The notes under the pieces were generated by a model. That model was not told the DNA's origin, ran no database searches, and was given only the letters and a program-made list of their open reading frames with translations. Shown here one piece after another: positions 1 through 27,298 of a stretch of DNA of 27,298 bases. This stretch comes from an uncultured Armatimonadetes bacterium (GTDB lineage Bacteria > Armatimonadota > Fimbriimonadia > Fimbriimonadales > GBS-DC): positions 1 to 27,298 of the forward strand of contig CAKZQI010000030.1 of the NCBI GenBank assembly GCA_937139515.1, given 5' to 3'. Within the stretch, counting starts at the first letter, position 1. The number at the start of each line of letters is the position of its first letter. The translations under genes and the position numbers were made by a program.

Positions 1-114
1 GGGGGTGTTTGGGGGTTTGGGTGCGGTGGCATGGGGGATGGGTTGTGAAGTTGGGCGGTTTGATTGCGATGTTGAACTCAACTCAGGAACCCTTGTCAGG
101 AGGTCGGGGGTGAG

Positions 115-143
115 GTCAGATTCTTCGCTGCGCTCAAAATGAC
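115..143. repeat. Partial copy (one arm) of the ~70-bp GTCATCCTGAGCG...CGCTCAGGATGAC palindromic element family
   Basis: Plus strand reads cagattcttcgctgcgctcaaaatgac. This resembles the right arm gagattcttcgcttcgctcaggatgac of the full copy at 21533-21603. Confidence 0.4.
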
Positions 144-206
144 AAAATGGGGACGAGGAGCACGAGCGGGCGAGACGCCCGCGCTCCCAGACAAAAGTTC
201 GCACCG

Positions 207-950
207 CTACCGAAAGCCCTGAACCAGCGCCTGCGCCAAAATGCCCCAACCGTTCGCCAGCGTGAACACCAACAACTTCGCCGGAAGCGACACAATCACC
301 GGGGGCAACATCATCATTCCCATCGAGAGCAGAATGCTCGCCACAATCAGGTCAATAATCAAAAACGGGATGAAGATGTAGAAGCCGATCAGAAAAGCGG
401 TCTTCAACTCGCTGAGAATGAAGGCGGGGATGAGCGTTGTGAGCGGCAGCTCGTCGGCAGTGCGTGGGGCGGGTTGCTTGCTGAGGCGGATGAACAGGTT
501 GAGGTCTTCGGTGTAGGTTTGGCGGAGCATAAAGGCGCGTACGGGCTTCTGAGCGCGCTGGGTCGCCTCTTGGAAAGTAATCTCTTGGCGCATATACGGC
601 TCCAGCGCTGTGCGGTTTATCTCGTCCAGCGTCGGCGCCATCACATAGAAGGTCAGGAACAGGCTCAGCCCTATCAGCACAGGGTTCGGCGGGATGTTGG
701 GCGTGCCTAACGCACTCTTGAGGAACGACAGCACAATCACAATCCGCGTGAACGCCGTCATCATCAACAGAATAGAGGGCGCCACCGAGAGCAAGGTCAA
801 CAGCGCCAGGATTTGAAGCGAGGTAGAGACCTCTTGTGGGTTGCGGGCGTTGCCGACCTCAACGCTCACGCGGGGCAGAGGCACGGTCTCCTGCGCCATC
901 AACGCAAGTGGAACCAGCCCCAAAACGATCACCCAAACCCAGCGGTTCAT
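207..950 (-). CDS. fliP: Flagellar biosynthesis protein FliP (type III export apparatus)
   Basis: 247 aa with a signal peptide. Conserved FliP block TAFTRIVIVLSFLKSALGT..PPNPVLIGLSLFLTFYVMAP and multi-TM architecture. Start overlaps the fliO stop (ATGA). Confidence 0.9.
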   Translation of the reverse strand: MNRWVWVIVLGLVPLALMAQETVPLPRVSVEVGNARNPQEVSTSLQILALLTLLSVAPSILLMMTAFTRIVIVLSFLKSALGTPNIPPNPVLIGLSLFLTFYVMAPTLDEINRTALEPYMRQEITFQEATQRAQKPVRAFMLRQTYTEDLNLFIRLSKQPAPRTADELPLTTLIPAFILSELKTAFLIGFYIFIPFLIIDLIVASILLSMGMMMLPPVIVSLPAKLLVFTLANGWGILAQALVQGFR

Positions 951-1513
951 ACGCCTCTCCCCAATAGCGTCTCCAGTTTCTGGCGGGTCTGTTGCAGGCG
1001 TGTTTGGACCTGCTGTTCCGTTTCGCGCTGGTAGTCCGAAGGGGGGCTATACGGCTGGGCGCGTCGGAGGGTTTGTTCAAAAGTGGCGTCGGCGGGAGCG
1101 GGGTTCGCTTCGGGCAGGGTGTCGGTCAGGTCAGCGATCAGTTGAAGCCCTTGCGGGGTACTGCCCACGAGGAGCAGTTTATCGCGCGCCTTGACCAGCA
1201 TCAGGCTCCCACCCGGCACCGCGCGGGTTTCAATCACCTTGACCTGTCCATCCACAGGGGAGCCGTTGCCCGTTTTGCTCGCCCAGCCGAGCAGTTTGGG
1301 CAAGCCGTAGCGTAGCCCGACGGCGACCACCCCCAGCGCCAGCGTCGCCTGAAGCCAGTTGAGCGAACCCCCTGAACTGGGCGGGGGCGCAATCCCGACG
1401 GGCGACCCTGTCCGCGTGCCGAACGCCCCCGGCTCCAGCGAAGCGTTCGGCTCCTGAGTCCACAGGCAGGCGACAAGCGCAATCCACAACCCTATTAGTG
1501 CGACGGTTCTCAT
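947..1513 (-). CDS. fliO: Flagellar biosynthesis protein FliO-like (single-TM, Pro/Gly-rich)
   Basis: 188 aa. One N-terminal TM helix then a Pro/Gly-rich region. It sits immediately between fliN/Y and fliP with 1-nt and 4-nt junctions, the canonical fliO position. The sequence itself is poorly conserved. Confidence 0.6.
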   Translation of the reverse strand: MRTVALIGLWIALVACLWTQEPNASLEPGAFGTRTGSPVGIAPPPSSGGSLNWLQATLALGVVAVGLRYGLPKLLGWASKTGNGSPVDGQVKVIETRAVPGGSLMLVKARDKLLLVGSTPQGLQLIADLTDTLPEANPAPADATFEQTLRRAQPYSPPSDYQRETEQQVQTRLQQTRQKLETLLGRGV

Positions 1514-1514
1514 C

Positions 1515-2459
1515 TTAGGCTCCTAACTTTTGCACGCGCTCGGCGGGCGAGAGGATTTCGGTGATACGCACAGCGAAGTTATCTTCCACCACGACCACCT
1601 CGCCCCGCGCAATCAGTTTGCCGTTGACCAGCACCTCAACGGGTTCGCCCGCCGTTTTATGAAGTTCAATGATAGACCCTGTGCCGATTTCCAGCAGTTC
1701 GCGCACTGCCAAGTTCACGCGCCCCAGCTCCACCGAGACCTCCAACGGGATGTCCAGTAGGAGGTCTAAGTTGCGTTCGGTGGGTTCCTCCGGCTCGGCG
1801 AACGGGTTGAACGCCATTGGCGTCGCTGTGGGGGCAGGCGTTTCGGGTTCGCTGAGGAGTGAGGCGAGCGGGTCATCTTGGGCAGGTTGCAAACCTAGCA
1901 AAGCGCGTGCCAGCCCCTCTGTGAGAAGCCAAGTGAGCGTGAACGGCGTGCGGTCTGGTATCTGAACCGTGAAGCGAGTGACGATTACCTCGTCCACAAT
2001 CAAGAAGTTGGGCGGGAAGGTCACCGGTTCGTGGTGCGCTTGGGGGTCAGCAGGGCTGAAAGCGGTATTGCGCAGGTTCCCGAACGCTATCGCCAAGCCT
2101 TGGCTAAGGTGTCCTGCGAACTCCTTGAACAGCTGGACGACGGTCTCGTCTATCGTTTCGCTCGGCGTGCCTGTGAGTGCCTCAATGAGCGCTTTTTCGG
2201 TCTCGGCGCGCTCGCTCATCTGGTCGCCCACGACAACCAGGCTCGGCTCATCAGACGCCTCACGGAAGCCAATCTGGGCGTACAACACCGGGTCGGCGGT
2301 GAGCAGGGTCAGGTCGGTGATGGGCACCGCTTGACTGGTGGGCGTCGGGATTTCCACCAGCACATTATTCTGCTCCGAGAGCTGCATCGCCACCGTCTGC
2401 CAGACGGTTTCTTGCTTGACCACGAACTGCGTTAGGACTTCGGGCTTCACCGTGCTCAC
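1515..2459 (-). CDS. fliN: Flagellar motor switch protein FliN/FliY (C-terminal SpoA/FliN domain with extended N-terminal domain)
   Basis: 314 aa. C-terminus LLLDIPLEVSVELGRVNLAVRELLEIGTGSIIELHKTAGEPVEVLVNGKLIARGEVVVVEDNFAVRITEI is the FliN surface-presentation domain. The long N-terminal region suggests a FliY-type protein. Confidence 0.85.
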   Translation of the reverse strand: MSTVKPEVLTQFVVKQETVWQTVAMQLSEQNNVLVEIPTPTSQAVPITDLTLLTADPVLYAQIGFREASDEPSLVVVGDQMSERAETEKALIEALTGTPSETIDETVVQLFKEFAGHLSQGLAIAFGNLRNTAFSPADPQAHHEPVTFPPNFLIVDEVIVTRFTVQIPDRTPFTLTWLLTEGLARALLGLQPAQDDPLASLLSEPETPAPTATPMAFNPFAEPEEPTERNLDLLLDIPLEVSVELGRVNLAVRELLEIGTGSIIELHKTAGEPVEVLVNGKLIARGEVVVVEDNFAVRITEILSPAERVQKLGA

Positions 2460-2462
2460 AGG

Positions 2463-3473
2463 CTAATCCTCCGTAACGATATCAGTAATGCTAACGACAT
2501 AGCGTCGGTTGCGGATGGCGGGTTTGCCACGATATTTCAGTTTATCTTCAATCAGCACATCAATCTTGCCGTTCGTTGGGGCATTGAGGACGAGCGTATC
2601 GCCCACTTTGAGTTCCAGTAGTTGTTTGAGGGTCATTCGGGTGCGCCCCAAGCGTGCGTGGCAGGTCATTCGGGTCTGCTTGAGGTGTTGGGTGAGCGCA
2701 TGGCGGATGTAGGGTGTGGTGCGCTTGCCTGAGGCAGAGACCCAGTTCTGCGAGCTGAGGCGTGGGGTAATCGGCTTGATGACCATGTGGGGCACACAGA
2801 GGCTCATCGCATCGCGTCGGTCGCCCACGCGTGCCTCCATCAGCGCAGTAATCACAATATCGCTGGGGGGCGCCACCTGAACGAACTGGGCGCTGGTCTC
2901 CAAACTCTCCACCTGCGGGTCCAGTTGCAAGATGCTCTCCCACGCACTACGAAACGCCATCAGCGCACGCTCTGCCAGCGCAATCACGAGGGGACGCTCT
3001 ATGTCGGTGAAGTTGTTGCGCTCAATCGGGCGCCCGACCCCTCCCAGCAGGCGGTCAATCAGCGTGAACACCAGCGAGTACTCCATCTCCAAAACCGACT
3101 CGCCCGTGAGGGGAGGCGAGGCGAAGATGATGAAGCACGACTCCTTGAGCGAGCGCATATAATCCTCGTAGGGGATTTGTTCCAGCGAGATAAGTTCAAT
3201 ATGCACGGGCACGCGTAGGTAGGTGGCGAAGTTGGTGGCGCACAGGCGGGCAAAGGTCTCAAATACCATTTGGAGGGTACGCAGTTGGTCACGCGAGAAC
3301 TTGTCGGGGCGTCGGAAGTCGTACACCTCGTAGGCGATCATGCGCTTCTGGTTGGCTCGCGTGCCGACCGGTGTCGCAGCGGGCGACCCAAAATCGGCTC
3401 CTGAGGAACCCTCGTCCGCACTCAGCGAGGCTAATAACGCCTCAATCTCGGCTTGCGAAAGAATCTCGCTCAC
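2463..3473 (-). CDS. fliM: Flagellar motor switch protein FliM
   Basis: 336 aa. N-terminal LSQAEIEALL CheY-P binding motif. FliM middle domain and a C-terminal FliN-like domain (GKIDVLIEDKLKYRGKPAI). Confidence 0.9.
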   Translation of the reverse strand: MSEILSQAEIEALLASLSADEGSSGADFGSPAATPVGTRANQKRMIAYEVYDFRRPDKFSRDQLRTLQMVFETFARLCATNFATYLRVPVHIELISLEQIPYEDYMRSLKESCFIIFASPPLTGESVLEMEYSLVFTLIDRLLGGVGRPIERNNFTDIERPLVIALAERALMAFRSAWESILQLDPQVESLETSAQFVQVAPPSDIVITALMEARVGDRRDAMSLCVPHMVIKPITPRLSSQNWVSASGKRTTPYIRHALTQHLKQTRMTCHARLGRTRMTLKQLLELKVGDTLVLNAPTNGKIDVLIEDKLKYRGKPAIRNRRYVVSITDIVTED

Positions 3474-3514
3474 GGTATGTCCACCTCCTGTGCCCTAAAC
3501 CCCTTGTGGTTCGC

Positions 3515-3540
3515 TCCTGCTTGATTATCGGCAGGTTCAG
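3515..3540 (-). promoter_or_regulatory. Candidate sigma-28 (FliA)-type promoter for the fliM operon
   Basis: Minus strand reads CAAAAACTACCTGAACCTGCCGATAAT. GCCGATAA matches the FliA -10 consensus exactly. An A-rich -35-like element lies about 13 nt upstream, roughly 40 nt upstream of the fliM start. Confidence 0.4.
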
Positions 3541-3573
3541 GTAGTTTTTGCAGGGGTGGATGGGTTGGTGAGC

Positions 3574-3643
3574 GTCTCCCCCTGTTAGCCCGAGCGTTAG
3601 TAAGGGGTCTCAAACAGAGTGCGCGCACACCCTTCAGGATGAC
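3574..3643. repeat. Diverged copy of the ~70-bp palindromic element (same termini as 21533-21603)
   Basis: gttagcCCGAGCGTTAGTAAGGGGTCTC...CAGGATGAC. It shares the left arm and the terminal CAGGATGAC with the full copy; the internal and right-arm sequence differs. Confidence 0.45.
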
Positions 3644-3720
3644 AAGAAGCCTTGCGAGTGTGATTGAAATCACTGAAAAGGCGACCTTTTGTTAAGGTAG
3701 TTTTAGAGCGGAGGTGCACC

Positions 3721-4515
3721 ATGAACCTACCTGAACTCAGTTATGTGCAGTACTGGTTGGTGTACAATGCCTTTTCGTTTACCATAGCGGTGATGGCAGC
3801 GTCAGGGCTTTTCTTCCTGCTTGCCCGCAGCTATGTCGCCCCGAAGTACCATATTGCGCTCTATCTCTCCGCGTTAGTTGTGTTCATCGCTGGGTATCAC
3901 TACTTCCGCATCTTCCTGAGCTGGGATGAGGCGTACGATTTCAGCCAAGCCTCAGGAACCTATGTGCCCAGTGGTAAGCCGTTCAACGACTTCTATCGTT
4001 ATGCGGACTGGCTGATTACCGTACCGTTGCTTCTGACCGAGCTTATCTATGTGATGGCACTGCCTCGTGCGAAGGCGAATAGCCTCATCACCCGCTTGGT
4101 CATCGCGTCGGTGATTATGTTAGTGACCGGCTATCCTGGAGAGATAGCGCGCGACGATATGACGACCCGTCTCATCTGGTTCGTGCCCAGCACGCTGGCG
4201 TTCATCTACATCCTGTATGTGCTGGCGACGGAGCTGAACCGTGTGGTTGCTGAAGCGAAGTTCTCAGAAGCCGTCAACCGACGCATCTTCGCAGCGCGCA
4301 ACCTGACGATTATTACCTGGCTGTTCTATCCGATTGCCTATCTGGTGCCTGTGTTCGGCATTTCGGGTGCCACGGCTGAGGTAATCGTCCAGCTTGGCTA
4401 TAGCATCGCCGACCTGACCGCTAAGGCGCTGTTCGGCGTGATGCTCTACCTGATTGCTCGCGAGAAGACCCTGGCAGAAGAGCCAGAGTACGCTCGCACC
4501 GCCGCGACCCCGTAA
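3721..4515 (+). CDS. Microbial rhodopsin, xanthorhodopsin/Gloeobacter-rhodopsin-like proton pump (DTE motif)
   Basis: 7-TM protein. Helix C RYADWLITVPLLLTE gives a D/T/E proton-pump triad, and helix G has SIADLTAKALFG with the Schiff-base Lys. Strong similarity, recalled from memory, to Gloeobacter rhodopsin blocks (VYNAFSF, IAGYHYFRIF, TGYPGEI, YPIAYL). RBS GGAGGT sits 7 nt before the ATG at 3721. The upstream in-frame ATG at 3664 is probably not the start. Confidence 0.85.
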   Translation: MNLPELSYVQYWLVYNAFSFTIAVMAASGLFFLLARSYVAPKYHIALYLSALVVFIAGYHYFRIFLSWDEAYDFSQASGTYVPSGKPFNDFYRYADWLITVPLLLTELIYVMALPRAKANSLITRLVIASVIMLVTGYPGEIARDDMTTRLIWFVPSTLAFIYILYVLATELNRVVAEAKFSEAVNRRIFAARNLTIITWLFYPIAYLVPVFGISGATAEVIVQLGYSIADLTAKALFGVMLYLIAREKTLAEEPEYARTAATP

Positions 4516-4581
4516 ACTCACCATTTGGTGCGACTCCTCCATAGGGGTCGCACCCACTCCAAAGACGAGGAGGCTGATGTT

Positions 4582-5376
4582 ATGAAAAAGAATGGTTTTA
4601 CCCTTATAGAGCTGCTGGTCGTGATAGCGATTATAGCGATACTGGCGGCGATATTGTTCCCTGTATTTGCACAGGCTCGTGAACGGGCACGCTCGGCAAC
4701 CTGTCTCAGCAACCTGAAGCAGACCGCGCTCGCGACCAGCATGTATGTCCAAGACTATGATGAAACCTTCCCGGTGAATTTGTACCTGAACTTCCAGCCC
4801 AGCGGTACGCCGTGTGTGTTCTCGTTCTACCAAGCGATTTACCCCTACCAGAAGAGTGCAGAGGTGTGGGTCTGCCCTTCCAACCCGCAGGCAGTGGACA
4901 TTCAGCTTGCCTTCCAGCTGGTGCAGCTACCGCCTATCTGCCAACCTGCCTTGAAGTTCTACAGCTACGATTTCAACTTCGGGCTGATAGATTTCGGTGT
5001 GGATAACAATCTATTCCCTGGCACAGGTCGCGCTGTCAAGCGATTGGCTCAGATAGAGTACCCTGTTGAGACGGCGGTCATCTATGACGGTTCTATTGTG
5101 TTCCAAGGAGGACCGTTCAACCTGTTTGATACCCCGATTGAGGGGCGCCACGCAGAGTCAGCAAACGCGAACTATGTAGACGGACACACCAAAGTGGTGC
5201 GCCTGAGAAAGATGCTCGACTCGTCCGGACGATGGCTCTTTGGGCGTGCGATGGACAACCGATCCAATGTTTACGGTTGGCTGGTGTCCGACGGCGGTCC
5301 TTACAACGACCGCTATCAGATGCGGGGCATTCCGACACGCAACGCCGATGGCACTTGGGGCTTGATTGACCCCTGA
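4582..5376 (+). CDS. Prepilin-type N-terminal cleavage/methylation domain protein, H-X9-DG (DUF1559) family
   Basis: N-terminus [27 protein letters not shown] is a type IV pilin-like signal with G/F/E+5. C-terminal [12 protein letters not shown] matches the H-X9-DG motif. RBS AGGAGG precedes the ATG at 4582. Confidence 0.85.
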
Positions 5377-5402
5377 AGGCTTCCAAAGTCCTCACTATCT
5401 CG

Positions 5403-5442
5403 CATCCCCACCCTCTTTATGGAAGGTGGGGATGTGGTTTTG
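5403..5442 (+). terminator. Rho-independent terminator between convergent genes
   Basis: Perfect 10-bp inverted repeat CATCCCCACC-ctctttatggaa-GGTGGGGATG, followed by TGGTTTTGT. Confidence 0.6.
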
Positions 5443-7446
5443 TCAGAGGTATCGCTTCCACCAATCCAGATAGCGCTCTAAGCGGTCGCGGCGCAGGTCG
5501 GGGAGTCCACTGCGCGAGAGACCGTGGCTACTTTCCTGCGGATAGCGCACATACAGCACCTCGCGCCCTAACCGTTTGAGCGCAGAGAACAGCTGGTCTG
5601 CTTCACTGATGGGACAGCGCAGGTCGCCCTCGCTGTGGACAATCAGCAAGGGAGTGTGAATGCGCCCTGCCGAGGCGAGGGGTGAACACTCCCACAGTTT
5701 CTGAGGCTCATCCCAAAAGTTGCCCTTCCAATAACGGTTGGGGATTTGCGGGAAGTCGGAAGTCCCGCCCATACTCACAAGGTTCACGACACTGCGGTCG
5801 GTGATTGCCGCTTTGAAGCGGTCGGTGTGTCCCACAATCCAGTTGGTCATATACCCGCCGTAGCTCCCGCCTGCGACGCCCATCCGTTCGGGGTCTACAA
5901 ACGGCAGGCTCTGCAGATAATCGGCGACGCTCATCAGGTCTTTGAAGTCGCTGTTGCCCCAATCGCCCCGAATGGCGCGGGCGAACTCCTCGCCGTAGCC
6001 CATGCTCCCGCGCGGGTTGGTGTAGGCGACCACATAGCCCTCCGCTGCGTGCAGTTGGAACTCGTGGAAGAACACGCGCCCATACATCGCGTGCGGACCG
6101 CCGTGTATCATTAGGATGGTGGGGTAGCGTTTACTGGGGTCAAAGTCAGGCGGTTTCATCAGCCAGCCGTGGATTTTGACGCCATCATCGGCTTCCACCT
6201 CAAACTCTTCGGGCGCCACAATCTCCACCTCGTCCAACAGCGGCTGGTTGAGGGCAGTGAGCGGGCGCGTGTGGAGGGTGTTGCCCGTGCGCTCGGCGTA
6301 ATGCACCTCGTGCGGTTGGGTAGGCGAGCCAACGAGCATCGCCATTCGGTGCGCATCGCCTGCGATAGAGAGGTCTGCCACTTCAAAGTCGCCGTCCATC
6401 AGTTTCTCCAAGTGGGTGCCGTCGCGTCGCACACGATAAGGATAGACCCCGCCCCGCTCACTCACGAGGAAATAAATCATTTCGCTATCAGCGCTCCAGA
6501 GCAGGGGTGCGCCCCCACCGAACTCGCGCACATCGGTCAGCGTGCTGACCCCGACCGTGTTGTCCAAGTTCGGAATGAGGTCTACGGCGTCGCCCCCCTC
6601 CACCGACACGAGCCACACATGGTCGTTGCGCGGGTACGACTCTTCGGGGTCGGGGTTGCCGATGTAGGCAAGGTGCTTGCCATCGGGCGACCAGCGCAGG
6701 ACATATTTGGGTCCGTAGGGAGCGTCCACACGACGCGGTTCGCCCCCCTCGGCAGGCACAATCCAGATATCTACCTTGCCCGGCTCGTTATCGGGGTCGG
6801 GCTGACGGTTGCTGAGAAAGGCGATGCTCTTTCCGTCGGGCGACCAAGTGGGGCTGGACTCGCTGTAGGCGGAGTCCGTGGTGAGCTGGCGCATCTCGCC
6901 CGTCGCCACATCCACCACATAGAGGTGATAGCGTTGATTGAGGAACACACCGTCGCCGTCCAGCCGCCAGTAGGCGCGCTCAATCACGAGGGGTGGGTTG
7001 GATAGCCCTTTCTCTTGGCGTTCTTTGCGGGCGCGCTCGCGCCATTCAGGAGCAGTTTCGCGGTAAGTGAAGGCAATTTGGGTGCCATCGGGCGACCAAG
7101 CGAACTCGCCGATACTGCCCTCTTCCAAGCTCGTAAGCGGGCGTGCCTCACCCCCGTCCGCTGGAATGAGGTAGATTTGGCTCTTGGGCTTCTGACGGTT
7201 GCTAATAAAAGCAATCTGTTTGCCGTCGGGCGACCATCGGGGCTGGGAGTCGCTCCATTCGCCATAGGTAAAGGGTTGAGGCTGGTCTTCCCCAACCCGC
7301 ACACGCCACAAGTTAGAGAAATATTTATTCTTCTCGGTATCAATCCATTTGTACACGAACACCACCTGCGAGCCGTCGGGCGCGATTTGAGGACTGCCCA
7401 ACAAACGGATACGAAACAGGTCGTCAATAGTGATTTTGCGTTTCAT
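5443..7446 (-). CDS. S9-family serine peptidase (prolyl oligopeptidase/acylaminoacyl-peptidase-like) with N-terminal TolB-like beta-propeller
   Basis: Repeated WSPDGK/WSPDGT propeller motifs. C-terminal alpha/beta hydrolase with GGSYGGYMT nucleophile elbow (GxSxGG). Start chosen at MKRKITIDD (ATG 7444-7446), which has RBS GGAGGT. The longer ORF to 7518 is probably an over-extension. Confidence 0.8.
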   Translation of the reverse strand: MKRKITIDDLFRIRLLGSPQIAPDGSQVVFVYKWIDTEKNKYFSNLWRVRVGEDQPQPFTYGEWSDSQPRWSPDGKQIAFISNRQKPKSQIYLIPADGGEARPLTSLEEGSIGEFAWSPDGTQIAFTYRETAPEWRERARKERQEKGLSNPPLVIERAYWRLDGDGVFLNQRYHLYVVDVATGEMRQLTTDSAYSESSPTWSPDGKSIAFLSNRQPDPDNEPGKVDIWIVPAEGGEPRRVDAPYGPKYVLRWSPDGKHLAYIGNPDPEESYPRNDHVWLVSVEGGDAVDLIPNLDNTVGVSTLTDVREFGGGAPLLWSADSEMIYFLVSERGGVYPYRVRRDGTHLEKLMDGDFEVADLSIAGDAHRMAMLVGSPTQPHEVHYAERTGNTLHTRPLTALNQPLLDEVEIVAPEEFEVEADDGVKIHGWLMKPPDFDPSKRYPTILMIHGGPHAMYGRVFFHEFQLHAAEGYVVAYTNPRGSMGYGEEFARAIRGDWGNSDFKDLMSVADYLQSLPFVDPERMGVAGGSYGGYMTNWIVGHTDRFKAAITDRSVVNLVSMGGTSDFPQIPNRYWKGNFWDEPQKLWECSPLASAGRIHTPLLIVHSEGDLRCPISEADQLFSALKRLGREVLYVRYPQESSHGLSRSGLPDLRRDRLERYLDWWKRYL

Positions 7447-7556
7447 AGGAACCTCCAAGCCTCTGGTTCGCAGTGGTGGGAATTGTTCCTGCCTTCGGGC
7501 AGGCTGGGGGAAGGGCAAGACAGATTTGAAGGAACCCCTCCCCCAAGTGTTGGCTG

Positions 7557-9401
7557 TTAGTTGCTCTCTTCAGTGGGAGGCGCAACCTGTTCAGGTGCGG
7601 AGTTGGTCTGTGCGCTCATACGCACGGCGCCGATGCGTTGGGCAATCTGCATCAGTTGTTGTGCCATCTCGCCCAGTTTGCCGTTGCCATCGCCCATCGC
7701 TTGCAGTCCGCTGAGGGCGCCATCAATAGTCATCCCTAAGCCTAAGCCTTTGGCGTACTGTTCGGTCATGCGGGCGAGCGTTTCGGGGTCGCCGAAAATG
7801 TTCATAGTGCCTCGGCTCATGAACTCGCCAATCGAGCGCGCCAGCTCCACCTGCACATCGCGCTGGGCTTCCACGCGCAGTTTCTCGATTTCGAACTTGA
7901 GCGCCGCTTCGCTGTAGGTCTGGCGGTACTCCAGCGCTTGGCGTTCCACTTCCACGCGGGCGCGCTCCACCTCCACCTGTTCGCGAGCGATGTTGATGTC
8001 CACCATTTTCAGGGCGGTCTCACCGCGTGCGACCTGTTCGCGGGCTTTCGCTTCGGCTTCGGCGCGGGTAAGCGTCGCTTGCGCCTCCAGTTCTGCCGCT
8101 TGCTTGCGCGCTTCCGCCTGCTTCACCTCAGCGAACGCCTGCACTTGCACATCGGTCTCGCGCTTGATGCGCTCCTGCTCGATTTGTTGTTTGGCGGCGA
8201 TGAGTTTCGCTTGCGCCTCGCGTTCGGCGGCGGCAACTTGTTGCACGGTAATAATCTGCTGGTTGGCGCGCTCGCGCTCGGCTTGGGCTTCCAGCGCTTC
8301 GCGTTCGGCTTCGGCGCGTCGGCGTTCGGCTTCGGCGACCGCTATCTCCTTCTCGCGCTCGGTTAGCTCCACCGTCTTGGCGCGCTCGATGTCGGTCTTC
8401 TGGAGCTCTTGCTGGCGCAGGAGCAGGAGTTTGTCGCGCTCGATGGCGGCGGTGCGCACCGCTTGGTCTTGCTGGATTTCCGCCTCTTTTACTTGGCGGT
8501 CTTGCTCGATGCGGTAGGTCTCTGCCTCGCGCTTCTTCTCGGCTTGCACTTTGGCGACTTCGGACTGCTGAGCCGCCTCAGCTTCGGCACGCTGGCGCTC
8601 CAGCTCCAGAATCTCTTTCTGCGTCTGCACGCTCTTGAGCGTGATTTCGCGTTGTGCCTCCAGCTCGAGGCGGTTGCGCTCGACCAACGCCGACTGCGTA
8701 ATCTCGGTGATTTTGCGCTTACCCTGAGCGTCAAAGATGTTGTTGTCCGAGAGAAGCTCCTGAGAGGTCTGGTCTAAGCGGGAGATGGTGACCGATTCGA
8801 GGGTCAGTCCGTTTTGCTCGAGGTCGGCACGCACAAGTTGTTGTACCCCGCTGGCGAAGGCGTCGCGCTGGGCGTGGATTTCCACGAGGTCTTTGGTCGC
8901 CGCGACACTTCGGAGTGCCGAGACGAGCTTCTCAAACACCAACGCCGAGACCGATTGGGCGTTGACCGACTTGTCTCCCAGCGAGCGCGCCGCGTTGAGC
9001 ACCGACTCGGCGTCGGGTTGAACCTTGATGTAGAACTCCGCCTTCACATCCACACGCAGGTTATCGCGGGTAATCAGCGCGTCGGGTCCTTTGCGCTCCA
9101 CTTCCAGTTTCATCGTCTCCAGCGAGACGGGCACGCGCTCGTGCAGGAACGGCACATAAAGTCCACTGCTGTCAATCAGCACACGCCGTCCGCGCCATCC
9201 CGTAATCACATACGCCAAGTTCGCGGAGGGACGCAGGAACAGGTACTTCAGGGCGAGCATATAGCCCGAGATTAGGATGAGCGAACCGCCTACAATCCAG
9301 CTCACCAGCGAGTGGAAGTAGGTCCAGTTGCCCACGAATGCGCCCCCGATGAACCCTAACAGGGTTAGGAACAGCCCCAACAGCATCAGTAAGATGAGCA
9401 T
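7557..9401 (-). CDS. Flotillin-like SPFH/band-7 protein (YqiK/FloT family) with long E/A/R/Q-rich coiled coil
   Basis: N-terminal TM helices, an SPFH domain (YVITGWRGRRV...), then several hundred residues of EA-rich coiled coil typical of flotillins. It lies 5 nt downstream of the NfeD gene. Confidence 0.8.
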   Translation of the reverse strand: MLILLMLLGLFLTLLGFIGGAFVGNWTYFHSLVSWIVGGSLILISGYMLALKYLFLRPSANLAYVITGWRGRRVLIDSSGLYVPFLHERVPVSLETMKLEVERKGPDALITRDNLRVDVKAEFYIKVQPDAESVLNAARSLGDKSVNAQSVSALVFEKLVSALRSVAATKDLVEIHAQRDAFASGVQQLVRADLEQNGLTLESVTISRLDQTSQELLSDNNIFDAQGKRKITEITQSALVERNRLELEAQREITLKSVQTQKEILELERQRAEAEAAQQSEVAKVQAEKKREAETYRIEQDRQVKEAEIQQDQAVRTAAIERDKLLLLRQQELQKTDIERAKTVELTEREKEIAVAEAERRRAEAEREALEAQAERERANQQIITVQQVAAAEREAQAKLIAAKQQIEQERIKRETDVQVQAFAEVKQAEARKQAAELEAQATLTRAEAEAKAREQVARGETALKMVDINIAREQVEVERARVEVERQALEYRQTYSEAALKFEIEKLRVEAQRDVQVELARSIGEFMSRGTMNIFGDPETLARMTEQYAKGLGLGMTIDGALSGLQAMGDGNGKLGEMAQQLMQIAQRIGAVRMSAQTNSAPEQVAPPTEESN

Positions 9402-9406
9402 CCGAT

Positions 9407-10165
9407 TTACCCCCTTCGTAGATTTTGCTCCGTTTCAGGGTTTTCCTGCAAGAAGGGTTCGCTGAGGTCGACCCCGAACGGATTTGGCTCCACGATGTAT
9501 TCGTTTGTCCGCTCGTTATACTGTGCCACCAGCACGGGGGTTCCCGCAGGGATGGGAGGTTGCCCCGGCAGGGTGCGACAGCTCACACGCACGATGTCCC
9601 CGCTCCGAGCGTGAATATTGGCGACCCCTTGCTGAGAGTCGATCGTGAACACCGCCTGTCCTGTGCATCCGACGAGGTCGTATCGGGTGGGGGCGCGCTC
9701 CTCGCCGAGCAGACGAAACCGTCGCACCAGCAGCCCCGTCGTGCGCCCGATGAGTGCCATACCCACCAAACTTGCGACCACCGAGAGAGGCAGAAACAGG
9801 GTGGGCGTCTTGAGCAGGGGTTGAAGTAAGCCGTTGACGGTCAACCCAATCGCGCCCCAGAAAATCATCAGCACGGGGAATAGCACCGTGAGCGGAACGC
9901 CCATGCCTATCCCGAAGATTTGGAGGATTTTCCAGACGAAGGCGGTCGGGTCATCGTGATGGTGGGCGTGGCTCTTGTTCAGGTCGTGCGAGTCGGCATC
10001 GCTTGATTCGGCTTCGGTGGTCTCGCCCTCCGCAGAGCCATCATCCGCTTCTCCTGCGCTACTGCCCACCGCAGTGAACAGCAATCCTGCCGACAGAACA
10101 ATGCCCACCACCAGCGGCAACGCGAAGAGAAAGTTCCACCATTCCAACAGTTGAGCGAACGACAT
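9407..10165 (-). CDS. NfeD-family membrane protein (YqiJ-like), partner of flotillin
   Basis: Multi-TM N-terminal part. The C-terminal soluble beta domain (GQAVFTIDSQQGVANIHARSGDIVRVSCRT...) is typical of the NfeD OB-fold. It is in an operon with flotillin. It has an unusual acidic/His-rich insert (EADDGSAEGETTEAESSDADSHDLNKSHAHHHDD). Confidence 0.7.
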   Translation of the reverse strand: MSFAQLLEWWNFLFALPLVVGIVLSAGLLFTAVGSSAGEADDGSAEGETTEAESSDADSHDLNKSHAHHHDDPTAFVWKILQIFGIGMGVPLTVLFPVLMIFWGAIGLTVNGLLQPLLKTPTLFLPLSVVASLVGMALIGRTTGLLVRRFRLLGEERAPTRYDLVGCTGQAVFTIDSQQGVANIHARSGDIVRVSCRTLPGQPPIPAGTPVLVAQYNERTNEYIVEPNPFGVDLSEPFLQENPETEQNLRRG

Positions 10166-10291
10166 CGTTGCCTTGCTGTATTATTATACGCTACTCTATT
10201 GGGATTGCTCCAGAAATTTGAGTAAGTCGTTTGGGCGTGTTCTGCTTTGTGGGCGGGGTGCCCGAGCCATGATTTTCTAAGCCGGCATAAC

Positions 10292-10843
10292 TCACTCGAA
10301 TGCTTCACGCACGGGCATCTCAAACCCTGGCAACACGGGCGCACCCCTGAGCATGTCCTGCTCCGTGAGAACCTCCACTGTGCCGTCCGCGCGGTACACC
10401 GTAATCGTGCGCTGGTCAGGGTCTGCTACCCACACCACCTGCACGCCCGCCTCCAGCCACTCTGCGACCTTGTCCTGCAGGTAAGCGTCAGTGTCGCTGG
10501 GCGAGCGCACCTCCAGCACCAAATCGGGCACCACACGGCTGAACTGCTCGCTGGGCACTTGGGGCAGACGCTCCTTGCGGATGAACGCAAAGTCGGGGGC
10601 ACGCACGCTCTCACCACGCGATGTTCTCAACACGAAGCCGACCTCTGCGATGTACGACTCACCCAGATTTTGGGTCAGCGCATAGTACCCCGTTCGAACG
10701 CCGATGCGCCCTGCGACTCTCCCGTGTCTTTCCCCTGCTGGCATTCGCTCGTGAACCTCGCCTCGTATCAGTTCGGCAGGCTTACCCAGATACTCCTGCT
10801 CAAACGCTTCCACCGTCATCCGCTTCGGAGCCACTTTCGTCAT
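10292..10843 (-). CDS. Uma2-family endonuclease (DUF820, putative restriction endonuclease-like)
   Basis: Conserved Uma2 blocks: MTVEAFEQ...GEVHERMPAGERHGRVAG..., PDFAFIRKERL, VPDLVLEVRSPSD and AEWLEAGVQVVWVADPDQRTITVY. Start chosen at the internal MTKVAPKR (ATG 10841-10843). Confidence 0.75.
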   Translation of the reverse strand: MTKVAPKRMTVEAFEQEYLGKPAELIRGEVHERMPAGERHGRVAGRIGVRTGYYALTQNLGESYIAEVGFVLRTSRGESVRAPDFAFIRKERLPQVPSEQFSRVVPDLVLEVRSPSDTDAYLQDKVAEWLEAGVQVVWVADPDQRTITVYRADGTVEVLTEQDMLRGAPVLPGFEMPVREAFE

Positions 10844-10901
10844 TCGACCACCCGCCTTAGTGTACCTGCTTTGGGGATGTTCAATCCCCGAAGCACCCCG
10901 C

Positions 10902-11384
10902 CTACCCCTCCCCAAACGGGCTACGAAACTGCTGGACGAAGCGGTCGTGCTCTGCCTCGGTTTGGAGGGGCAGTTGATGGTGCGCTGTGGCAGGAGCCGT
11001 GCAGTTGTAGGCTAACACTTGAGCGTTGATTTGCTGAATGACCTGTACCATCCCCTGCCAAGTCTCGGTTTGCCACACCAAGAACCGCTCCTCGCCCATC
11101 TCACAGATACGAGGATACTCCCGCTCAGCGATGAGCCAGAGCCTGTGGTAGTGGCTACGAATGCGTTCAATCTCGCGTGCGCGCTCCATCCAGTCGGGTA
11201 GCACGCCTGCACTCTTGAGCAGGCGGATAGCAGGGCGCATTTCGGGAGGCACAAACCACTCTTCGTCCATAGGGAGGGGTTTTCCGCGTCCGGGCAGGTT
11301 GTCAAACTTGCCTTCTTGCATCGCCTCTTCAATCTTGCGCTCGGCGATGATTTCTATCACACGCTGGATGTCAGGCTGGTGCAT
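10902..11384 (-). CDS. DUF1992 (DnaJC28-like) domain protein
   Basis: N-terminal IEEAMQEGKFDNLPGRGKPL motif characteristic of the DUF1992/DnaJ-homolog-C28 family. A -10 TATAAA ends about 9 nt before the ATG, so it is probably leaderless. Confidence 0.6.
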   Translation of the reverse strand: MHQPDIQRVIEIIAERKIEEAMQEGKFDNLPGRGKPLPMDEEWFVPPEMRPAIRLLKSAGVLPDWMERAREIERIRSHYHRLWLIAEREYPRICEMGEERFLVWQTETWQGMVQVIQQINAQVLAYNCTAPATAHHQLPLQTEAEHDRFVQQFRSPFGEG

Positions 11385-11479
11385 GACGGCTATTTTATAC
11401 CTCCTTTGCCCCCTGCAGGTATACTATCGGTCAGTAGAATCACGAGCAGTGGTGTCGGCTGTGCGGTGACACCCCCTCT

Positions 11480-11968
11480 TTGGAGAGCGCTATGGGGCAA
11501 ACTTTTATCACTTTCAGCGTCTTGTTCGGGTTCTGGTTCGCTCTATCGGGCAAATTGGACGCGCTGATGCTGGGGACAGGGTTGGTCGTGGCGATGCTCA
11601 CTGCGTGGGTCTCGGCGCCGTTGGTGTCGGGAACCGCAACCCCAGCCCGCCTCTGCCGAGGCACGCTGAAAGTCTTAGCGTACCTACCTTGGCTTGTCAA
11701 AGAGATTATCCTGTCAGGGTTGGATGTGATGAAGCGCGTGCTCCATCCCCGAATGCCCATCGCCCCCAAAATCGTTGAGATAGAAGTTGACTTAGAGACC
11801 GATGTGGCGAAGGTGCTGTTGGCAAACTCCATCACCCTCACGCCCGGCACCGTCACTGTGGAAGTGGAGGGCAACACGCTGATTGTGCATGCGCTTACCG
11901 AGAAGTCGCTGGAGAGCTTGCTCTCAGGCGAAATGCAAGCACGGGTGAAACGGATTGAGTTATGTTAG
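11480..11968 (+). CDS. mrpE: Mrp/Mnh-type cation:proton antiporter subunit E
   Basis: 162 aa. Two N-terminal TM helices and an MnhE-like C-terminal domain (ITLTPGTVTVEV...LIVHAL). It is the first gene of the cluster. Confidence 0.7.
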   Translation: MESAMGQTFITFSVLFGFWFALSGKLDALMLGTGLVVAMLTAWVSAPLVSGTATPARLCRGTLKVLAYLPWLVKEIILSGLDVMKRVLHPRMPIAPKIVEIEVDLETDVAKVLLANSITLTPGTVTVEVEGNTLIVHALTEKSLESLLSGEMQARVKRIELC

Positions 11969-12219
11969 TCTCGGCGCTCTTCGTTATCTTGCTGGCAACC
12001 GGCATTTCGCTCTACCGAGCCGTGATGGGACCGACCGCCCACGACCGTGTGCTCGCTATCAATGTGGTCAACACGAAGACCGTCGTGATTATTGTGCTGA
12101 TTGGCTTCATCAACCGTCGTCCCGAAGTGTTTATGGATATTGCGATTATCTACGCCGTGATTAACTTCGTATCAACGCTGGCATTCCTGCGCTATTTGGA
12201 ATCGAGGAGGGTGGACTGA
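11962..12219 (+). CDS. mrpF: Mrp antiporter subunit F
   Basis: 85 aa with 3 TM helices. MnhF/PhaF pattern ...LYRAVMGPTAHDRVLAINVV... Overlaps mrpE by 7 nt. Confidence 0.7.
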   Translation: MLVSALFVILLATGISLYRAVMGPTAHDRVLAINVVNTKTVVIIVLIGFINRRPEVFMDIAIIYAVINFVSTLAFLRYLESRRVD

Positions 12220-12527
12220 TGACGCTCACTGAACTGCTGGCGGGCGCGCTGATTTTTCTGGGCAGTTTCGTGTTTGTGGTGGCAGGGATTGGGATTGTGC
12301 GCTTCCCCGACTTCTACTCGCGGGTTCATCCTGCAGGCAATGGCGACACTTTGGGTCTTCCGCTCGTCTTGCTGGGGCTGGCAATCTACGAAGGCTTCAC
12401 CCACACCAGCCTGAAAATCGTGCTGGTGCTCATCTTCCTACTGTTGACAGGTCCGGTGGCGTCGCACGCGCTGGCACGCTCGGCATTTCTCACACGCCAG
12501 CAAGAGGAGGAAAGTAATGTGGATTGA
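12219..12527 (+). CDS. mrpG: Mrp antiporter subunit G
   Basis: 102 aa. MnhG pattern GIVRFPDFYSRVH..G..DTLG with 3 TM helices. Confidence 0.7.
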   Translation: MTLTELLAGALIFLGSFVFVVAGIGIVRFPDFYSRVHPAGNGDTLGLPLVLLGLAIYEGFTHTSLKIVLVLIFLLLTGPVASHALARSAFLTRQQEEESNVD

Positions 12528-13047
12528 CCTGACCTTGTTAGGGCTGTTGTTAGCGCTGGCGCTGGGCATCACTTTCAGTCGGGACACGCTCACAGGGTCG
12601 CTCCTACTGGGCGCCTACAGTCTGATTTTGGCGATGCTGTGGGTGGACTTGAACGCTGCGGATGTTGCGCTCACCGAGGCGGCAATCGGAGCAGGCGTCG
12701 CCACCCCACTGATGCTGTTGGCGATTAGCCGAAGCACCCGTGCCGAGCTGGGCGAAGTGCTTATGACCGTTCAGCGCTATCGGCGTTTTCCACCCTTCTT
12801 GGTGTTGGGTTTGGTGGCAGGGGCGTTGGTCTACGCCTCGTTAGACATGCCTCCGCTCGGCAACCCGAACAACCCTGCGAACCAGCATGTTGCGCCCTAC
12901 TATGTCCAAAACGCCTACCACGAGACCGGCTCAGAGAACATCGTTACGGCGATTCTCGTGTGCTATCGGGGATTTGACACGCTCGGCGAGGTGCTGGTGG
13001 TGATGACGGCAGGCGTGGCGATGATGCTCATCCTCAGGAGAAGTTAG
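12517..13047 (+). CDS. MrpA C-terminal-like subunit (DUF4040 + MnhB domain; MbhD/MbhE-like)
   Basis: N-terminal half has the DUF4040 motif NAADVALTEAAIGAGV. The C-terminal half has the MnhB-domain motif NIVTAILVCYRGFDTLGEV. Confidence 0.65.
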   Translation: MWIDLTLLGLLLALALGITFSRDTLTGSLLLGAYSLILAMLWVDLNAADVALTEAAIGAGVATPLMLLAISRSTRAELGEVLMTVQRYRRFPPFLVLGLVAGALVYASLDMPPLGNPNNPANQHVAPYYVQNAYHETGSENIVTAILVCYRGFDTLGEVLVVMTAGVAMMLILRRS

Positions 13048-13048
13048 C

Positions 13049-13471
13049 ATGCACCGAGACCTGATTATCCAAGTGACGGCGCGCTACACCATCCCGTTCA
13101 TCCTCGTGTTGGGGGCATACATCATGTCCCACGGCAAATACGGCGCAGGAGGCGGGTTCCAAGGCGGGGTGGTGATTGGCACCGCTTTCATCCTGAGCGT
13201 CATCTCATATGGCTACGACCAAGCACGGCGCGACCTGAGCCGACGGCTCAGCGACTGGATGAGCCTGCTGGGTGCGGCGATTTTTGCGGTTGTTGGATTG
13301 GCAACGCTGGTAGCAGGGGGAAGATTCTTGGAATACACTATACTCTATTCCGCCGAGCCTATCCTGACGAACCAGGTGGTCATTTTCGTTTTGGAGGTCG
13401 CTATCGGCATTACCGTAGGCGGAGTTATCGTCACCCTGTTCGCTGAGATGCTGAGGGGGGGTCAGAACTGA
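13049..13471 (+). CDS. mrpB: Mrp antiporter subunit B
   Basis: 140 aa. HGKYGAGGGFQGG signature of MrpB/MnhB, with 4 TM helices. Confidence 0.7.
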   Translation: MHRDLIIQVTARYTIPFILVLGAYIMSHGKYGAGGGFQGGVVIGTAFILSVISYGYDQARRDLSRRLSDWMSLLGAAIFAVVGLATLVAGGRFLEYTILYSAEPILTNQVVIFVLEVAIGITVGGVIVTLFAEMLRGGQN

Positions 13472-13503
13472 ACCCGCTTATCGAGAAGTACTACTGGGTC
13501 AGT

Positions 13504-13872
13504 ATGCTCGTCTTCATACTGGGACTGTACATGACCATCGTGAAAGGCAATCTCATCAAGAAGGTCATCGGTCTCAACTTAGCTCAGACGGGCGTCTACA
13601 CCTTCTTCATTCTCACCGCCAAAGTGAACGAGAGCACCGCCCCTGTGTACATCGGGGATGAGGTGCGCTATGCGAACCCTCTACCCCAGGTGCTAATCCT
13701 GACGGCGATTGTGGTGGGGATTAGCCTGACAGCGTTCGCGCTGGGGCTGGTCATTCGTATCTATCAAGCCTACGGCACAATTGAAGAGTCTGAACTGAGC
13801 CGACTGGTGCAGGCGAACAGAGAGGCGCAACCCTCTACCCTGACCCCCAGCTCGTCGGGAGGGGAGGGCTAA
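13504..13872 (+). CDS. mrpC: Mrp antiporter subunit C (NuoK-like)
   Basis: 122 aa. NuoK/MnhC-like 3-TM protein (LGLYMTIVKGNLIKKVIGLNLAQTGVYTFFIL). The C-terminal tail is Pro/Ser-rich. Confidence 0.65.
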   Translation: MLVFILGLYMTIVKGNLIKKVIGLNLAQTGVYTFFILTAKVNESTAPVYIGDEVRYANPLPQVLILTAIVVGISLTAFALGLVIRIYQAYGTIEESELSRLVQANREAQPSTLTPSSSGGEG

Positions 13873-13876
13873 GCGG

Positions 13877-15526
13877 ATGCTGGCGGAACACCTGCCGATT
13901 TTGCATGTGCTTATCCCTCTGGTGGGGGCGATTGTTCTGCTGACGGGGGGTGTCCTGCGCCCCCTGAGAGAAGTCGCTTGGGGACTGACCATGCTGGTGG
14001 TGCTCGCCTCGGCAGTGAGCGCCTTCCAACTCATCCCTCGCGTGCTGTCGGAAGGTCGCATCAGCTATGCGTTGGGCAACTGGAAGCCCCCGTATGGGAT
14101 TGAGTATGCGGTTGACTCGCTCAGCCTGCTCCTGATTTTGCTCATCACCAGCCTTACTGTGATTATCACGCTCTACACGCGTCATAGCATTCAGCGCGAC
14201 ATCACGCCCAACCAACAACCCTATTTCTATTCTGCCTACCTCTTGTTCGTGGGTGGGCTTTTGGGGATGGTCACCACCGCCGATATTTTCAACCTCTATG
14301 TGTTTTTGGAGATTGCGTCGCTGTCGGGTTATGCGCTGATTGCCATCGGGCGTCGGCGTGAGGCACTTTTGGCAAGCTACAACTACCTAATGATTGGCAC
14401 GATTGCCTCTACACTGTTCCTGCTAGGAATAGGGTACCTTTACATGATTACGGGCACGCTGAACATGCAGGATTTGCAAGCGCGCCTGGAAGAACTTTAC
14501 GGCTCCCGCACCCTGCTGGTGGGGATGGCATTTATCACGCTTGGGCTGTCGGTCAAAATGGCGCTGTTCCCCCTGCACACATGGCTCCCCAACGCTTACA
14601 CCTACGCGCCCGACGCCATCACGGCGCTGATGGCATCGCTCACCACGAAGGTAGGGGTCTACACCGCCTTCCGTGTCTTTTTCGGGGTGCTGAAGCCTTC
14701 GTTCCTCTCCCAGGTCGTGCCGTTGGAGGAAATCTTTATGCTTCTGGGGGCGTTGGCGATTCTGGGTGGCTCGCTGATGGCTATCTTCCAGAACAATCTC
14801 AAGCGGATGCTGGCGTACTCCTCCGTGGCGCAGATTGGTTATATAGTGTTGGGGCTGGCGATGTTAAATGTTTCGGGGATGATGGGTGGGCTGATTCATA
14901 TCGTCAATCACGCCGTCGTGAAGGCGGGGCTGTTCCTTGCCGTAGGCAACATCATTTACCGTACAGGTTTGGAGGAGGTTGACGACTTGAACCAGATTGC
15001 TCAACAGATGCCCAAGACGATGTTGGCGTTCACTGTGTGTGCCTTAGCGCTGATAGGTGTCCCTCTCACGGCGGGTTTCGTGACGAAGTGGTACCTCGTG
15101 TTGGGCAGTATTGAGGCAGGGCGTTGGTTCCTGGTGCCCGTAATCGTTGTTGGTGCGTTGCTGGCGGCAGTCTATCTCTGGCGAATTATTGAGCGGGCGT
15201 ATTTTTGGTCGCGGAAGGGAGGAGCTCTCACCCCCCCAGCCCCCCTCTCCGCAAGCAGAGAGGGGGGGGAACTCGGTTCCCCCTCTCCGTTTACGGAGAG
15301 GGGGCAAGGGGGTGAGGTGAACCCAGACCCCCCCTCCCCAACCCTCCTCCCGAATTCTGAGCAAGAGAGCCAATCGCCTCCCGCGCCTAAAACCTCCGAA
15401 GTCCCCCTTAGCATGCTCATCCCGACGCTCGTGATGGCGGTTCTGAGCCTTGCGTTAGGTATCTTTGCAGTTTTGCCGTTGAACCTCGCCGAACGGATTG
15501 CCAAGTCGTTGTTAGGAGCCGAGTAG
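13877..15526 (+). CDS. mrpD: Mrp antiporter subunit D (NuoM/N family) carrying an in-frame palindromic-repeat insertion near the C-terminus
   Basis: HTWLPNAYTYAPDAITALMASLTTKVGVY proton-pump motif and a multi-TM structure. Residues approx. 450-495 (LTPPAPLSASREGGELGSPSPFTERGQGGEVNPDPPSPTLLP) are encoded by the 125-bp repeat. Confidence 0.8.
   Translation: MLAEHLPILHVLIPLVGAIVLLTGGVLRPLREVAWGLTMLVVLASAVSAFQLIPRVLSEGRISYALGNWKPPYGIEYAVDSLSLLLILLITSLTVIITLYTRHSIQRDITPNQQPYFYSAYLLFVGGLLGMVTTADIFNLYVFLEIASLSGYALIAIGRRREALLASYNYLMIGTIASTLFLLGIGYLYMITGTLNMQDLQARLEELYGSRTLLVGMAFITLGLSVKMALFPLHTWLPNAYTYAPDAITALMASLTTKVGVYTAFRVFFGVLKPSFLSQVVPLEEIFMLLGALAILGGSLMAIFQNNLKRMLAYSSVAQIGYIVLGLAMLNVSGMMGGLIHIVNHAVVKAGLFLAVGNIIYRTGLEEVDDLNQIAQQMPKTMLAFTVCALALIGVPLTAGFVTKWYLVLGSIEAGRWFLVPVIVVGALLAAVYLWRIIERAYFWSRKGGALTPPAPLSASREGGELGSPSPFTERGQGGEVNPDPPSPTLLPNSEQESQSPPAPKTSEVPLSMLIPTLVMAVLSLALGIFAVLPLNLAERIAKSLLGAE
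15226..15350. repeat. ~125-bp GC-rich repeat, copy A, containing two perfect hairpins, inside the mrpD CDS
   Basis: About 90% identical to 16971-17095. Hairpin 1 is CCCCCCTCTC-cgcaagca-GAGAGGGGGG (15240-15267). Hairpin 2 is CCCCCTCTCCG-ttta-CGGAGAGGGGG (15279-15304). Confidence 0.85.
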
Positions 15527-15530
15527 CACG

Positions 15531-17324
15531 ATGAACCCTGTCATAAACGCCTCTGAACCGATATGGGCTGTGGGCAGTGCTTTTCTCACTGCTCTCCTGA
15601 TAGCGCTTACGGGCAGGTGGCAGAATCTGCGCGACCTGTGGAGCCCGCTGGGCGCGCTGGCTCAGTTTGGGATTGTAGCGTCGCTCGTGCCCGCTGTGCT
15701 GTCAGGCGAGACCCGCACCTTCACCCTCACCACGCCCATGCCTGGGGTCGCCCTCTACTTCAAAGTGGACGAGTTGGGGCTATTCTTTGCCCTGATGGCG
15801 TCGTTCCTGTGGTTCATCGCCTCGCTCTATTCGGTAGGCTATATGCGCGCCCTCAAGGAGCACGCCCAGACCCGGTTTTTCGCCTTCTACGCCATTTCGT
15901 TGGGGTCTGCGGTGGGGATTGCGTTTGCAGGCAACCTGTTCACCTTGTTTGTGTTCTACGAGATGCTCACTTTGGCGACCTACCCGCTGGTCGTCCACAA
16001 ACAAGATGCCGAAGCACGGGCGAAGGCGCGCGTCTACATGACCTATCTGCTGGGAACCTCTATCGGCTTCCAGTTCACGGCGATCTTGGTTATTTACGGG
16101 ATTTCGGGCGAGCTGAACTTCACCAAAGGCGGGTTCCTGCAGGGTCAGGCACCCGATTGGCTCTTGCTCTCGGCGTTTCTGCTTTATATCGCTGGGATTG
16201 GCAAGTCGGCGATTATGCCTTTTCACAAGTGGCTTCCCTCAGCGATGGTAGCGCCTGCGCCTGTGAGTGCGCTCCTACACGCCGTGGCGGTCGTCAAGGC
16301 GGGTGTGTTCACCGTGCTGAGGGTGGTGGTCTATGTGTTCGGGGTGGACTGCTTGGTGAGCCTGCAGGTAGCGCAGATTTTGCCTTATGTTGCGGGCACG
16401 ACGATTGTGGTAGCCTCGCTGATTGCCCTGTTTCAGGACGACCTGAAGTTGCGACTTGCCTACTCCACGATTAGCCAGCTCTCGTATGTTGTGTTGGGGG
16501 CAGGGCTGTTGTCACCGTTGGGAGCGATGGGCGCGACGCTCCATATGGTGTTCCACGGCTTTGCGAAGATTACACTCTTCTTCACAGCAGGGCACATCTA
16601 CTGCGCCACCAAGAAGACCAAAATCAGCCAGATGCGCGGGATAGGCAAACAGATGCCCTTCACGATGATTGGGTTTACGATAGGTGCGTTGGGGATGATA
16701 GGGCTTCCTCCCGCCTCCAGTTTGTGGAGCAAGTGGTACATCGGTTTGGGCGCCCTTGAGACCCAACACTACTTCGCTCTAGGTGTGCTGGTGGTCAGCA
16801 CGATTTTGAATGCCCTGTACTTTTTGCCGATTGTCTACTCCGCTTTCTTTGAGGGTGGGGGGGGAGTAGAAGCCCTCACCCTCCCCAGCCCTCCCTCTCC
16901 CAACACTGTGGGAGAGGGAGAGAGCCAACTGCTCCCCTCTCCCGACGCTGCGGGAGAGGGGTCGGTAAACCTCACCCCCCCAGCCCCCCTCTCCGCAAGC
17001 AGAGAGGGGGGTGAAGCCCTATATTCCCCCTCTCCGTTTACGGAGAGGGGGCAAGGGGGTGAGGTGAACCCAGAAACCCCCTCCCCAACCCTACCCCTAA
17101 GCGCAGGGGGAGAGAGCCAACTGCTCCCCTCTTCCGAAGCTTCGGGAGAGGGGCAGGGGGTTAGGGCAACCGAGAAGCCTCCAACAAGTGAGGTCATAGA
17201 GTTCTCTACACCCTACCTAACCCTAATGACGCTGGCAATTTGCGCCACGGCGCTGGGCGTGCTGGTGCTGTTCGTTTACCCCCATCCCTTTCTGGAGTTG
17301 GCACGGAGGGTCGCTGGGCTATGA
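15531..17324 (+). CDS. NuoL/MrpA N-terminal-like antiporter subunit with multiple in-frame hairpin-repeat insertions
   Basis: AMVAPAPVSALLHAVAVVKAGVF resembles the NuoL/MrpA motif PTPVSALIHAATMV. It has about 14 TM helices. Residues approx. 445-545 are a low-complexity P/G/S/E linker encoded by five hairpin repeats. RBS AGGAG precedes the ATG at 15531. Confidence 0.75.
   Translation: MNPVINASEPIWAVGSAFLTALLIALTGRWQNLRDLWSPLGALAQFGIVASLVPAVLSGETRTFTLTTPMPGVALYFKVDELGLFFALMASFLWFIASLYSVGYMRALKEHAQTRFFAFYAISLGSAVGIAFAGNLFTLFVFYEMLTLATYPLVVHKQDAEARAKARVYMTYLLGTSIGFQFTAILVIYGISGELNFTKGGFLQGQAPDWLLLSAFLLYIAGIGKSAIMPFHKWLPSAMVAPAPVSALLHAVAVVKAGVFTVLRVVVYVFGVDCLVSLQVAQILPYVAGTTIVVASLIALFQDDLKLRLAYSTISQLSYVVLGAGLLSPLGAMGATLHMVFHGFAKITLFFTAGHIYCATKKTKISQMRGIGKQMPFTMIGFTIGALGMIGLPPASSLWSKWYIGLGALETQHYFALGVLVVSTILNALYFLPIVYSAFFEGGGGVEALTLPSPPSPNTVGEGESQLLPSPDAAGEGSVNLTPPAPLSASREGGEALYSPSPFTERGQGGEVNPETPSPTLPLSAGGESQLLPSSEASGEGQGVRATEKPPTSEVIEFSTPYLTLMTLAICATALGVLVLFVYPHPFLELARRVAGL
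16891..17153. repeat. Cluster of five palindromic hairpin repeats, including copy B of the 125-bp unit (16971-17095) flanked by a ~47-bp direct repeat (16915-16961 and 17107-17153)
   Basis: Hairpins: 16891-16920 (12-bp stem CTCCCTCTCCCA/TGGGAGAGGGAG), 16934-16961 (CCCCTCTCCCG/CGGGAGAGGGG), 16984-17011, 17026-17051 and 17126-17153 (one stem mismatch). All are in frame with the host CDS and contain no stop codon. Confidence 0.85.
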
Positions 17325-17509
17325 AAGGTCTGCGCTGGATTTTGTTGGGCGTTTGGCTCGTCGGTCTGCTGGCGGAGAGCCTGCTCACGAAACAGAAACT
17401 CCCTCTCCCGTACGCCCTGTTGGGGCTGATTGGGACTTTCGGTTTCGTGCTGGCTTACGAACTATTCGGCAAGCGTCTGTTAGCCCGCAAGGAGGACTAC
17501 TATGCCTGA
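17321..17509 (+). CDS. Small (62 aa) membrane protein translationally coupled between two antiporter subunit genes
   Basis: MKGLRWILLGVWLVGLLAES...LLGLIGTFGFVLAYELFG gives two predicted TM helices. Its ATG overlaps the upstream stop (ATGA) and its stop overlaps the downstream ATG by 8 nt. Confidence 0.5.
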   Translation: MKGLRWILLGVWLVGLLAESLLTKQKLPLPYALLGLIGTFGFVLAYELFGKRLLARKEDYYA

Positions 17510-19199
17510 GGCGCTCCACCCTGGTCTCCTGCTGATGGTGAGCGCACTCCTCATTCCCCTACTCCCAAATAGGCTTAGAGCGGGCTACCTCGTGTTGGTT
17601 CCGATTGCCGTGCTGGCGCTGCTGATGAACCTACCCGAAGGTCAGTGGCTTCGTGTACCGCTGTTGGATTACACCCTGACCCTGCTTCGTGTAGACCGCT
17701 TGAGTATGGGGTTCGCGCTGGCGTTCGTGATAGCGTTGGGCGCAGGGATGGGGTACGGGCTTCCCCAGCGCGATTGGCGCGAACATCTCCTCGCCTATCT
17801 CTACGCAGGAAGCACTTTAGGGGTCACCTTCGCAGGCGACTTGCTCACCCTGTTCGTGTTCTGGGAGATGATGGCGCTCTTTGCGACCTTGCTTATCTGG
17901 AGCGCACGACGAACCGATTCGTACCGAGCAGGGCTACGGTACCTAATCTACCACCTCATTGGGGGGCTGTTCCTGCTCTTCGGTATTCTGGGGCACTGGG
18001 CAGGGGGCGGTGGGCTGGAATTCAATGCGCTGGCGTTGGATAGCGTGTGGGCGTGGTGCATTTTGATAGCGTTCGTCATCAACGCGGGCGTTCCGCCGTT
18101 CCACACCTGGCTTCCCGACGCCTACCCGACCGCCTCAGTATCGGGAATTGTCTACCTGGGCGCGTTCACCACGAAGGCATCAGTCTATGTGTTGGCACGG
18201 GGTTTTGCGGGCGCTGAGGTCTTGATGTGGGCAGGGGCAGTGATGGCGCTTTACGGGGTGGTCTACGCCACTTTCCAAAACGATATGCGTCGCCTGCTCT
18301 CGTACCACATCGTGAGCCAGGTGGGATACATGGTGTGTGCGGTCGGTGTGGGGGGCGTTCAAGGGGTCAACGGCGCAACGGCACACGCATTCGCACATAT
18401 CATGTACAAGTCGCTCTTGTTGATGGGGGCAGGCGCTGTGCTATTTGCCACGGGCAAAGAGAAGCTCAGCGACCTCACAGGTGGCGAGCTATATCGTCGC
18501 TTGCCTCTGTCGCTTATGCTGTATCTCATCGGGGCGCTCTCTATAGCGGGTGTGCCCCTGTTCAACGGCTTCGTGAGCAAGGCGATTATCACCGAAGGAT
18601 TGGAGACGCTCGGTCAGAAGGCGGTCTATCTTATGCTCACGATTGCGTCGGTGGGCACCTTCTTGTCGGTTGCGCTCAAGTTGGCGTATTTCGCTTGGTT
18701 CGGCAAGCCCGGCCCAGAGCGGGTTGCGCAGTACCAAACGGTACAAGAGGTTCCACGAAGCATGCATCTTGGGATGGCGGTATTGGCAGTGGTATGCGTG
18801 GGAATGGGAGTAGCGCCCAGCCTGTTCAATTGGATTCTGCCGTACCCCGAAGCGCTCGCCGTGTACTCCACAGACAAGGTGCTGACCACTATGAACCTGT
18901 TCGTCGGCACGAGCGTGGGCTTTGCATGGCTGGTGGCGCGCCTACAACCAAAACCGAAAGAGATTTTGGATCTGGATTGGTTCTATCGGCGCGGGCTGTA
19001 CCCGTTCGTGGCGTGGAGCGTGCCGGCGGTCAGGCGTGCTTCTCGGCGTGTGGGGCGTCTCACTTTGGCGCGCGCCTTAGCACGCTCGCGCGACTGGCTG
19101 GAAGCGCGCTCGGCAGGCAGTTTCTCCGTGAGCGACGCAATTGTCTGGATTGCGCTGTTCCTGCTGGTCTATATCGGGGCGTATTTGCTTGTGAGGTGA
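17502..19199 (+). CDS. Second MrpD-like (NuoM/N family) antiporter subunit
   Basis: FHTWLPDAYPTASVSGIVYLGAFTTKASVY motif, multi-TM, and a conserved N-terminal NuoN-like region (LTLFVFWEMMAL). Confidence 0.8.
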   Translation: MPEALHPGLLLMVSALLIPLLPNRLRAGYLVLVPIAVLALLMNLPEGQWLRVPLLDYTLTLLRVDRLSMGFALAFVIALGAGMGYGLPQRDWREHLLAYLYAGSTLGVTFAGDLLTLFVFWEMMALFATLLIWSARRTDSYRAGLRYLIYHLIGGLFLLFGILGHWAGGGGLEFNALALDSVWAWCILIAFVINAGVPPFHTWLPDAYPTASVSGIVYLGAFTTKASVYVLARGFAGAEVLMWAGAVMALYGVVYATFQNDMRRLLSYHIVSQVGYMVCAVGVGGVQGVNGATAHAFAHIMYKSLLLMGAGAVLFATGKEKLSDLTGGELYRRLPLSLMLYLIGALSIAGVPLFNGFVSKAIITEGLETLGQKAVYLMLTIASVGTFLSVALKLAYFAWFGKPGPERVAQYQTVQEVPRSMHLGMAVLAVVCVGMGVAPSLFNWILPYPEALAVYSTDKVLTTMNLFVGTSVGFAWLVARLQPKPKEILDLDWFYRRGLYPFVAWSVPAVRRASRRVGRLTLARALARSRDWLEARSAGSFSVSDAIVWIALFLLVYIGAYLLVR

Positions 19200-19248
19200 G
19201 TCCCCATATACCCCAAACGAGGTATCATTTAGCCCATCACAGCCACGA

Positions 19249-19977
19249 ATGAAGCAATCAATCGGCGACTGGGCACTGATCCAACAGACCGTATCGTGGG
19301 GCATCACCCTTACCCCACACCAGCTGAGCCAGCTGGAACGCTATCTGGAACGGCTTTATGAGACCAACCAGCAGTTCAACCTGACACGGGTGCCCCCTGA
19401 ACAGACGGTAGGACGCCACATTATCGACTCGCTCTGCTTGCTGGCTGTCGCTGAGTTTGCGGAGGGCGCACGCTTGCTGGACATCGGTACGGGCGCTGGA
19501 CTGCCCGGCATTCCTCTCGCTATCGTTCGTCCTGACCTGCAGGTGACCTTGCTCGACTCCCACGCGAAATCGGTGCGCTTCTTGGAGCAGGTCTGCCAAG
19601 AGTTAGGACTGAAGGCAATCGCCATCCACGCCCGCGCTGAGGAGTGGGCGCATAACTCCGCCGTGCGAGAGGGGTTTGACAGTGTCGTTGCCCGTGCCGT
19701 CGCCAAAATGCCCGTACTGGCAGAACTGATGCTCCCCTTCTTGAAAGTTGGCGGAACTGCCCTTGCCCTCAAGAGTATCCACGAACACGATGAGGTCCTC
19801 AGCGCCCACAAAGCGGTTGAGCAGTTGGGGGGTCAACTCTGCTTGCACGAGGTTCCTATCCAGGCCGAGCAAGGTACGCTCACACGCCTCATCGCGCGCA
19901 TCACCAAAACACACCCCACCCCCAGTGCATATCCCCGCCGTTGGAGCCTCATCACGAAACATCCCCTACACGAATGA
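19249..19977 (+). CDS. rsmG: 16S rRNA (guanine527-N7)-methyltransferase RsmG (GidB)
   Basis: Conserved blocks: YETNQQFNLTRV, GRHIIDSL, LLDIGTGAGLPGIPLAIVRPDLQVTLLDSHAKSVRFL and VVARAVAKMPVLAELMLPFLKVGGTALALKS. Located near oriC. Confidence 0.9.
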   Translation: MKQSIGDWALIQQTVSWGITLTPHQLSQLERYLERLYETNQQFNLTRVPPEQTVGRHIIDSLCLLAVAEFAEGARLLDIGTGAGLPGIPLAIVRPDLQVTLLDSHAKSVRFLEQVCQELGLKAIAIHARAEEWAHNSAVREGFDSVVARAVAKMPVLAELMLPFLKVGGTALALKSIHEHDEVLSAHKAVEQLGGQLCLHEVPIQAEQGTLTRLIARITKTHPTPSAYPRRWSLITKHPLHE

Positions 19978-21104
19978 GAGTCGCCATCGATGCCCGCCTG
20001 CTCACAGGAGCCTACACCGGAGACCGCACCTACTGGCGGGGCTTGCTGAGCGCCCTGAGCAAAATACTCCGCCCCGACCAAGACCGTCTCCTGCTTTTCT
20101 CAACGCGCCCTATCCCAGCGGGGACACTGCCTGAAAGCCCTATTTTTGAGCCAGTAGTTGTGCCTGCCCTTAGTGAACGCCTCTGGAGCCTCTTCCGATT
20201 GCCCGCTCTGGCTCGGCAACATCGGTGCGACCTTGCTCACACACAATACACCGTTTCACCTTTCTTTAGAATGCCCGTACTTACGACAGTTCACGATATT
20301 TCCTTTTTGGTCTACCCTGAGTGGTTTCCGCTCAAGGATCGGATACTCTTGCGATGGACAATCCCCGCCTCCTGCCGAAGGGCTTGCAGGGTTCTGACCG
20401 TCTCTGAGTCGTCGCGAGAAGACATACTGCGATACCTGAACCTTCCCTCTGAAAAAGTGATTGCCACGCCGAACGGACTCCCCGAAGGTTTCCACCCGAT
20501 ACCGAAAGCGGAGGCGCAGGCTTGGGTCGCCAAGCACTACAATATTCGTCTACCTTTCGCCTTGGCGGTGGGGGTACTCCAGCCCCGCAAGAACCTGCTC
20601 TTAGCGATTGAGGCGGTACATCTCGCCCGCGAAAAGTGTCCCGACTTGCAGTTGGTGCTGACGGGCAAATCGGGCTGGGGTCTCAAGGCGATTCGCACGG
20701 CGCGCCAAGCTCTGGGCGATACCCACTGGCTCATCGAAACGGGCTATGTGCCCGATGAGCATTTGGTCTGGCTGTACAACGCCTGCGAGGTGTTTTTGTA
20801 TCCCTCCTTTTACGAGGGCTTCGGGCTTCCGCCTTTGGAGGCGATGGCGTGCGGGTGCGCTGTGATTGCCTCCAACGGGGGGGCACTGCCCGAAGTGGTG
20901 CAGTCGGGAGGCATCCTGCTTCCCCCCACCGAACCCGGCATGTGGATGGAAGCCATTCTCACCCTCCTGCAAAATCCGTCCTACCGAGAGAGGCTTCAGG
21001 CACAGGCGTTGGAGCAGGCGAAGCGGTTCCGCTGGGAGCAGACCGCCCAACGCACCCTGCAAGCTTATCAAGCTTGCCTCGAGTTATCCACAAATTGTGG
21101 ATAA
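19974..21104 (+). CDS. GT4-family glycosyltransferase (glycosyl transferase group 1)
   Basis: Starts MRVAIDARLL. Has the C-terminal GT4 motif FLYPSFYEGFGLPPLEAMACGCAVIASNGGALPEVV. Its ATG overlaps the rsmG stop (ATGA). Confidence 0.85.
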   Translation: MRVAIDARLLTGAYTGDRTYWRGLLSALSKILRPDQDRLLLFSTRPIPAGTLPESPIFEPVVVPALSERLWSLFRLPALARQHRCDLAHTQYTVSPFFRMPVLTTVHDISFLVYPEWFPLKDRILLRWTIPASCRRACRVLTVSESSREDILRYLNLPSEKVIATPNGLPEGFHPIPKAEAQAWVAKHYNIRLPFALAVGVLQPRKNLLLAIEAVHLAREKCPDLQLVLTGKSGWGLKAIRTARQALGDTHWLIETGYVPDEHLVWLYNACEVFLYPSFYEGFGLPPLEAMACGCAVIASNGGALPEVVQSGGILLPPTEPGMWMEAILTLLQNPSYRERLQAQALEQAKRFRWEQTAQRTLQAYQACLELSTNCG

Positions 21105-21382
21105 CTCCGTGTGGATAACCGATTCACGCCCCTCCGCGCCGAGTTATCCACAGGTTATCCACAAGTTATCCACAGAGTTATCCACAATTGCTTAGCTCGG
21201 CTAATTAACCAGCAAGTCAGCTCTAAAAAGGTGCATTTTGAACTCAAAATCGGTGCCAGAGCGCACCCATATTATACCGACCGACGGGTCGAAAAGCCGA
21301 GTTATCCACAATTCCACATCCCTAATAATTACAATGACTCTCTCTATAGGAAGGGAATCGAATTGTGGTTGGGTGTGGATAA
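21084..21382. other. Chromosomal replication origin (oriC) core: 8 perfect DnaA boxes TTATCCACA/TGTGGATAA plus AT-rich stretches
   Basis: Perfect 9-mers at 21084-21092 (+), 21097-21105 (-), 21110-21118 (-), 21144-21152, 21155-21163, 21166-21174, 21178-21186 (four tandem, 11-12 bp apart), 21302-21310 (+) and 21374-21382 (-). AT-rich segments lie at 21228-21250, 21268-21282 and 21318-21348. rsmG (gidB) is adjacent. Confidence 0.85.
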
Positions 21383-21532
21383 CTCGCTGAGACCCCCAGA
21401 GGGCCTACAAGCCCATAGAGAGCAAGAAAGCAGTAGAAGTCTCTGAGAGAAACTTATGCAGAATGTCCTCAACTGTAAAGCCAAGCAGTAACACCCAACA
21501 GCGAGTTTTAGTTCAATACGAAAAGCCCACTT

Positions 21533-21603
21533 GTCACCCTGAGCGTTAGCGAAGGGTCTCTACTTCGGGTGGCACCGAGATTCTTCGCTTCGCTCAGGAT
21601 GAC
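21533..21603. repeat. 71-bp palindromic element with 13-bp terminal inverted repeats (GTCACCCTGAGCG...CGCTCAGGATGAC), full copy
   Basis: Arms CCTGAGCGTTAGCGAAGGGTCTC and its near-reverse-complement GAGATTCTTCGCTTCGCTCAGG flank an 18-bp core. Related copies lie at 3574-3643 and 115-143. Confidence 0.6.
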
Positions 21604-21679
21604 ATATCGGGGTAAGGACTGACGAGAGGGCATCAAAGTGTGAGTAGGTTGGACAATTATGAACTCAGGGAATCTCTCC

Positions 21680-21707
21680 TTGTCAGGGATACCTGAAGGG
21701 GTATAAT
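21680..21707 (+). promoter_or_regulatory. Sigma-70-type promoter (TTGTCA-16-TATAAT) for the 21733 gene
   Basis: -35 TTGTCA at 21680-21685, -10 TATAAT at 21702-21707. RBS GGAGGT lies about 8 nt before the ATG at 21733. Confidence 0.55.
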
Positions 21708-21732
21708 CCCCACCGATGGAGGTAATGACGGA

Positions 21733-22404
21733 ATGGGTTGGTTGACCCCCGATTTTCGCACGATGCTTCAAGACCGTTTGCGCGATTTGCAGATGGAAGT
21801 CCGTGCGGAAGGGGTGAGATTGGGTGAACTGCGCAAAATCAACAAAGACTTCGCCAACGCCTACCGCTTCAAGTGGATGCGCGTGTTATACAAGGAACCG
21901 CTCAAACTGCGCTTAGAGTCGGAGGTGCTCTCACGGCGCATCACCTATGTGCTGAATGGAGGCACAAAACTGGTCACTGCGCCCGGCGAGCGCATCCGAG
22001 AGGATGTCTCTAACTCTCCTGGCAAACGCCAGACCTCTATGGACTTTGGTTTTATTACCCCTGCGTTGGCGCGTCAGCTGGATGTGAAGTTTTTGCGTGA
22101 AGAGCGGGTGGATGGCGTAGTACTTCCTGTGTTTCAGTTAGAGTGGAACTACGGCGATGACGATGCACGCCACATCGTGTGGATGGACCCCGAAAAGAAA
22201 TATATCGTGCGACGCGTGTGGTACAGCCGAACAGGAACCTACCGTGCGCGCTTTGAGCATAAAGAACCTGTGCAGGGCGCGCCGGGCATCTGGATCCCCT
22301 CCCGCATCGAGGTCTACAACAGAGACCAGCGATTCGGCGGGCGCACGGTCAACAGCAACATCAAGGTCAATCAGGGCTTAGATGACTCCCTCTTCAGCGT
22401 CTAA
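21733..22404 (+). CDS. Hypothetical protein, possibly LolA-like/outer-membrane lipoprotein-sorting fold
   Basis: 223 aa with a strong promoter and RBS. Beta-rich composition; the C-terminal ...KVNQGLDDSLFSV resembles LolA-like domain endings. No N-terminal signal peptide is evident. Confidence 0.35.
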   Translation: MGWLTPDFRTMLQDRLRDLQMEVRAEGVRLGELRKINKDFANAYRFKWMRVLYKEPLKLRLESEVLSRRITYVLNGGTKLVTAPGERIREDVSNSPGKRQTSMDFGFITPALARQLDVKFLREERVDGVVLPVFQLEWNYGDDDARHIVWMDPEKKYIVRRVWYSRTGTYRARFEHKEPVQGAPGIWIPSRIEVYNRDQRFGGRTVNSNIKVNQGLDDSLFSV

Positions 22405-23143
22405 ACCGTTTGAGCAGGTCGCACCGTACTACGACCTGCTGATGCGTGAAATCCCCTATTTGTGGTGGCTTCATTATATCGAGGTGCTTCTGGAACATCA
22501 CGAGCGCCCGAATGTGAAGCGGGTGCTGGATTTGTGCTGTGGTACGGGCAACCTCACCGAACTGCTCGCCCTGAGCGGCTTTGAGGCGGTGGGGGTTGAC
22601 CTTTCCGAGCCGATGGTCCAGTGCGCCCGCCAAAAAGCCCAAGCGCATAACCTCTCTATTCCCTATTATGTGCAAGACGCCAGCGAGCTGAACCTACCCG
22701 AACGCTTTGACCTAGTGGTGAGCCTGTTTGATAGCCTGAACAACATCATCGTGCCTGAACGCTTCGCAGAGTGTATGAGGCGGGTCTATCACCACCTGAA
22801 CCCTGAGGGGCTGTTCATCTTTGACCTCAACACCGAATATGCCTTCAAAGAGAAGCTGTTCGACCAGTCCAACCGTCGTTCGCGTTCGGGCTTGCGCTAT
22901 CACTGGCGTAGCGAGTACGACCCGCGCACTCGACTCTGCACAGTGCGGATGGAATTCTGGGTGAGCGAGGGCGGGCAGTGGCGCTATTTTCAGGAGATCC
23001 ACCTCCAGCGCGCCTACTCCAACCGTGAGGTAGAGGCGATGCTACGCGAAGCGGGCTTCAACGAGGTGTACCTCTACGACGCTTACAGCTTTGATCCGCC
23101 GATGAACCGCTCCGACCGTGTGTTTTTTGTGGCACTGGTGTAG
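22382..23143 (+). CDS. Class I SAM-dependent methyltransferase
   Basis: Motif I VLDLCCGTGNLTELLALSGFEAVGVDLSEPMV, and an N-terminal FEQVAPYYDLL typical of Methyltransf_11/25 proteins. Overlaps the upstream gene by 23 nt. Confidence 0.75.
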   Translation: MTPSSASKPFEQVAPYYDLLMREIPYLWWLHYIEVLLEHHERPNVKRVLDLCCGTGNLTELLALSGFEAVGVDLSEPMVQCARQKAQAHNLSIPYYVQDASELNLPERFDLVVSLFDSLNNIIVPERFAECMRRVYHHLNPEGLFIFDLNTEYAFKEKLFDQSNRRSRSGLRYHWRSEYDPRTRLCTVRMEFWVSEGGQWRYFQEIHLQRAYSNREVEAMLREAGFNEVYLYDAYSFDPPMNRSDRVFFVALV

Positions 23144-23222
23144 TCTTACATGCAATTGAGTTGAAGTTATTCACACGATTTGTCTCGGTTGTTCGAGGTA
23201 AAATCAAAGAGGTGACTGTGCG

Positions 23223-23429
23223 ATGACTTCTCTGGAACGGATGATACGGGAACTCCCGCCTGAGGCGCAACGCAGTGTTTGGGAGTTCGTAGAATACTTG
23301 CACACAAAATACACTGCCCCCAAGCAAGGCAAACTGCGCTTTGAATGGCAGGGCGCCCTAGAACCCCTGCGTGAGCAATACACCTCCGTGCAACTCCAAC
23401 ACGAGATGCTGAAGGAGTGGAATGATTGA
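23223..23429 (+). CDS. DUF2281-family antitoxin-like protein
   Basis: 68 aa. MIRELPPEAQRSVWEFVEYL matches the DUF2281 N-terminal pattern. RBS AAGAGGTG. Local GC content is clearly below the window average. Confidence 0.55.
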   Translation: MTSLERMIRELPPEAQRSVWEFVEYLHTKYTAPKQGKLRFEWQGALEPLREQYTSVQLQHEMLKEWND

Positions 23430-23596
23430 AATATCTTATTGACACCAACATCGTTCTGGAAGTCTTGCTTAATCAGTCGCGTGCGGCTGAATGGTTTGGA
23501 CTTGATGACGCGTATCGATATGCACTTACAGAACATTATGACTTATTGATTGTGAGTTTTGATAGCGATTTTGACCGCACACAACAAGGGCGCTAA
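23426..23596 (+). pseudogene. Remnant PIN-domain (VapC-like) toxin with internal deletion
   Basis: TTG start overlaps the antitoxin stop (TTGA). Translation (L)KYLIDTNIVLEVLLNQSRAAEWF|GLDDAYRYALTEHYDLLIVSFDSDFDRTQQGR has a PIN N-terminus (IDTN with the first catalytic Asp) fused directly to the PIN C-terminus (LLIVSFDSDF). About 70 central residues are missing, leaving 56 aa. Confidence 0.5.
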
Positions 23597-23717
23597 GAGC
23601 CGAGCGACCTGTAGCGCGTCTATCTGACGCCTGTTTTGATCGACTCCCAAACCACTTGAGTGACTTGTCTCTTAAGCTGAGAGAGATCGCCACATTTCTC
23701 AACACCCTCAATCCCGC

Positions 23718-23748
23718 TTGAAATCGGGTGTCTCCTTAAGGGTATACT
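23718..23748 (+). promoter_or_regulatory. Promoter for tRNA-Cys (TTGAAA-19-TATACT)
   Basis: -35 TTGAAA at 23718-23723, -10 TATACT at 23743-23748 within a GGGTATACT motif. This is about 15 nt upstream of the tRNA 5' end. Confidence 0.45.
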
Positions 23749-23763
23749 ATCTCTACTCCAAGA

Positions 23764-23839
23764 GGTGCGGTACCCAAGTGGCTAAGGGGAGGGACTGCAA
23801 ATCCCTTATTCGTGGGTTCGATTCCCACCCGCACCTCCA
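23764..23839 (+). tRNA. tRNA-Cys (anticodon GCA), CCA encoded
   Basis: Folded by hand. 7-bp acceptor stem GGTGCGG/CCGCACC, 3-bp D-stem, anticodon stem AGGGA/TCCCT with loop CTGCAAA (anticodon GCA), T-arm GTGGG-TTCGATT-CCCAC, and discriminator U73 (the Cys identity element). Followed by CCA and a T-run. Confidence 0.9.
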
Positions 23840-23843
23840 TTTT

Positions 23844-25307
23844 TTAGGGGTTTCCCGTTTGACCGTTCGCAGGGGGTGTTGGCGTGCCCTCCACAACCAC
23901 AGGCACATAGTGCCAGACGCCATCCACAAACGCTCCGATGGCGCCACGCCCCGCACGCAAAGCGGTGAAACGTCCCCACTGGTCGACAAAGCCGATCCCA
24001 CCGCTGACGCCCCAGACCACATTCCATGTGGAGATTGCCTCCCCATTACGGAACACGCGGAAACGCACCGTATCGCCCACCTTGAGCGTGCCATTCGCTG
24101 GTTCCACACGATAGCCTTGCTGAGGGAGAGTGGGACGAGTCGTGTCGTCAAAGACCAAAAGCATGTTTGCGACGGGGCGCTCGGGACCGTCTGAGGGGCT
24201 GTTGATGATTAGGTTGCGCACTACGAGCGTGGTGGAACCGCCCCCATCCAGATTGATGGCTTCTACAGCTCCATAGCGCACCATGATTTGAGCGAGTTCC
24301 GGGAGCGAAGCGCCCTGACTGTGCGATTGGCGCCCGTCCACTGTGAGCCAGATAATTTCACCTTGGGCTGTGCGCCCGATTGCAGTGCGCGGATGGCGAC
24401 GCTCGGTGAAGGTCGTGCGGTTGAACCCGCCTTGGTCGTGTTCTTCCACCTGCACGGACTTGCCATTACGCACCAGCCAGGGACCGCCCGCGACCGCCTC
24501 CTCCACCTGACGCCACCGCTCGGCGTTGTCGCCTGAGAAGTCGATTCGTACCTGCAGGGTGGCGCCGAGTTGTAGGGGGCGCAGGAAGTCTGCGAACGCT
24601 CCCGTACCAATCAACACACCCCCCGTAGTTGGAATGATGCCTGAACTGCCCTCACGCACCTCACGCACCACCGCAGTCGCCACCGTGCCCGCACGCAAGG
24701 GGCGTGTAAGCGTGTCCAGTATCACCACCACTCCTGCCCCTTCAGACTGGGCGGTCGTGCCGTAGTAGTTGGTGAACAGCACCATATCGCCTTGTGCTTT
24801 AGCGGGGCGGTTGAGACCGAGCAGTTGGGCTTTGACACCATCGGGGCGTGTGATGTCGGCATCCAAGCTGGGAGCGCCCATAATGACCTGTCCATTGGGC
24901 AGAAAGCCGATGGCAGGGCGGTCGGGGTAGGTCTCACTCACAATCTCGCCGCCGACAATCTTCAAGCCGAGCGGGTCGCCGTTGGGTGCAAAGAAATCAG
25001 CGTTGATCGCGCCCAAAGCACGGTGGCGCCACGAGGCGCGACTGGTGGTCTCGCGCCCGCGAGTGGGTGTATCGTTCGTGACGATGTCTTGCCCGATGGT
25101 TGACCAGAACCGTACCCCTCGCGCTGGGGTAATCCGCAAGCCCTGTATCGCTAAGGGGGGGGCTGCAGTAATCTCTTGGAACAGCACCACATGGGGCGAA
25201 ATACGCTTCTCAATTTTCTCAGGGGAGCGCGTCTGAAACGCAACCACAGGGCTTGACAGCACTGTCGCCATCAAACCCAACATCCCAACCACACGCACGA
25301 TACGCAT
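23844..25307 (-). CDS. Phosphodiester glycosidase family protein (NAGPA-like, DUF2233), secreted
   Basis: 487 aa. N-terminal signal peptide. The AINLDGGGSTTLV motif is characteristic of the phosphodiester glycosidase domain. A C-terminal Pro-rich tail is present. Confidence 0.7.
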   Translation of the reverse strand: MRIVRVVGMLGLMATVLSSPVVAFQTRSPEKIEKRISPHVVLFQEITAAPPLAIQGLRITPARGVRFWSTIGQDIVTNDTPTRGRETTSRASWRHRALGAINADFFAPNGDPLGLKIVGGEIVSETYPDRPAIGFLPNGQVIMGAPSLDADITRPDGVKAQLLGLNRPAKAQGDMVLFTNYYGTTAQSEGAGVVVILDTLTRPLRAGTVATAVVREVREGSSGIIPTTGGVLIGTGAFADFLRPLQLGATLQVRIDFSGDNAERWRQVEEAVAGGPWLVRNGKSVQVEEHDQGGFNRTTFTERRHPRTAIGRTAQGEIIWLTVDGRQSHSQGASLPELAQIMVRYGAVEAINLDGGGSTTLVVRNLIINSPSDGPERPVANMLLVFDDTTRPTLPQQGYRVEPANGTLKVGDTVRFRVFRNGEAISTWNVVWGVSGGIGFVDQWGRFTALRAGRGAIGAFVDGVWHYVPVVVEGTPTPPANGQTGNP

Positions 25308-25328
25308 AGCTTGAATTGTACCTGCACC

Positions 25329-26444
25329 TCAATAGAGCAGGAACCGCTCGCGTCGGCTACGGAAGGCTTGTTCGTCGCGTGCGACGCGCTGGAGGATGCG
25401 CTCAGGTTCTGCGCCGTCCATAATCATCGCATGCACCTCACGGTTCGCCAGCAGACCCAGCGATTTTTGCGCCTCCCACTCGCGCGGGTAGAGCTTGCGC
25501 AAAGTGTAGGCAAACCCGATACCGAGCGCAAACGGGCGCAGTTTGGCGCGGTCGGTGATGAAGATAGATACCCCCTGACACGCAACCCCCTGATAGACGC
25601 TGGCGGTGGGAGTGAAAGTGAGAGGCACAAAGCGCGCCCCAGCGCTGGTGGGCAGTTCGTTCAGCGCACCTGCCAGCCGTCGCCCATCAATCCACGGCGC
25701 GCCCACCACTTCAAAAGGGGTGTCGGTTCCTCGCCCTACCGAAAGGTTCGTGGCTTCCCAAGTGCCGATAGCAGGGTAGAGCAACGCCTGCTGAAGCCGA
25801 CGCATATTTGGCGACGGGTTGACCCAAAACAGACCACACTCGTCCAGCCACATCGAGCGTTTCCACCCCTCACAGCGGATGACGGTGAGGTTGGCGTTGA
25901 TGCCCCGCTCGGTGTTGAACATCTGCGCCAGCTCGCCCACGGTCATACCGTGCCGAAGGGCGATTGTGTGATAGGCGGTGAAACTGAGGCGGTCAGGGTC
26001 GGCAAGCGGACCTTCTACCTCTACGCCGTTGATGGGGTTCACGCGGTCAAACACAAAAAACGGCACGCCCGCCTCTGCGCACGCCTCCATCGCCAAGCCC
26101 ATCGTGGAGATGTAGGTATAAAAGCGCGTGCCGATGTCCTGAATGTCAAAGATAAGGGCATCAATCTTAGACATTTGCTGGGGGGTGGGTTTGCGTCGCT
26201 CTCCGTAGAGGCTATAAACAGGCAGACCGGTGCGCTCGTCGGTGCTATCGGGCACATTCTCGTCCAGTTGACCGCGTATCCCGTGTTCGGGGCTAAAGAG
26301 GGCGGTCAGCTTAGCCCCCCTCTGCTTGAGGGCATCAATCATATGAGTGAGGTCAGCGGTTAGCCCTGTGTGATTGGTGATTAGCCCGATGCGTCCTTCG
26401 GGTAGTTGCTCTCGTGTGAGGGTGTCAATCCCGTTGCGTACCAT
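25329..26444 (-). CDS. DUF1343 family protein (exo-beta-N-acetylmuramidase NamZ-like)
   Basis: 371 aa. Conserved DUF1343 blocks IGLITNHTG, ALFSPEHG and DALIFDIQDIGTRFYTYISTM. It is 21 nt upstream of the phosphodiester glycosidase gene, so probably in the same operon. A -10 TATAGT sits immediately before the ATG, so it is probably leaderless. Confidence 0.75.
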   Translation of the reverse strand: MVRNGIDTLTREQLPEGRIGLITNHTGLTADLTHMIDALKQRGAKLTALFSPEHGIRGQLDENVPDSTDERTGLPVYSLYGERRKPTPQQMSKIDALIFDIQDIGTRFYTYISTMGLAMEACAEAGVPFFVFDRVNPINGVEVEGPLADPDRLSFTAYHTIALRHGMTVGELAQMFNTERGINANLTVIRCEGWKRSMWLDECGLFWVNPSPNMRRLQQALLYPAIGTWEATNLSVGRGTDTPFEVVGAPWIDGRRLAGALNELPTSAGARFVPLTFTPTASVYQGVACQGVSIFITDRAKLRPFALGIGFAYTLRKLYPREWEAQKSLGLLANREVHAMIMDGAEPERILQRVARDEQAFRSRRERFLLY

Positions 26445-26492
26445 AGAGTGAACTATACCTAAAAAGGTATAATCATTTCAGATAGTGGGACT

Positions 26493-26698
26493 ATGCGCAC
26501 AGTGAAGGGAATTTATGATAAGGGGGTCATTCGCTTGGTGGAGCCTGTACCCTTAGAAGAGGGACAGGAGCGGTGGTGCTTGTTCCAGACGGGCACTCGA
26601 TAGACCACCCAGCGTTGGCATTCGCTGGGATGTTAGCAGACCTTACCGATGAGGAACTCGAGGAGTTTGACCGCGCTCTACAGCGTTCAGTACCGTAG
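26493..26698 (+). pseudogene. DUF104-like (antitoxin-like) small gene interrupted by a frameshift
   Basis: Frame A gives MRTVKGIYDKGVIRLVEPVPLEEGQER then a stop at 26601. Frame B from about 26573 continues VVLVPDGHSIDHPALAFAGMLADLTDEELEEFDRALQRSVP to 26698. Together they reconstitute a typical ~68-aa DUF104 protein. A -10 TATAAT lies at 26469-26474. Confidence 0.45.
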
Positions 26699-26857
26699 GG
26701 CTGAAGCGGTTCTCTGCCGATAATTGCGGGTTTTGAGCCAAATTCCCCCGAAAAGCCAAATTTTTTGCAGGAATCGCGAAAAGGGCAGGGTATACTTAGG
26801 GTAGCAACATCGGGACAAGCGGTCAACCCGTCCGCCTGCACCCGGAAGGAGGTTAGT

Positions 26858-27058
26858 ATGCAATCGGGTAAGGTAAAATGGTTCAACGACCAAAAGGGCT
26901 ACGGCTTTATCGTAGCCGACGATGGTCGTGAAGTCTTTGTGCATCACTCTGCGATTACGATGCAGGGGCACAGGACGCTGTACGAAGGGCAGTCTGTTGA
27001 GTTTGAAGTCGTGCAAGGTCCCAAGGGCTTGCAGGCGCGCAACGTTGTCCCGAAGTAA
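26858..27058 (+). CDS. csp: Cold-shock protein (CspA family)
   Basis: [18 protein letters not shown]...VFVHHSAI has RNP1/RNP2 motifs. RBS GGAAGGAGG. The longer listed ORF from 26765 is an upstream extension. Confidence 0.9.
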
Positions 27059-27086
27059 GGCAGTCTTATAAAGACGGAAACGACCG

Positions 27087-27120
27087 CGGGGGGCACTCAA
27101 GCCCCCCGTTTTTGATTTTT
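27087..27120 (+). terminator. Rho-independent terminator after csp
   Basis: Stem CGGGGGGC-actcaa-GCCCCCCG followed by TTTTTGATTTTT. Confidence 0.75.
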
Positions 27121-27164
27121 GAACAGCGGGTATAATTTCGCACCGAATAAGGAGGCATATAACG

Positions 27165-27298
27165 ATGAAGTTGATGGTCACAGTCAAGCGGGTTCCCGAC
27201 CCGTACGCCAAAATCACCCCGAACGCCGATGGGAGCGACATCGCCTACGACGGGCTCCAGATGGCGGTCAACCCCTTCGATGAGATTGCCTTAGAAGA
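27165..27298 (+). CDS. etfB: Electron transfer flavoprotein beta subunit (EtfB), 5' partial (runs off window end)
   Basis: MKLMVTVKRVPDPYAKITPNADGSDIAYDGLQMAVNPFDEIALEE matches the EtfB/FixA N-terminus (VKxVPD...MNPFDEIALEEA). RBS AAGGAGG. A -10 TATAAT lies at 27133-27138. Confidence 0.8.
   Translation, partial: MKLMVTVKRVPDPYAKITPNADGSDIAYDGLQMAVNPFDEIALE

Follow-up and report, generated by a model that had tools for sequence, protein, structure and literature searches.

The rhodopsin gene in the window (the whole stretch of 27,298 nucleotides that was analyzed) is best read as encoding a predicted xanthorhodopsin-type H+ pump with its own CRP-type control module and a pilin-like partner gene, and its adjacency to fliM as a lineage-specific rearrangement. 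We put the probability of this reading at roughly 80%. The host is a hot-spring-type bacterium of the Fimbriimonadales (Armatimonadota), and the rhodopsin relatives retrieved by protein search are labeled as Fimbriimonadales or Armatimonadota MAGs. Xanthorhodopsin-type pumps are widespread. Given that this pump type is common and that rhodopsin expression by hot-spring-mat Armatimonadota has already been reported (PMC11788075), the rhodopsin alone is a small addition. A literature search for Fimbriimonadales together with rhodopsin found no paper.

Rhodopsin identity, antenna site, and retinal supply

The rhodopsin coding sequence (264 amino acids, xanthorhodopsin family) occupies positions 3721-4515 on the forward strand, with its ATG 6 nt downstream of a GGAGG. 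What begins at position 3474, given as the start in the first-pass annotation, is the intergenic region and not the rhodopsin. An HMM search suggested by that annotation matched Pfam Bac_rhodopsin over residues 19-246 with a bit score of 132.1, against a cutoff of 24.6. The DTE motif RYADWLITVPLLLTE corresponds to residues 93-107, and D96, T100, and E107 align in register with D121, T125, and E132 of Gloeobacter rhodopsin (GR). The Schiff-base Lys is K235 within YSIADLTAKALFG; it matches the Lys of TR, psXR, and GR and is invariant in the window protein and its 120 aligned homologues (121/121). H60, found in the stretch AGYHYFRIF, has the same context in GR and psXR and pairs with the counterion D96, as do H62 in XR and H75 in PR with their counterion Asp. 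Further key residues are L104 (the green-tuning position), F154, and D231.

The solved structures nearest to this protein are the H+ pumps TR (5azd, E value of 1.3e-81 over residues 3-253), psXR, GR (6nwd), and XR (3ddl), and all of its pump residues aligned with equivalents in these four proteins. The first-pass annotation had proposed a xanthorhodopsin-family protein with a DTE triad and a Schiff-base Lys, and this assignment holds up in the alignment to solved pumps. Its further claim, that of a light-driven H+ pump, is likewise favored. With no pump residue of this xanthorhodopsin-family DTE rhodopsin out of register, the sequence soundly predicts a member of the xanthorhodopsin clade that binds retinal and pumps H+ outward in the light.

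The same annotation had pointed to the helix-E Gly/Trp position as an indicator of carotenoid-antenna capacity, and inspection of this site spoke against such a capacity. The residue is Phe154, not Gly, and it aligns with G178 of GR and G172 of psXR at the fenestration position. All 14 clade members carry Phe here and the nearest outgroups carry Gly, which is the residue in 76 of the 121 aligned sequences. Either Trp or Phe at the fenestration position is reported to preclude antenna binding (PMC12779958). From Phe154 at a site that is Gly in antenna-binding xanthorhodopsins, we infer that the rhodopsins of the clade lack a carotenoid antenna and would work on retinal alone. Loss of the antenna glycine across a whole clade is a modest but concrete point of interest.

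The window was correctly described as devoid of retinal and carotenoid biosynthesis genes, insofar as no Pfam match to such enzymes occurred among the open reading frames scanned. Neither blh nor crt genes were found in the window or in the collected loci, which amount to ∼1.7 Mb in all. A protein-database query with Thermus Blh, a search of low sensitivity, returned 29 matches; every match with a named source came from Thermus or Thermaceae, and no Thermus-like Blh was found in Fimbriimonadales by this search. With blh and crt genes missing from the window and undetected for the clade, formation of the holoprotein may depend on external retinal.

The rhodopsin-pilin module and its CRP-type box

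The conserved partner of the rhodopsin is a pilin-like gene, not fliM. As initially annotated, an H-X9-DG pilin-like gene lies next to the rhodopsin; it spans 4582-5376 on the forward strand, and Pfam and NCBIfam matches identify its 264-residue product as a DUF1559/H-X9-DG protein. The PF07596 (DUF1559) match scores 30.6 bits against a cutoff of 23.3, and residues 2-26 match N_methyl and TIGR02532 around the prepilin N-methylation motif GFTLIEL. A structure model predicts a long N-terminal helix (residues 8-58). Within the H190-X9-D200-G201-H202 motif, H190, D200, and H202 are invariant and G201 is nearly so; four Cys residues are also invariant. A fold search returned a generic resemblance of the N-terminal half to type IV pilins and pseudopilins and nothing informative for the C-terminal domain.

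In 10 relatives, the rhodopsin and pilin-like genes diverge from a mirrored region of 105 to 116 bp with a CRP-type box at its center. The window copy of this palindrome, TGTGATTGAAATCACT (core GTGAT-N4-ATCAC), lies at 3659-3674, centered 54.5 nt upstream of the rhodopsin ATG. The consensus core of Escherichia coli CRP sites is TGTGA-N6-TCACA, from which the window box departs by one mismatch. Of 15 aligned rhodopsin loci, 14 share the box at this position, and each 20-kb locus holds essentially no other such site; outside the Fimbriimonadales, it was present in only 3/65 XR loci. Between the box and the start codon lies a segment (3697-3715, forward strand) composed of a -10-like GGTAnnnT (3697-3704) and a Shine-Dalgarno GGAGG (3711-3715). 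These elements form conserved columns in relatives and are mirrored on the pilin side of the divergent loci. Because a sigma-70 consensus scan of 3300-4700 gave no promoter match, the putative rhodopsin promoter elements (-10 and transcription start) are placed from conservation only. The rhodopsin carries its own putative control module between genome contexts, consisting of the palindrome, the -10-like GGTAnnnT, and a strong Shine-Dalgarno sequence.

We infer that a dimer of the CRP/FNR family activates, or at least controls, the rhodopsin. Candidate signals for such a dimer would be cAMP or nutrient state or, alternatively, an LdrP-like light cascade; LdrP is reportedly a CRP/FNR-family activator of the light-inducible carotenoid cluster of Thermus. 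In mat metatranscriptomes, Armatimonadota rhodopsin transcripts were not specifically diel-responsive (PMC11788075), which argues against simple light induction. A tblastn search with E. coli CRP as the query found no CRP-family gene in the window or in the Fimbriimonadales loci compared. The only match in Rfam and tRNA scans of the window was a tRNA-Cys, so the rhodopsin has no riboswitch or known sRNA nearby. As a candidate CRP-type operator of a rhodopsin gene, the box is very clean and of modest but concrete interest.

Of 22 informative loci, ∼20 keep the rhodopsin-pilin pair even as its surroundings vary at either end: the rhodopsin flank shows at least 10 contexts and the pilin flank at least 6. 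In L025, the 5' ends of both genes appear to have been lost together. The rhodopsin-linked pilin genes are monophyletic, in parallel with the rhodopsin clade, and the mirrored divergent region with its exactly central palindrome implies coregulation of the two genes. In Thermaceae, moreover, the divergent partner at the equivalent position is blh, which encodes a retinal-forming enzyme. These observations would suit a functional unit behind a shared CRP-controlled promoter, in which the periplasm-facing pilin-like protein might, for example, assist the rhodopsin, scavenge its chromophore, or belong to a PMF-linked pseudopilus. We consider such a unit possible but on balance unlikely. Members of the pilin family at 52 to 55% identity occur without any rhodopsin in other Armatimonadota, two rhodopsin loci (L019 and L023) lack the partner, and the fold search was generic for one half of the protein and uninformative for the other. 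In addition, short divergent promoters are hard to split for neutral reasons, so that linkage alone is no proof of shared function.

The pair is still adjacent in the window, where the two genes stand in tandem. In this sublineage, the rhodopsin and its promoter would have been inverted to yield the order rhodopsin-hairpin-pilin. This model is proposed because, at a related locus (L005), a remnant of the pilin-side GGTATGCT persists on the upstream side of the box even though that side has no pilin gene. The GC-rich hairpin between the genes (4527-4554, forward strand; 12-bp stem, no U-tract, -27.6 kcal/mol, z = -4.0) has counterparts of other sequence at the matching place in L002 and L005 and is probably a partial terminator or 3' stabilizer. 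A second, terminator-like hairpin, recognized in the sequence as the inverted repeat CATCCCCACCCTC/GAAGGTGGGGATG followed by a T-run (5403-5442, forward strand), lies where the conserved module finishes downstream, between the pilin-like gene and the convergent gene for an S9 peptidase; the window sequence ceases to match L002 and L005 at ∼5370-5379. A mobile-element origin of the module was considered and rejected: the only repeats found in 3400-5700 were short, two-copy matches no more frequent than chance predicts, that interval had neither terminal repeats nor att-like sites, and the module is not flanked by transposase or integrase genes in the window.

Taken together, the layout of the pair would fit a two-gene module of the Fimbriimonadales, in which a single CRP-family dimer acts on a mirror-symmetric bidirectional promoter and the pilin-like protein has a rhodopsin-related role, such as capture of external retinal or carotenoid without blh or participation in a PMF-linked pseudopilus. 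This proposal is speculative, and we would give it about one chance in five. If true, it would open a first route to the function of the very large H-X9-DG family and would imply a rhodopsin phototrophy that is gated by nutrients (cAMP), not by light. The persistent pairing of a rhodopsin with a member of this uncharacterized pilin-like family is itself of modest but concrete interest.

The boundary between the rhodopsin and the fliM operon

The flagellar operon covers 207-3473 on the reverse strand in the order fliM-fliN/Y-fliO-fliP, with fliM at 2463-3473 (Pfam FliM; NCBIfam fliM_switch, 257 bits), fliN/Y at 1515-2459 (Pfam FliMN_C), fliO at 947-1513 (Pfam FliO), and fliP at 207-950 (Pfam FliP). 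The rhodopsin is divergent from this operon, and the start-to-start gap is exactly the 247 bp first reported. A FliA (sigma-28)-like promoter for the operon had also been called correctly: at 3525-3553 on the reverse strand, a -35-like CTGCAAAA (3546-3553), a 13-nt spacer, and a -10 GCCGATAA (3525-3532) form the arrangement CTGCAAAA-N13-GCCGATAA. As CTGCAAAA-N13-GCCGATAAT, the motif recurs at fixed spacing upstream of fliM in 33 of 35 related loci (25 distinct sequences) and is kept across at least 9 different upstream contexts. The exact 8-mer GCCGATAA occurs twice in the window, where 0.57 occurrences are expected, and is not significant alone; the significance of the sigma-28-type promoter comes from conservation of the motif in relatives and not from a single 8-mer match. 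The second copy (26716-26723), upstream of a cspA-like gene, is without the CTGCAAAA -35 block and was set aside as a chance match. The fliM-N/Y-O-P operon is best read as an independent unit under its own conserved sigma-28-type promoter.

The first-pass annotation had treated the 247 bp as a control region shared by the rhodopsin and the operon. Comparison with relatives instead splits it into a fliM module, which extends to 3555, and a rhodopsin module, which begins at 3659. Positions 196-3555 align with a related fliM locus (L133) at 82.5% DNA identity, and this homology stops at 3555; homology to other rhodopsin loci starts at 3659. The intervening junction (3556-3658) is conserved with neither fliM nor rhodopsin loci. 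A "shared divergent control region" can thus be dissected by comparative footprinting. A 14-nt repeat, GTT(C/A)AGGTAGTTTT, at 3535-3548 and 3691-3704 was examined as a link between the spacer of the fliM promoter and the rhodopsin -10 and was rejected, as it is unconserved and an estimated ∼0.4 matches are expected by chance.

Among the loci compared, the neighborhood itself is confined to this genome. Among ∼25 related Fimbriimonadales rhodopsin loci (70 to 97% identity), only the window genome has fliM nearby, and the sole other occurrence of the identical rhodopsin protein, on a JGI contig (L001), has the same arrangement. Conversely, the 38 related fliM loci include none with the pilin partner or with a rhodopsin in the surrounding sequence (up to 6 kb), and at least 10 upstream contexts are represented among them. 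On one contig from a relative (FWPU01000318), the rhodopsin (at ∼25 kb) and fliM (at ∼83 kb) lie ∼57 kb apart. The rhodopsin neighbors in relatives include a histidine kinase, UvrD, PPDK, the RuvC region, YfhO, UPF0182, a CRISPR array, and an MFS transporter. The juxtaposition of fliM and the rhodopsin is best explained as a rearrangement specific to the lineage, at a boundary that varies, and not as a selected arrangement.

These comparisons bear directly on the earlier suggestion that the rhodopsin and the fliM operon are coregulated from a shared divergent region, which would couple a light-generated proton motive force (PMF) to the flagella, as in light-enhanced motility. The two units do adjoin at 247 bp, and PMF is consumed by the flagellar motor and export apparatus. 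A palindromic box could in principle act both ways, and mirror-image comparison around the box reveals a -10-like remnant at ∼3625-3632 (GGGTGTGC versus the consensus GGTATGCT) oriented toward fliM. However, this element is a decayed remnant of the pilin side that has lost its TA, the sequence separating the two modules is an unconserved junction, and the rhodopsin and fliM promoters are each conserved in unrelated contexts. The adjacency is, furthermore, missing from all other rhodopsin loci of the clade and all other fliM loci examined, an outcome that the first-pass annotation had itself named as refuting. Because many genes use PMF, a PMF-using neighbor would not be improbable in any case. 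We therefore regard coregulation of the rhodopsin with fliM as very improbable, which disposes of the appealing but unsupported idea of a genomic wiring between rhodopsin genes and flagella. The symmetric CRP-type palindrome, ∼130 bp from the fliM promoter, might in principle still affect leftward transcription. If the pump benefits the flagellar motor, it would do so via the shared PMF, wherever the genes lie. The Mrp cluster (11480-19199) does lie ∼7 kb from the rhodopsin end, as described initially; in relatives, it is absent from the ±10-kb gene tables.

Even less credible is a photosensor, not a pump, with phototactic signaling to FliM/FliN of the flagellar switch or to a pilus system: sensory rhodopsins controlling motility exist in other organisms, and the gene has flagellar switch genes as neighbors in the window and a pilin-like gene beside it across the clade, but the protein has the full pump signature (including the carboxylate donor E107 and the His-Asp pair), its close solved relatives are all H+ pumps, and neither a transducer (Htr/MCP-like) nor a fused signaling domain was found in the window or the related-locus gene tables.

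Comparison with known systems

The preferred reading, a predicted pump with its own CRP-type module and a pilin-like partner, can be set against several characterized systems. The best solved match is the thermophilic rhodopsin TR of Thermus thermophilus JL-18, which shares the H/D/T/E/D/K residues and the xanthorhodopsin-clade sequence with the window rhodopsin, and Thermaceae rhodopsins are the nearest outgroup in the protein search (55 to 61% identity). TR and its Thermaceae relatives differ in having Gly at the fenestration site, where the window clade has Phe154. Xanthorhodopsin (XR, from Salinibacter), GR, psXR (9wfa), and Kin4B8 (7ytb) likewise share the family, the DTE motif, the His-Asp pair, and the Schiff-base Lys. 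The antenna-bearing XR pumps bind carotenoid via a fenestration opened by Gly (G156 in XR, G178 in GR, and G172 in psXR), in contrast to the Phe of the window protein.

Gene organization separates the two groups further. In Thermaceae loci, the rhodopsin is divergent from blh, whereas the Fimbriimonadales loci pair it with the pilin-like gene and no blh was seen. No CRP-type box was found upstream of the Thermaceae rhodopsins. The LdrP system offers a partial likeness, as Thermus igniterrae has a litR-ldrP-like gene pair in the vicinity of its rhodopsin; at the Thermaceae locus L028, the distance from the rhodopsin to a litR-ldrP-crtB cluster is ∼7 kb. With respect to regulation, the box in its form TGTGAT-N4-ATCACA equals the consensus core of CRP-dependent promoters in E. 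coli, and its fixed distance to the -10-like elements on both sides resembles divergent CRP promoters with one central site. FliA (sigma-28) flagellar promoters follow TAAA-N15-GCCGATAA. The fliM promoter has the exact -10 GCCGATAA(T) and an A-rich -35 (cAAA) at N14; it differs in its -35 block, which is CTGCAAAA and not TAAAGTTT.

Finally, in the portion of the literature accessible to our search, no published link between DUF1559 proteins and rhodopsins was found; by title and abstract, none of the four papers that mention DUF1559 deals with rhodopsins. The pilin-like partner resembles the DUF1559/H-X9-DG prepilin-like proteins (PF07596 and PF07963) of Planctomycetota, Verrucomicrobiota, and Armatimonadota in its class III signal peptide with GFTLIEL, its DUF1559 domain, and its near-C-terminal H-X9-DG motif. 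The window lineage differs from these proteins in its linkage to a rhodopsin, with a CRP-type box common to both genes.

Pump assignment and antenna site of the rhodopsin

The rhodopsin gene spans 795 bp on the forward strand (3721-4515), with its ATG 6 nt after GGAGG. Its 264-aa product matches Pfam Bac_rhodopsin at 132 bits (cutoff, 24.6). The best solved match is the Thermus thermophilic rhodopsin TR (5azd; E = 1.3e-81), and the other top matches are psXR (9wfa), Gloeobacter rhodopsin GR (6nwd), Salinibacter xanthorhodopsin XR (3ddl), and Kin4B8 (7ytb); all of these are outward proton pumps of the xanthorhodopsin clade. In the structure-hit alignments, H60, D96, T100, E107, D231, and K235 are in register with the solved pumps (the GR equivalents D121, T125, E132, and G178 were calculated from residue offsets in the alignment), and the pump residues are essentially invariant across an alignment with 120 homologues. 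Thus, the motif and the prediction of a light-driven H+ pump made in the first-pass annotation are sound. Judged by its sequence, the protein is a new example of a known pump type.

The helix-E Gly/Trp position, which the first-pass annotation had flagged for inspection, is occupied by Phe. The rhodopsin reads ...TRLIW-F-VPST... where GR, psXR, and TR read ...W-G-..., and F154 aligns with XR G156, GR G178, and psXR G172. Phe is present at this site in 14/14 clade members (70-92% identical), with Gly in the nearest outgroups (Thermaceae and others, 55-61% identity). Because a bulky Trp or Phe at the fenestration site precludes binding of a carotenoid antenna (PMC12779958), we predict a retinal-only pump without such an antenna. 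The clade-wide Gly-to-Phe change is a by-product of the analysis worth recording.

An identical protein is encoded on a JGI metagenome contig (L001) with the same fliP-fliO-fliN-fliM/rhodopsin order. All relatives at 70-97% identity are encoded in MAGs carrying a Fimbriimonadales or Armatimonadota label; one of these is the complete genome AP024673.1. Rhodopsin expression has been reported for two Armatimonadota that are abundant in phototrophic mats of Yellowstone (PMC11788075, 2025 ISME J), so a rhodopsin in this phylum is not new.

Adjacency of the rhodopsin to the fliM operon

The noted interval (3474-4515) begins with the 247-bp region between fliM and the rhodopsin (3474-3720). Both it and the flagellar operon were confirmed, with fliM (2463-3473), fliN/Y (1515-2459), fliO (947-1513), and fliP (207-950), all on the reverse strand, identified by Pfam and NCBIfam. 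The proposed functional coupling between rhodopsin and fliM is not supported, as the neighborhood is missing in related genomes. By gene tables and tblastn, no fliM, fliN, or fliP lies within up to 10 kb on either side of the rhodopsin in ~25 clade loci except L001, and neither the rhodopsin nor its pilin partner occurs within up to 6 kb of fliM in any of 38 related fliM loci. The upstream or far-side neighbor of the rhodopsin is instead a histidine kinase (loci L002-4), UvrD (L005-6), PPDK (L007 and L096-97), a RuvC region (L008-11 and L095), YfhO (L012-13), a UPF0182 protein (L024, rhodopsin 97% identical), a CRISPR array of 22 repeats (L019), or an MFS-like transporter (L023). One metagenome carries the 92%-identical rhodopsin and, on a separate contig, a fliM with 93% identity (L133); on contig FWPU01000318, a 90%-identical rhodopsin and a fliM are ~57 kb apart. 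These comparisons indicate that a rearrangement particular to the window's genome placed two self-contained transcription units side by side.

The Mrp-type antiporter cluster is likewise where it had been placed (11480-19199, forward strand), in the order mrpE-F-G, an MbhD/MbhE-domain subunit, MnhB, a 4L-like subunit (MrpC), and three large Proton_antipo_M subunits. It does not appear in the gene tables for the related rhodopsin loci, and its coupling to the rhodopsin is not supported.

The 247-bp stretch, previously read as one shared control region, resolves into two abutted modules. DNA homology to the closest fliM locus (L133) covers 196-3555, ending just 5' of the sigma-28 -35 block, while homology to the rhodopsin loci runs from 3659 to ~5370-5379; the ~100-bp junction (3556-3658) is conserved with neither. 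The GC content of the rhodopsin-pilin module (0.50-0.56) is somewhat below that of the flanks (0.59-0.63), which is compatible with, and not diagnostic of, a module with its own history.

The -10 element of the fliM promoter, GCCGATAA (3525-3532, reverse strand), is an exact match that is not significant alone: the window holds two exact copies where 0.57 are expected, a count reached in 14 of 100 shuffles. The suggested FliA/sigma-28-like promoter is supported by a phylogenetic footprint among the 38 fliM loci (70-93% FliM identity). Sequence 5' of fliM is available for 35 of them, and 33 of these 35 have the block CTGCAAAA-N13-(T)GCCGATAAT there at fixed spacing. Its distance to the start codon varies, and it recurs in at least nine upstream contexts; such constancy shows that the promoter belongs to fliM regardless of what lies upstream.

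In L133, the closest fliM relative (93% FliM identity), prophage-like genes recognized by eye (capsid-like 312-aa and protease/scaffold-like 261-aa ORFs) lie 5' of fliM, at L133 1982-5611, which makes the upstream boundary of fliM an apparent hot spot for rearrangement or insertion. The second GCCGATAA copy (26716-26723), ~140 nt 5' of a 66-aa cold-shock (CspA-like) gene (26859-27059, forward strand), has no CTGCAAAA -35 block and is probably a chance match. The region spanning the CspA-like gene (26841-27112) shares 89% DNA identity with part of L017, a related locus, and an electron-transfer-flavoprotein beta-like ORF, also by eye, begins at 27166. Rfam and ARAGORN detected a tRNA-Cys(GCA) (23764-23839, forward strand) and no other RNA genes in the window.

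The rhodopsin-pilin pair and its promoter

Directly 3' of the rhodopsin lies a pilin-like gene (4582-5376), whose 264-aa product carries a prepilin N-methylation motif, DUF1559, four invariant cysteines, and H190-X9-D200-G201-H202. Orthologues (61-86% identity) directly adjoin the rhodopsin in ~20 loci, either in tandem, 3' of it after a 63- to 66-bp gap (the window and L002-6), or divergently, 5' of it (L007-L022 and L095-97). In protein searches, 14 clusters at ≥61% identity form a discrete group at the top, and the next group lies at ≤56%. This rhodopsin-linked group is monophyletic in a neighbor-joining tree, as is the tandem sub-lineage, and pilin-family members from other Armatimonadota (52-55% identity) are not beside rhodopsins. 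By flank clustering, the outer neighbors of the pair change: the rhodopsin side shows at least 10 contexts and the pilin side at least six (most commonly holB, seven loci). The linkage is not absolute, as L019 and L023 have a rhodopsin without the pilin partner.

In an upstream alignment of 15 rhodopsin loci, the palindrome TGTGAT-N4-ATCAC(A/G/T) (3659-3674) is almost invariant. It is followed by a conserved GAA, a -10-like (A/G)GGTAnnnT ~20 nt further on (3697-3704), and a GGAGGTG Shine-Dalgarno sequence, likewise conserved. In sequence, the palindrome is identical to the core of the classical CRP consensus (TGTGA-N6-TCACA). It is essentially the sole site of its kind per 20-kb locus, is absent 5' of pilin-family genes without rhodopsin linkage (L098), and occurs 5' of 3/65 xanthorhodopsin genes from other phyla, all three from Fimbriiglobus. 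We infer that a CRP/FNR-family dimer controls the rhodopsin, and this candidate CRP-type operator merits recording in its own right.

In 10 divergent loci, the intergenic region measures 105-116 bp, and the distance between the palindrome center and either start codon is 52.5-59.5 nt, in many cases 54.5 nt on both sides. The order of elements is alike on both sides: box, GAA, ~19 nt, GGTAnnnT, ~10 nt, GGAGG, ATG. This mirror symmetry is strong evidence that the two genes were co-regulated in the ancestral, divergent arrangement. The window retains the 54.5-nt spacing on the rhodopsin side; in L005, the pilin-side remnant GGTATGCT is still on the far side of the box, and a decayed remnant, GGGTGTGC (~3625-3632), now faces fliM in the window. 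The spacing and remnants fit one inversion event, in the ancestor of the tandem sub-lineage, that turned around the rhodopsin and the intergenic region together. A stable hairpin between the two genes (4527-4554; -27.6 kcal/mol, z = -4.0) has counterparts of differing sequence at the matching place in L002 and L005, and 3' of the pilin-like gene there is a terminator-like hairpin with a T-run after it (5403-5442). The persistent, symmetrically promoted pairing of a rhodopsin with an H-X9-DG pilin-like gene is a further finding worth noting.

At 1380-1560 of L025, a deletion appears to have joined the pilin-like gene (minus ~4 N-terminal codons) to rhodopsin codon ~75 and to have taken out the whole bidirectional promoter and both 5' ends. 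Both genes look to have been inactivated together; the deletion is possibly an assembly artefact. In L019, an Armatimonadota MAG, a CRISPR array (81-1785; at least 22 copies of the 37-nt repeat GTAGCATTCGCCCCCAAGGGCGGGTGCTCATTGAAAC) stands in place of the pilin partner and CRP-type box. The array ends ~24 nt before the rhodopsin ATG (1809), and the gene may be transcribed by read-through from it. In planctomycete MAGs of Fimbriiglobus (L074, L075, and L092), a CRP-like box, TGTGAGACGGGTCACT (GACGAG in L092), lies 62 nt 5' of the estimated rhodopsin start.

The gene immediately 3' of the pilin-like gene in L002 is of the Uma2 family. In the window, the pilin-like and Uma2 endonuclease (10292-10915) genes are separated by an S9 prolyl-oligopeptidase gene (5443-7518) and a reverse-strand pair (7557-10165) encoding a YqiJ/NfeD-like membrane protein and a flotillin-like SPFH/Band_7 protein of 614 aa, a long region of which is highly charged and rich in Glu, Ala, Arg, and Gln. 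Outside the rhodopsin-linked clade, the nearest pilin-family member is 52% identical (L098-L100, 6001-9727; source name Chthonomonada...), and its gene sits between gidB and a membrane H+-pyrophosphatase gene. In the window (19249-21104) and in L012, gidB and a GT4 glycosyltransferase gene likewise occur at 8-15 kb from the rhodopsin, a hint of an older neighborhood in common.

Possible light control, retinal supply, and comparison with Thermaceae

A candidate regulator of the rhodopsin box is suggested by analogy with Thermus igniterrae (L028, 6180-10777 and 17138-19543), in which LitR-like (MerR plus B12-binding) and CRP-family (LdrP-like) genes, ~7 kb from blh/rhodopsin, are divergent to crtB. 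We take this group to match the light-inducible cluster of Thermus, so that an LdrP-like cascade becomes a candidate. However, the Thermaceae rhodopsins showed no TGTGA-N6-TCACA box on their 5' side, and the lack of diel response published for the Armatimonadota mat rhodopsins (PMC11788075) argues against simple light induction.

As for retinal supply, neither blh nor crt genes are present in the window. Thermus Blh as a database query, a weak test, gave only 29 matches, and all source-named ones were from Thermus or Thermaceae. In L028, the rhodopsin is divergent to blh (Pfam BCD), beside a CrtI/amine-oxidase-like gene. In the Thermaceae outgroup, blh divergently adjoins the rhodopsin, and in Fimbriimonadales the pilin-like gene holds that position.

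Follow-up and report, generated by a model that had tools for sequence, protein, structure and literature searches.

A ten-gene operon of a Fimbriimonadales-like bacterium as a probable stand-alone group 3 Mrp-type antiporter with three pump-like subunits

In Mrp systems of groups 1 and 2 (Bacillus; Anoxybacillus, 6Z16; Dietzia, 7D3U), the genes run in the order ABCDEFG and MrpA is a whole protein. Group 3 systems (Swartz 2005, Ito 2017 and Haja 2021; PMC5703873 and PMC8415708) are described as having no full-length mrpA, mrpD-type genes that are sometimes present in several copies, and an irregular gene order. Pyrococcus furiosus has a stand-alone group 3 Mrp (PF1147-53; Haja et al. 2021, PMC8415708) encoded as mrpEFGBB'CD, with an MrpB that is an MbhD+MbhE fusion, and deletion experiments point to Na+ coupling and pH homeostasis. 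Other group 3 orders are mrpCD1D2EFGAB in Aphanothece halophytica and mrpFGBCDDAE in Microbacterium TS-1 (PMC5703873); the former cluster gives Na+/H+ antiport in E. coli, according to the same source. For Ca. Nitrospira alkalitolerans, a 2020 paper (PMC7784846) describes a group 3 Mrp in which mrpD is followed by two additional NuoM/NuoL-like genes. The same kind of membrane arm occurs in redox-driven complexes. The Pyrococcus MBS/MBX and MBH arms (6U8Y, 6CFW) are encoded in the orders MbxA-H' and MbhA-H, and the homologies between Mrp subunits and MbhA-H are taken here from PMC7419157. In green complex I (2022, PMC9040806), a module consisting of an MrpD-like gene, a small hypothetical gene and an HL-bearing MrpD-like gene replaces NuoL within a full NADH:quinone oxidoreductase operon (J-K-D2-x-D3-M-N-A-B-C-D-E-F-G-H).

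The window analysed here, the whole stretch of 27,298 nt, carries ten tightly packed genes on its (+) strand at 11480-19199, in the order EFG-A(C)-B-C-D-D-x-D. They encode MrpE, MrpF, MrpG, an MbhD+MbhE fusion, MrpB, MrpC, the antiporter-like subunits D1 and D2, a small protein x, and a third antiporter-like subunit, D3. All ten reading frames are intact and were confirmed at the coordinates below. Adjacent genes overlap or sit at most 32 nt apart, as expected for a single operon.

11480-11968, + strand: MrpE/MbhA-like subunit (Pfam MNHE, E=1.4e-35)
11962-12219, + strand: MrpF/MbhB-like subunit, 85 aa (Pfam MrpF_PhaF, 7e-19)
12219-12527, + strand: MrpG/MbhC-like subunit, 102 aa (Pfam PhaG_MnhG_YufB, 1e-27; TIGR01300, 83.7 bits, cutoff 63.1)
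12517-13047, + strand: MbhD+MbhE fusion, 176 aa (Pfam MbhD, 2e-15, and MbhE, 9e-14; NF009159, 184 bits, cutoff 141)
13049-13471, + strand: MrpB/MbhF-like subunit, 140 aa (Pfam MnhB, 3e-26)
13504-13872, + strand: MrpC/MbhG/NuoK-like subunit, 122 aa (Pfam Oxidored_q2, the NuoK/MrpC family, 1e-21)
13877-15526, + strand: D1, MrpD/MbhH/MbsH class, 549 aa (Proton_antipo_M, 2e-66)
15227-15401, + strand: GC-rich hairpin repeat insertion in D1, in frame, in the loop just before the last transmembrane helix
15531-17324, + strand: D2, extra antiporter-like subunit, 597 aa (Proton_antipo_M, 8e-54, plus Proton_antipo_N)
16875-17153, + strand: hairpin repeat expansion in D2, in frame, in the TM14-TM15 loop
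17321-17509, + strand: x, 62 aa, two hydrophobic stretches (conserved ORF; no Pfam or NCBIfam match)
17502-19199, + strand: D3, MrpA-N/NuoL/MbsH' class, 565 aa (Proton_antipo_M, 2e-42; NF009310, 614 bits, cutoff 564)

Pfam and NCBIfam searches of every subunit found all seven Mrp subunit families in this one cluster, and they bear out a sequence-only reading that had proposed an Mrp cluster ordered E-F-G-(DUF4040+MnhB fusion)-B-C-D, with the fusion now assigned as MbhD+MbhE. That this order mirrors the MbhA-H membrane arm, as the same reading held, agrees with the published homologies. The first seven genes also share both order and fusion with P. furiosus Mrp, as compared via the paper's description and the MBH/MBS chains, and both systems are without a redox module. 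In contrast, the archaeal system contains only one antiporter-like subunit and nothing equivalent to MrpA-N, whereas the window adds D2, x and D3 and so has three subunits of this type together with a predicted lateral-helix clamp. The three antiporter-like subunits of the earlier reading correspond to three Proton_antipo_M genes of 549-597 aa, and no gene codes for an ~800-aa MrpA. MrpA is split over two genes: the fusion supplies its C-terminal domain, and the N-terminal domain, which bears the lateral helix, is D3. With no full-length mrpA, only mrpD-type genes and an irregular order, the cluster fits the definition of group 3. Its content is also like that of the Nitrospira, Aphanothece (compared by its published description) and Microbacterium clusters, which have irregular orders, no full-length mrpA and multiple MrpD/NuoL/NuoM-like genes, although their gene orders differ from that of the window. 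MrpE probably starts at ATG 11492 (158 aa) rather than at TTG 11480 (162 aa), because its orthologue at a related locus, L001, has 158 aa. A promoter and terminator scan across the operon stayed at chance level and gave no boundaries. The genes 3' of the operon are rsmG (GidB) and a GT4 glycosyltransferase.

The group 1/2 systems share with the window the seven subunit families, MrpD- and MrpA-N-type subunits, a lateral helix, the central Lys/Glu axis and the periplasmic-exit Asp/Glu pair. The window differs from them in its order (EFG-A(C-terminal domain)-B-C-D...), in the split of MrpA, in the gain of an extra antiporter-like subunit and x, and in the lack of the MrpC His pair, of MrpF Asp35 and of the D3 TM7 lysine. 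Alignments to MrpA, MbhD, MbhE and MbsE show that the fusion protein is equivalent to the MrpA C-terminal domain (TM17-21) and also to the P. furiosus 'MrpB'; its two halves are separate genes in most relatives. Glu54, Asp154 and Glu158 are conserved in it, and relatives retain the motifs DVAxTEA and YRGxDTLGE. The periplasmic-exit residues D792/E796 of A. flavithermus MrpA are retained as Asp154/Glu158, and in place of E706 stands the MbhD-type Glu54, located four residues before it.

The small subunits and D1 score higher against MBS/MBH chains than against Bacillus-type Mrp chains. The closest solved relative of MrpF is MbsB (3e-14), and those of MrpC are MbsG (7e-18) and then MbhG. In MrpF, alignment to 6z16_F places Asn34 at the Asp conserved in Bacillus-type Mrp, MBH and MBS (D35 in A. 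flavithermus); this position is G, S or N in 32 of 34 family members. In MrpC, Gln28, Thr29 and Tyr32 occupy the positions of A. flavithermus Ser36, His37 and His40. Across the family, the first is Q in 33/35 and the second T in 28/35, and the H40 position is Y, I or F. MbsG Glu37 aligns with Gln28, so that the acidic residue of MBS is replaced by Gln, and Thr67 is conserved. The positions at MrpF D35, MrpC S36/H37/H40 and MbsG E37, on the Na+ path proposed for Bacillus-type Mrp, are not conserved, either here or family-wide.

The antiporter-like subunits have kept most of the proton path. D1 and D2 each carry all four of the TM5 Glu, TM7 Lys, TM8 Lys and TM12 Lys. The full key-residue set of D1 is Glu145, Lys227, Lys258, His345/Lys349 and Lys404; its best solved relatives are MbsH (224 bits), MbhH (202 bits) and MrpD (200/189 bits). 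D2 has Glu144, Lys225, His250 and Lys256 in TM8 (as in MrpA), and Lys401, and its solved relatives are MbhH, NuoL and NdhF. Its orthologue in green complex I is the first 'MrpD-like' gene; identity to the copy at locus L002 is 50%. The sequence-only reading had called D2 NuoL-like and D3 a second D. D2 does show NuoL/MrpA-like core marks, namely the Proton_antipo_N match and the TM8 His and Lys, but it is without a lateral helix, which lies on D3.

The top solved relative of D3 is MbsH' (1e-34), which has TM15, a lateral helix and TM16. Glu122, Lys225 and Lys360 are present in D3, and Asn194 replaces the TM7 lysine. Its AlphaFold2 model (pLDDT 83, with low confidence past residue 517) has helices at 457-477, 493-532 (as 493-519/522-532) and 543-564. 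The top Foldseek matches are MrpA, MrpD and NuoL chains, and alignments to MrpA, NuoL and NdhF chains exceed 600 columns. The model thus assigns D3 to the NuoL/MrpA-N class: in the prediction, a core of 14 TM helices precedes TM15, a long amphipathic lateral helix and TM16. Where a locus has a fourth pump gene, the C-terminal tail is 122-124 aa long in 4 of the 5 D3 genes, compared to a median of 102 aa, and this tracking of tail length with the number of antiporter-like genes fits a lateral-helix clamp. In the window's lineage the tail has 74 aa, the shortest of the set, and the lateral helix may stop short of D1.

These substitutions bear on whether the encoded complex is a classical Na+ exchanger. 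It could be a stand-alone Mrp-type exchanger that is non-classical in its ion (K+ or Ca2+), its route or its stoichiometry, as might be suggested by the family-wide replacement of the A. flavithermus Na+-binding and passage residues and by Asn at the D3 TM7 lysine position in 85 of 86 members. Mrp specificity varies, since the Thermomicrobium roseum system performs Ca2+/H+ antiport (PMC5703873). The Dietzia structure is without the MrpA-MrpF cavity (PMC8415708), suggesting that Na+ paths differ between Mrp complexes, and a CaCA-type exchanger-like gene, judged by eye, lies 3' of D3 in five related loci. However, the periplasmic-exit residues, the MbhD-type Glu and MrpC Thr67 are conserved, and the two group 3 Mrp systems with experimental data, those of P. 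furiosus and A. halophytica, both use Na+. We consider a non-classical exchanger unlikely, though it is the strongest of the alternatives.

Between D2 and D3 lies the small protein x. The start ATG of its gene overlaps the D2 stop (ATGA) and its final 8 nt overlap the D3 start, so that x is translationally coupled to both. Its C-terminus carries an E-D-Y-Y motif in which E-x-Y-Y is invariant. The 62-aa ORF of the earlier reading is thus present, but it is more than filler: 67 of 78 loci, of Mrp type and of complex I type alike, have an ORF with this C-terminal motif separating D2 from D3. Public gene calls include it. A profile search with x retrieved at least 1377 protein clusters, Sinorhizobium and Rhizobium among them, all 'hypothetical' and none with a Pfam domain. 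Its possible origin as a diverged MrpC/NuoK, as another small Mrp subunit or as a detached C-terminal helix of D1, D2 or D3 was rejected, with hhalign probabilities of 0.1-12%. As judged from this conservation, x is a real, conserved, unannotated subunit with two predicted helices.

The distribution of the layout was surveyed in 80 species-level loci holding a D3 relative. The Mrp-type gene set is present in 32 of them, from many phyla and nearly all with the same order, and 30 others are complex I operons in which D2-x-D3 occupies the usual place of NuoL. Given this recurrence, the dedicated NCBI models for the layout and the Nitrospira report, the layout cannot be called unusual in sequence space, although the earlier reading had found the stoichiometry unusual. 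The cluster is an ordinary member of a known but little-studied variant whose pump-like subunits number three, one more than in the textbook case. Some lineages of this ten- or eleven-gene family have four. NF009310, whose cutoff D3 passes, is itself named 'Na(+)/H(+) antiporter subunit D'. The flanks of the 32 Mrp-type loci are unrelated to one another, and L001 has the same operon with wholly different flanks. Recurrent neighbours, as judged by eye, are stress, regulatory and CaCA-type cation-exchanger genes.

The complex I-type loci raise the question of whether the cluster encodes a membrane arm for a redox-driven ion pump (MBX/MBS-like or complex I-like), onto which a peripheral module encoded elsewhere would dock. 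The subunits are indeed nearer to the P. furiosus MBS/MBH arm chains than to Bacillus-type Mrp, the top MBS matches being MbsH for D1, MbsH' for D3, MbsB for F and MbsG for C. D2-x-D3 is part of true complex I operons, in those 30 loci and in Sinorhizobium, and in green complex I the module shows 44-50% identity to D2 and D3 with the E-D-Y-Y small protein between them. In one Bacteroidota MAG, the whole cluster sits between nuoM and a nuoN-like gene. However, the window attaches the module to an Mrp cation module, and D2 and x stand between the H-like and H'-like genes of the MBH/MBS order. No hydrogenase or oxidoreductase subunits follow within the 27-kb contig, as the sequence-only reading had noted. 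By Pfam domains, the rest of the window holds no NuoB/C/D/H/I-like or hydrogenase genes, and tblastn with the NuoA/B/C/D/EF/G/H/J/K queries of L002, which match in the 30 complex I-type loci, found no match in it. The window thus contains neither the co-encoded hydrogenase-like module of MBH/MBS (MbhJ, K, L, N and the anchor MbhM, within MbhJ-N/MbsJ-N) nor the NuoA, H, J, K core with the NuoB, C, D, I Q-module that defines a complex I operon; an MbhI/NuoA loop subunit and a NuoH/MbhM anchor are likewise missing from the contig. Every complex I-type locus has its own NuoJ/K, whereas the window has the antiporter set of MbhD/E, MrpC and E/F/G. Moreover, the docking position of MbhM/MbsM is filled in Mrp by an MrpA-N-type subunit (PMC7684303), which would here be D3. 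No redox partner recurs among the neighbours of 34 Mrp-type clusters, apart from lineage-specific synteny in Dehalococcoidia, and no anchor, loop-subunit or Q-module gene adjoins the cluster in the 32 Mrp-type loci, save for nuo membrane genes at two of them (L051 and L055). A redox-driven arm is therefore very improbable.

Both insertions fall in the loop that joins TM14 to the last helix, away from the conserved core. Their repeats comprise repeat families named D1/D2 and inverted repeats I1-I7, and the hairpin repeat pattern gives 3 matches against 0 expected. The insertion in subunit D1 spans ~60 residues, in a region unlike L001, while the remaining protein is 78% identical. That in D2 adds ~95 residues relative to distant relatives, so that D2 has 597 aa here compared to 548 aa in L087, 527 aa in L001 and ~490 aa in L013 and L002. 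Although such GC-rich hairpin repeats within two essential genes could mean that the operon has been disabled and is decaying, we give this explanation almost no credence, because each insertion is in frame, the key residues are all retained and the same ten genes, with loops that differ in length, persist in relatives at 81-86% identity.

Collectively, the data suggest that the product of the cluster is probably a ten-subunit cation/proton antiporter of the Mrp type (CPA3, 'group 3') that is stand-alone and belongs to a Fimbriimonadales-like bacterium, a label based only on one named relative at 86% identity. The domain assignments and solved relatives of the genes, the match in order and fusion to P. 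furiosus Mrp, the proton-path residues intact in D1 and D2 and mostly in D3, and the conserved Asp154/Glu158 and Glu54 argue for this antiporter, as do the predicted TM15, lateral helix and TM16 of D3 on an MrpA/NuoL-like fold, the absence of redox genes from the contig, and the recurrence of the gene set among unrelated flanks. Going by homology to the solved structures of Mrp, MBS and complex I, the cation-translocating end would consist of E, F, G, B, C and the fusion. The MrpD/MbsH-like D1 would sit next to it, followed by D2 and by D3 at the far end, and the lateral helix and TM16 of D3 would reach back over the row, holding it together like a clamp. With the proton-motive force as the drive, protons might enter via the three antiporter-like subunits. 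Charge changes might then travel along the central Lys/Glu axis to a site between D1 and MrpC/MbhD, where they would drive out a cation, most probably Na+. For canonical Mrp a 2:1 ratio of H+ to cation has been proposed; with a third pump subunit the ratio would be higher, which would make exchange more electrogenic and could allow it to proceed in the face of steeper gradients or when delta-pH is low.

A broader and more tentative proposal concerns the ten- and eleven-gene family as a whole. In a rough neighbour-joining tree, drawn with no support values, the complex I copies nest within the Mrp-type copies. The family might constitute a functionally distinct Mrp class, with an H+/cation ratio or ion unlike that of canonical Mrp, in which D2-x-D3 would be a portable 'distal pump module' of stand-alone Mrp origin, transferred later to complex I, where it took over the position of NuoL.

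For the window itself, the result is a correct annotation: an Armatimonadota-like MAG carries a group 3 Mrp operon of the ordinary kind rather than a new machine. For the family, x is a conserved subunit that domain databases lack and that is labelled only 'hypothetical', also in the complex I variant that rhizobia up-regulate in nodules. The length of the lateral-helix tail appears to change with how many antiporter-like subunits there are, and the family thereby offers a test of how the number of pump subunits sets the H+/Na+ stoichiometry in Mrp and complex I.

The operon at 11480-19199 (+) consists of ten consecutive open reading frames joined by overlaps or by gaps of no more than 32 nt, and both ORF calls and profile searches bear out the coordinates and gene order proposed in the sequence-only reading. 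Searches against Pfam and NCBIfam assign all products except that of the 62-aa ORF unambiguously to families.

Genes of the operon in 5′ to 3′ order, with profile-search results
MrpE: MNHE, 1e-35
MrpF: 7e-19
MrpG: 1e-27
Fusion protein, 176 aa: MbhD domain followed by MbhE domain, above the cutoff of NCBIfam equivalog NF009159
MrpB: 3e-26
MrpC/NuoK: 1e-21
D1, 549 aa: antiporter-like subunit, Proton_antipo_M
D2, 597 aa: antiporter-like subunit, Proton_antipo_M
x, 62 aa, 17321-17509 (+): ATG overlapping the D2 stop codon, 3′ end overlapping the D3 start
D3, 565 aa: antiporter-like subunit, Proton_antipo_M

The earlier reading therefore described the anatomy of the cluster correctly, and its analogy to Mbh/Mbx is a sensible one. 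The fusion protein aligns with MbhD, MbhE, and MbsE as well as with TM17-21 of MrpA, and is the counterpart of the MrpA C-terminal domain. Relative to the Mrp set, D2 and the small ORF x are additions.

This kind of system is already known and routinely annotated, as is evident from several published descriptions. Group 3 Mrp operons are defined either by an irregular gene order (PMC5703873) or by the lack of mrpA combined with a single mrpD gene or several (PMC8415708). The stand-alone Mrp of Pyrococcus furiosus, mrpEFGBB'CD, has an order identical to that of the first seven genes of the operon, and its deletion phenotypes indicate that it is coupled to Na+ and takes part in pH homeostasis (PMC8415708). 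In the group 3 Mrp that Daebeler et al. described from Ca. Nitrospira alkalitolerans, mrpD is followed by two additional NuoM/NuoL-like genes, which they interpreted as extra mrpA/D-like subunits (PMC7784846). The mrpCD1D2EFGAB operon of Aphanothece halophytica is reported to confer Na+/H+ antiport on E. coli (PMC5703873). For the ten-gene type, no purification, assay, or solved structure was found in the literature searched, nor was a name for x.

Relatives of D3 number more than 7,500 at E≤1e-10. One genome per species was scanned, and the resulting 80 loci were sorted by tblastn using the proteins of the window and the Nuo proteins of one locus as queries. The Mrp-type gene set E-F-G-MbhD-MbhE-B-C-D1-D2-x-D3 is present at 32 of the 80 loci, with its order kept in nearly all of them and with MbhD and MbhE mostly encoded by separate genes, as in MBH; another 30 are complex I operons with D2-x-D3 at the place of NuoL, and 18 lie on contigs too short for classification. 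Hosts of the Mrp-type loci are Chloroflexota, Desulfobacterota, Acidobacteriota, Bacteroidota, Ignavibacteriales, Nitrospirota, Binatia, Gammaproteobacteria, Bacillota, and archaeal MAGs. The same ten genes, within wholly different flanks, occur in the closest relatives of the window, which are 81-86% identical and include one named Fimbriimonadales. The cluster had been regarded as unusual in its stoichiometry, but it is a member of a widespread group 3 Mrp variant that had already been noted, given its share of the loci surveyed and the published description. A Nitrospirota MAG carries a rearranged form, D2-x-D3-MbhD/E-B-C-D1-E-F-G (L071, 8237-15675), which corresponds to the canonical A-B-C-D-E-F-G order with four genes in place of "A" and probably resembles what has been reported from Ca. 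Nitrospira alkalitolerans. D3 relatives are also found on haloarchaeal plasmids (Haloterrigena, Natronorubrum, Haloarcula, and others), besides rhizobial symbiosis plasmids.

On a Sinorhizobium medicae plasmid, the counterparts of D2-x-D3 sit between nuoK and nuoM and are annotated, in order, as "monovalent cation/H+ antiporter subunit D family protein", "hypothetical protein", and "Na(+)/H(+) antiporter subunit D". The complex I-type arrangement corresponds to the rhizobial "green complex I", in which, according to Yu et al., NuoL is replaced by two MrpD-like subunits (PMC9040806). A rough neighbour-joining tree places the complex I copies of D3 within the Mrp-type copies. In a Bacteroidota MAG (locus L051, JASEHD010000003.1, 118-13209), the whole E-F-G-MbhD/E-B-C-D1-D2-x-D3 cluster is flanked by nuoK-nuoL-nuoM on one side and by a nuoN-like gene on the other; either it was inserted into a nuo operon or the association is real. 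At an Ignavibacteriales locus (L055), an Mrp-type cluster is preceded by nuoL-like and nuoM genes.

It is unlikely that the operon encodes a redox arm whose partner is unlinked. No NuoB/C/D/H/I-type or hydrogenase gene occurs in the 27-kb window; neither an anchor nor a Q-module gene is present in the contig, and none adjoins the 32 related clusters, save the nuo membrane genes at L051 and L055. The Mrp-type clusters share no recurrent redox neighbour. A stand-alone antiporter driven by the proton-motive force is, on our analysis, the best-supported reading. The other genes of the window encode flagellar FliM/N/O/P, a microbial rhodopsin, an S9 peptidase, an SPFH protein, RsmG, a glycosyltransferase, and cell-wall recycling enzymes. 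The flagellar export and switch genes fliP, fliO, fliN-like, and fliM occupy the left contig end (207-3473, (-)), and a putative Uma2-family endonuclease gene (10292-10915, (-)) lies upstream of the operon between YqiJ-like and DnaJ-C28-like genes. The rhodopsin gene (3664-4515, (+); Pfam Bac_rhodopsin, 4e-38), 7 kb upstream of the operon, encodes a helix C, RYADWLITVPLLLTE, with the D-T-E motif of the proton-pump type and a lysine in helix G. Such a putative light-driven proton pump could provide the force on which an Mrp antiporter runs.

Compared with solved structures, D1 matches MbsH best (224 bits), followed by MbhH (202) and MrpD (200/189), and D2 is intermediate, with MbhH first and then NuoL, NdhF, and ND5. 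MrpF and MrpC likewise score highest against MBS and MBH chains. D3 is the counterpart of NuoL, MbsH', and the N-terminal domain of MrpA, since MbsH' is its best match (123 bits, MrpA next), its AlphaFold2 model (pLDDT 83) has a 14-helix core followed by TM15 (457-477), an amphipathic helix (493-532; low confidence beyond residue 517), and TM16 (543-564), and MrpA, MrpD, and NuoL chains rank top in Foldseek. Mapping onto the A. flavithermus residues treated by Steiner and Sazanov (PMC7419157) identified Glu145, Lys227, Lys258, and Lys404 as key residues in D1; Glu144, Lys225, His250 and Lys256 (MrpA-type TM8), and Lys401 in D2; and Glu122, Lys225, and Lys360 in D3, which has Asn194 at the position of the TM7 lysine. 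Asparagine occupies this position in 85 of 86 D3-family genes, in Mrp-type and complex I-type contexts alike, and the lysine is retained in D1, D2, NuoM, and NuoN at the loci compared. The TM7 lysine is otherwise invariant in MrpA/D and NuoL/M/N.

GC-rich hairpin repeats lie in frame within D1 (15227-15401) and D2 (16875-17153), in the loop preceding the last helix, where they encode Pro/Ser/Gly/Glu-rich stretches. The pattern CCCCTCTCC-N-GGAGAGGGG and its variants give three exact matches against none expected, and within the window the exact pattern is confined to these two genes. The D2 loop is hypervariable: D2 is 597 aa long in the window, 548 and 527 aa in relatives whose D3 is 81-86% identical, and ~490 aa in more remote relatives. 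Decay of the cluster via repeat insertions is unlikely, because every reading frame is open, the insertions are confined to a loop, and no key residue is lost.

The conservation of the small ORF x marks it as a real gene. At 67 of 78 related loci, the place of x is taken by an ORF with a conserved E-D-Y-Y(-D) motif at its C-terminal end, and the profile of this ORF matches at least 1377 protein clusters, all named "hypothetical" and none with a Pfam domain. Profile comparison of x with the other operon subunits revealed no similarity. In the lineage of the window, x is shortened to 62 aa and is devoid of the His-x-His-Phe-Trp-Trp loop of most relatives.

Judged from homologous Mrp, MBS, and complex I structures, E, F, G, B, C, and the fusion protein would form the cation end in the proposed mechanism; D1 would adjoin it, D2 and D3 would extend the row, and the lateral helix and TM16 of D3 would clamp it. 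The order D1-D2-D3 is suggested by the MrpD/MbsH class of D1, by the replacement of distal NuoL by D2-x-D3 in complex I, and by the lateral helix on D3. Where a locus has a fourth antiporter-like gene, four of the five D3 genes encode a C-terminal tail of 122-124 aa, compared to a median of 102 aa. These longer tails support the proposed arrangement and echo the published rule that lateral-helix length tracks the number of pump subunits (PMC9040806, PMC7684303). The fourth gene is a second D3-like gene 3′ of D3 at four Mrp-type loci (L006, L007, L009, and L023) of Desulfobacteraceae, Desulfatiglandales, and one unclassified MAG, where the first D3 has a tail ~20 aa above the family median. The shortest tail, 74 aa as against 102 aa, belongs to the window and its near relative L001.

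Along the Na+ route proposed for Bacillus-type Mrp, MrpF has Asn34 in place of Asp35 (G/S/N in the family), MrpC has Gln28/Thr29/Tyr32 in place of Ser36/His37/His40 (Gln in 33 of 35 members), and the acidic position of MbsG Glu37 is Gln in the window and family; the exit pair Asp154/Glu158, the MbhD-type Glu54, and MrpC Thr67 are retained. Because of these replacements, the loss of the TM7 lysine in D3, and the short D3 tail and x, any assignment of ion specificity and stoichiometry is tentative. Should the electrostatic relay that has been proposed for Mrp apply, the third subunit would move one more proton per cycle. We consider it a tentative and rather doubtful proposition that the family is a three-pump class of Mrp set apart by its function, in which x is a new small subunit and the distal module is portable.

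Follow-up and report, generated by a model that had tools for sequence, protein, structure and literature searches.

Two adjacent genes coding for MrpD-like antiporter subunits lie on the forward strand of the 27,298-nt DNA of an uncultured Armatimonadota bacterium analysed here (the window). Gene 1 (13877..15526) codes for 549 aa and matches PF00361 (Proton_antipo_M) with an E-value of 2e-66, and its assignment is also based on its translation, a hydropathy scan and orthologues in three related loci (L125, L126 and L127). Gene 2 (15531..17324) codes for 597 aa (PF00361, E-value 8e-54; hydropathy scan). The domain is matched by all three D-like genes of this mrp operon, and genes for MnhE, MrpF, MnhG, MbhD/E, MnhB, and a 4L-like subunit are located upstream of them. 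By domain and operon context, both host genes belong to the Mrp MrpD / NuoL-M-N family. The closest solved chain to the gene 2 product is MbhH (6CFW_H), with an alignment that spans only residues 28-432.

A previous sequence-only reading had placed palindromic repeats in the C-terminal region of both genes, with the reading frame kept and no stop codons. This location has been confirmed and can be specified as the loop that precedes the last transmembrane helix. The gene 1 linker derived from the repeats follows the penultimate helix, which ends near residue 435, and is followed by the last one (514-532), and in gene 2 an array of ~120 aa (residues ~441-560) is followed by the last helix at 564-582. 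Both ORFs are stop-free across the repeats and continue into the conserved last helix. Distant homologues have only a short loop at the position of the gene 2 array, and the segment is absent from most homologues. Judging from frame conservation, the inserts would be translated and stay in the protein rather than being removed. The loop is probably cytoplasmic in both subunits, given the flanking Arg/Lys residues and the published topology of NuoM/NuoN. The antisense ORFs listed in the same reading (15044-15373, 15172-15504 and 16835-17197) do exist.

Triplex-type motifs and modules in the window

The two copies of a 125-bp segment, previously estimated to be ~90% identical, are found at 15226-15350 and 16971-17095 and share 115/128 positions (89.8%), the spacer containing a single 3-nt indel. 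Local similarity around them reaches 15211-15401 and 16950-17139. Each copy carries the two perfect hairpins already described, CCCCCCTCTC-N8-GAGAGGGGGG and CCCCCTCTCCG-TTTA-CGGAGAGGGGG. However, the segment is not the unit: the real unit is ~95 bp long (~93-99 bp) and consists of two triplex-type motifs in inverted orientation, tails-out, which constitute its terminal inverted repeats, the remainder being an adjoining decayed module.

In gene 1, the TM(-) half (15227..15267, minus strand) shows no stem mismatches and no bad triads in a generic triplex-motif scan. Read on the minus strand, it is composed of a 10-nt C-stem, a loop of 8 nt, a 10-nt G-stem, a loop of 3 nt and a mirror G-tail of 10 nt, and it encodes LTPPAPLSASREGG. 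The TM(+) half (15279..15317, plus strand), recognized by sequence and by the same scan, reads CCCCCTCTCC-GTTTAC-GGAGAGGGGG-CAA-GGGGGTGAGG and encodes PSPFTERGQGGE. It is followed by the decayed C-rich module (GTGAACCCAGACCCCCCCTCCCCAACCCT...; 15318..15350, plus strand), which alignments show to be common to gene 2 and to the Mfd insert of another locus (L129).

The gene 2 array includes an imperfect TM(-)-like module (16875..16919, minus strand; CTCACCCTCCCCAG plus a hairpin at 16893-16918) that encodes LTLPSPPSPNTVGEG and belongs to repeat family D2, with 64% identity to the reference copy. The first copy of a direct repeat follows (16913..16961, plus strand; repeat family D6), containing a hairpin at about 16934-16961 devoid of a G-tail. 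The unit itself comprises a TM(-) half (16971..17011, minus strand), 98% identical to the gene 1 copy over 45 nt, and a TM(+) half (17026..17064, plus strand), identical to its counterpart over 50 nt. Beyond it lie a decayed C-rich module (17065..17112), with a weak triplex-type match on the minus strand at 17082-17112, and the second copy of the direct repeat joined to an imperfect TM(+) (17105..17166, plus strand). This last motif (17126-17166) has one stem mismatch and one bad triad, and encodes LLPSSEASGEGQGVRA. The direct repeat had been given as ~47 bp; it is indeed present, its length being 49 nt, and its copies (16913-16961 and 17105-17153) are 92% identical. The three further hairpins reported for gene 2 correspond to 16893-16918, 16935-16960 and 17126-17153.

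Outside these loops, a non-coding remnant (105..147, plus strand; repeat family D19) consists of a truncated TM tail (GGGGGTGAGGT) fused with a member of a second hairpin-repeat family, a junction that recurs in L134-L137 and L140. The window contains 12 occurrences of the core CCCTCTCC, where 1.16 would be expected, 11 of them within the two loops, and the paired pattern is found four times against none expected. In the generic scan of the 27 kb, perfect 10-triad motifs appear at four sites only, all of them unit halves, and imperfect triplex-type motifs at 17126-17166 (plus) and 17082-17112 (minus) and nowhere else.

By its sequence, the hairpin with its G-tail is an intrastrand-triplex motif of the BoxC/PIT/TM class (Bergler 1992; Hoyne and Maher 2000, 2002; Holder et al. 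2015, PMC4666352), predicted to form a triplex. Both share a C-rich and a G-rich stem separated by a loop and followed, after a 3-nt loop, by another G-rich block that mirrors the G-rich stem, the same core letters (CCCTCTCC / GGAGAGGG / GGGGTGAGG), and the occurrence in inverted pairs, with local instability and without a transposase nearby. The scan detected the pyrimidine stem, the purine stem and the mirror block (G.G:C, A.A:T or T.A:T triads). However, the published TM_ECO pattern, CCCTCNCCC N3-6 GGGNGAGGG N3 GGGNGAGGG (Holder 2015, PMC4666352), has no match on either strand of the window and the runs are shifted in register (5C-TCTCC with 10-nt stems and a first loop of 6-8 nt), so the motif has been filed as a variant of the triplex class and not as TM_ECO proper. 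There are other differences. E. coli pairs are tails-in whereas the unit described here is tails-out; the E. coli motif is reported to lie always between genes (Holder et al. 2015, PMC4666352) whereas all full copies of the window are in frame inside two ORFs; and the published census is proteobacterial while this host belongs to the Armatimonadota. The likeness to BoxC/PIT/TM motifs had been missed in the sequence-only reading.

Dispersal and variation of the unit in related lineages

A search of metagenomes with the TM(+) half of the gene 1 unit (the 39-mer 15279..15317) yielded 24 exact copies in 22 loci of related contigs, which probably belong to the Fimbriimonadales. About 17 of the 24 are inside ORFs of 250-900 aa, usually as a whole unit, and the copies inside long ORFs all lie on the coding strand and share one reading frame. 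The hosts include FolC, Mfd, homoserine dehydrogenase, RapZ, PurK, TrpF, a glycosyltransferase, a GlcE-like protein, a Zn-dehydrogenase and EpsI; with BirA and others, they amount to at least 14 unrelated genes. For FolC, RapZ, PurK and TrpF, the match to the family model is split in two stretches. Copies outside long ORFs, in non-coding DNA, are likewise present. In a sample of related loci, 65 of 97 such hairpins are deep within ORFs of 200 aa or more, a proportion that is not a genome-wide estimate since the contigs were fetched via the repeat itself.

The unit ends in AACCTCACCCCC / GGGGGTGAGGTT, which extend into arms of ~40 nt. Complete units measure 92, 95, 98 or 107 nt, lengths that are all equal modulo 3, and their central spacer (11 + 3k nt) differs from copy to copy around constant arms, a pattern that is not easily explained by one master copy. 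Coding copies specify a Pro/Ser/Gly/Glu linker, NLTPPxPLSASREGG...SPSPFTERGQGGEV. No direct repeat indicating a target-site duplication was found at the junctions of 14 complete copies.

The two arms of the window unit are identical to those of L126 at 41/42 and 39/39 positions (~99%), whereas the host gene is only 76% identical. Orthologues 74-83% identical carry other repeats, or none, in the same loops. L127 has three to four tandem 45-bp units and L126, 93% identical, has two. Because the arms are so much more conserved than the host gene and the loops differ in repeats and copy number, an invasion of coding sequence similar to that of the Rickettsia palindromic elements (RPE) is probable. 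Arm conservation far above that of the host gene would reflect either recent spread or a constraint at the DNA level. The analogy with RPE proposed in the sequence-only reading is supported by the number of host genes, the single strand and frame, the copies outside ORFs and the identity of the arms relative to the host; the copy count that it had suggested gave mostly copies in long ORFs, and the comparison with orthologues that it had also suggested supports an insertion, with short loops in distant homologues and different or missing repeats in close ones.

Association with DUF559 genes

DUF559 proteins are Vsr-like PD-(D/E)XK endonucleases. A DUF559 ORF was found in 9 of 120 TM loci drawn from across different phyla, in each case at most 46 nt from the motif (the per-locus null probability is 0.13), and in eight of the nine it is flanked by TM motifs on both sides. 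Such ORFs can be in frame within other genes (LeuRS, twice, MetRS and a Type ISP enzyme) or stand alone. Those in frame use the same terminal frame, LTPxPSP... / ...SPSPxERGxGGEV, and the DUF559 ORF reads through both termini in the same frame as the units of the window. Three genes obtained by a DUF559 protein search, whose products contain no TM-derived residues, are also TM-flanked. In E. coli, a degenerate hairpin is found at the stop codon of the DUF559 gene ycjD, and TM_ECO #9 is located 168 nt downstream. None of the papers found reports a link between TM motifs and DUF559; BoxC/PIT/TM motifs were described some 30 years ago, and they are not known to have an established origin or means of movement.

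BoxC/PIT/TM motifs may be the termini or homing sites of a pan-bacterial family of DUF559 selfish elements, of which the window units would be the miniature, nuclease-less form that colonised many housekeeping genes of a Fimbriimonadales-like lineage, a proposal that we put forward tentatively. Since the termini double as linker-coding sequence, it is proposed that DUF559 elements live in frame without splicing. Neither a DUF559 gene nor a transposase was found in ~244 kb of contigs from this lineage, so an autonomous partner of the window copies would be hypothetical.

Nature and origin of the element

The element can be compared with RPE (Ogata et al. 2000, 2002), as they are summarised in PMC10969869. 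Both are palindromic units of ~100-150 bp placed in frame in many unrelated housekeeping genes, with one conserved peptide read in one frame, and both also have copies outside genes and lack a transposase. The defining traits of an RPE-type element, a palindrome in frame in many unrelated genes and one conserved peptide, are found here. However, RPE are AT-rich and live in hosts of a different phylum and lifestyle; the element studied here is GC-rich and has a triplex-type mirror tail, multi-copy arrays and a candidate nuclease-bearing relative. Homology to RPE-1 to RPE-10 is implausible because the host belongs to the Armatimonadota and the element is GC-rich. It appears to work like an RPE but is not filed as one.

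Small size, terminal inverted repeats and lack of coding capacity for its own mobility are also traits of MITEs. The small repeats found in genes (Correia, ERIC, Coxiella QMITE, Nezha), in the accounts of PMC10969869, PMC3184786 and PMC5896051, are similarly short and non-autonomous, form long hairpins and occasionally produce in-frame fusions. The present element differs in the lack of target-site duplications, in a putative larger relative that encodes a Vsr-like nuclease, a candidate mobilising enzyme, instead of a transposase, and in the confinement of genic copies to one strand and one frame. The DUF559-bearing relatives resemble inteins and homing endonucleases in having a nuclease ORF in frame in essential genes such as those for LeuRS and MetRS, but there is no splicing domain and the insert seems to be kept in the host protein through linkers encoded by the termini. 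REP/BIME sequences and their RAYT partners (PMC3733652) offer another parallel, as small, GC-rich, clustered and widespread palindromes; in that account REPs are extragenic, 20-40 bp long and have GTAG/CGTC end tags, whereas the copies here are intragenic, no such tags are seen at the ends of aligned copies, and no RAYT gene was spotted among the genes called on related contigs.

It is probable that the repeats are copies of a dispersed, GC-rich palindromic element without a gene of its own that enters genes in frame, RPE-like and yet different from RPE. Built from two inverted BoxC/PIT/TM-type motifs, its copies would arrive at the DNA level and would persist inside genes only where a tolerant surface loop coincides with the single frame that gives a harmless Pro/Ser/Gly/Glu linker. 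A loop with one copy may then gather more, and the array would be reshaped through tandem duplication or slippage as well as gene conversion among its copies. A further step is possible and more speculative: the window units would be miniature, nuclease-less derivatives of a larger selfish element with a DUF559 ORF between the same termini, spreading when a DUF559-type nuclease makes a break that is repaired by copying from another element.

Other explanations have been considered. TM motifs might be recognition or homing sites of free-standing DUF559 genes, the double-TM units being unoccupied targets that spread otherwise, for instance through structure-induced repair errors. In six loci, DUF559 lies exactly midway within a TM(-)/TM(+) pair, and four others have it between TM(+)/TM(-), as insertion into a palindromic target would predict; L152 has a full composite repeat on each side of the gene; and it is at its centre that the empty unit varies. 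These two arrangements, tails-out and tails-in, fit a homing-site reading as well as a terminal-repeat one. It does not account, however, for the arrival of near-identical 95-bp units in 14 or more unrelated genes of lineages in which no DUF559 gene was seen, and the DUF559 ORF runs through the termini, using them as linkers, which suggests that both travel together. We regard this possibility as unlikely.

Retention of the hairpins for a host function is rather improbable, whether at the RNA level (translational pausing before the last helix, stability of the operon mRNA) or as a protein linker in the Mrp complex. The mRNA structures would be very stable, the first unit (15222-15324) folding as a single long hairpin of -71 kcal/mol (z -5.3) and the 308 nt in gene 2 at -190 kcal/mol (z -10.3), and each of the four related lineages has repeat-laden loops at this position in both genes. 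Nevertheless, the unit is also found in soluble enzymes unlike Mrp, the repeat content and length of the loops vary among close relatives (one orthologue has a long loop without a palindrome), most homologues do without the segment, and the hairpin regions match no curated RNA family. A purely local origin, by duplication or gene conversion between the adjacent paralogues with no dispersed element, has very little in its favour as a complete account: the window units do share 50 identical nt and an adjoining module missing from the L126 copy, in genes 1.7 kb apart, but recurrence of the exact 39-mer in 22 metagenome loci led to its rejection as the sole explanation, and the unit is present in many other host genes and in non-coding DNA. 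The paralogue recombination contemplated in the sequence-only reading survives as a secondary process, since the second window copy likely originated by transfer between the paralogues, and the near-identical units would represent one recent local event. An assembly or chimera artefact, which that reading had also raised, draws on nothing beyond the general difficulty of assembling GC-rich repeats and can practically be dismissed: an NCBI MAG contig, a JGI metagenome contig and an ENA assembly agree at every base of the repeat regions, another JGI metagenome contig carries the second region too, so that four independent assemblies agree, and the ORFs are intact into the conserved final helix.

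An in-frame dispersed element, presumably without sequence homology to the Rickettsia ones, would be a second clear case of selfish palindromes carried into many housekeeping proteins, which suggests that the evolution of protein loops by palindromic insertion is more general than a Rickettsia oddity. A repeat called strictly intergenic in E. coli can be compatible with coding elsewhere. For annotation, such repeats yield spurious antisense ORFs, low-complexity 'domains' and inflated protein lengths in MAGs. The adjacency of TM motifs and DUF559 genes provides a candidate route for the origin and spread of BoxC/TM motifs, and suggests a possible function for the large and uncharacterised DUF559 nuclease family.

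Repeats in two adjacent antiporter genes

The mrp operon encodes, in this order, MnhE, MrpF, MnhG, an MbhD/E-like protein, MnhB, a 4L-like subunit and three PF00361 subunits (13877-15526, 15531-17324 and 17502-19199), the first two of which are the MrpD-like proteins of gene 1 and gene 2. As the sequence-only reading had described, a repeat of ~125 bp occurs twice at about 90% identity: 15226-15350 (gene 1) and 16971-17095 (gene 2) agree at 115/128 positions (89.8%), and the hairpins of both copies are perfect. The further gene-2 hairpins are present (16893-16918, 16935-16960 and 17126-17153), the direct repeat reported there as ~47 bp measures 49 nt (16913-16961 and 17105-17153, 92% identical), and the antisense ORFs that had been named do exist. 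The reading frame is indeed kept, since both genes are open across the repeats and into the conserved last helix. The sequence CCCTCTCC occurs 12 times in the window (1.16 expected), 11 of them in the two gene segments, and the paired pattern CCCTCTCC-N2-14-GGAGAGGG is observed four times in the window versus 0 expected.

The alignment with the closest solved homologue, MbhH (6CFW_H), covers only residues 28-432 of gene 2. According to a hydropathy scan, the helix before the inserts ends near residue 435, and the last helix, which follows them, spans residues 514-532 (gene 1) or 564-582 (gene 2). NuoM and NuoN have a 14-helix topology with both termini in the periplasm. This topology, together with an Arg/Lys-rich stretch directly before the insert, suggests that the loop carrying the inserts is cytoplasmic. 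The peptide GQGGEVNPETPSPTLPLSAGGESQLLPSSEASGEGQGVR is a predicted tryptic product of the insert.

An assembly artefact, for which the earlier reading had allowed, is excluded because the repeat regions are base-for-base the same in three independently produced assemblies, the second region also in a fourth one. The source samples are JGI 3300010288 and 3300025104. An exact look-up of the gene-2 protein gave no record; a one-residue variant is on record, and independent contigs were reached through it.

Several other features of the window can be mentioned. A 62-aa hydrophobic ORF (17321-17509) overlaps the stop codon of gene 2 (as ATGA) as well as the start of gene 3. Gene calling finds it in all related contigs; it has no Pfam match and may be an extra small Mrp subunit. 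Genes for a Uma2-family protein (putative endonuclease) and a DJC28-domain protein lie directly upstream of the operon (10902-11384 region; L121 418-1510). Nine of the window's 10 exact DnaA-box 9-mers (TTATCCACA) cluster at 21080-21400 (0.12 expected), a low-GC intergenic gap ~1.1 kb downstream of rsmG/gidB (19249-19977), which is very likely the chromosomal replication origin. There is a single tRNA-Cys (GCA) gene at 23764-23839. On the minus strand, 5443-7518 contains internal DNA repeats (6590-7254) with a period of ~150 nt, as in a beta-propeller-type repeat protein, and the 614-aa ORF at 7557-9401 is strongly skewed in composition (AT skew -0.55 at 8001-8500), with repeat periods of 81-360 nt. 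The repeats in both look like protein-level repeats unrelated to the palindromic element.

Structure of the element and its relation to the BoxC/TM motif

Each hairpin has a G-rich tail at a distance of 3 nt, placed after the hairpin or, on the other strand, before it, and this tail is the mirror image of the purine arm of the hairpin. The right half of the unit, a 39-mer (15279-15317), reads on the plus strand CCCCCTCTCC-GTTTAC-GGAGAGGGGG-CAA-GGGGGTGAGG, and the left half reads on the minus strand CCCCCCTCTC-TGCTTGCG-GAGAGGGGGG-CTG-GGGGGGTGAG. A generic triplex scan of the 27 kb (pyrimidine stem, purine stem, mirror third block) gave four perfect 10-triad motifs and no others, namely the four halves of the two units; the unit is therefore composed of two inverted motifs with their tails outward. 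As RNA, the first unit (103 nt) folds into one long hairpin (-71 kcal/mol, z -5.3), and the gene-2 array (308 nt) reaches -190 kcal/mol (z -10.3). Rfam gave nothing at gathering thresholds, only far sub-threshold matches to generic hairpins (miRNA precursors), so that no known RNA family matches.

The consensus of the aligned copies is (A)ACCTCACCCCCC-NNN-CCCCCCTCTCC-GCAAGCA-GAGAGGGGGG, a spacer, the 39-mer and T(T). Inverted repeats form the two ends of the aligned copies, which show no target-site duplication. The length of a complete unit is 92, 95, 98 or 107 nt and that of its spacer 11, 14, 17 or 26 nt; within each series the lengths differ only by multiples of three. The variable positions are the 3-nt triplex loop, the spacer and the hairpin loops, not third codon positions.

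The motif (TM) is itself already known as BoxC, PIT or TM_ECO, CCCTCNCCC N3-6 GGGNGAGGG N3 GGGNGAGGG (Holder et al. 2015, PMC4666352). In vitro, TM_ECO adopts an intrastrand triplex of the purine-motif type. Its occurrences number 3610 across 262 proteobacterial genomes, often in inverted pairs, and it has been linked to local genomic instability; related G/C-rich motifs are abundant in cyanobacteria (PMC4666352). For E. coli K-12 the authors describe TM_ECO as "always located intergenically", and they never found it beside mobility genes (PMC4666352). The window motifs have the architecture and the core letters in common with TM_ECO but differ in register, which is why the published pattern has no match in the window. 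A scan of 185,579 reference genomes with CCCCTCTC-N3-12-GAGAGGGG-N1-8-GGGGTGAG matched at least 120 stretches, with ~0.3 expected by chance (a rough estimate). The matches listed include Chloroflexota, Planctomycetota, Cyanobacteria, Bacteroidota, Xanthomonadales, Armatimonadota and others, which makes the motif class pan-bacterial. Among the 120 matches listed, 44% fall within ORFs (stop to stop) of 200 aa or more, compared with 79% of random positions, a depletion that is a rough indicator, as long spurious ORFs are common in GC-rich DNA.

A second hairpin-repeat family (GAGATTCTTCGCTTCGCTCAGGATGAC / GTCACCCTGAGCGTTAGCGAAGGGTCTC) is present at 118-147 and 21533-21600 of the window, and also in L134-L140 and L138/L143. 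In related loci it is found directly after the TM unit or inside a TM hairpin, and its translation is likewise in frame (EIPRLRLGMT, CHSERSEESQ). Non-coding DNA at the contig start has a TM tail (105-117, truncated, GGGGGTGAGGT) fused to this family, and the same junction recurs in several other contigs.

Dispersal in one frame and turnover among relatives

The exact 39-mer is present in 24 copies on 22 metagenome contigs, which share one set of samples. About 17 of the 24 copies are inside stop-free ORFs of 250-900 aa, in a sample of loci selected by the repeat, by means of which the contigs were retrieved. In every copy within a long ORF, the ORF runs on the strand of the element and the frame reads PSPFTERGQGGEV, usually preceded by NLTPPxPLSASREGG, which marks the presence of the whole unit. 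The host genes encode FolC, Mfd, homoserine dehydrogenase, RapZ, PurK, TrpF, a glycosyltransferase, a GlcE-like oxidase, a Zn-dehydrogenase and EpsI; in FolC, RapZ, PurK and TrpF the family-model match is split into two stretches. A full HMMER search of 1.84 billion representatives with a 42-aa peptide gave only 10 matches, because the query is short, and these supply extra hosts, not a census: BirA, further TrpF, Mfd and PurK variants, and a 1157-aa replication-type protein with several copies. A word-indexed protein search with a 46-aa repeat peptide returned no candidates. Three of three frames are open in the left arm and two of three in the right arm, so stop codons do not account for the frame bias. 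Six copies of the 39-mer lie outside long ORFs, several of them truncated.

In the gene-2 alignment, the segment of ~120 residues in the window corresponds to ~15-25 in most homologues at 46-59% identity. The complete operon was recovered from three related lineages (L125, L126 and L127). In gene 1, L126 carries the double unit of the window, L127 keeps the left half and has a different TM as right half, and L125 has a loop of similar length without any palindrome. In gene 2, the two units of L126 belong to a different TM subfamily (PLSHSVGEGLGVRA); L127, whose flanking gene is 93% identical to that of L126, has three to four tandem 45-bp copies, and L125 shows only decayed remnants. All loop length differences among these four are multiples of three. 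The two window units have in common an additional adjoining module that L126 lacks; the second copy is therefore most simply read as a recent local transfer between genes 1.7 kb apart. Heptanucleotide tandem repeats (GGGCAGT)n, translated as GSGQWAVGS, adjoin TM units in the same loops (L126 3440-3475, L127 9715-9760, L125 9715-9740) and in the PurK and GlcE inserts (L133, L144). We take them to resemble the STRR heptamers of cyanobacteria, and these repeat-laden loops look like sinks for several repeat classes.

Gene 1 of the window and that of L126 are 76% identical in nucleotide sequence, while the element arms agree at 41/42 and 39/39 positions; similarly, PurK orthologues differ substantially in protein sequence and yet contain an identical 39-mer. 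A linker simply drifting along with its gene does not fit arms that are more conserved than the host, and this conservation means recent spread, homogenisation among copies or strong DNA-level constraint. A protein-level repeat domain spread by selection is rejected, since the variation falls in hairpin loops and spacer rather than in third codon positions, copies exist outside long ORFs, and the arms are far above host-gene conservation. Removal of the inserts by programmed bypass or splicing is unlikely, because every copy within a gene has one open frame and a length in the same class modulo 3, neither of which a segment destined for removal would need. The inserts in long ORFs are probably translated, as all such copies agree in frame, strand and length class. 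The units represent a BoxC/TM-class DNA element that is dispersed, lies in frame in tolerant loops of many genes and turns over quickly, with arrays varying in copy number.

Association with DUF559 nuclease genes

Among the listed TM matches, some housekeeping genes contain, all in frame, a minus-oriented TM, an extra domain of ~110 aa and a plus-oriented TM: those for MetRS (L010), a Type ISP enzyme (L104) and LeuRS, where L021 and L116 differ in the insertion site. This domain is DUF559 (PF04480, E about 1e-34), a family of Vsr-like PD-(D/E)XK nucleases. An HMM built from the embedded domains was used in a six-frame search of the TM loci and related contigs. DUF559 was found in 9 of the 120 listed TM loci, each time at most 46 nt from a TM (per-locus null probability 0.13), and eight of the nine are flanked by TM on both sides. 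The ends of the flanking DNA are the same as those of the window unit. For instance, L113 reads ACCTCACCCCCAACCCCTCTCC...GGAGAGGGG - ATG...DUF559...stop - CCCTCTCC...GGAGAGGGGCTAGGGGTGAGGTT, and the ORF of the LeuRS inserts runs across both termini in the frame of the window (LTPGPSPEERGG... / ...SPSPVERGLGGEV).

A protein search with one DUF559 insert retrieved mostly free-standing proteins of 120-160 aa, many beginning with LTPxPSPKERG, and a few fusions to chorismate synthase, IspF, WecB or LeuRS domains. DUF559 domains embedded in frame occur, in various phyla, in MetRS, LeuRS, a Type ISP restriction enzyme, chorismate synthase, IspF and WecB (L010, L021, L116, L104, P0141, P0144, P0174, P0247); TM-encoded linkers flank the domain in the four loci with flanking DNA read (L010, L021, L104, L116). 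Three DUF559 genes from the protein search, whose called products have no TM-derived residues, are likewise TM-flanked. In E. coli K-12, ycjD, to our knowledge its only DUF559 gene, has a degenerate hairpin at its end, with TM_ECO #9 located 168 nt downstream of the gene. Between the degenerate hairpin at the stop codon and TM_ECO #9, part of the 3' end of ycjD is present a second time (L150, NC_000913 1351040-1351410), which looks like a rearrangement scar at the end of the element. No DUF559 or other mobility gene was found in ~244 kb of Fimbriimonadales-like contigs, a label (phylum Armatimonadota) taken from the names of 90%-identity cluster mates of one neighbouring gene. We found no paper linking DUF559 or ycjD with BoxC/TM.

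The window elements would derive from DUF559-bearing elements. Their spread would depend on a nuclease of DUF559 type or on break repair templated by another copy. The single frame could have been inherited from a parent ORF, the termini of which evolved to encode linkers, and insertions in other frames or orientations would have been removed by selection. Alternatively, the TMs may be homing sites and not termini, with which both arrangements seen at DUF559 (tails-out at 6 loci, tails-in at 4) are compatible.

In-frame palindromic invaders are already known from Rickettsia (PMC10969869) and from a few MITEs (PMC10969869, PMC3184786, PMC5896051). What appears to be new is an element of the BoxC/TM class as a frequent, single-frame resident of housekeeping genes, such residence in Armatimonadota, and the systematic adjacency of this motif class to DUF559 nuclease genes.

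Follow-up and report, generated by a model that had tools for sequence, protein, structure and literature searches.

The window (the whole stretch of DNA analysed, 27.3 kb from an uncultured hot-spring bacterium of the Fimbriimonadales, Armatimonadota) carries a dense cluster of DnaA boxes between a glycosyltransferase (GT) gene and a gene for a LolA-like lipoprotein. The genes and features at this locus are listed below, perfect boxes being exact matches to TTATCCACA.

19249-19977, + strand: rsmG (gidB), by Pfam and NCBIfam
19974-21104, + strand: GT4 glycosyltransferase gene, by Pfam and NCBIfam, between rsmG and the cluster
starts 21084, 21144, 21155, 21166, 21178 and 21302, + strand: perfect DnaA boxes of the cluster
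starts 21096, 21110 and 21374, - strand: perfect DnaA boxes of the cluster
21084 to 21118: left module of three perfect boxes, 21084-21092 (+), 21096-21104 (-) and 21110-21118 (-)
21144 to 21186, + strand: head-to-tail array of four perfect boxes, GTTATCCACA, starting at 21144, 21155, 21166 and 21178
21200 to 21208, no strand: motif GCTAA(A/T/C)TAA in the spacer that follows the array, GCTAA and TAA being invariant alignment columns
21235 to 21250, no strand: AT-rich 16-bp palindrome ATTTTGAACTCAAAAT, ATTTTGA-NN-TCAAAAT, invariant in the alignment of cores
21302 to 21322, + strand: BUS-like box pair, with box 21302-21310, AT, weak core TCCACA (21313-21318) and GC cluster TCCC (21319-21322)
21322 to 21373, no strand: candidate DNA-unwinding element, flanked by two boxes that face inward and holding the least stable 25-mer
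21374 to 21386, - strand: last perfect box of the cluster, inverted (TGTGGATAA on the + strand), and conserved CTCG, the right edge of the conserved core
21416-21439: tract TAGAGAGCAAGAAAGCAGTAGAAG, earlier read as DnaA-trios, beginning 33 bp past box 21374-21382
21680-21707, + strand: promoter-like site TTGTCA-16-TATAAT, in the right flank outside the conserved core
21733-22404, + strand: LolA-like lipoprotein gene, in the right flank outside the conserved core and not counted as part of the putative origin

The DnaA-box cluster and its parts

Ten exact copies of TTATCCACA were found in the 27.3-kb window, nine of them inside 21084-21382 and a single isolated one outside the cluster at 4998(-), against a chance expectation from dinucleotide shuffles of 0.12 copies per whole window (maximum 1). 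All nine cluster boxes have the 10-mer GTTATCCACA as their full form, which is also the sequence of the high-affinity boxes R1 and R4 of E. coli oriC. The preliminary description had reported eight exact boxes within about 300 bp in both orientations; the cluster and its mixed orientation (six forward, three reverse) were found again, and the count was corrected to nine. The boxes are thus well above chance (9 per 300 bp versus 0.12 per 27 kb), and the DNA containing them was treated as non-coding: the cluster core has no family match, its differences among relatives are indels of 1-2 nt with no codon-like conservation, and the open reading frames 21111-21446 (+) and 21508-21771 (-) were dismissed on the same grounds. 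A search for structured RNA in the region gave no Rfam match, and the sole terminator-like hairpin, 21252-21267 (-), is not kept in the sister species L008. GC content shows a local drop to ~0.49 across 21001-21750. The AT-rich stretches here had been called the only ones of the region, which does not hold, as 23251-23750 is comparably AT-rich (GC 0.486).

The left module overlaps the final codons of the GT4 gene, whose stop codon lies within box 21096-21104, and its first two boxes together form the palindrome GAGTTATCCACAAATTGTGGATAACTC. The four tandem boxes of the array, previously described as spaced at 11-12 bp, are indeed 11/11/12 bp apart from start to start, or about one helical turn, and are regarded as a candidate array for DnaA oligomerisation. 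The 16-bp palindrome sits approximately halfway from this array to the lone forward box at 21302 and is unique in the window, even when up to two mismatches are allowed; a dimeric regulator or an architectural protein may bind there. Inspection of the core by eye revealed no IHF (WATCAANNNNTTR), CtrA (TTAA-N7-TTAA), parS or GATC motifs.

As had been noted for dnaA, neither dnaA nor dnaN could be found in the 27.3-kb window by tblastn with E. coli DnaA and DnaN as queries. The placing of rsmG immediately upstream had to be revised, since the GT4 gene intervenes.

The cluster in related genomes

At least seven further Fimbriimonadales/Armatimonadota species or strains have homologous clusters, with the whole architecture present in the lineages L008/L063, L134/L135, L136, L094/L138, L025, L085/L133 and L137. 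Assemblies that contain the core include GCA_046718995.1, GCA_039630445.1, CAZQPV01 and LDYB01 ('Armatimonadetes bacterium DC', L085/L133), and contigs of this group are found in the hot-spring metagenomes JGI 3300010288 and 3300025104 and ENA ERZ27245459. Box offsets of 0/12/24-26, ~60/71/82/94, 215-220 and 289-292 are shared, the first set (left module) and the second (array) being kept in all eight homologous cores. Within this register single boxes vary: the left-most box is flipped in 5 of 8 cores, the first box being inverted in the window's genus, and the array holds five boxes in L134 and one degenerate box in L008, L025, L085 and L137. One copy of the 16-bp palindrome occurs in every homologous core and in 0 of 126 other loci. 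Identity to relatives is 84-100% in the boxes and 54-79% in the non-box core, but only 19-56% to the right of 21386, and the flanking DNA right of the last box cannot be aligned among relatives. The GT protein is 68-84% identical to that of the window in the four core-bearing lineages that carry the gene.

The genes bordering the cluster vary, being GT and the LolA-like gene in the window's genus, GT and recF in L094/L136, and an M48 peptidase and a histidine kinase in L025/L085/L137; the rsmG-GT pair also borders the cluster in L008, L134, L136 and L094/L138 (tblastn). These neighbours bear on the idea that the cluster is a DnaA-controlled promoter or operator of an adjoining gene (GT, LolA-like or recF). 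In many bacteria DnaA regulates transcription from box clusters, gidAB-parAB of P. aeruginosa being one case (PMC13438810), and the left boxes do reach into the end of GT. The cluster stays constant while its neighbour genes change between species, however, and is therefore not the regulatory site of one particular gene. Nor does the core contain a sigma-70-like promoter, the promoter-like site of the LolA-like gene lying 300 bp further on and outside the conserved block, and nine perfect boxes with conserved long-range spacing go far beyond what an operator needs. Control of a neighbouring gene is accordingly considered very unlikely as the identity of the cluster.

Loci without the cluster were also encountered. 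The LolA-like gene follows ruvX in L005-L007, where no boxes lie near it, and none lie near it in L004. No boxes were present at the rsmG-GT pairs of L009/L010 and L139; as L009 and L139 keep this pair without boxes, the position of the cluster is not fixed. Fimbriimonas ginsengisoli (L011) and Chthonomonas (L012) showed neither the synteny nor the boxes. Among the Armatimonas/Armatimonadota loci, L065 was rejected as an origin: its three boxes, at 21-bp spacing, lie within a long ORF and are therefore a coding repeat. L080 and L131 show a three-box, 21-bp pattern like that of L065.

Where the cluster is present, genes that indicate an origin lie close by. In L138 the gene order is mnmG...rsmG-GT-[cluster]-recF-dciA, with family matches for RecF (TIGR00611, 337 bits) and MnmG (TIGR00136, 800 bits), an arrangement in which the cluster, as judged from gene order, occupies the canonical dnaA-dnaN place. 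In L085, dnaB is 2 kb from the cluster, and in the window rsmG is one gene away. Neither dnaA nor dnaN was found near the cluster in any relative examined.

The cluster lies at synteny breakpoints, and its ends in the window are 13-bp perfect inverted repeats (CGAGTTATCCACA / TGTGGATAACTCG), as might be expected of a mobile box-bearing element, or of an origin brought in by a plasmid, a phage or another secondary replicon that integrated here; some phages also have tandem DnaA-box arrays. The terminal inverted repeat is not conserved, though, because of the flipped left-most box noted above, and no rep, integrase, transposase or partition genes were found near the cluster, the wider flanks instead holding housekeeping genes (flagellar, Mrp, rsmG, tRNA and cell-wall genes). 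Plasmid and phage matches covered a short tandem-box stretch only and left the whole core unmatched, and a scan of GTDB genomes gave one locus per genome among the matches listed. A secondary replicon or mobile element is thus an explanation of minimal probability.

The candidate unwinding module

The least stable 25-mer of the region is 21323-21347: its nearest-neighbour dG of -25.9 kcal/mol compares with an average of -36.2 over the window (sd 2.8; z = 3.6), and only two sites in the window are less stable. The stability minimum of the core maps to this aligned interval in 7 of 9 loci, and in 4 it is the minimum of the entire locus. An AT-rich element of low computed stability therefore lies beside the boxes and is a candidate unwinding element.

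This segment was compared with the published rule for the basal unwinding system (BUS; Richardson 2019, Pelliciari 2021), by which at least three consecutive NAN trios are preceded by a spacer, no longer than 16 bp (mode 10-13), that contains a GC-rich cluster; the boxes have at most two mismatches and usually come as tandem pairs, the distal one being the stronger, TTATCCACA pointing to the unwinding site. Box 21302-21310 and TCCACA at 21313-21318 form such a pair, with the spacing and orientation of B. subtilis boxes #6/#7, and the spacer is 11 nt long, ending in TCC(C). The pattern CGAGTTATCCACA..TCCACA.C.C is invariant in 8 of 8 cores, and the GC cluster is kept as (T/G/C/A)C(C/G)C(C). A minimal trio run, 5'-AAT TAT TAG-3', is found on the - strand, complementary to + strand 21322-21330. 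Exactly three trios occur at the homologous position only in the window and L134 (2 of 8 cores), the other six having at most two, and runs of this length are fairly frequent by chance; a rule-based BUS scan likewise matches the segment 21322 to 21373 only in the window and L134.

The trio array had originally been placed elsewhere, in the tract TAGAGAGCAAGAAAGCAGTAGAAG beyond the last box. Its position at 21416-21439 was confirmed, whereas its reading as DnaA-trios and an unwinding element was not. In the B. subtilis scaffolds given in the supplement of PMC8287927, trios precede the box when the strand that shows it as TGTGGATAA is read 5' to 3', and by this polarity the tract is on the wrong side of box 21374-21382 for that box's orientation. 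It also starts 33 bp from the box rather than within 16 bp, most of its triplets have a base other than A in the middle whichever single frame is chosen, and it is deleted in the sister species L008 and not conserved in other relatives. The rule-based scan passed it over as well, and it was rejected on position, polarity and conservation.

A putative dnaA-unlinked origin and its known counterparts

Clusters of DnaA boxes may also serve to titrate or inactivate DnaA, as E. coli datA or the B. subtilis clusters do, in which case replication would start at another site, such as one near dnaA. Such non-origin clusters exist and may hold many consensus boxes (PMC3245932). In favour of this reading, GC skew keeps its sign across the cluster in the window (+0.012 left, +0.023 right), and the Mrp operon, rsmG and GT on the left are all transcribed toward the cluster and hence head-on to a leftward fork. 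In most of the relatives' loci, skew in the left flank is equal to or below that in the right, although the values are small, the flanks partly share genes and the sequences span 5-27 kb. A titrating locus would, however, have no need of a box pair, GC cluster and stability minimum held in a conserved register, and would not account for the placing between mnmG/rsmG and recF-dciA in a relative; the single locus per GTDB genome among the matches listed also speaks against it. The same is true of two related lineages (L139; L140/L141), where dnaN stands alone, without dnaA or a box cluster. A group of 371-aa DnaN sequences proved to be phage-borne and was set aside. The class has one complete genome, where dnaA, dnaN, recF and gyrB are dispersed, the skew is jagged and no recognisable origin was found (PMC4072686); together with the isolated dnaN genes, this scattering means that a dnaA-unlinked origin fits the lineage. 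For calibration across many phyla, dnaA or dnaN was present (chunk <=8 kb) in 37 of 62 loci with at least eight perfect boxes per 400 bp; where a locus had 3-4 boxes, the proportion was only 3 of 32. A titrating locus with the origin elsewhere is consequently judged improbable.

On this sequence evidence, 21084-21386 is very likely the chromosomal oriC of the Fimbriimonadales bacterium, an element of a known kind, the dnaA-unlinked oriC. The original proposal of an origin made of consensus boxes away from dnaA and dnaN gains support from the conserved architecture, the origin-type neighbours in relatives (mnmG, rsmG, recF, dciA and dnaB) and the B. subtilis-like pair at the stability minimum. 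DnaA, encoded elsewhere in the genome, would bind the nine high-affinity GTTATCCACA boxes, with the array at 21144-21186 and the three-box left module acting as a platform for its loading and oligomerisation. Approximately 115 bp rightward, a distance that DNA looping may bridge, the pair TTATCCACA-AT-TCCACA (21302-21318) and the GC cluster would direct DnaA-ATP onto the AT-rich neighbour, so that the duplex would open in the least stable segment, from 21322 to about 21350, with the inverted box 21374-21382 closing the opening segment. The palindrome between platform and unwinding module is probably bound by an architectural or regulatory protein, and the helicase may be loaded via DciA, the loader type encoded beside the cluster in a relative. 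A more specific version of this model is offered only tentatively, and is possible rather than likely: the palindrome would be the site of an origin-specific Fimbriimonadales regulator or DNA-bending factor (a counterpart of IHF, CtrA or Spo0A), and opening would take place inside a segment clamped by two convergent boxes via DnaA-DciA, with the genes dispersed from the origin.

An order of the Armatimonadota thereby gains a concrete oriC model, validated by comparison among relatives. A B. subtilis-type pair and GC cluster appear to have been retained with nearly every base unchanged in a phylum that branches deeply and is mostly uncultured, a conservation that supports an ancient unwinding module, and the origin seems to have stayed by gidA/gidB and recF-dciA while dnaA and dnaN moved off. 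The core could be of practical use for replichore assignment, for peak-to-trough growth estimates from hot-spring MAGs and for shuttle vector design.

Among known systems, E. coli datA and the B. subtilis DnaA-box clusters resemble the window in having boxes away from dnaA, but they are without the box pair, GC cluster, unwinding segment and setting of mnmG/rsmG and recF-dciA. Origins of the Deinococcota and Chloroflexota also contain dense arrays of perfect TTATCCACA, and the same box pattern recovered many Deinococcus, Truepera, Meiothermus and Chloroflexia loci among the matches listed. In many Deinococcota loci the chunk also contains dnaA and/or dnaN, whereas those of Meiothermus and Chloroflexia have neither; beyond the boxes these loci bear no likeness to the core, and the palindrome is absent from them.

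The E. coli oriC, between mnmG/gidA and mioC, is likewise apart from dnaA and by the gidA-gidB neighbourhood, and its R5M-I2 and C3-C1 arrays consist of same-orientation sites with 11-bp phasing in the description of PMC10316083, comparable to the array in the window. Between the box groups the window has a conserved element where E. coli has an IHF site. The window differs in having nine consensus boxes rather than few strong and many weak ones, and no E. coli-type 13-mer repeats, GATC clusters or IHF consensus match; its candidate unwinding element lies inside the cluster, flanked by convergent boxes, and not at the edge, and rsmG and GT run toward the origin rather than away from it.

The closest resemblance in detail is to the experimentally defined incC unwinding module of B. 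subtilis oriC, which comprises DnaA-boxes #6/#7, a GC cluster, DnaA-trios and an AT-rich 27-mer, although the window has a short AT-rich segment with an inverted box closing it, and the origin is not bipartite around dnaA. Box-proximal NAN trios number at most three in the window (TAG, TAT, AAT), a run kept only there and in L134, versus six in B. subtilis, and the spacer is 11 nt versus 12. The window reads TTATCCACA-AT-TCCACA-TCCC-TAATAATT where B. subtilis #6/#7 read TTATCCACA-AA-TCCACA-GGCCC-TACTATTAC (PMC8287927). Common to the window and B. subtilis incC are therefore a strong box, 2 nt, a weak TCCACA box, a GC cluster of 4-5 nt and AT-rich DNA, with the distal boxes lying upstream in both (PMC6669920).

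DnaA boxes and adjoining genes

The 27,298-bp contig comes from an uncultured Fimbriimonadales (Armatimonadota) bacterium, and contigs of the identical species are present in hot-spring metagenomes. Ten exact copies of the DnaA box TTATCCACA occur in the window, nine of them within 21084-21382, where the preliminary description had counted eight; the chance expectation from dinucleotide shuffles is 0.12 per window. All nine cluster boxes extend to the 10-mer GTTATCCACA, and most are preceded by GAG or CGAG. The helical spacing proposed earlier for the four tandem boxes was confirmed at 11, 11 and 12 bp, and the GC content drops locally to approximately 0.49 at the cluster. The solitary tenth box (4998-5006, - strand), within a DUF1559/N-methyl (type IV pilin-like) gene, is probably a chance occurrence, since shuffles of the window yield up to one perfect site.

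Features of the window around the DnaA-box cluster
Left of rsmG: fliMNOP, rhodopsin gene and Mrp antiporter operon
19249-19977: rsmG (TIGR00138)
19974-21104: GT4 glycosyltransferase (GT) gene, stop codon inside the box at 21096-21104
21084, 21144, 21155, 21166, 21178 and 21302, + strand: perfect DnaA boxes
21096, 21110 and 21374, - strand: perfect DnaA boxes
21733-22404: LolA-like gene, right of the cluster; a promoter-like site of its own lies at 21680-21707
Beyond the LolA-like gene: methyltransferase gene, tRNA-Cys, NAGPA gene and NamZ gene

The Mrp, rsmG and GT genes are oriented toward the cluster, and rsmG, first placed immediately upstream, lies one gene away. Neither dnaA nor dnaN was found in the 27.3-kb window by tblastn with E. 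coli DnaA and DnaN queries, as had been noted for dnaA, and Rfam gave no family match at the cluster region. A palindromic DnaA-box pair encodes the last eight codons and stop of the GT4 gene (LELSTNCG-stop; 21081-21107), and in the related loci L008, L134, L136 and L094 the GT gene also reaches as far as the cluster's first box. Because this gene ends within or at the first boxes, the putative origin boxes overlap coding sequence.

Two further observations concern the flanks. A nested inverted repeat at 21532-21604 (within 21400-21730; outer arms TGTCACCCTGAGCG...CGCTCAGGATGACA, inner arms AGCGAAGGGTCTC/GAGATTCTTCGCT) falls in a stretch mostly absent from the sister species L008, between the core and the LolA-like gene, and resembles a small insertion of MITE/REP type. 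The microbial rhodopsin gene (Bac_rhodopsin, 283 aa; 3664-4515) is divergent from the adjoining fliM-fliN-fliO-fliP (207-3473).

Homologous clusters and their neighbours

The sister species (L008, identical to L063; GCA_046718995.1) shares the intergenic region and has a GT that is 84% identical; identity to the window stays very high across the whole span of boxes and is lost abruptly directly to the right of it. One genome per GTDB species was scanned with a pattern of three G-extended boxes, and JGI metagenomes were scanned with a lineage-specific pattern.

Homologous clusters among the matches listed in the GTDB and JGI scans, with neighbours
L134/L135, third species of the window's genus: rsmG-GT left, LolA-like right, as in the genus generally
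L136 and L094/L138, Armatimonadota DT_Bin_30: rsmG-GT left, recF right
L025, Fimbriimonadales MAG: M48 peptidase / hybrid histidine kinase
L085/L133, 'Armatimonadetes bacterium DC': M48 peptidase / hybrid histidine kinase; dnaB at a distance of 2 kb in L085
L137: M48 peptidase / hybrid histidine kinase

In a common orientation, every recovered homologue has boxes at offsets 0/12/24-26, ~60/71/82/94, 215-220 and 289-292. In the alignment of homologous cores (A3), box columns are 84-100% identical between window and relatives, non-box core columns 54-79%, and the sequence right of 21386 19-56%. Invariant non-box elements are GCTAA.TAA after the tandem array; TCCACA 2-3 nt past the solitary forward box, with a GC cluster after it; TTG..TGTGGATAACT at the core's right edge; and a 16-bp palindrome (ATTTTGA-NN-TCAAAAT; 21235-21250). 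The palindrome occurs once in the window and exactly once per homologous core, and was absent from all 126 other loci checked.

The cluster architecture is constant while its neighbours vary between lineages. A promoter or operator role is unlikely given these changing neighbours and the lack of a promoter in the cluster; a mobile or plasmid origin is likewise unlikely, as the neighbours change, mobility genes are missing, and plasmid and phage matches cover the tandem boxes only. Tandem GTTATCCACA arrays like that at 21141-21186 were seen in Shigella phage VB_Ship_A7, Escherichia phage P483 and microviruses, in the last within the replication initiator gene. Separately, three GAGTTATCCACAGG units at exact 21-bp spacing occur in Armatimonas/Armatimonadota (L065 4117-4170, L080 6256-6309, L131 783-833); those in L065 were rejected as a DnaA-box array because they lie inside a long ORF and are a coding repeat that mimics one, a warning for box-based origin finders.

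The wider contig L138 reads mnmG ... rsmG - GT - [cluster] - recF - dciA - comEC, with RecF and MnmG scoring above NCBIfam cut-offs. As recF-dciA and gidA-gidB usually accompany dnaA-dnaN at bacterial origins (PMC4072686), the cluster sits where the canonical origin would, minus dnaA-dnaN. No boxes were found in relatives with the flanking genes only (L005, ruvX / LolA-like; L009 and L139, rsmG-GT / other genes), which places the cluster at synteny breakpoints. Such breakpoints are common around origins, yet are no proof of one.

Isolated dnaN genes, without dnaA or boxes, were found in two Fimbriimonadales-related lineages, lying between the unrelated genes PEPCK and GT9 (L139 17151-18239) or uvrC and DsrE/TusA (L140/L141 10001-11092), with no dnaA within 6-10 kb; the canonical pair is therefore broken up across the order. 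The class has a single complete genome, in which dnaA, dnaN, recF and gyrB are scattered, consensus boxes are few and the skew is jagged (PMC4072686). Some DnaN sliding clamps, 371 aa long, form a group of their own that shares 65-69% identity with the query Fimbriimonadales DnaN; one viewed in context (P0228, L142 10001-11116) lies among genes of phage type (Phage_tail_S, HTH regulators and N6_N4 methyltransferases) and is apparently phage- or prophage-borne.

Candidate unwinding module

For the basal unwinding system (BUS) of B. subtilis, polarity was taken from scaffold oligonucleotides (supplement of PMC8287927). These read 5'-TTATCCACA-AA-TCCACA-GGCC followed by CTA CTA TTA CTT CTA CTA, with the trios on the opposite strand, 5' of the box when it is read TGTGGATAA. 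At 21302-21333 the window reads 5'-TTATCCACA-AT-TCCACA-TCC followed by CTA ATA ATT ACA..., with the same box pair and 2-nt gap, then a GC cluster and AT-rich DNA. Directly at this AT-rich DNA begins the 25-mer with the lowest stability in the region (21323-21347; dG -25.9, where the window averages -36.2 with sd 2.8). The core is least stable in the same aligned interval in 7 of 9 homologous loci, and in 4 loci this interval is the whole-locus minimum. The inverted perfect box at 21374-21382 bounds the far end of the 63-bp candidate unwinding segment. Under the published BUS rule (box with up to 2 mismatches, spacer of 0-16 bp, at least 3 NAN trios), only the window and L134 matched at the 21302 position (spacer 11; AAT TAT TAG), and with 17 permitted spacers per box chance matches of three trios are not rare. 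The DnaA-trio tract initially proposed at 21416-21439 has to be abandoned, being absent from L008 and never matched by this rule.

The left module and the four boxes in helical phase may serve as the loading sites of DnaA, with the box pair at 21302 guiding DnaA-ATP to the - strand from 21322 to ~21350, where opening would begin. The palindrome, ~50 bp from both the phased boxes and the box pair, could bind a bending or regulatory protein, and the helicase might be loaded by DciA, whose gene adjoins the cluster in L138.

Probable origin and known systems

Of 62 loci with at least 8 perfect boxes per 400 bp, drawn from many phyla, 37 had dnaA or dnaN in the same chunk (up to 8 kb); for loci with 3-4 boxes the figure was just 3 of 32. 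GC skew did not change sign at the cluster inside the window; across loci, left-flank skew was at or below right-flank skew, which is origin-like, with small values and partly shared flanks. The main rival, a non-origin DnaA-box cluster like datA or the B. subtilis DBCs, appears improbable. The cluster is very probably the chromosomal origin of this bacterium, and the oriC first proposed agrees with the sequence-level hallmarks that can be assessed here.

Mildly novel are the 300-bp architecture kept across an order without a previously recognised origin, a probable origin that remains next to gidAB and recF-dciA but lacks dnaA-dnaN, boxes that extend into the end of a coding gene, and an invariant palindrome within a candidate origin. 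Otherwise, the cluster would be expected to work like classical DnaA-box origins, with an unwinding module of the B. subtilis type and, as in E. coli oriC, a position apart from dnaA.

Follow-up and report, generated by a model that had tools for sequence, protein, structure and literature searches.

In the REP systems described so far, each family belongs to one lineage and to its RAYT. The unit is an imperfect palindrome of 20-40 nt, at whose 5' side stands a conserved unpaired foot. Two units face each other across a short, variable spacer and so make a long hairpin, and the Y and Z units of BIMEs make heterotypic pairs. The copies are intergenic, numerous and occasionally clustered, they lack target-site duplications, and the hairpin on single-stranded DNA has been proposed as the recognised form. 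Apart from the specificity for lineage and RAYT, the element described here is like the REP/BIME/REPIN group in these respects, with its many copies counted across genomes. The described REP superfamilies carry a 5' foot reading GT[AG]G or CGTC (PMC6006769, PMC3733652), whereas the foot of the present unit is (T)GTCA, with GTCA invariant in 116 distinct arms (where it was fixed by the search pattern) and the preceding T found in 111 of 130 copies. It also differs from REP in having a single 28-nt consensus over about 13 phyla and phages among the matches listed, a stem with a G.A/A.G internal loop and a GNA/GNNA mini-hairpin apex, and no RAYT or REPtron arrangement was seen at 259 loci searched with a motif regular expression. 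The sequence of the element was absent from the two REP papers PMC3733652 and PMC6006769.

Other described systems share part of this anatomy. The subterminal hairpins of IS200/IS605 elements and of their miniature derivatives are likewise small and imperfect; an HUH/Y1 transposase recognises them in single-stranded DNA, and they likewise leave no target duplication, but they form two different end hairpins beside a fixed target tetra- or pentanucleotide, whereas here the same unit occurs twice, and no conserved flanking target sequence was found at 130 element copies. Integron attC sites resemble it in that their imperfect inverted repeats enclose a variable centre and that they are recombined as folded single strands; unlike them, the element has no RYYYAAC/GTTRRRY core sites (its ends are TGTCAYYCT ... 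AGRRTGACA) and no cassette array beside an integrase. To our knowledge, the hammerhead ribozyme, the K-turn, CIRCE, parS/dif, DNA uptake sequences and the N4-type hairpin promoter do not fit it in sequence or architecture. A search of Rfam 15 returned nothing overlapping the element at E values up to 10, and only a tRNA-Cys reached the gathering score in the window.

The window, that is, the whole stretch of DNA analysed, comprises 27,298 nt from an uncultured Armatimonadetes bacterium. A near-perfect palindrome had been predicted at 21533-21603. The palindrome and the identity of its arms were upheld, but the arms had been drawn too short and the spacer too long (16 nt, not 18): the full copy is a 73-bp near-perfect palindrome whose arms of 29 and 28 nt run from T-GTCA to TCTC (Table 1). 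Its letters, in the order arm, spacer, arm, are TGTCACCCTGAGCGTTAGCGAAGGGTCTC, TACTTCGGGTGGCACC and GAGATTCTTCGCTTCGCTCAGGATGACA. As RNA the plus strand was predicted to fold into one long hairpin of -48 kcal/mol (z -6.1) and the minus strand folded at -45.9 kcal/mol (z -7.5), with none of 200 shuffled sequences as good in either case; the DNA fold was -24.1 kcal/mol (z -5.6). The left unit contains an intra-unit stem, ACCCT/AGGGT, closed by the GNNA-loop variant of the mini-hairpin described below, and its minimum-energy DNA fold, ....(((((..((....))..)))))..., was -4.7 kcal/mol. In the right unit the outer TC and inner AA are incompletely complementary, a class seen in three of 226 units, and no stable DNA fold was predicted for this unit by itself. 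The full copy matches the search pattern that retrieves the family in other genomes, and it is unchanged between two independent public assemblies. Within the window the terminal 13-mer occurs eight times with up to two mismatches, against 1.7 expected (none of 100 shuffles reached eight). The 73-bp palindrome is a genuine member of a short non-coding hairpin repeat family.

Table 1. Coordinates of the repeat family in the window.
Feature	Position	Strand	Description
Full element	21532..21604	.	Two inverted 28-29-nt units and a 16-nt spacer, together one long hairpin; read directly
Left unit	21532..21560	+	TGTCA-CCCT-GA-GC-GTTA-GC-GA-AGGG-TCTC; unit-HMM E = 0.0013
Spacer	21561..21576	.	TACTTCGGGTGGCACC; variable, apical loop of the long hairpin
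Right unit	21577..21604	-	Minus strand reads TGTCATCCTGAGCGAAGCGAAGAATCTC; unit-HMM E = 4.2e-9
Solitary unit downstream of fliP	118..144	-	Minus strand reads TGTCATTTTGAGCGCAGCGAAGAATCT; unit-HMM E = 1.4e-5
Decayed relic between fliM and the rhodopsin gene	3583..3644	.	Alignment to the full copy; marginal

Two further copies had been predicted in the window, next to genes labelled fliP, fliM and rhodopsin, labels that proved correct. The half copy downstream of fliP was confirmed: it agrees with the full copy's right arm at 24 of 27 positions, which is the best local alignment in the window. The copy between fliM and the rhodopsin gene had been described as diverged and full-length. Its left arm (3583-3611) was indeed recognisable, being identical at 22 of 29 positions and carrying the same rare GTTA loop as the full copy, but it is not full-length, as its right end consists only of TCAGGATGACA at 3634-3644 and about 9 nt of that arm are deleted. 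It scored 28 in the alignment, where the background for the window was 15.1 +/- 2.8, and neither a unit-HMM match nor a fold signal (z about 0) was obtained for it; we read it as a decayed relic, and a marginal one. The window thus contains one full copy, one half copy and one relic in 27 kb. The half copy stands without a partner arm, and a TGTCA at 93-97 is a possible leftover.

From the sequences of the family, the building block is better read as a self-folding unit of 28 nt than as a palindrome of 70 bp, and what had been called terminal inverted repeats as two inverted copies of that unit. Units were detected with an nhmmer unit profile, and their consensus is TGTCA-YYCT-GA-GC-GNA-GC-GA-AGRR-TCTC. 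As a single strand this would form a hairpin with five Watson-Crick pairs (AYYCT/AGRRT), a 2x2 internal loop G.A/A.G in the context YGAR, two G-C pairs and a loop of the GNA or GNNA kind, with a conserved unpaired foot on either side, TGTC and TCTC. In 218 of 226 units the outer YY can pair with the inner RR of its own arm. This pairing is not an ascertainment effect, because the inner RR lies outside the pattern used to search for genome loci. Doublets whose arms differ at YY are informative: intra-arm complementarity was kept in both arms in 31 of 36, and the inner dinucleotides were identical between the arms, as pairing between arms would need, in only two of the same 36. Across the 116 distinct arms 94% of cells were paired, against 20-53% in slid controls, and 56 cells showed double changes against 17.6 +/- 3.0 in shuffles (none of 500 reached 56), although this covariation is limited to two base pairs and proceeds through three or four discrete unit types, so that shared descent inflates the counts. 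Other complementary stems were also seen, namely ATGCT/AGCAT, ATTGC/GCAAT, ATCCC/GGGAT and ACTCT/AGAGT. By standard nearest-neighbour rules lone units were predicted to fold only weakly as DNA (-1.9 to -4.7 kcal/mol) and not better than shuffled sequences; the case for the proposed unit hairpin therefore rests on the covariation and on what has been published about G.A and GNA motifs.

The loop was GNA in 203 of the 226 units and mostly GNNA in the remainder. The variable bases between GAGCG and GCGAAG, preceded by the G that closes the GNA or GNNA loop, were AA in 82 units, CA in 80, GA in 21 and TA in 20, and mostly three bases ending in A in the other 23. The apex of nearly every unit is thereby the sequence motif of the GCGNAGC/GCGNNAGC DNA mini-hairpin, a GC clamp under a G-N(-N)-A loop. 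A much greater stability in DNA than in RNA has been reported for such mini-hairpins, and they sit at the primase site of phage G4, at plasmid ssiA and at the promoter of the phage N4 virion RNA polymerase (PMC13037366). The units resemble d(GCGNAGC)/d(GCGNNAGC) sites in that N is free, the loop G and A are conserved, and 3-nt and 4-nt loops both occur. The priming and promoter sites, however, are single functional sites of specific replicons, whereas the present unit is a dispersed repeat with an additional stem and feet.

The repeat is not a local duplication, and the refuting condition attached to the prediction, a lack of further copies, is clearly contradicted by the data. The arms were found at 120 or more genome loci, in about 13 phyla among the matches listed and including isolates, with phyla assigned from the titles of the sequence records. 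Carriers among the matches listed were Acidobacteriota, Chloroflexota, Gemmatimonadota, Bacteroidota, Alpha-, Beta- and Gammaproteobacteria, delta-proteobacterial groups, Firmicutes, Planctomycetota, Verrucomicrobiota, Armatimonadota, Nitrospirota, Cyanobacteria and Saccharimonadales; the isolates included Hymenobacter, Legionella massiliensis, Mucilaginibacter, Sphingobacterium and Dyadobacter. In the metagenome-assembled genome DAHVFL01 up to five contigs carried the element among the matches listed. Complete doublets were present at the 120 or more genome loci and on nine IMG/VR contigs, and the exact single unit on at least 120 IMG/VR contigs. Searches of 50,697 phage records and 5,426 E. 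coli genomes found no element, and a search of 72,556 plasmids gave one single-arm match, at an unannotated spot in Gloeothece. By these matches, tailed phages and 13 or more bacterial phyla carry the repeat in near-unchanged form.

At genome loci 146 facing doublets were counted against 17 single units and five back-to-back and 11 tandem arrangements, and on viral contigs about 100 true single units. The doublets are often heterotypic. Elements are 56-86 bp long, intergenic and dispersed, with conserved arms and a spacer of 10-35 nt that varies among copies, even inside one genome. In acidobacterial subfamilies with a common inner stem the flanks do not align and similarity ends at the element borders, so these are dispersed copies and an explanation as orthologues was ruled out. 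Two pairs of same-genome copies (L064/L088 and L029/L074) share their loop and a few flanking bases.

The original prediction had offered a REP- or MITE-like mobile repeat. Its REP-like half fits the anatomy best. As a classical MITE, the arms would be terminal inverted repeats, with TG...CA ends, for the DDE transposase of a full-length insertion sequence located elsewhere, and the perfect TIR-like arms, the TGTCA...TGACA ends and the short, dispersed, intergenic copies would suit such an element. Bacterial MITEs such as Correia/NEMIS, RUP and Nezha are similarly short and non-coding, with inverted arms, and vary in presence or absence between relatives. We nevertheless regard this origin as very unlikely. 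No target-site duplication was found among 130 copies: flanking direct repeats of 2 nt were at chance (seven against 8.1 expected) and those of 3 nt were lacking (none against 2.0). Repeats of 4 nt (four against 0.5 expected) and 5 nt (two against 0.13) speak for a MITE at a few copies, but at least 124 of the 130 have neither. Unlike the arms of MITEs, those of the element are internally self-complementary with covariation and are common as single units; the interior is not conserved, spacers differ within one genome, and no transposase gene was found between or beside the units at 259 loci.

The reading that we favour, tentatively and at a little less than an even chance, is a non-autonomous interspersed hairpin repeat of the REP/REPIN kind. 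The hairpin and its feet would be recognised on single-stranded DNA, for example at the replication fork, by a trans-acting single-strand DNA enzyme, conceivably of the HUH/Y1 type and RAYT-like or IS200/IS605-like. Such an enzyme would cut and rejoin DNA without target duplications, whose lack is expected of HUH/Y1-type single-strand transposition and not of DDE transposases. Units or doublets would in this way be copied to new intergenic sites, and phages may carry units between hosts. The inverted pair of units that in REPINs is the replicating entity has its counterpart in the 146 facing doublets, and whole doublets lie in unrelated flanks. A cognate RAYT, which the original prediction had suggested looking for, was not encountered in the DNA around the elements: a motif regular expression found no HUH/Y1-like ORF in some 2 Mb flanking the elements at 259 loci, the HUH...Y motif search returning one false match in the genome loci and two in the viral loci. 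Nor did any neighbouring protein family recur at the loci: when the ORFs of the genome loci were clustered all against all, nothing beyond generic families (ABC transporter, histidine kinase, AMP-ligase, TonB receptor, GroEL) emerged, and the ORFs between distant inverted units were phage structural genes.

A terminator or regulatory hairpin common to the copies had also been proposed, on the ground that all copies lie close to the ends of transcription units; in a stricter form it would be an intrinsic terminator or a regulatory hairpin specific to the neighbouring genes. Within the window only the half copy, 63 nt past the fliP stop, lies at a gene 3' end; the relic is in the divergent region between fliM and the rhodopsin gene, and the full copy follows a DnaA-box cluster. 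Apart from that half copy, the strength of the hairpin is what would recommend a terminator. No T-run was found in the flanks of 132 copies, nor any T/U run after the stem in the window, and a terminator scan did not flag the window element. The 83 elements with genes on both sides lay in 41 tandem, 22 divergent and 20 convergent gaps, the same proportions as in the background (243, 92 and 88), with no enrichment at gene 3' ends, and the neighbouring genes were unrelated from locus to locus. No evidence was found that the full copy serves its flanking genes, and the element is not read as a regulator of the flagellar, rhodopsin or lipoprotein-sorting genes. The terminator reading is largely refuted, and we give this whole group of functions hardly any credence.

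Copies in phages raise the question of a function in RNA. In one tailed-phage group, recognised by PHROGs portal, terminase and major head genes, single units occupy different intergenic junctions from one member to another, in the sense orientation in 11 cases and antisense in one, and they end 15-22 nt before a start codon, just ahead of the ribosome-binding site. At one shared junction the unit is of the CC/GG type in one phage and of the TT/AA type in three others. One viral locus (L241) differs from an otherwise identical one (L251) by the gain of a 267-nt hairpin block with a 65-nt flanking direct duplication; here the units moved within a cassette by recombination and not by transposition, which counts against the favoured reading. 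These observations suit a transcribed intercistronic hairpin for mRNA processing, stability or translational coupling, that is, an RNA-level cis element or mobile regulatory cassette spread for the most part by recombination between intergenic cassettes, above all in phages, in which the doublet would work in both directions or serve as an RNase III duplex. The 267-nt gain is also the behaviour described for PeSL cassettes, short intergenic motifs that mark modular gain and loss in T4-type phages (PMC2839356, PMC4122927). The PeSL cassettes, however, consist of an early promoter together with a terminator-like stem-loop and belong to one phage group, whereas the present unit has no internal promoter or U-tract and is mostly chromosomal. 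We consider the RNA-level explanation unlikely. Outside that phage group there was no orientation rule (six units sense to eight antisense), and a general strand-specific function upstream of ribosome-binding sites was accordingly ruled out; the 11:1 bias may largely reflect common descent, and a cruder orientation test on phage-contig units gave 22 against 32. Bacterial copies occupy divergent, tandem and convergent gaps at the background proportions given above, and GNA triloop mini-hairpins have been reported to be much weaker as RNA (PMC13037366). Finally, the promoter predicted for the next gene starts only after the full copy of the window, which therefore may not be transcribed at all.

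The full copy sits between that promoter and a cluster of nine perfect DnaA boxes 150 nt away, next to rsmG, and the intergenic region that holds it is probably oriC. This setting, the presence of units in tailed phage genomes and the occurrence of the same mini-hairpin at the G4 primase site, ssiA and the N4 virion RNA polymerase promoter (PMC13037366) would agree with a site for a host or phage DNA-replication protein, such as a single-strand initiation hairpin, for which the proximity of DnaA boxes would be functional. That proposal, too, seems to us quite improbable. None of the other 129 loci had a DnaA-box cluster near the element and box density there equalled the background, which ruled out a link to oriC as a general property of the family. 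The family is absent from the E. coli genomes and nearly so from the plasmids searched, and no partner protein was identified. The two closest relatives (L132, L133), with a flanking protein 89% identical, have the same origin region and DnaA-box cluster without the element; in both, 21466-21700 (about 235 nt) is replaced by about 65 unrelated nucleotides, and no clean empty site was obtained from them. The full copy is probably an incidental, lineage-specific gain in the probable oriC region.

Several loci show irregular copies that could point to a palindrome generating itself, with the very stable mini-hairpin priming snap-back synthesis or template switching, so that palindromes would arise and grow at nicks or ends and no dedicated enzyme would be needed. 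Two loci (L240, L162) have nested symmetric stem extensions of the form GTCATTCTGA(CCCTGA)n...(AGGGGA)nAGAATCTC, two (L167, L156) have runs in which several 5' halves precede several 3' halves, and full elements are accompanied by partial, stutter-like copies of their outer 16-20 nt in L032 (1785-1860), L100, L072 and L219. Hairpin-primed extension by a repair polymerase is cited in a review (PMC13037366). Self-generation would leave unexplained, however, that the same 28 nt, unpaired feet included, recur over about 13 phyla, and that copies with sharp borders are dispersed to unrelated loci; single units, moreover, are not palindromes of their flanks. We judge it slightly less probable even than a MITE or a replication site.

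Sister families have other stems than the unit but the same two feet, TGTCA and TCTC, and the same GAGCG-NA-GCG apex. A bolder interpretation, which we put forward as doubtful, is that the unit and its sisters together would constitute a pan-bacterial, phage-borne hairpin signal on single-stranded DNA, a distinct class of mobile element read by a new HUH-type or other single-strand DNA enzyme or by a replication or priming factor. If so, the near-identity over about 13 phyla would reflect ongoing phage-borne horizontal spread and not co-evolution of REP and RAYT. Under the preferred REP/REPIN-like reading, too, a unit with one consensus over about 13 phyla and tailed phages is a misfit with the lineage-bound picture of REPs and REPINs, and such breadth points to an unrecognised, widespread trans-acting enzyme or to phage traffic of tiny non-coding DNA. 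Insofar as the unit is small, with a defined covarying stem and an apex of known unusual DNA stability, experiments on binding, cleavage and mobility should be easy to design.

The unit is also relevant to gene annotation. A minus-strand ORF at 21508-21771 had been called spurious, and this was correct: it reads ...VILSEAKNLGATRSRDPSLTLRVTSG... over the element, translating VILSEAKNL, and the public record does not call it as a gene. The accompanying claim that the repeat is often mistranslated in databases was not sustained, as a search of protein collections with the spurious ORF found nothing. The AntiFam paper has no entry of such element translations, and a literature search by DNA 13-mers and translated peptide strings gave only unrelated primer or chance matches. 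In many uncultured lineages copies of the element give rise to spurious ORFs and to false extensions at the N or C terminus, which annotation with a model of the unit would eliminate. Read-through ORFs containing CHPERSEGS, EILRSAQND and VILSAAKNL were present in the six-frame ORF lists of carrier loci.

The palindromic element of the window (table below) is predicted to fold as a single long hairpin on either strand, at -48 and -45.9 kcal/mol as RNA (z -6.1 and -7.5; 0 of 200 shuffles equalled it) and -24.1 kcal/mol as DNA (z -5.6). The finding is real. Two public assemblies of independent origin, GCA_036725885.1 (a metagenome-assembled genome) and an ENA contig, carry it without any difference, which excludes an artefact of assembly. 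Its terminal 13-mer occurs eight times in the window with up to two mismatches, against 1.7 expected, and both of its arms were detected by a profile built from family members. The half copy that the original prediction placed downstream of fliP was found by the same profile (E = 1.4e-5), with 24 of 27 positions identical to the right arm of the full copy. The gene labels fliP, fliM and rhodopsin were also correct. The further copy proposed between fliM and the rhodopsin gene held up in part: its left arm is identical at 22 of 29 positions and shares the rare GTTA loop, and the copy aligns with a score of 28, where the background of the window is 15.1 ± 2.8; nothing beyond TCAGGATGACA is kept on its right side, the profile missed it and the fold signal was absent. 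We count it as a marginal and presumably decayed relic.

Coordinates of features in the window and in collected loci carrying family copies (L-numbers; genome contigs or IMG/VR viral contigs)
Feature	Record	Position	Strand	Remark
Full copy	window	21532-21604		TGTCACCCTGAGCGTTAGCGAAGGGTCTC / TACTTCGGGTGGCACC / GAGATTCTTCGCTTCGCTCAGGATGACA; read directly
Solitary arm	window	118-144	-	
Third copy, putative relic	window	3583-3644		
Third copy, left arm	window	3583-3611		
Third copy, right side	window	3634-3644		
fliP	window	207-950	-	
fliM	window	2463-3473	-	
Rhodopsin gene	window	3664-4515	+	
Prepilin-type N-methyl/DUF1559 protein gene	window	4525-5376		
Mrp/Proton_antipo_M genes	window	13877-15526; 15531-17324		adjacent
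Second repeat family	window	15227-15345; 16875-17153		CCCCCTCTCCG-N4-CGGAGAGGGGG
GT4 glycosyltransferase gene	window	19941-21104		
Nine perfect DnaA boxes TTATCCACA	window	21084-21382	both	within 300 bp
Very probable oriC, intergenic region	window	21105-21732		
ORF over DnaA boxes	window	21111-21446		spurious
ORF translating the element	window	21508-21771	-	
Sigma-70-like promoter TTGTCA-16-TATAAT	window	21680-21707		predicted, strong; 11/12 match
LolA/TP_0789-like gene	window	21733-22404		
Extended repeat copies, ZM16-3	L029; L074	2245-2360; 6600-6730		
Tandem stutter arrays (units whole or partial)	L032; L100; L219; L167	1-300 and 1785-1860; 1712-1773; 9400-9493; 172-453		periods 20-33 nt
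Maximal ORFs falsely extended through units	L099; L236; L203	251-318; 1501-1620; 3833-3880		
Hairpin-packed intergenic regions (phage/IMG/VR)	L192, L161, L203, L208, L240, L241, L251, L162, L156, L167 and others			

Across 132 complete elements the arms were near-invariant and the 10-35-nt centre was variable, even among copies of one genome. The true ends read T-GTCA...TGAC-A, the next flanking positions are weakly complementary, and no target-site duplication was present at the element ends. What decides the anatomy is the self-complementarity within every arm (TGTC-A-YY-C-T-GA-GC-GNA-GC-GA-A-G-RR-T-CTC), which makes the arm itself the unit. In 218 of 226 arms (TC/GA 122, TT/AA 70, CC/GG 25, CT/AG 1) the outer YY complements that arm's own inner RR, a dinucleotide that lay outside the GTDB genome search pattern. 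Where the two arms are unlike at YY (36 elements), both were internally complementary in 31, and inner dinucleotides were alike between arms, as inter-arm pairing would demand, in only two. Among 116 distinct arms, 94% of cells pair, and double-change cells numbered 56, where shuffling gave 17.6 ± 3.0 and none of 500 shuffles reached 56; the covariation is confined to two pairs and runs through a few discrete types, in copies related by descent. Sliding the partner by 1-3 columns as a control left 20-53% paired. Alternative complementary stems surround the same apex (ATGCT/AGCAT, ATTGC/GCAAT, ATCCC/GGGAT and ACTCT/AGAGT). The original prediction had treated the arms as terminal inverted repeats, possibly of a MITE. 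A classical MITE was rejected on the missing target duplication, the self-folding of the arms, the occurrence of single units and the failure to see a parent insertion sequence in 259 loci; a DDE-type MITE, with the inverted arms as its termini, is quite improbable.

The apex is flanked by two G-A steps, each in a YGAR context, which favours tandem sheared G.A pairs. It reads GC-GNA-GC in 203 of 226 units and mostly GC-GNNA-GC in the remainder (GTTA in the window, for example). The motif, the d(GCGNAGC)/d(GCGNNAGC) mini-hairpin, is described by its discoverers as extraordinarily stable as DNA and far weaker as RNA; the primase site of phage G4, plasmid ssiA and the N4 virion-polymerase promoter are known to contain it (PMC13037366). 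Standard nearest-neighbour DNA parameters give exactly the unit fold, weakly (-1.9 to -4.7 kcal/mol, not significant), and predict no fold for the isolated right arm of the window's full copy (TC/AA type); these parameters may miss the special stability reported for G.A and mini-hairpin motifs.

In GTDB contigs, with one genome per species, the pattern for complete elements (GTCAYYCTGAGCG-N30-60-CGCTCAGRRTGAC) matched at least 120 stretches; in IMG/VR it matched 9 contigs, and a single exact unit matched at least 120. By record titles, the listed genome matches include Acidobacteriota, Chloroflexota, Gemmatimonadota, Bacteroidota with Ignavibacteria, Alpha-, Beta- and Gammaproteobacteria, delta-proteobacterial groups, Bdellovibrionales, Firmicutes, Planctomycetota, Verrucomicrobiota, Armatimonadota, Nitrospirota, Cyanobacteria and Saccharimonadales; cultured isolates among them are Hymenobacter species, Legionella massiliensis, Mucilaginibacter, Sphingobacterium and Dyadobacter. 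Membership in a widespread repeat family was thus borne out, in a family far larger than originally seen (about 13 phyla and phages). The family is not universal: no match occurred in 5,426 E. coli genomes or 50,697 deposited phage records, and one arm was found among 72,556 plasmids. No Rfam 15 family was matched by the element, and a literature search found no paper with its sequence or typical translations.

Genome loci held 146 head-to-head doublets versus 17 singles, 5 back-to-back and 11 tandem arrangements, and IMG/VR contigs held about 100 units without a partner arm. Distribution is intergenic and neutral to context, the neighbours being generic and unrelated across loci, which excluded a tie to particular genes. 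A shared terminator, as first suggested for the hairpin, was rejected: a T-run is absent and gene contexts (tandem 41, divergent 22, convergent 20) resemble background (243, 92, 88). A terminator or local regulator is the least probable of all readings. A sense-orientation bias upstream of ribosome-binding sites reached 11:1 in one phage group and stood at 6:8 elsewhere; a cassette element acting at the RNA level is unlikely.

The element disperses, as indicated by unalignable flanks, copies shared within genomes, absence in relatives and varying phage junctions. Acidobacterial subfamilies with a common inner stem have unalignable flanks, and their similarity ends at TGAATT-TGTCA...TGACA-AATTCA. 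On two contigs of one Ignavibacteria genome, two copies are alike in the loop and 15 flanking bases. In Chloroflexales bacterium ZM16-3 a palindromic repeat that extends to about 115 nt (GCAATACCGCAGAAGTAACGCTGT...ACAGCGTTACTT.TGC) encloses the element in each of two copies; the element may be nested there in a different hairpin repeat or belong to an extended subfamily. It is missing from the closest relatives of the window. In one group of tailed phages, recognised as such by PHROGs matches to portal, terminase and major head, units lie at different intergenic junctions in different members. Over an aligned stretch of about 600 nt, the phage contigs L241 and L251 are alike except that L241 has an additional 267 nt of hairpin units at the junction that follows the major-head gene. 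A direct duplication of 65 nt (TGGTGGGGGAGTGGAGACGCACC...ACAAACTG) bounds this block and marks it as a recombinational gain or loss of a cassette. Part of the dispersal is therefore cassette shuffling, at least in phages. A group of uncultured tailed phages whose head modules are syntenic has intergenic regions crowded with varied short hairpin repeats whose presence varies between members: the present unit, GTCATTGCGAGCGAAGCGTGGCAATCTC, GAGATTG/CAATCTC arrays, GTAGCC...GGCTAC hairpins and G+C-rich CCCCTCTCCC hairpins.

The reading ranked first, a tentative one, is a non-autonomous element that resembles REP/REPIN repeats and acts as a hairpin of single-stranded DNA. An HUH/Y1-type enzyme, working in trans on single strands, would recognise the unit hairpin with its conserved feet and copy the unit, and phages would serve as vehicles of spread; substrate, enzyme and route are all inferred. 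A motif search of about 2 Mb around 259 loci revealed no ORF of RAYT-like or other HUH/Y1 type. The REP-like part of the original label was apt insofar as the element works like REP/BIME/REPIN. It nevertheless lies outside the described REP superfamilies on two defining points, its foot being GTCA rather than GT[AG]G or CGTC (PMC6006769, PMC3733652) and its distribution not being lineage-specific. The family's interest lies in a single consensus across about 13 phyla and phages, a covarying unit hairpin with a DNA mini-hairpin cap, the lack of a known partner enzyme, and the absence of a description from the literature searched.

The full copy lies in the 629-nt gap between the GT4 glycosyltransferase and LolA/TP_0789-like genes, directly 3' of rsmG/gidB. 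With its DnaA boxes, the first two overlapping the final bases of the glycosyltransferase ORF, this region is very probably the chromosomal origin. Contrary to the original proposal, the copy is not at a transcription-unit end; it sits 150 nt beyond the last box and 76 nt ahead of the predicted promoter, itself 26 nt 5' of the LolA/TP_0789-like gene. GGTATAATCCC is also kept in the relative L132. In L132 and a second relative, L133, the LolA-like protein is 89% identical and ten DnaA boxes keep the same layout, with the element missing; in both, about 235 nt (21466-21700) have given way to unrelated sequence of about 65 nt, which leaves no clean empty site. Since these relatives lack the element and no cluster of DnaA boxes lies near it in any of 129 other loci, the oriC location is incidental. 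The window's copy looks functionally incidental. That the element serves as a site for a replication or priming protein, as the mini-hairpin does in phage G4, has little probability. Elsewhere in the window, a bacteriorhodopsin-family gene, followed by a DUF1559 protein gene (3664-5376), is divergent to fliM...fliP (207-3473); DUF1559 proteins are typical of Planctomycetota and Armatimonadota.

Some full elements (L032 1785-1860, L100, L072, L219) have beside them partial stutter copies, in tandem, of their outer 16-20 nt. In L240 and L162 the stem is extended symmetrically by nested repeats, GTCATTCTGA(CCCTGA)n...(AGGGGA)nAGAATCTC, and some arms have hairpin insertions at the apex. Self-generation by fold-back, which such structures might recall, is very improbable. 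Sister families share feet and apex with other stems, such as GTCATTGCGAGCGAAGCGTGGCAATCTC and GTCATTCCGAGCG...GCGAGGAATC. A second, unrelated family of G+C-rich hairpins lies in frame in the 3' parts of the window's Mrp/Proton_antipo_M genes, inserting for example LTPPAPLSASREGGE...SPSPFTERGQGGEV before the last hydrophobic segment, which is probably membrane-spanning; similar hairpins occur in phage intergenic regions (L203, L251).

The minus-strand ORF singled out as spurious does translate the element (VILSEAKNL...DPSLTLRVT), and both it and the ORF over the DnaA boxes are absent from the public record's gene calls. Elsewhere, read-through of units falsely extends a histidine kinase ORF at its end (...CHPERSEGS...EILRSAQNDS) and places VILSAAKNL at an ORF start, illustrating the annotation artefact that the original prediction had raised.
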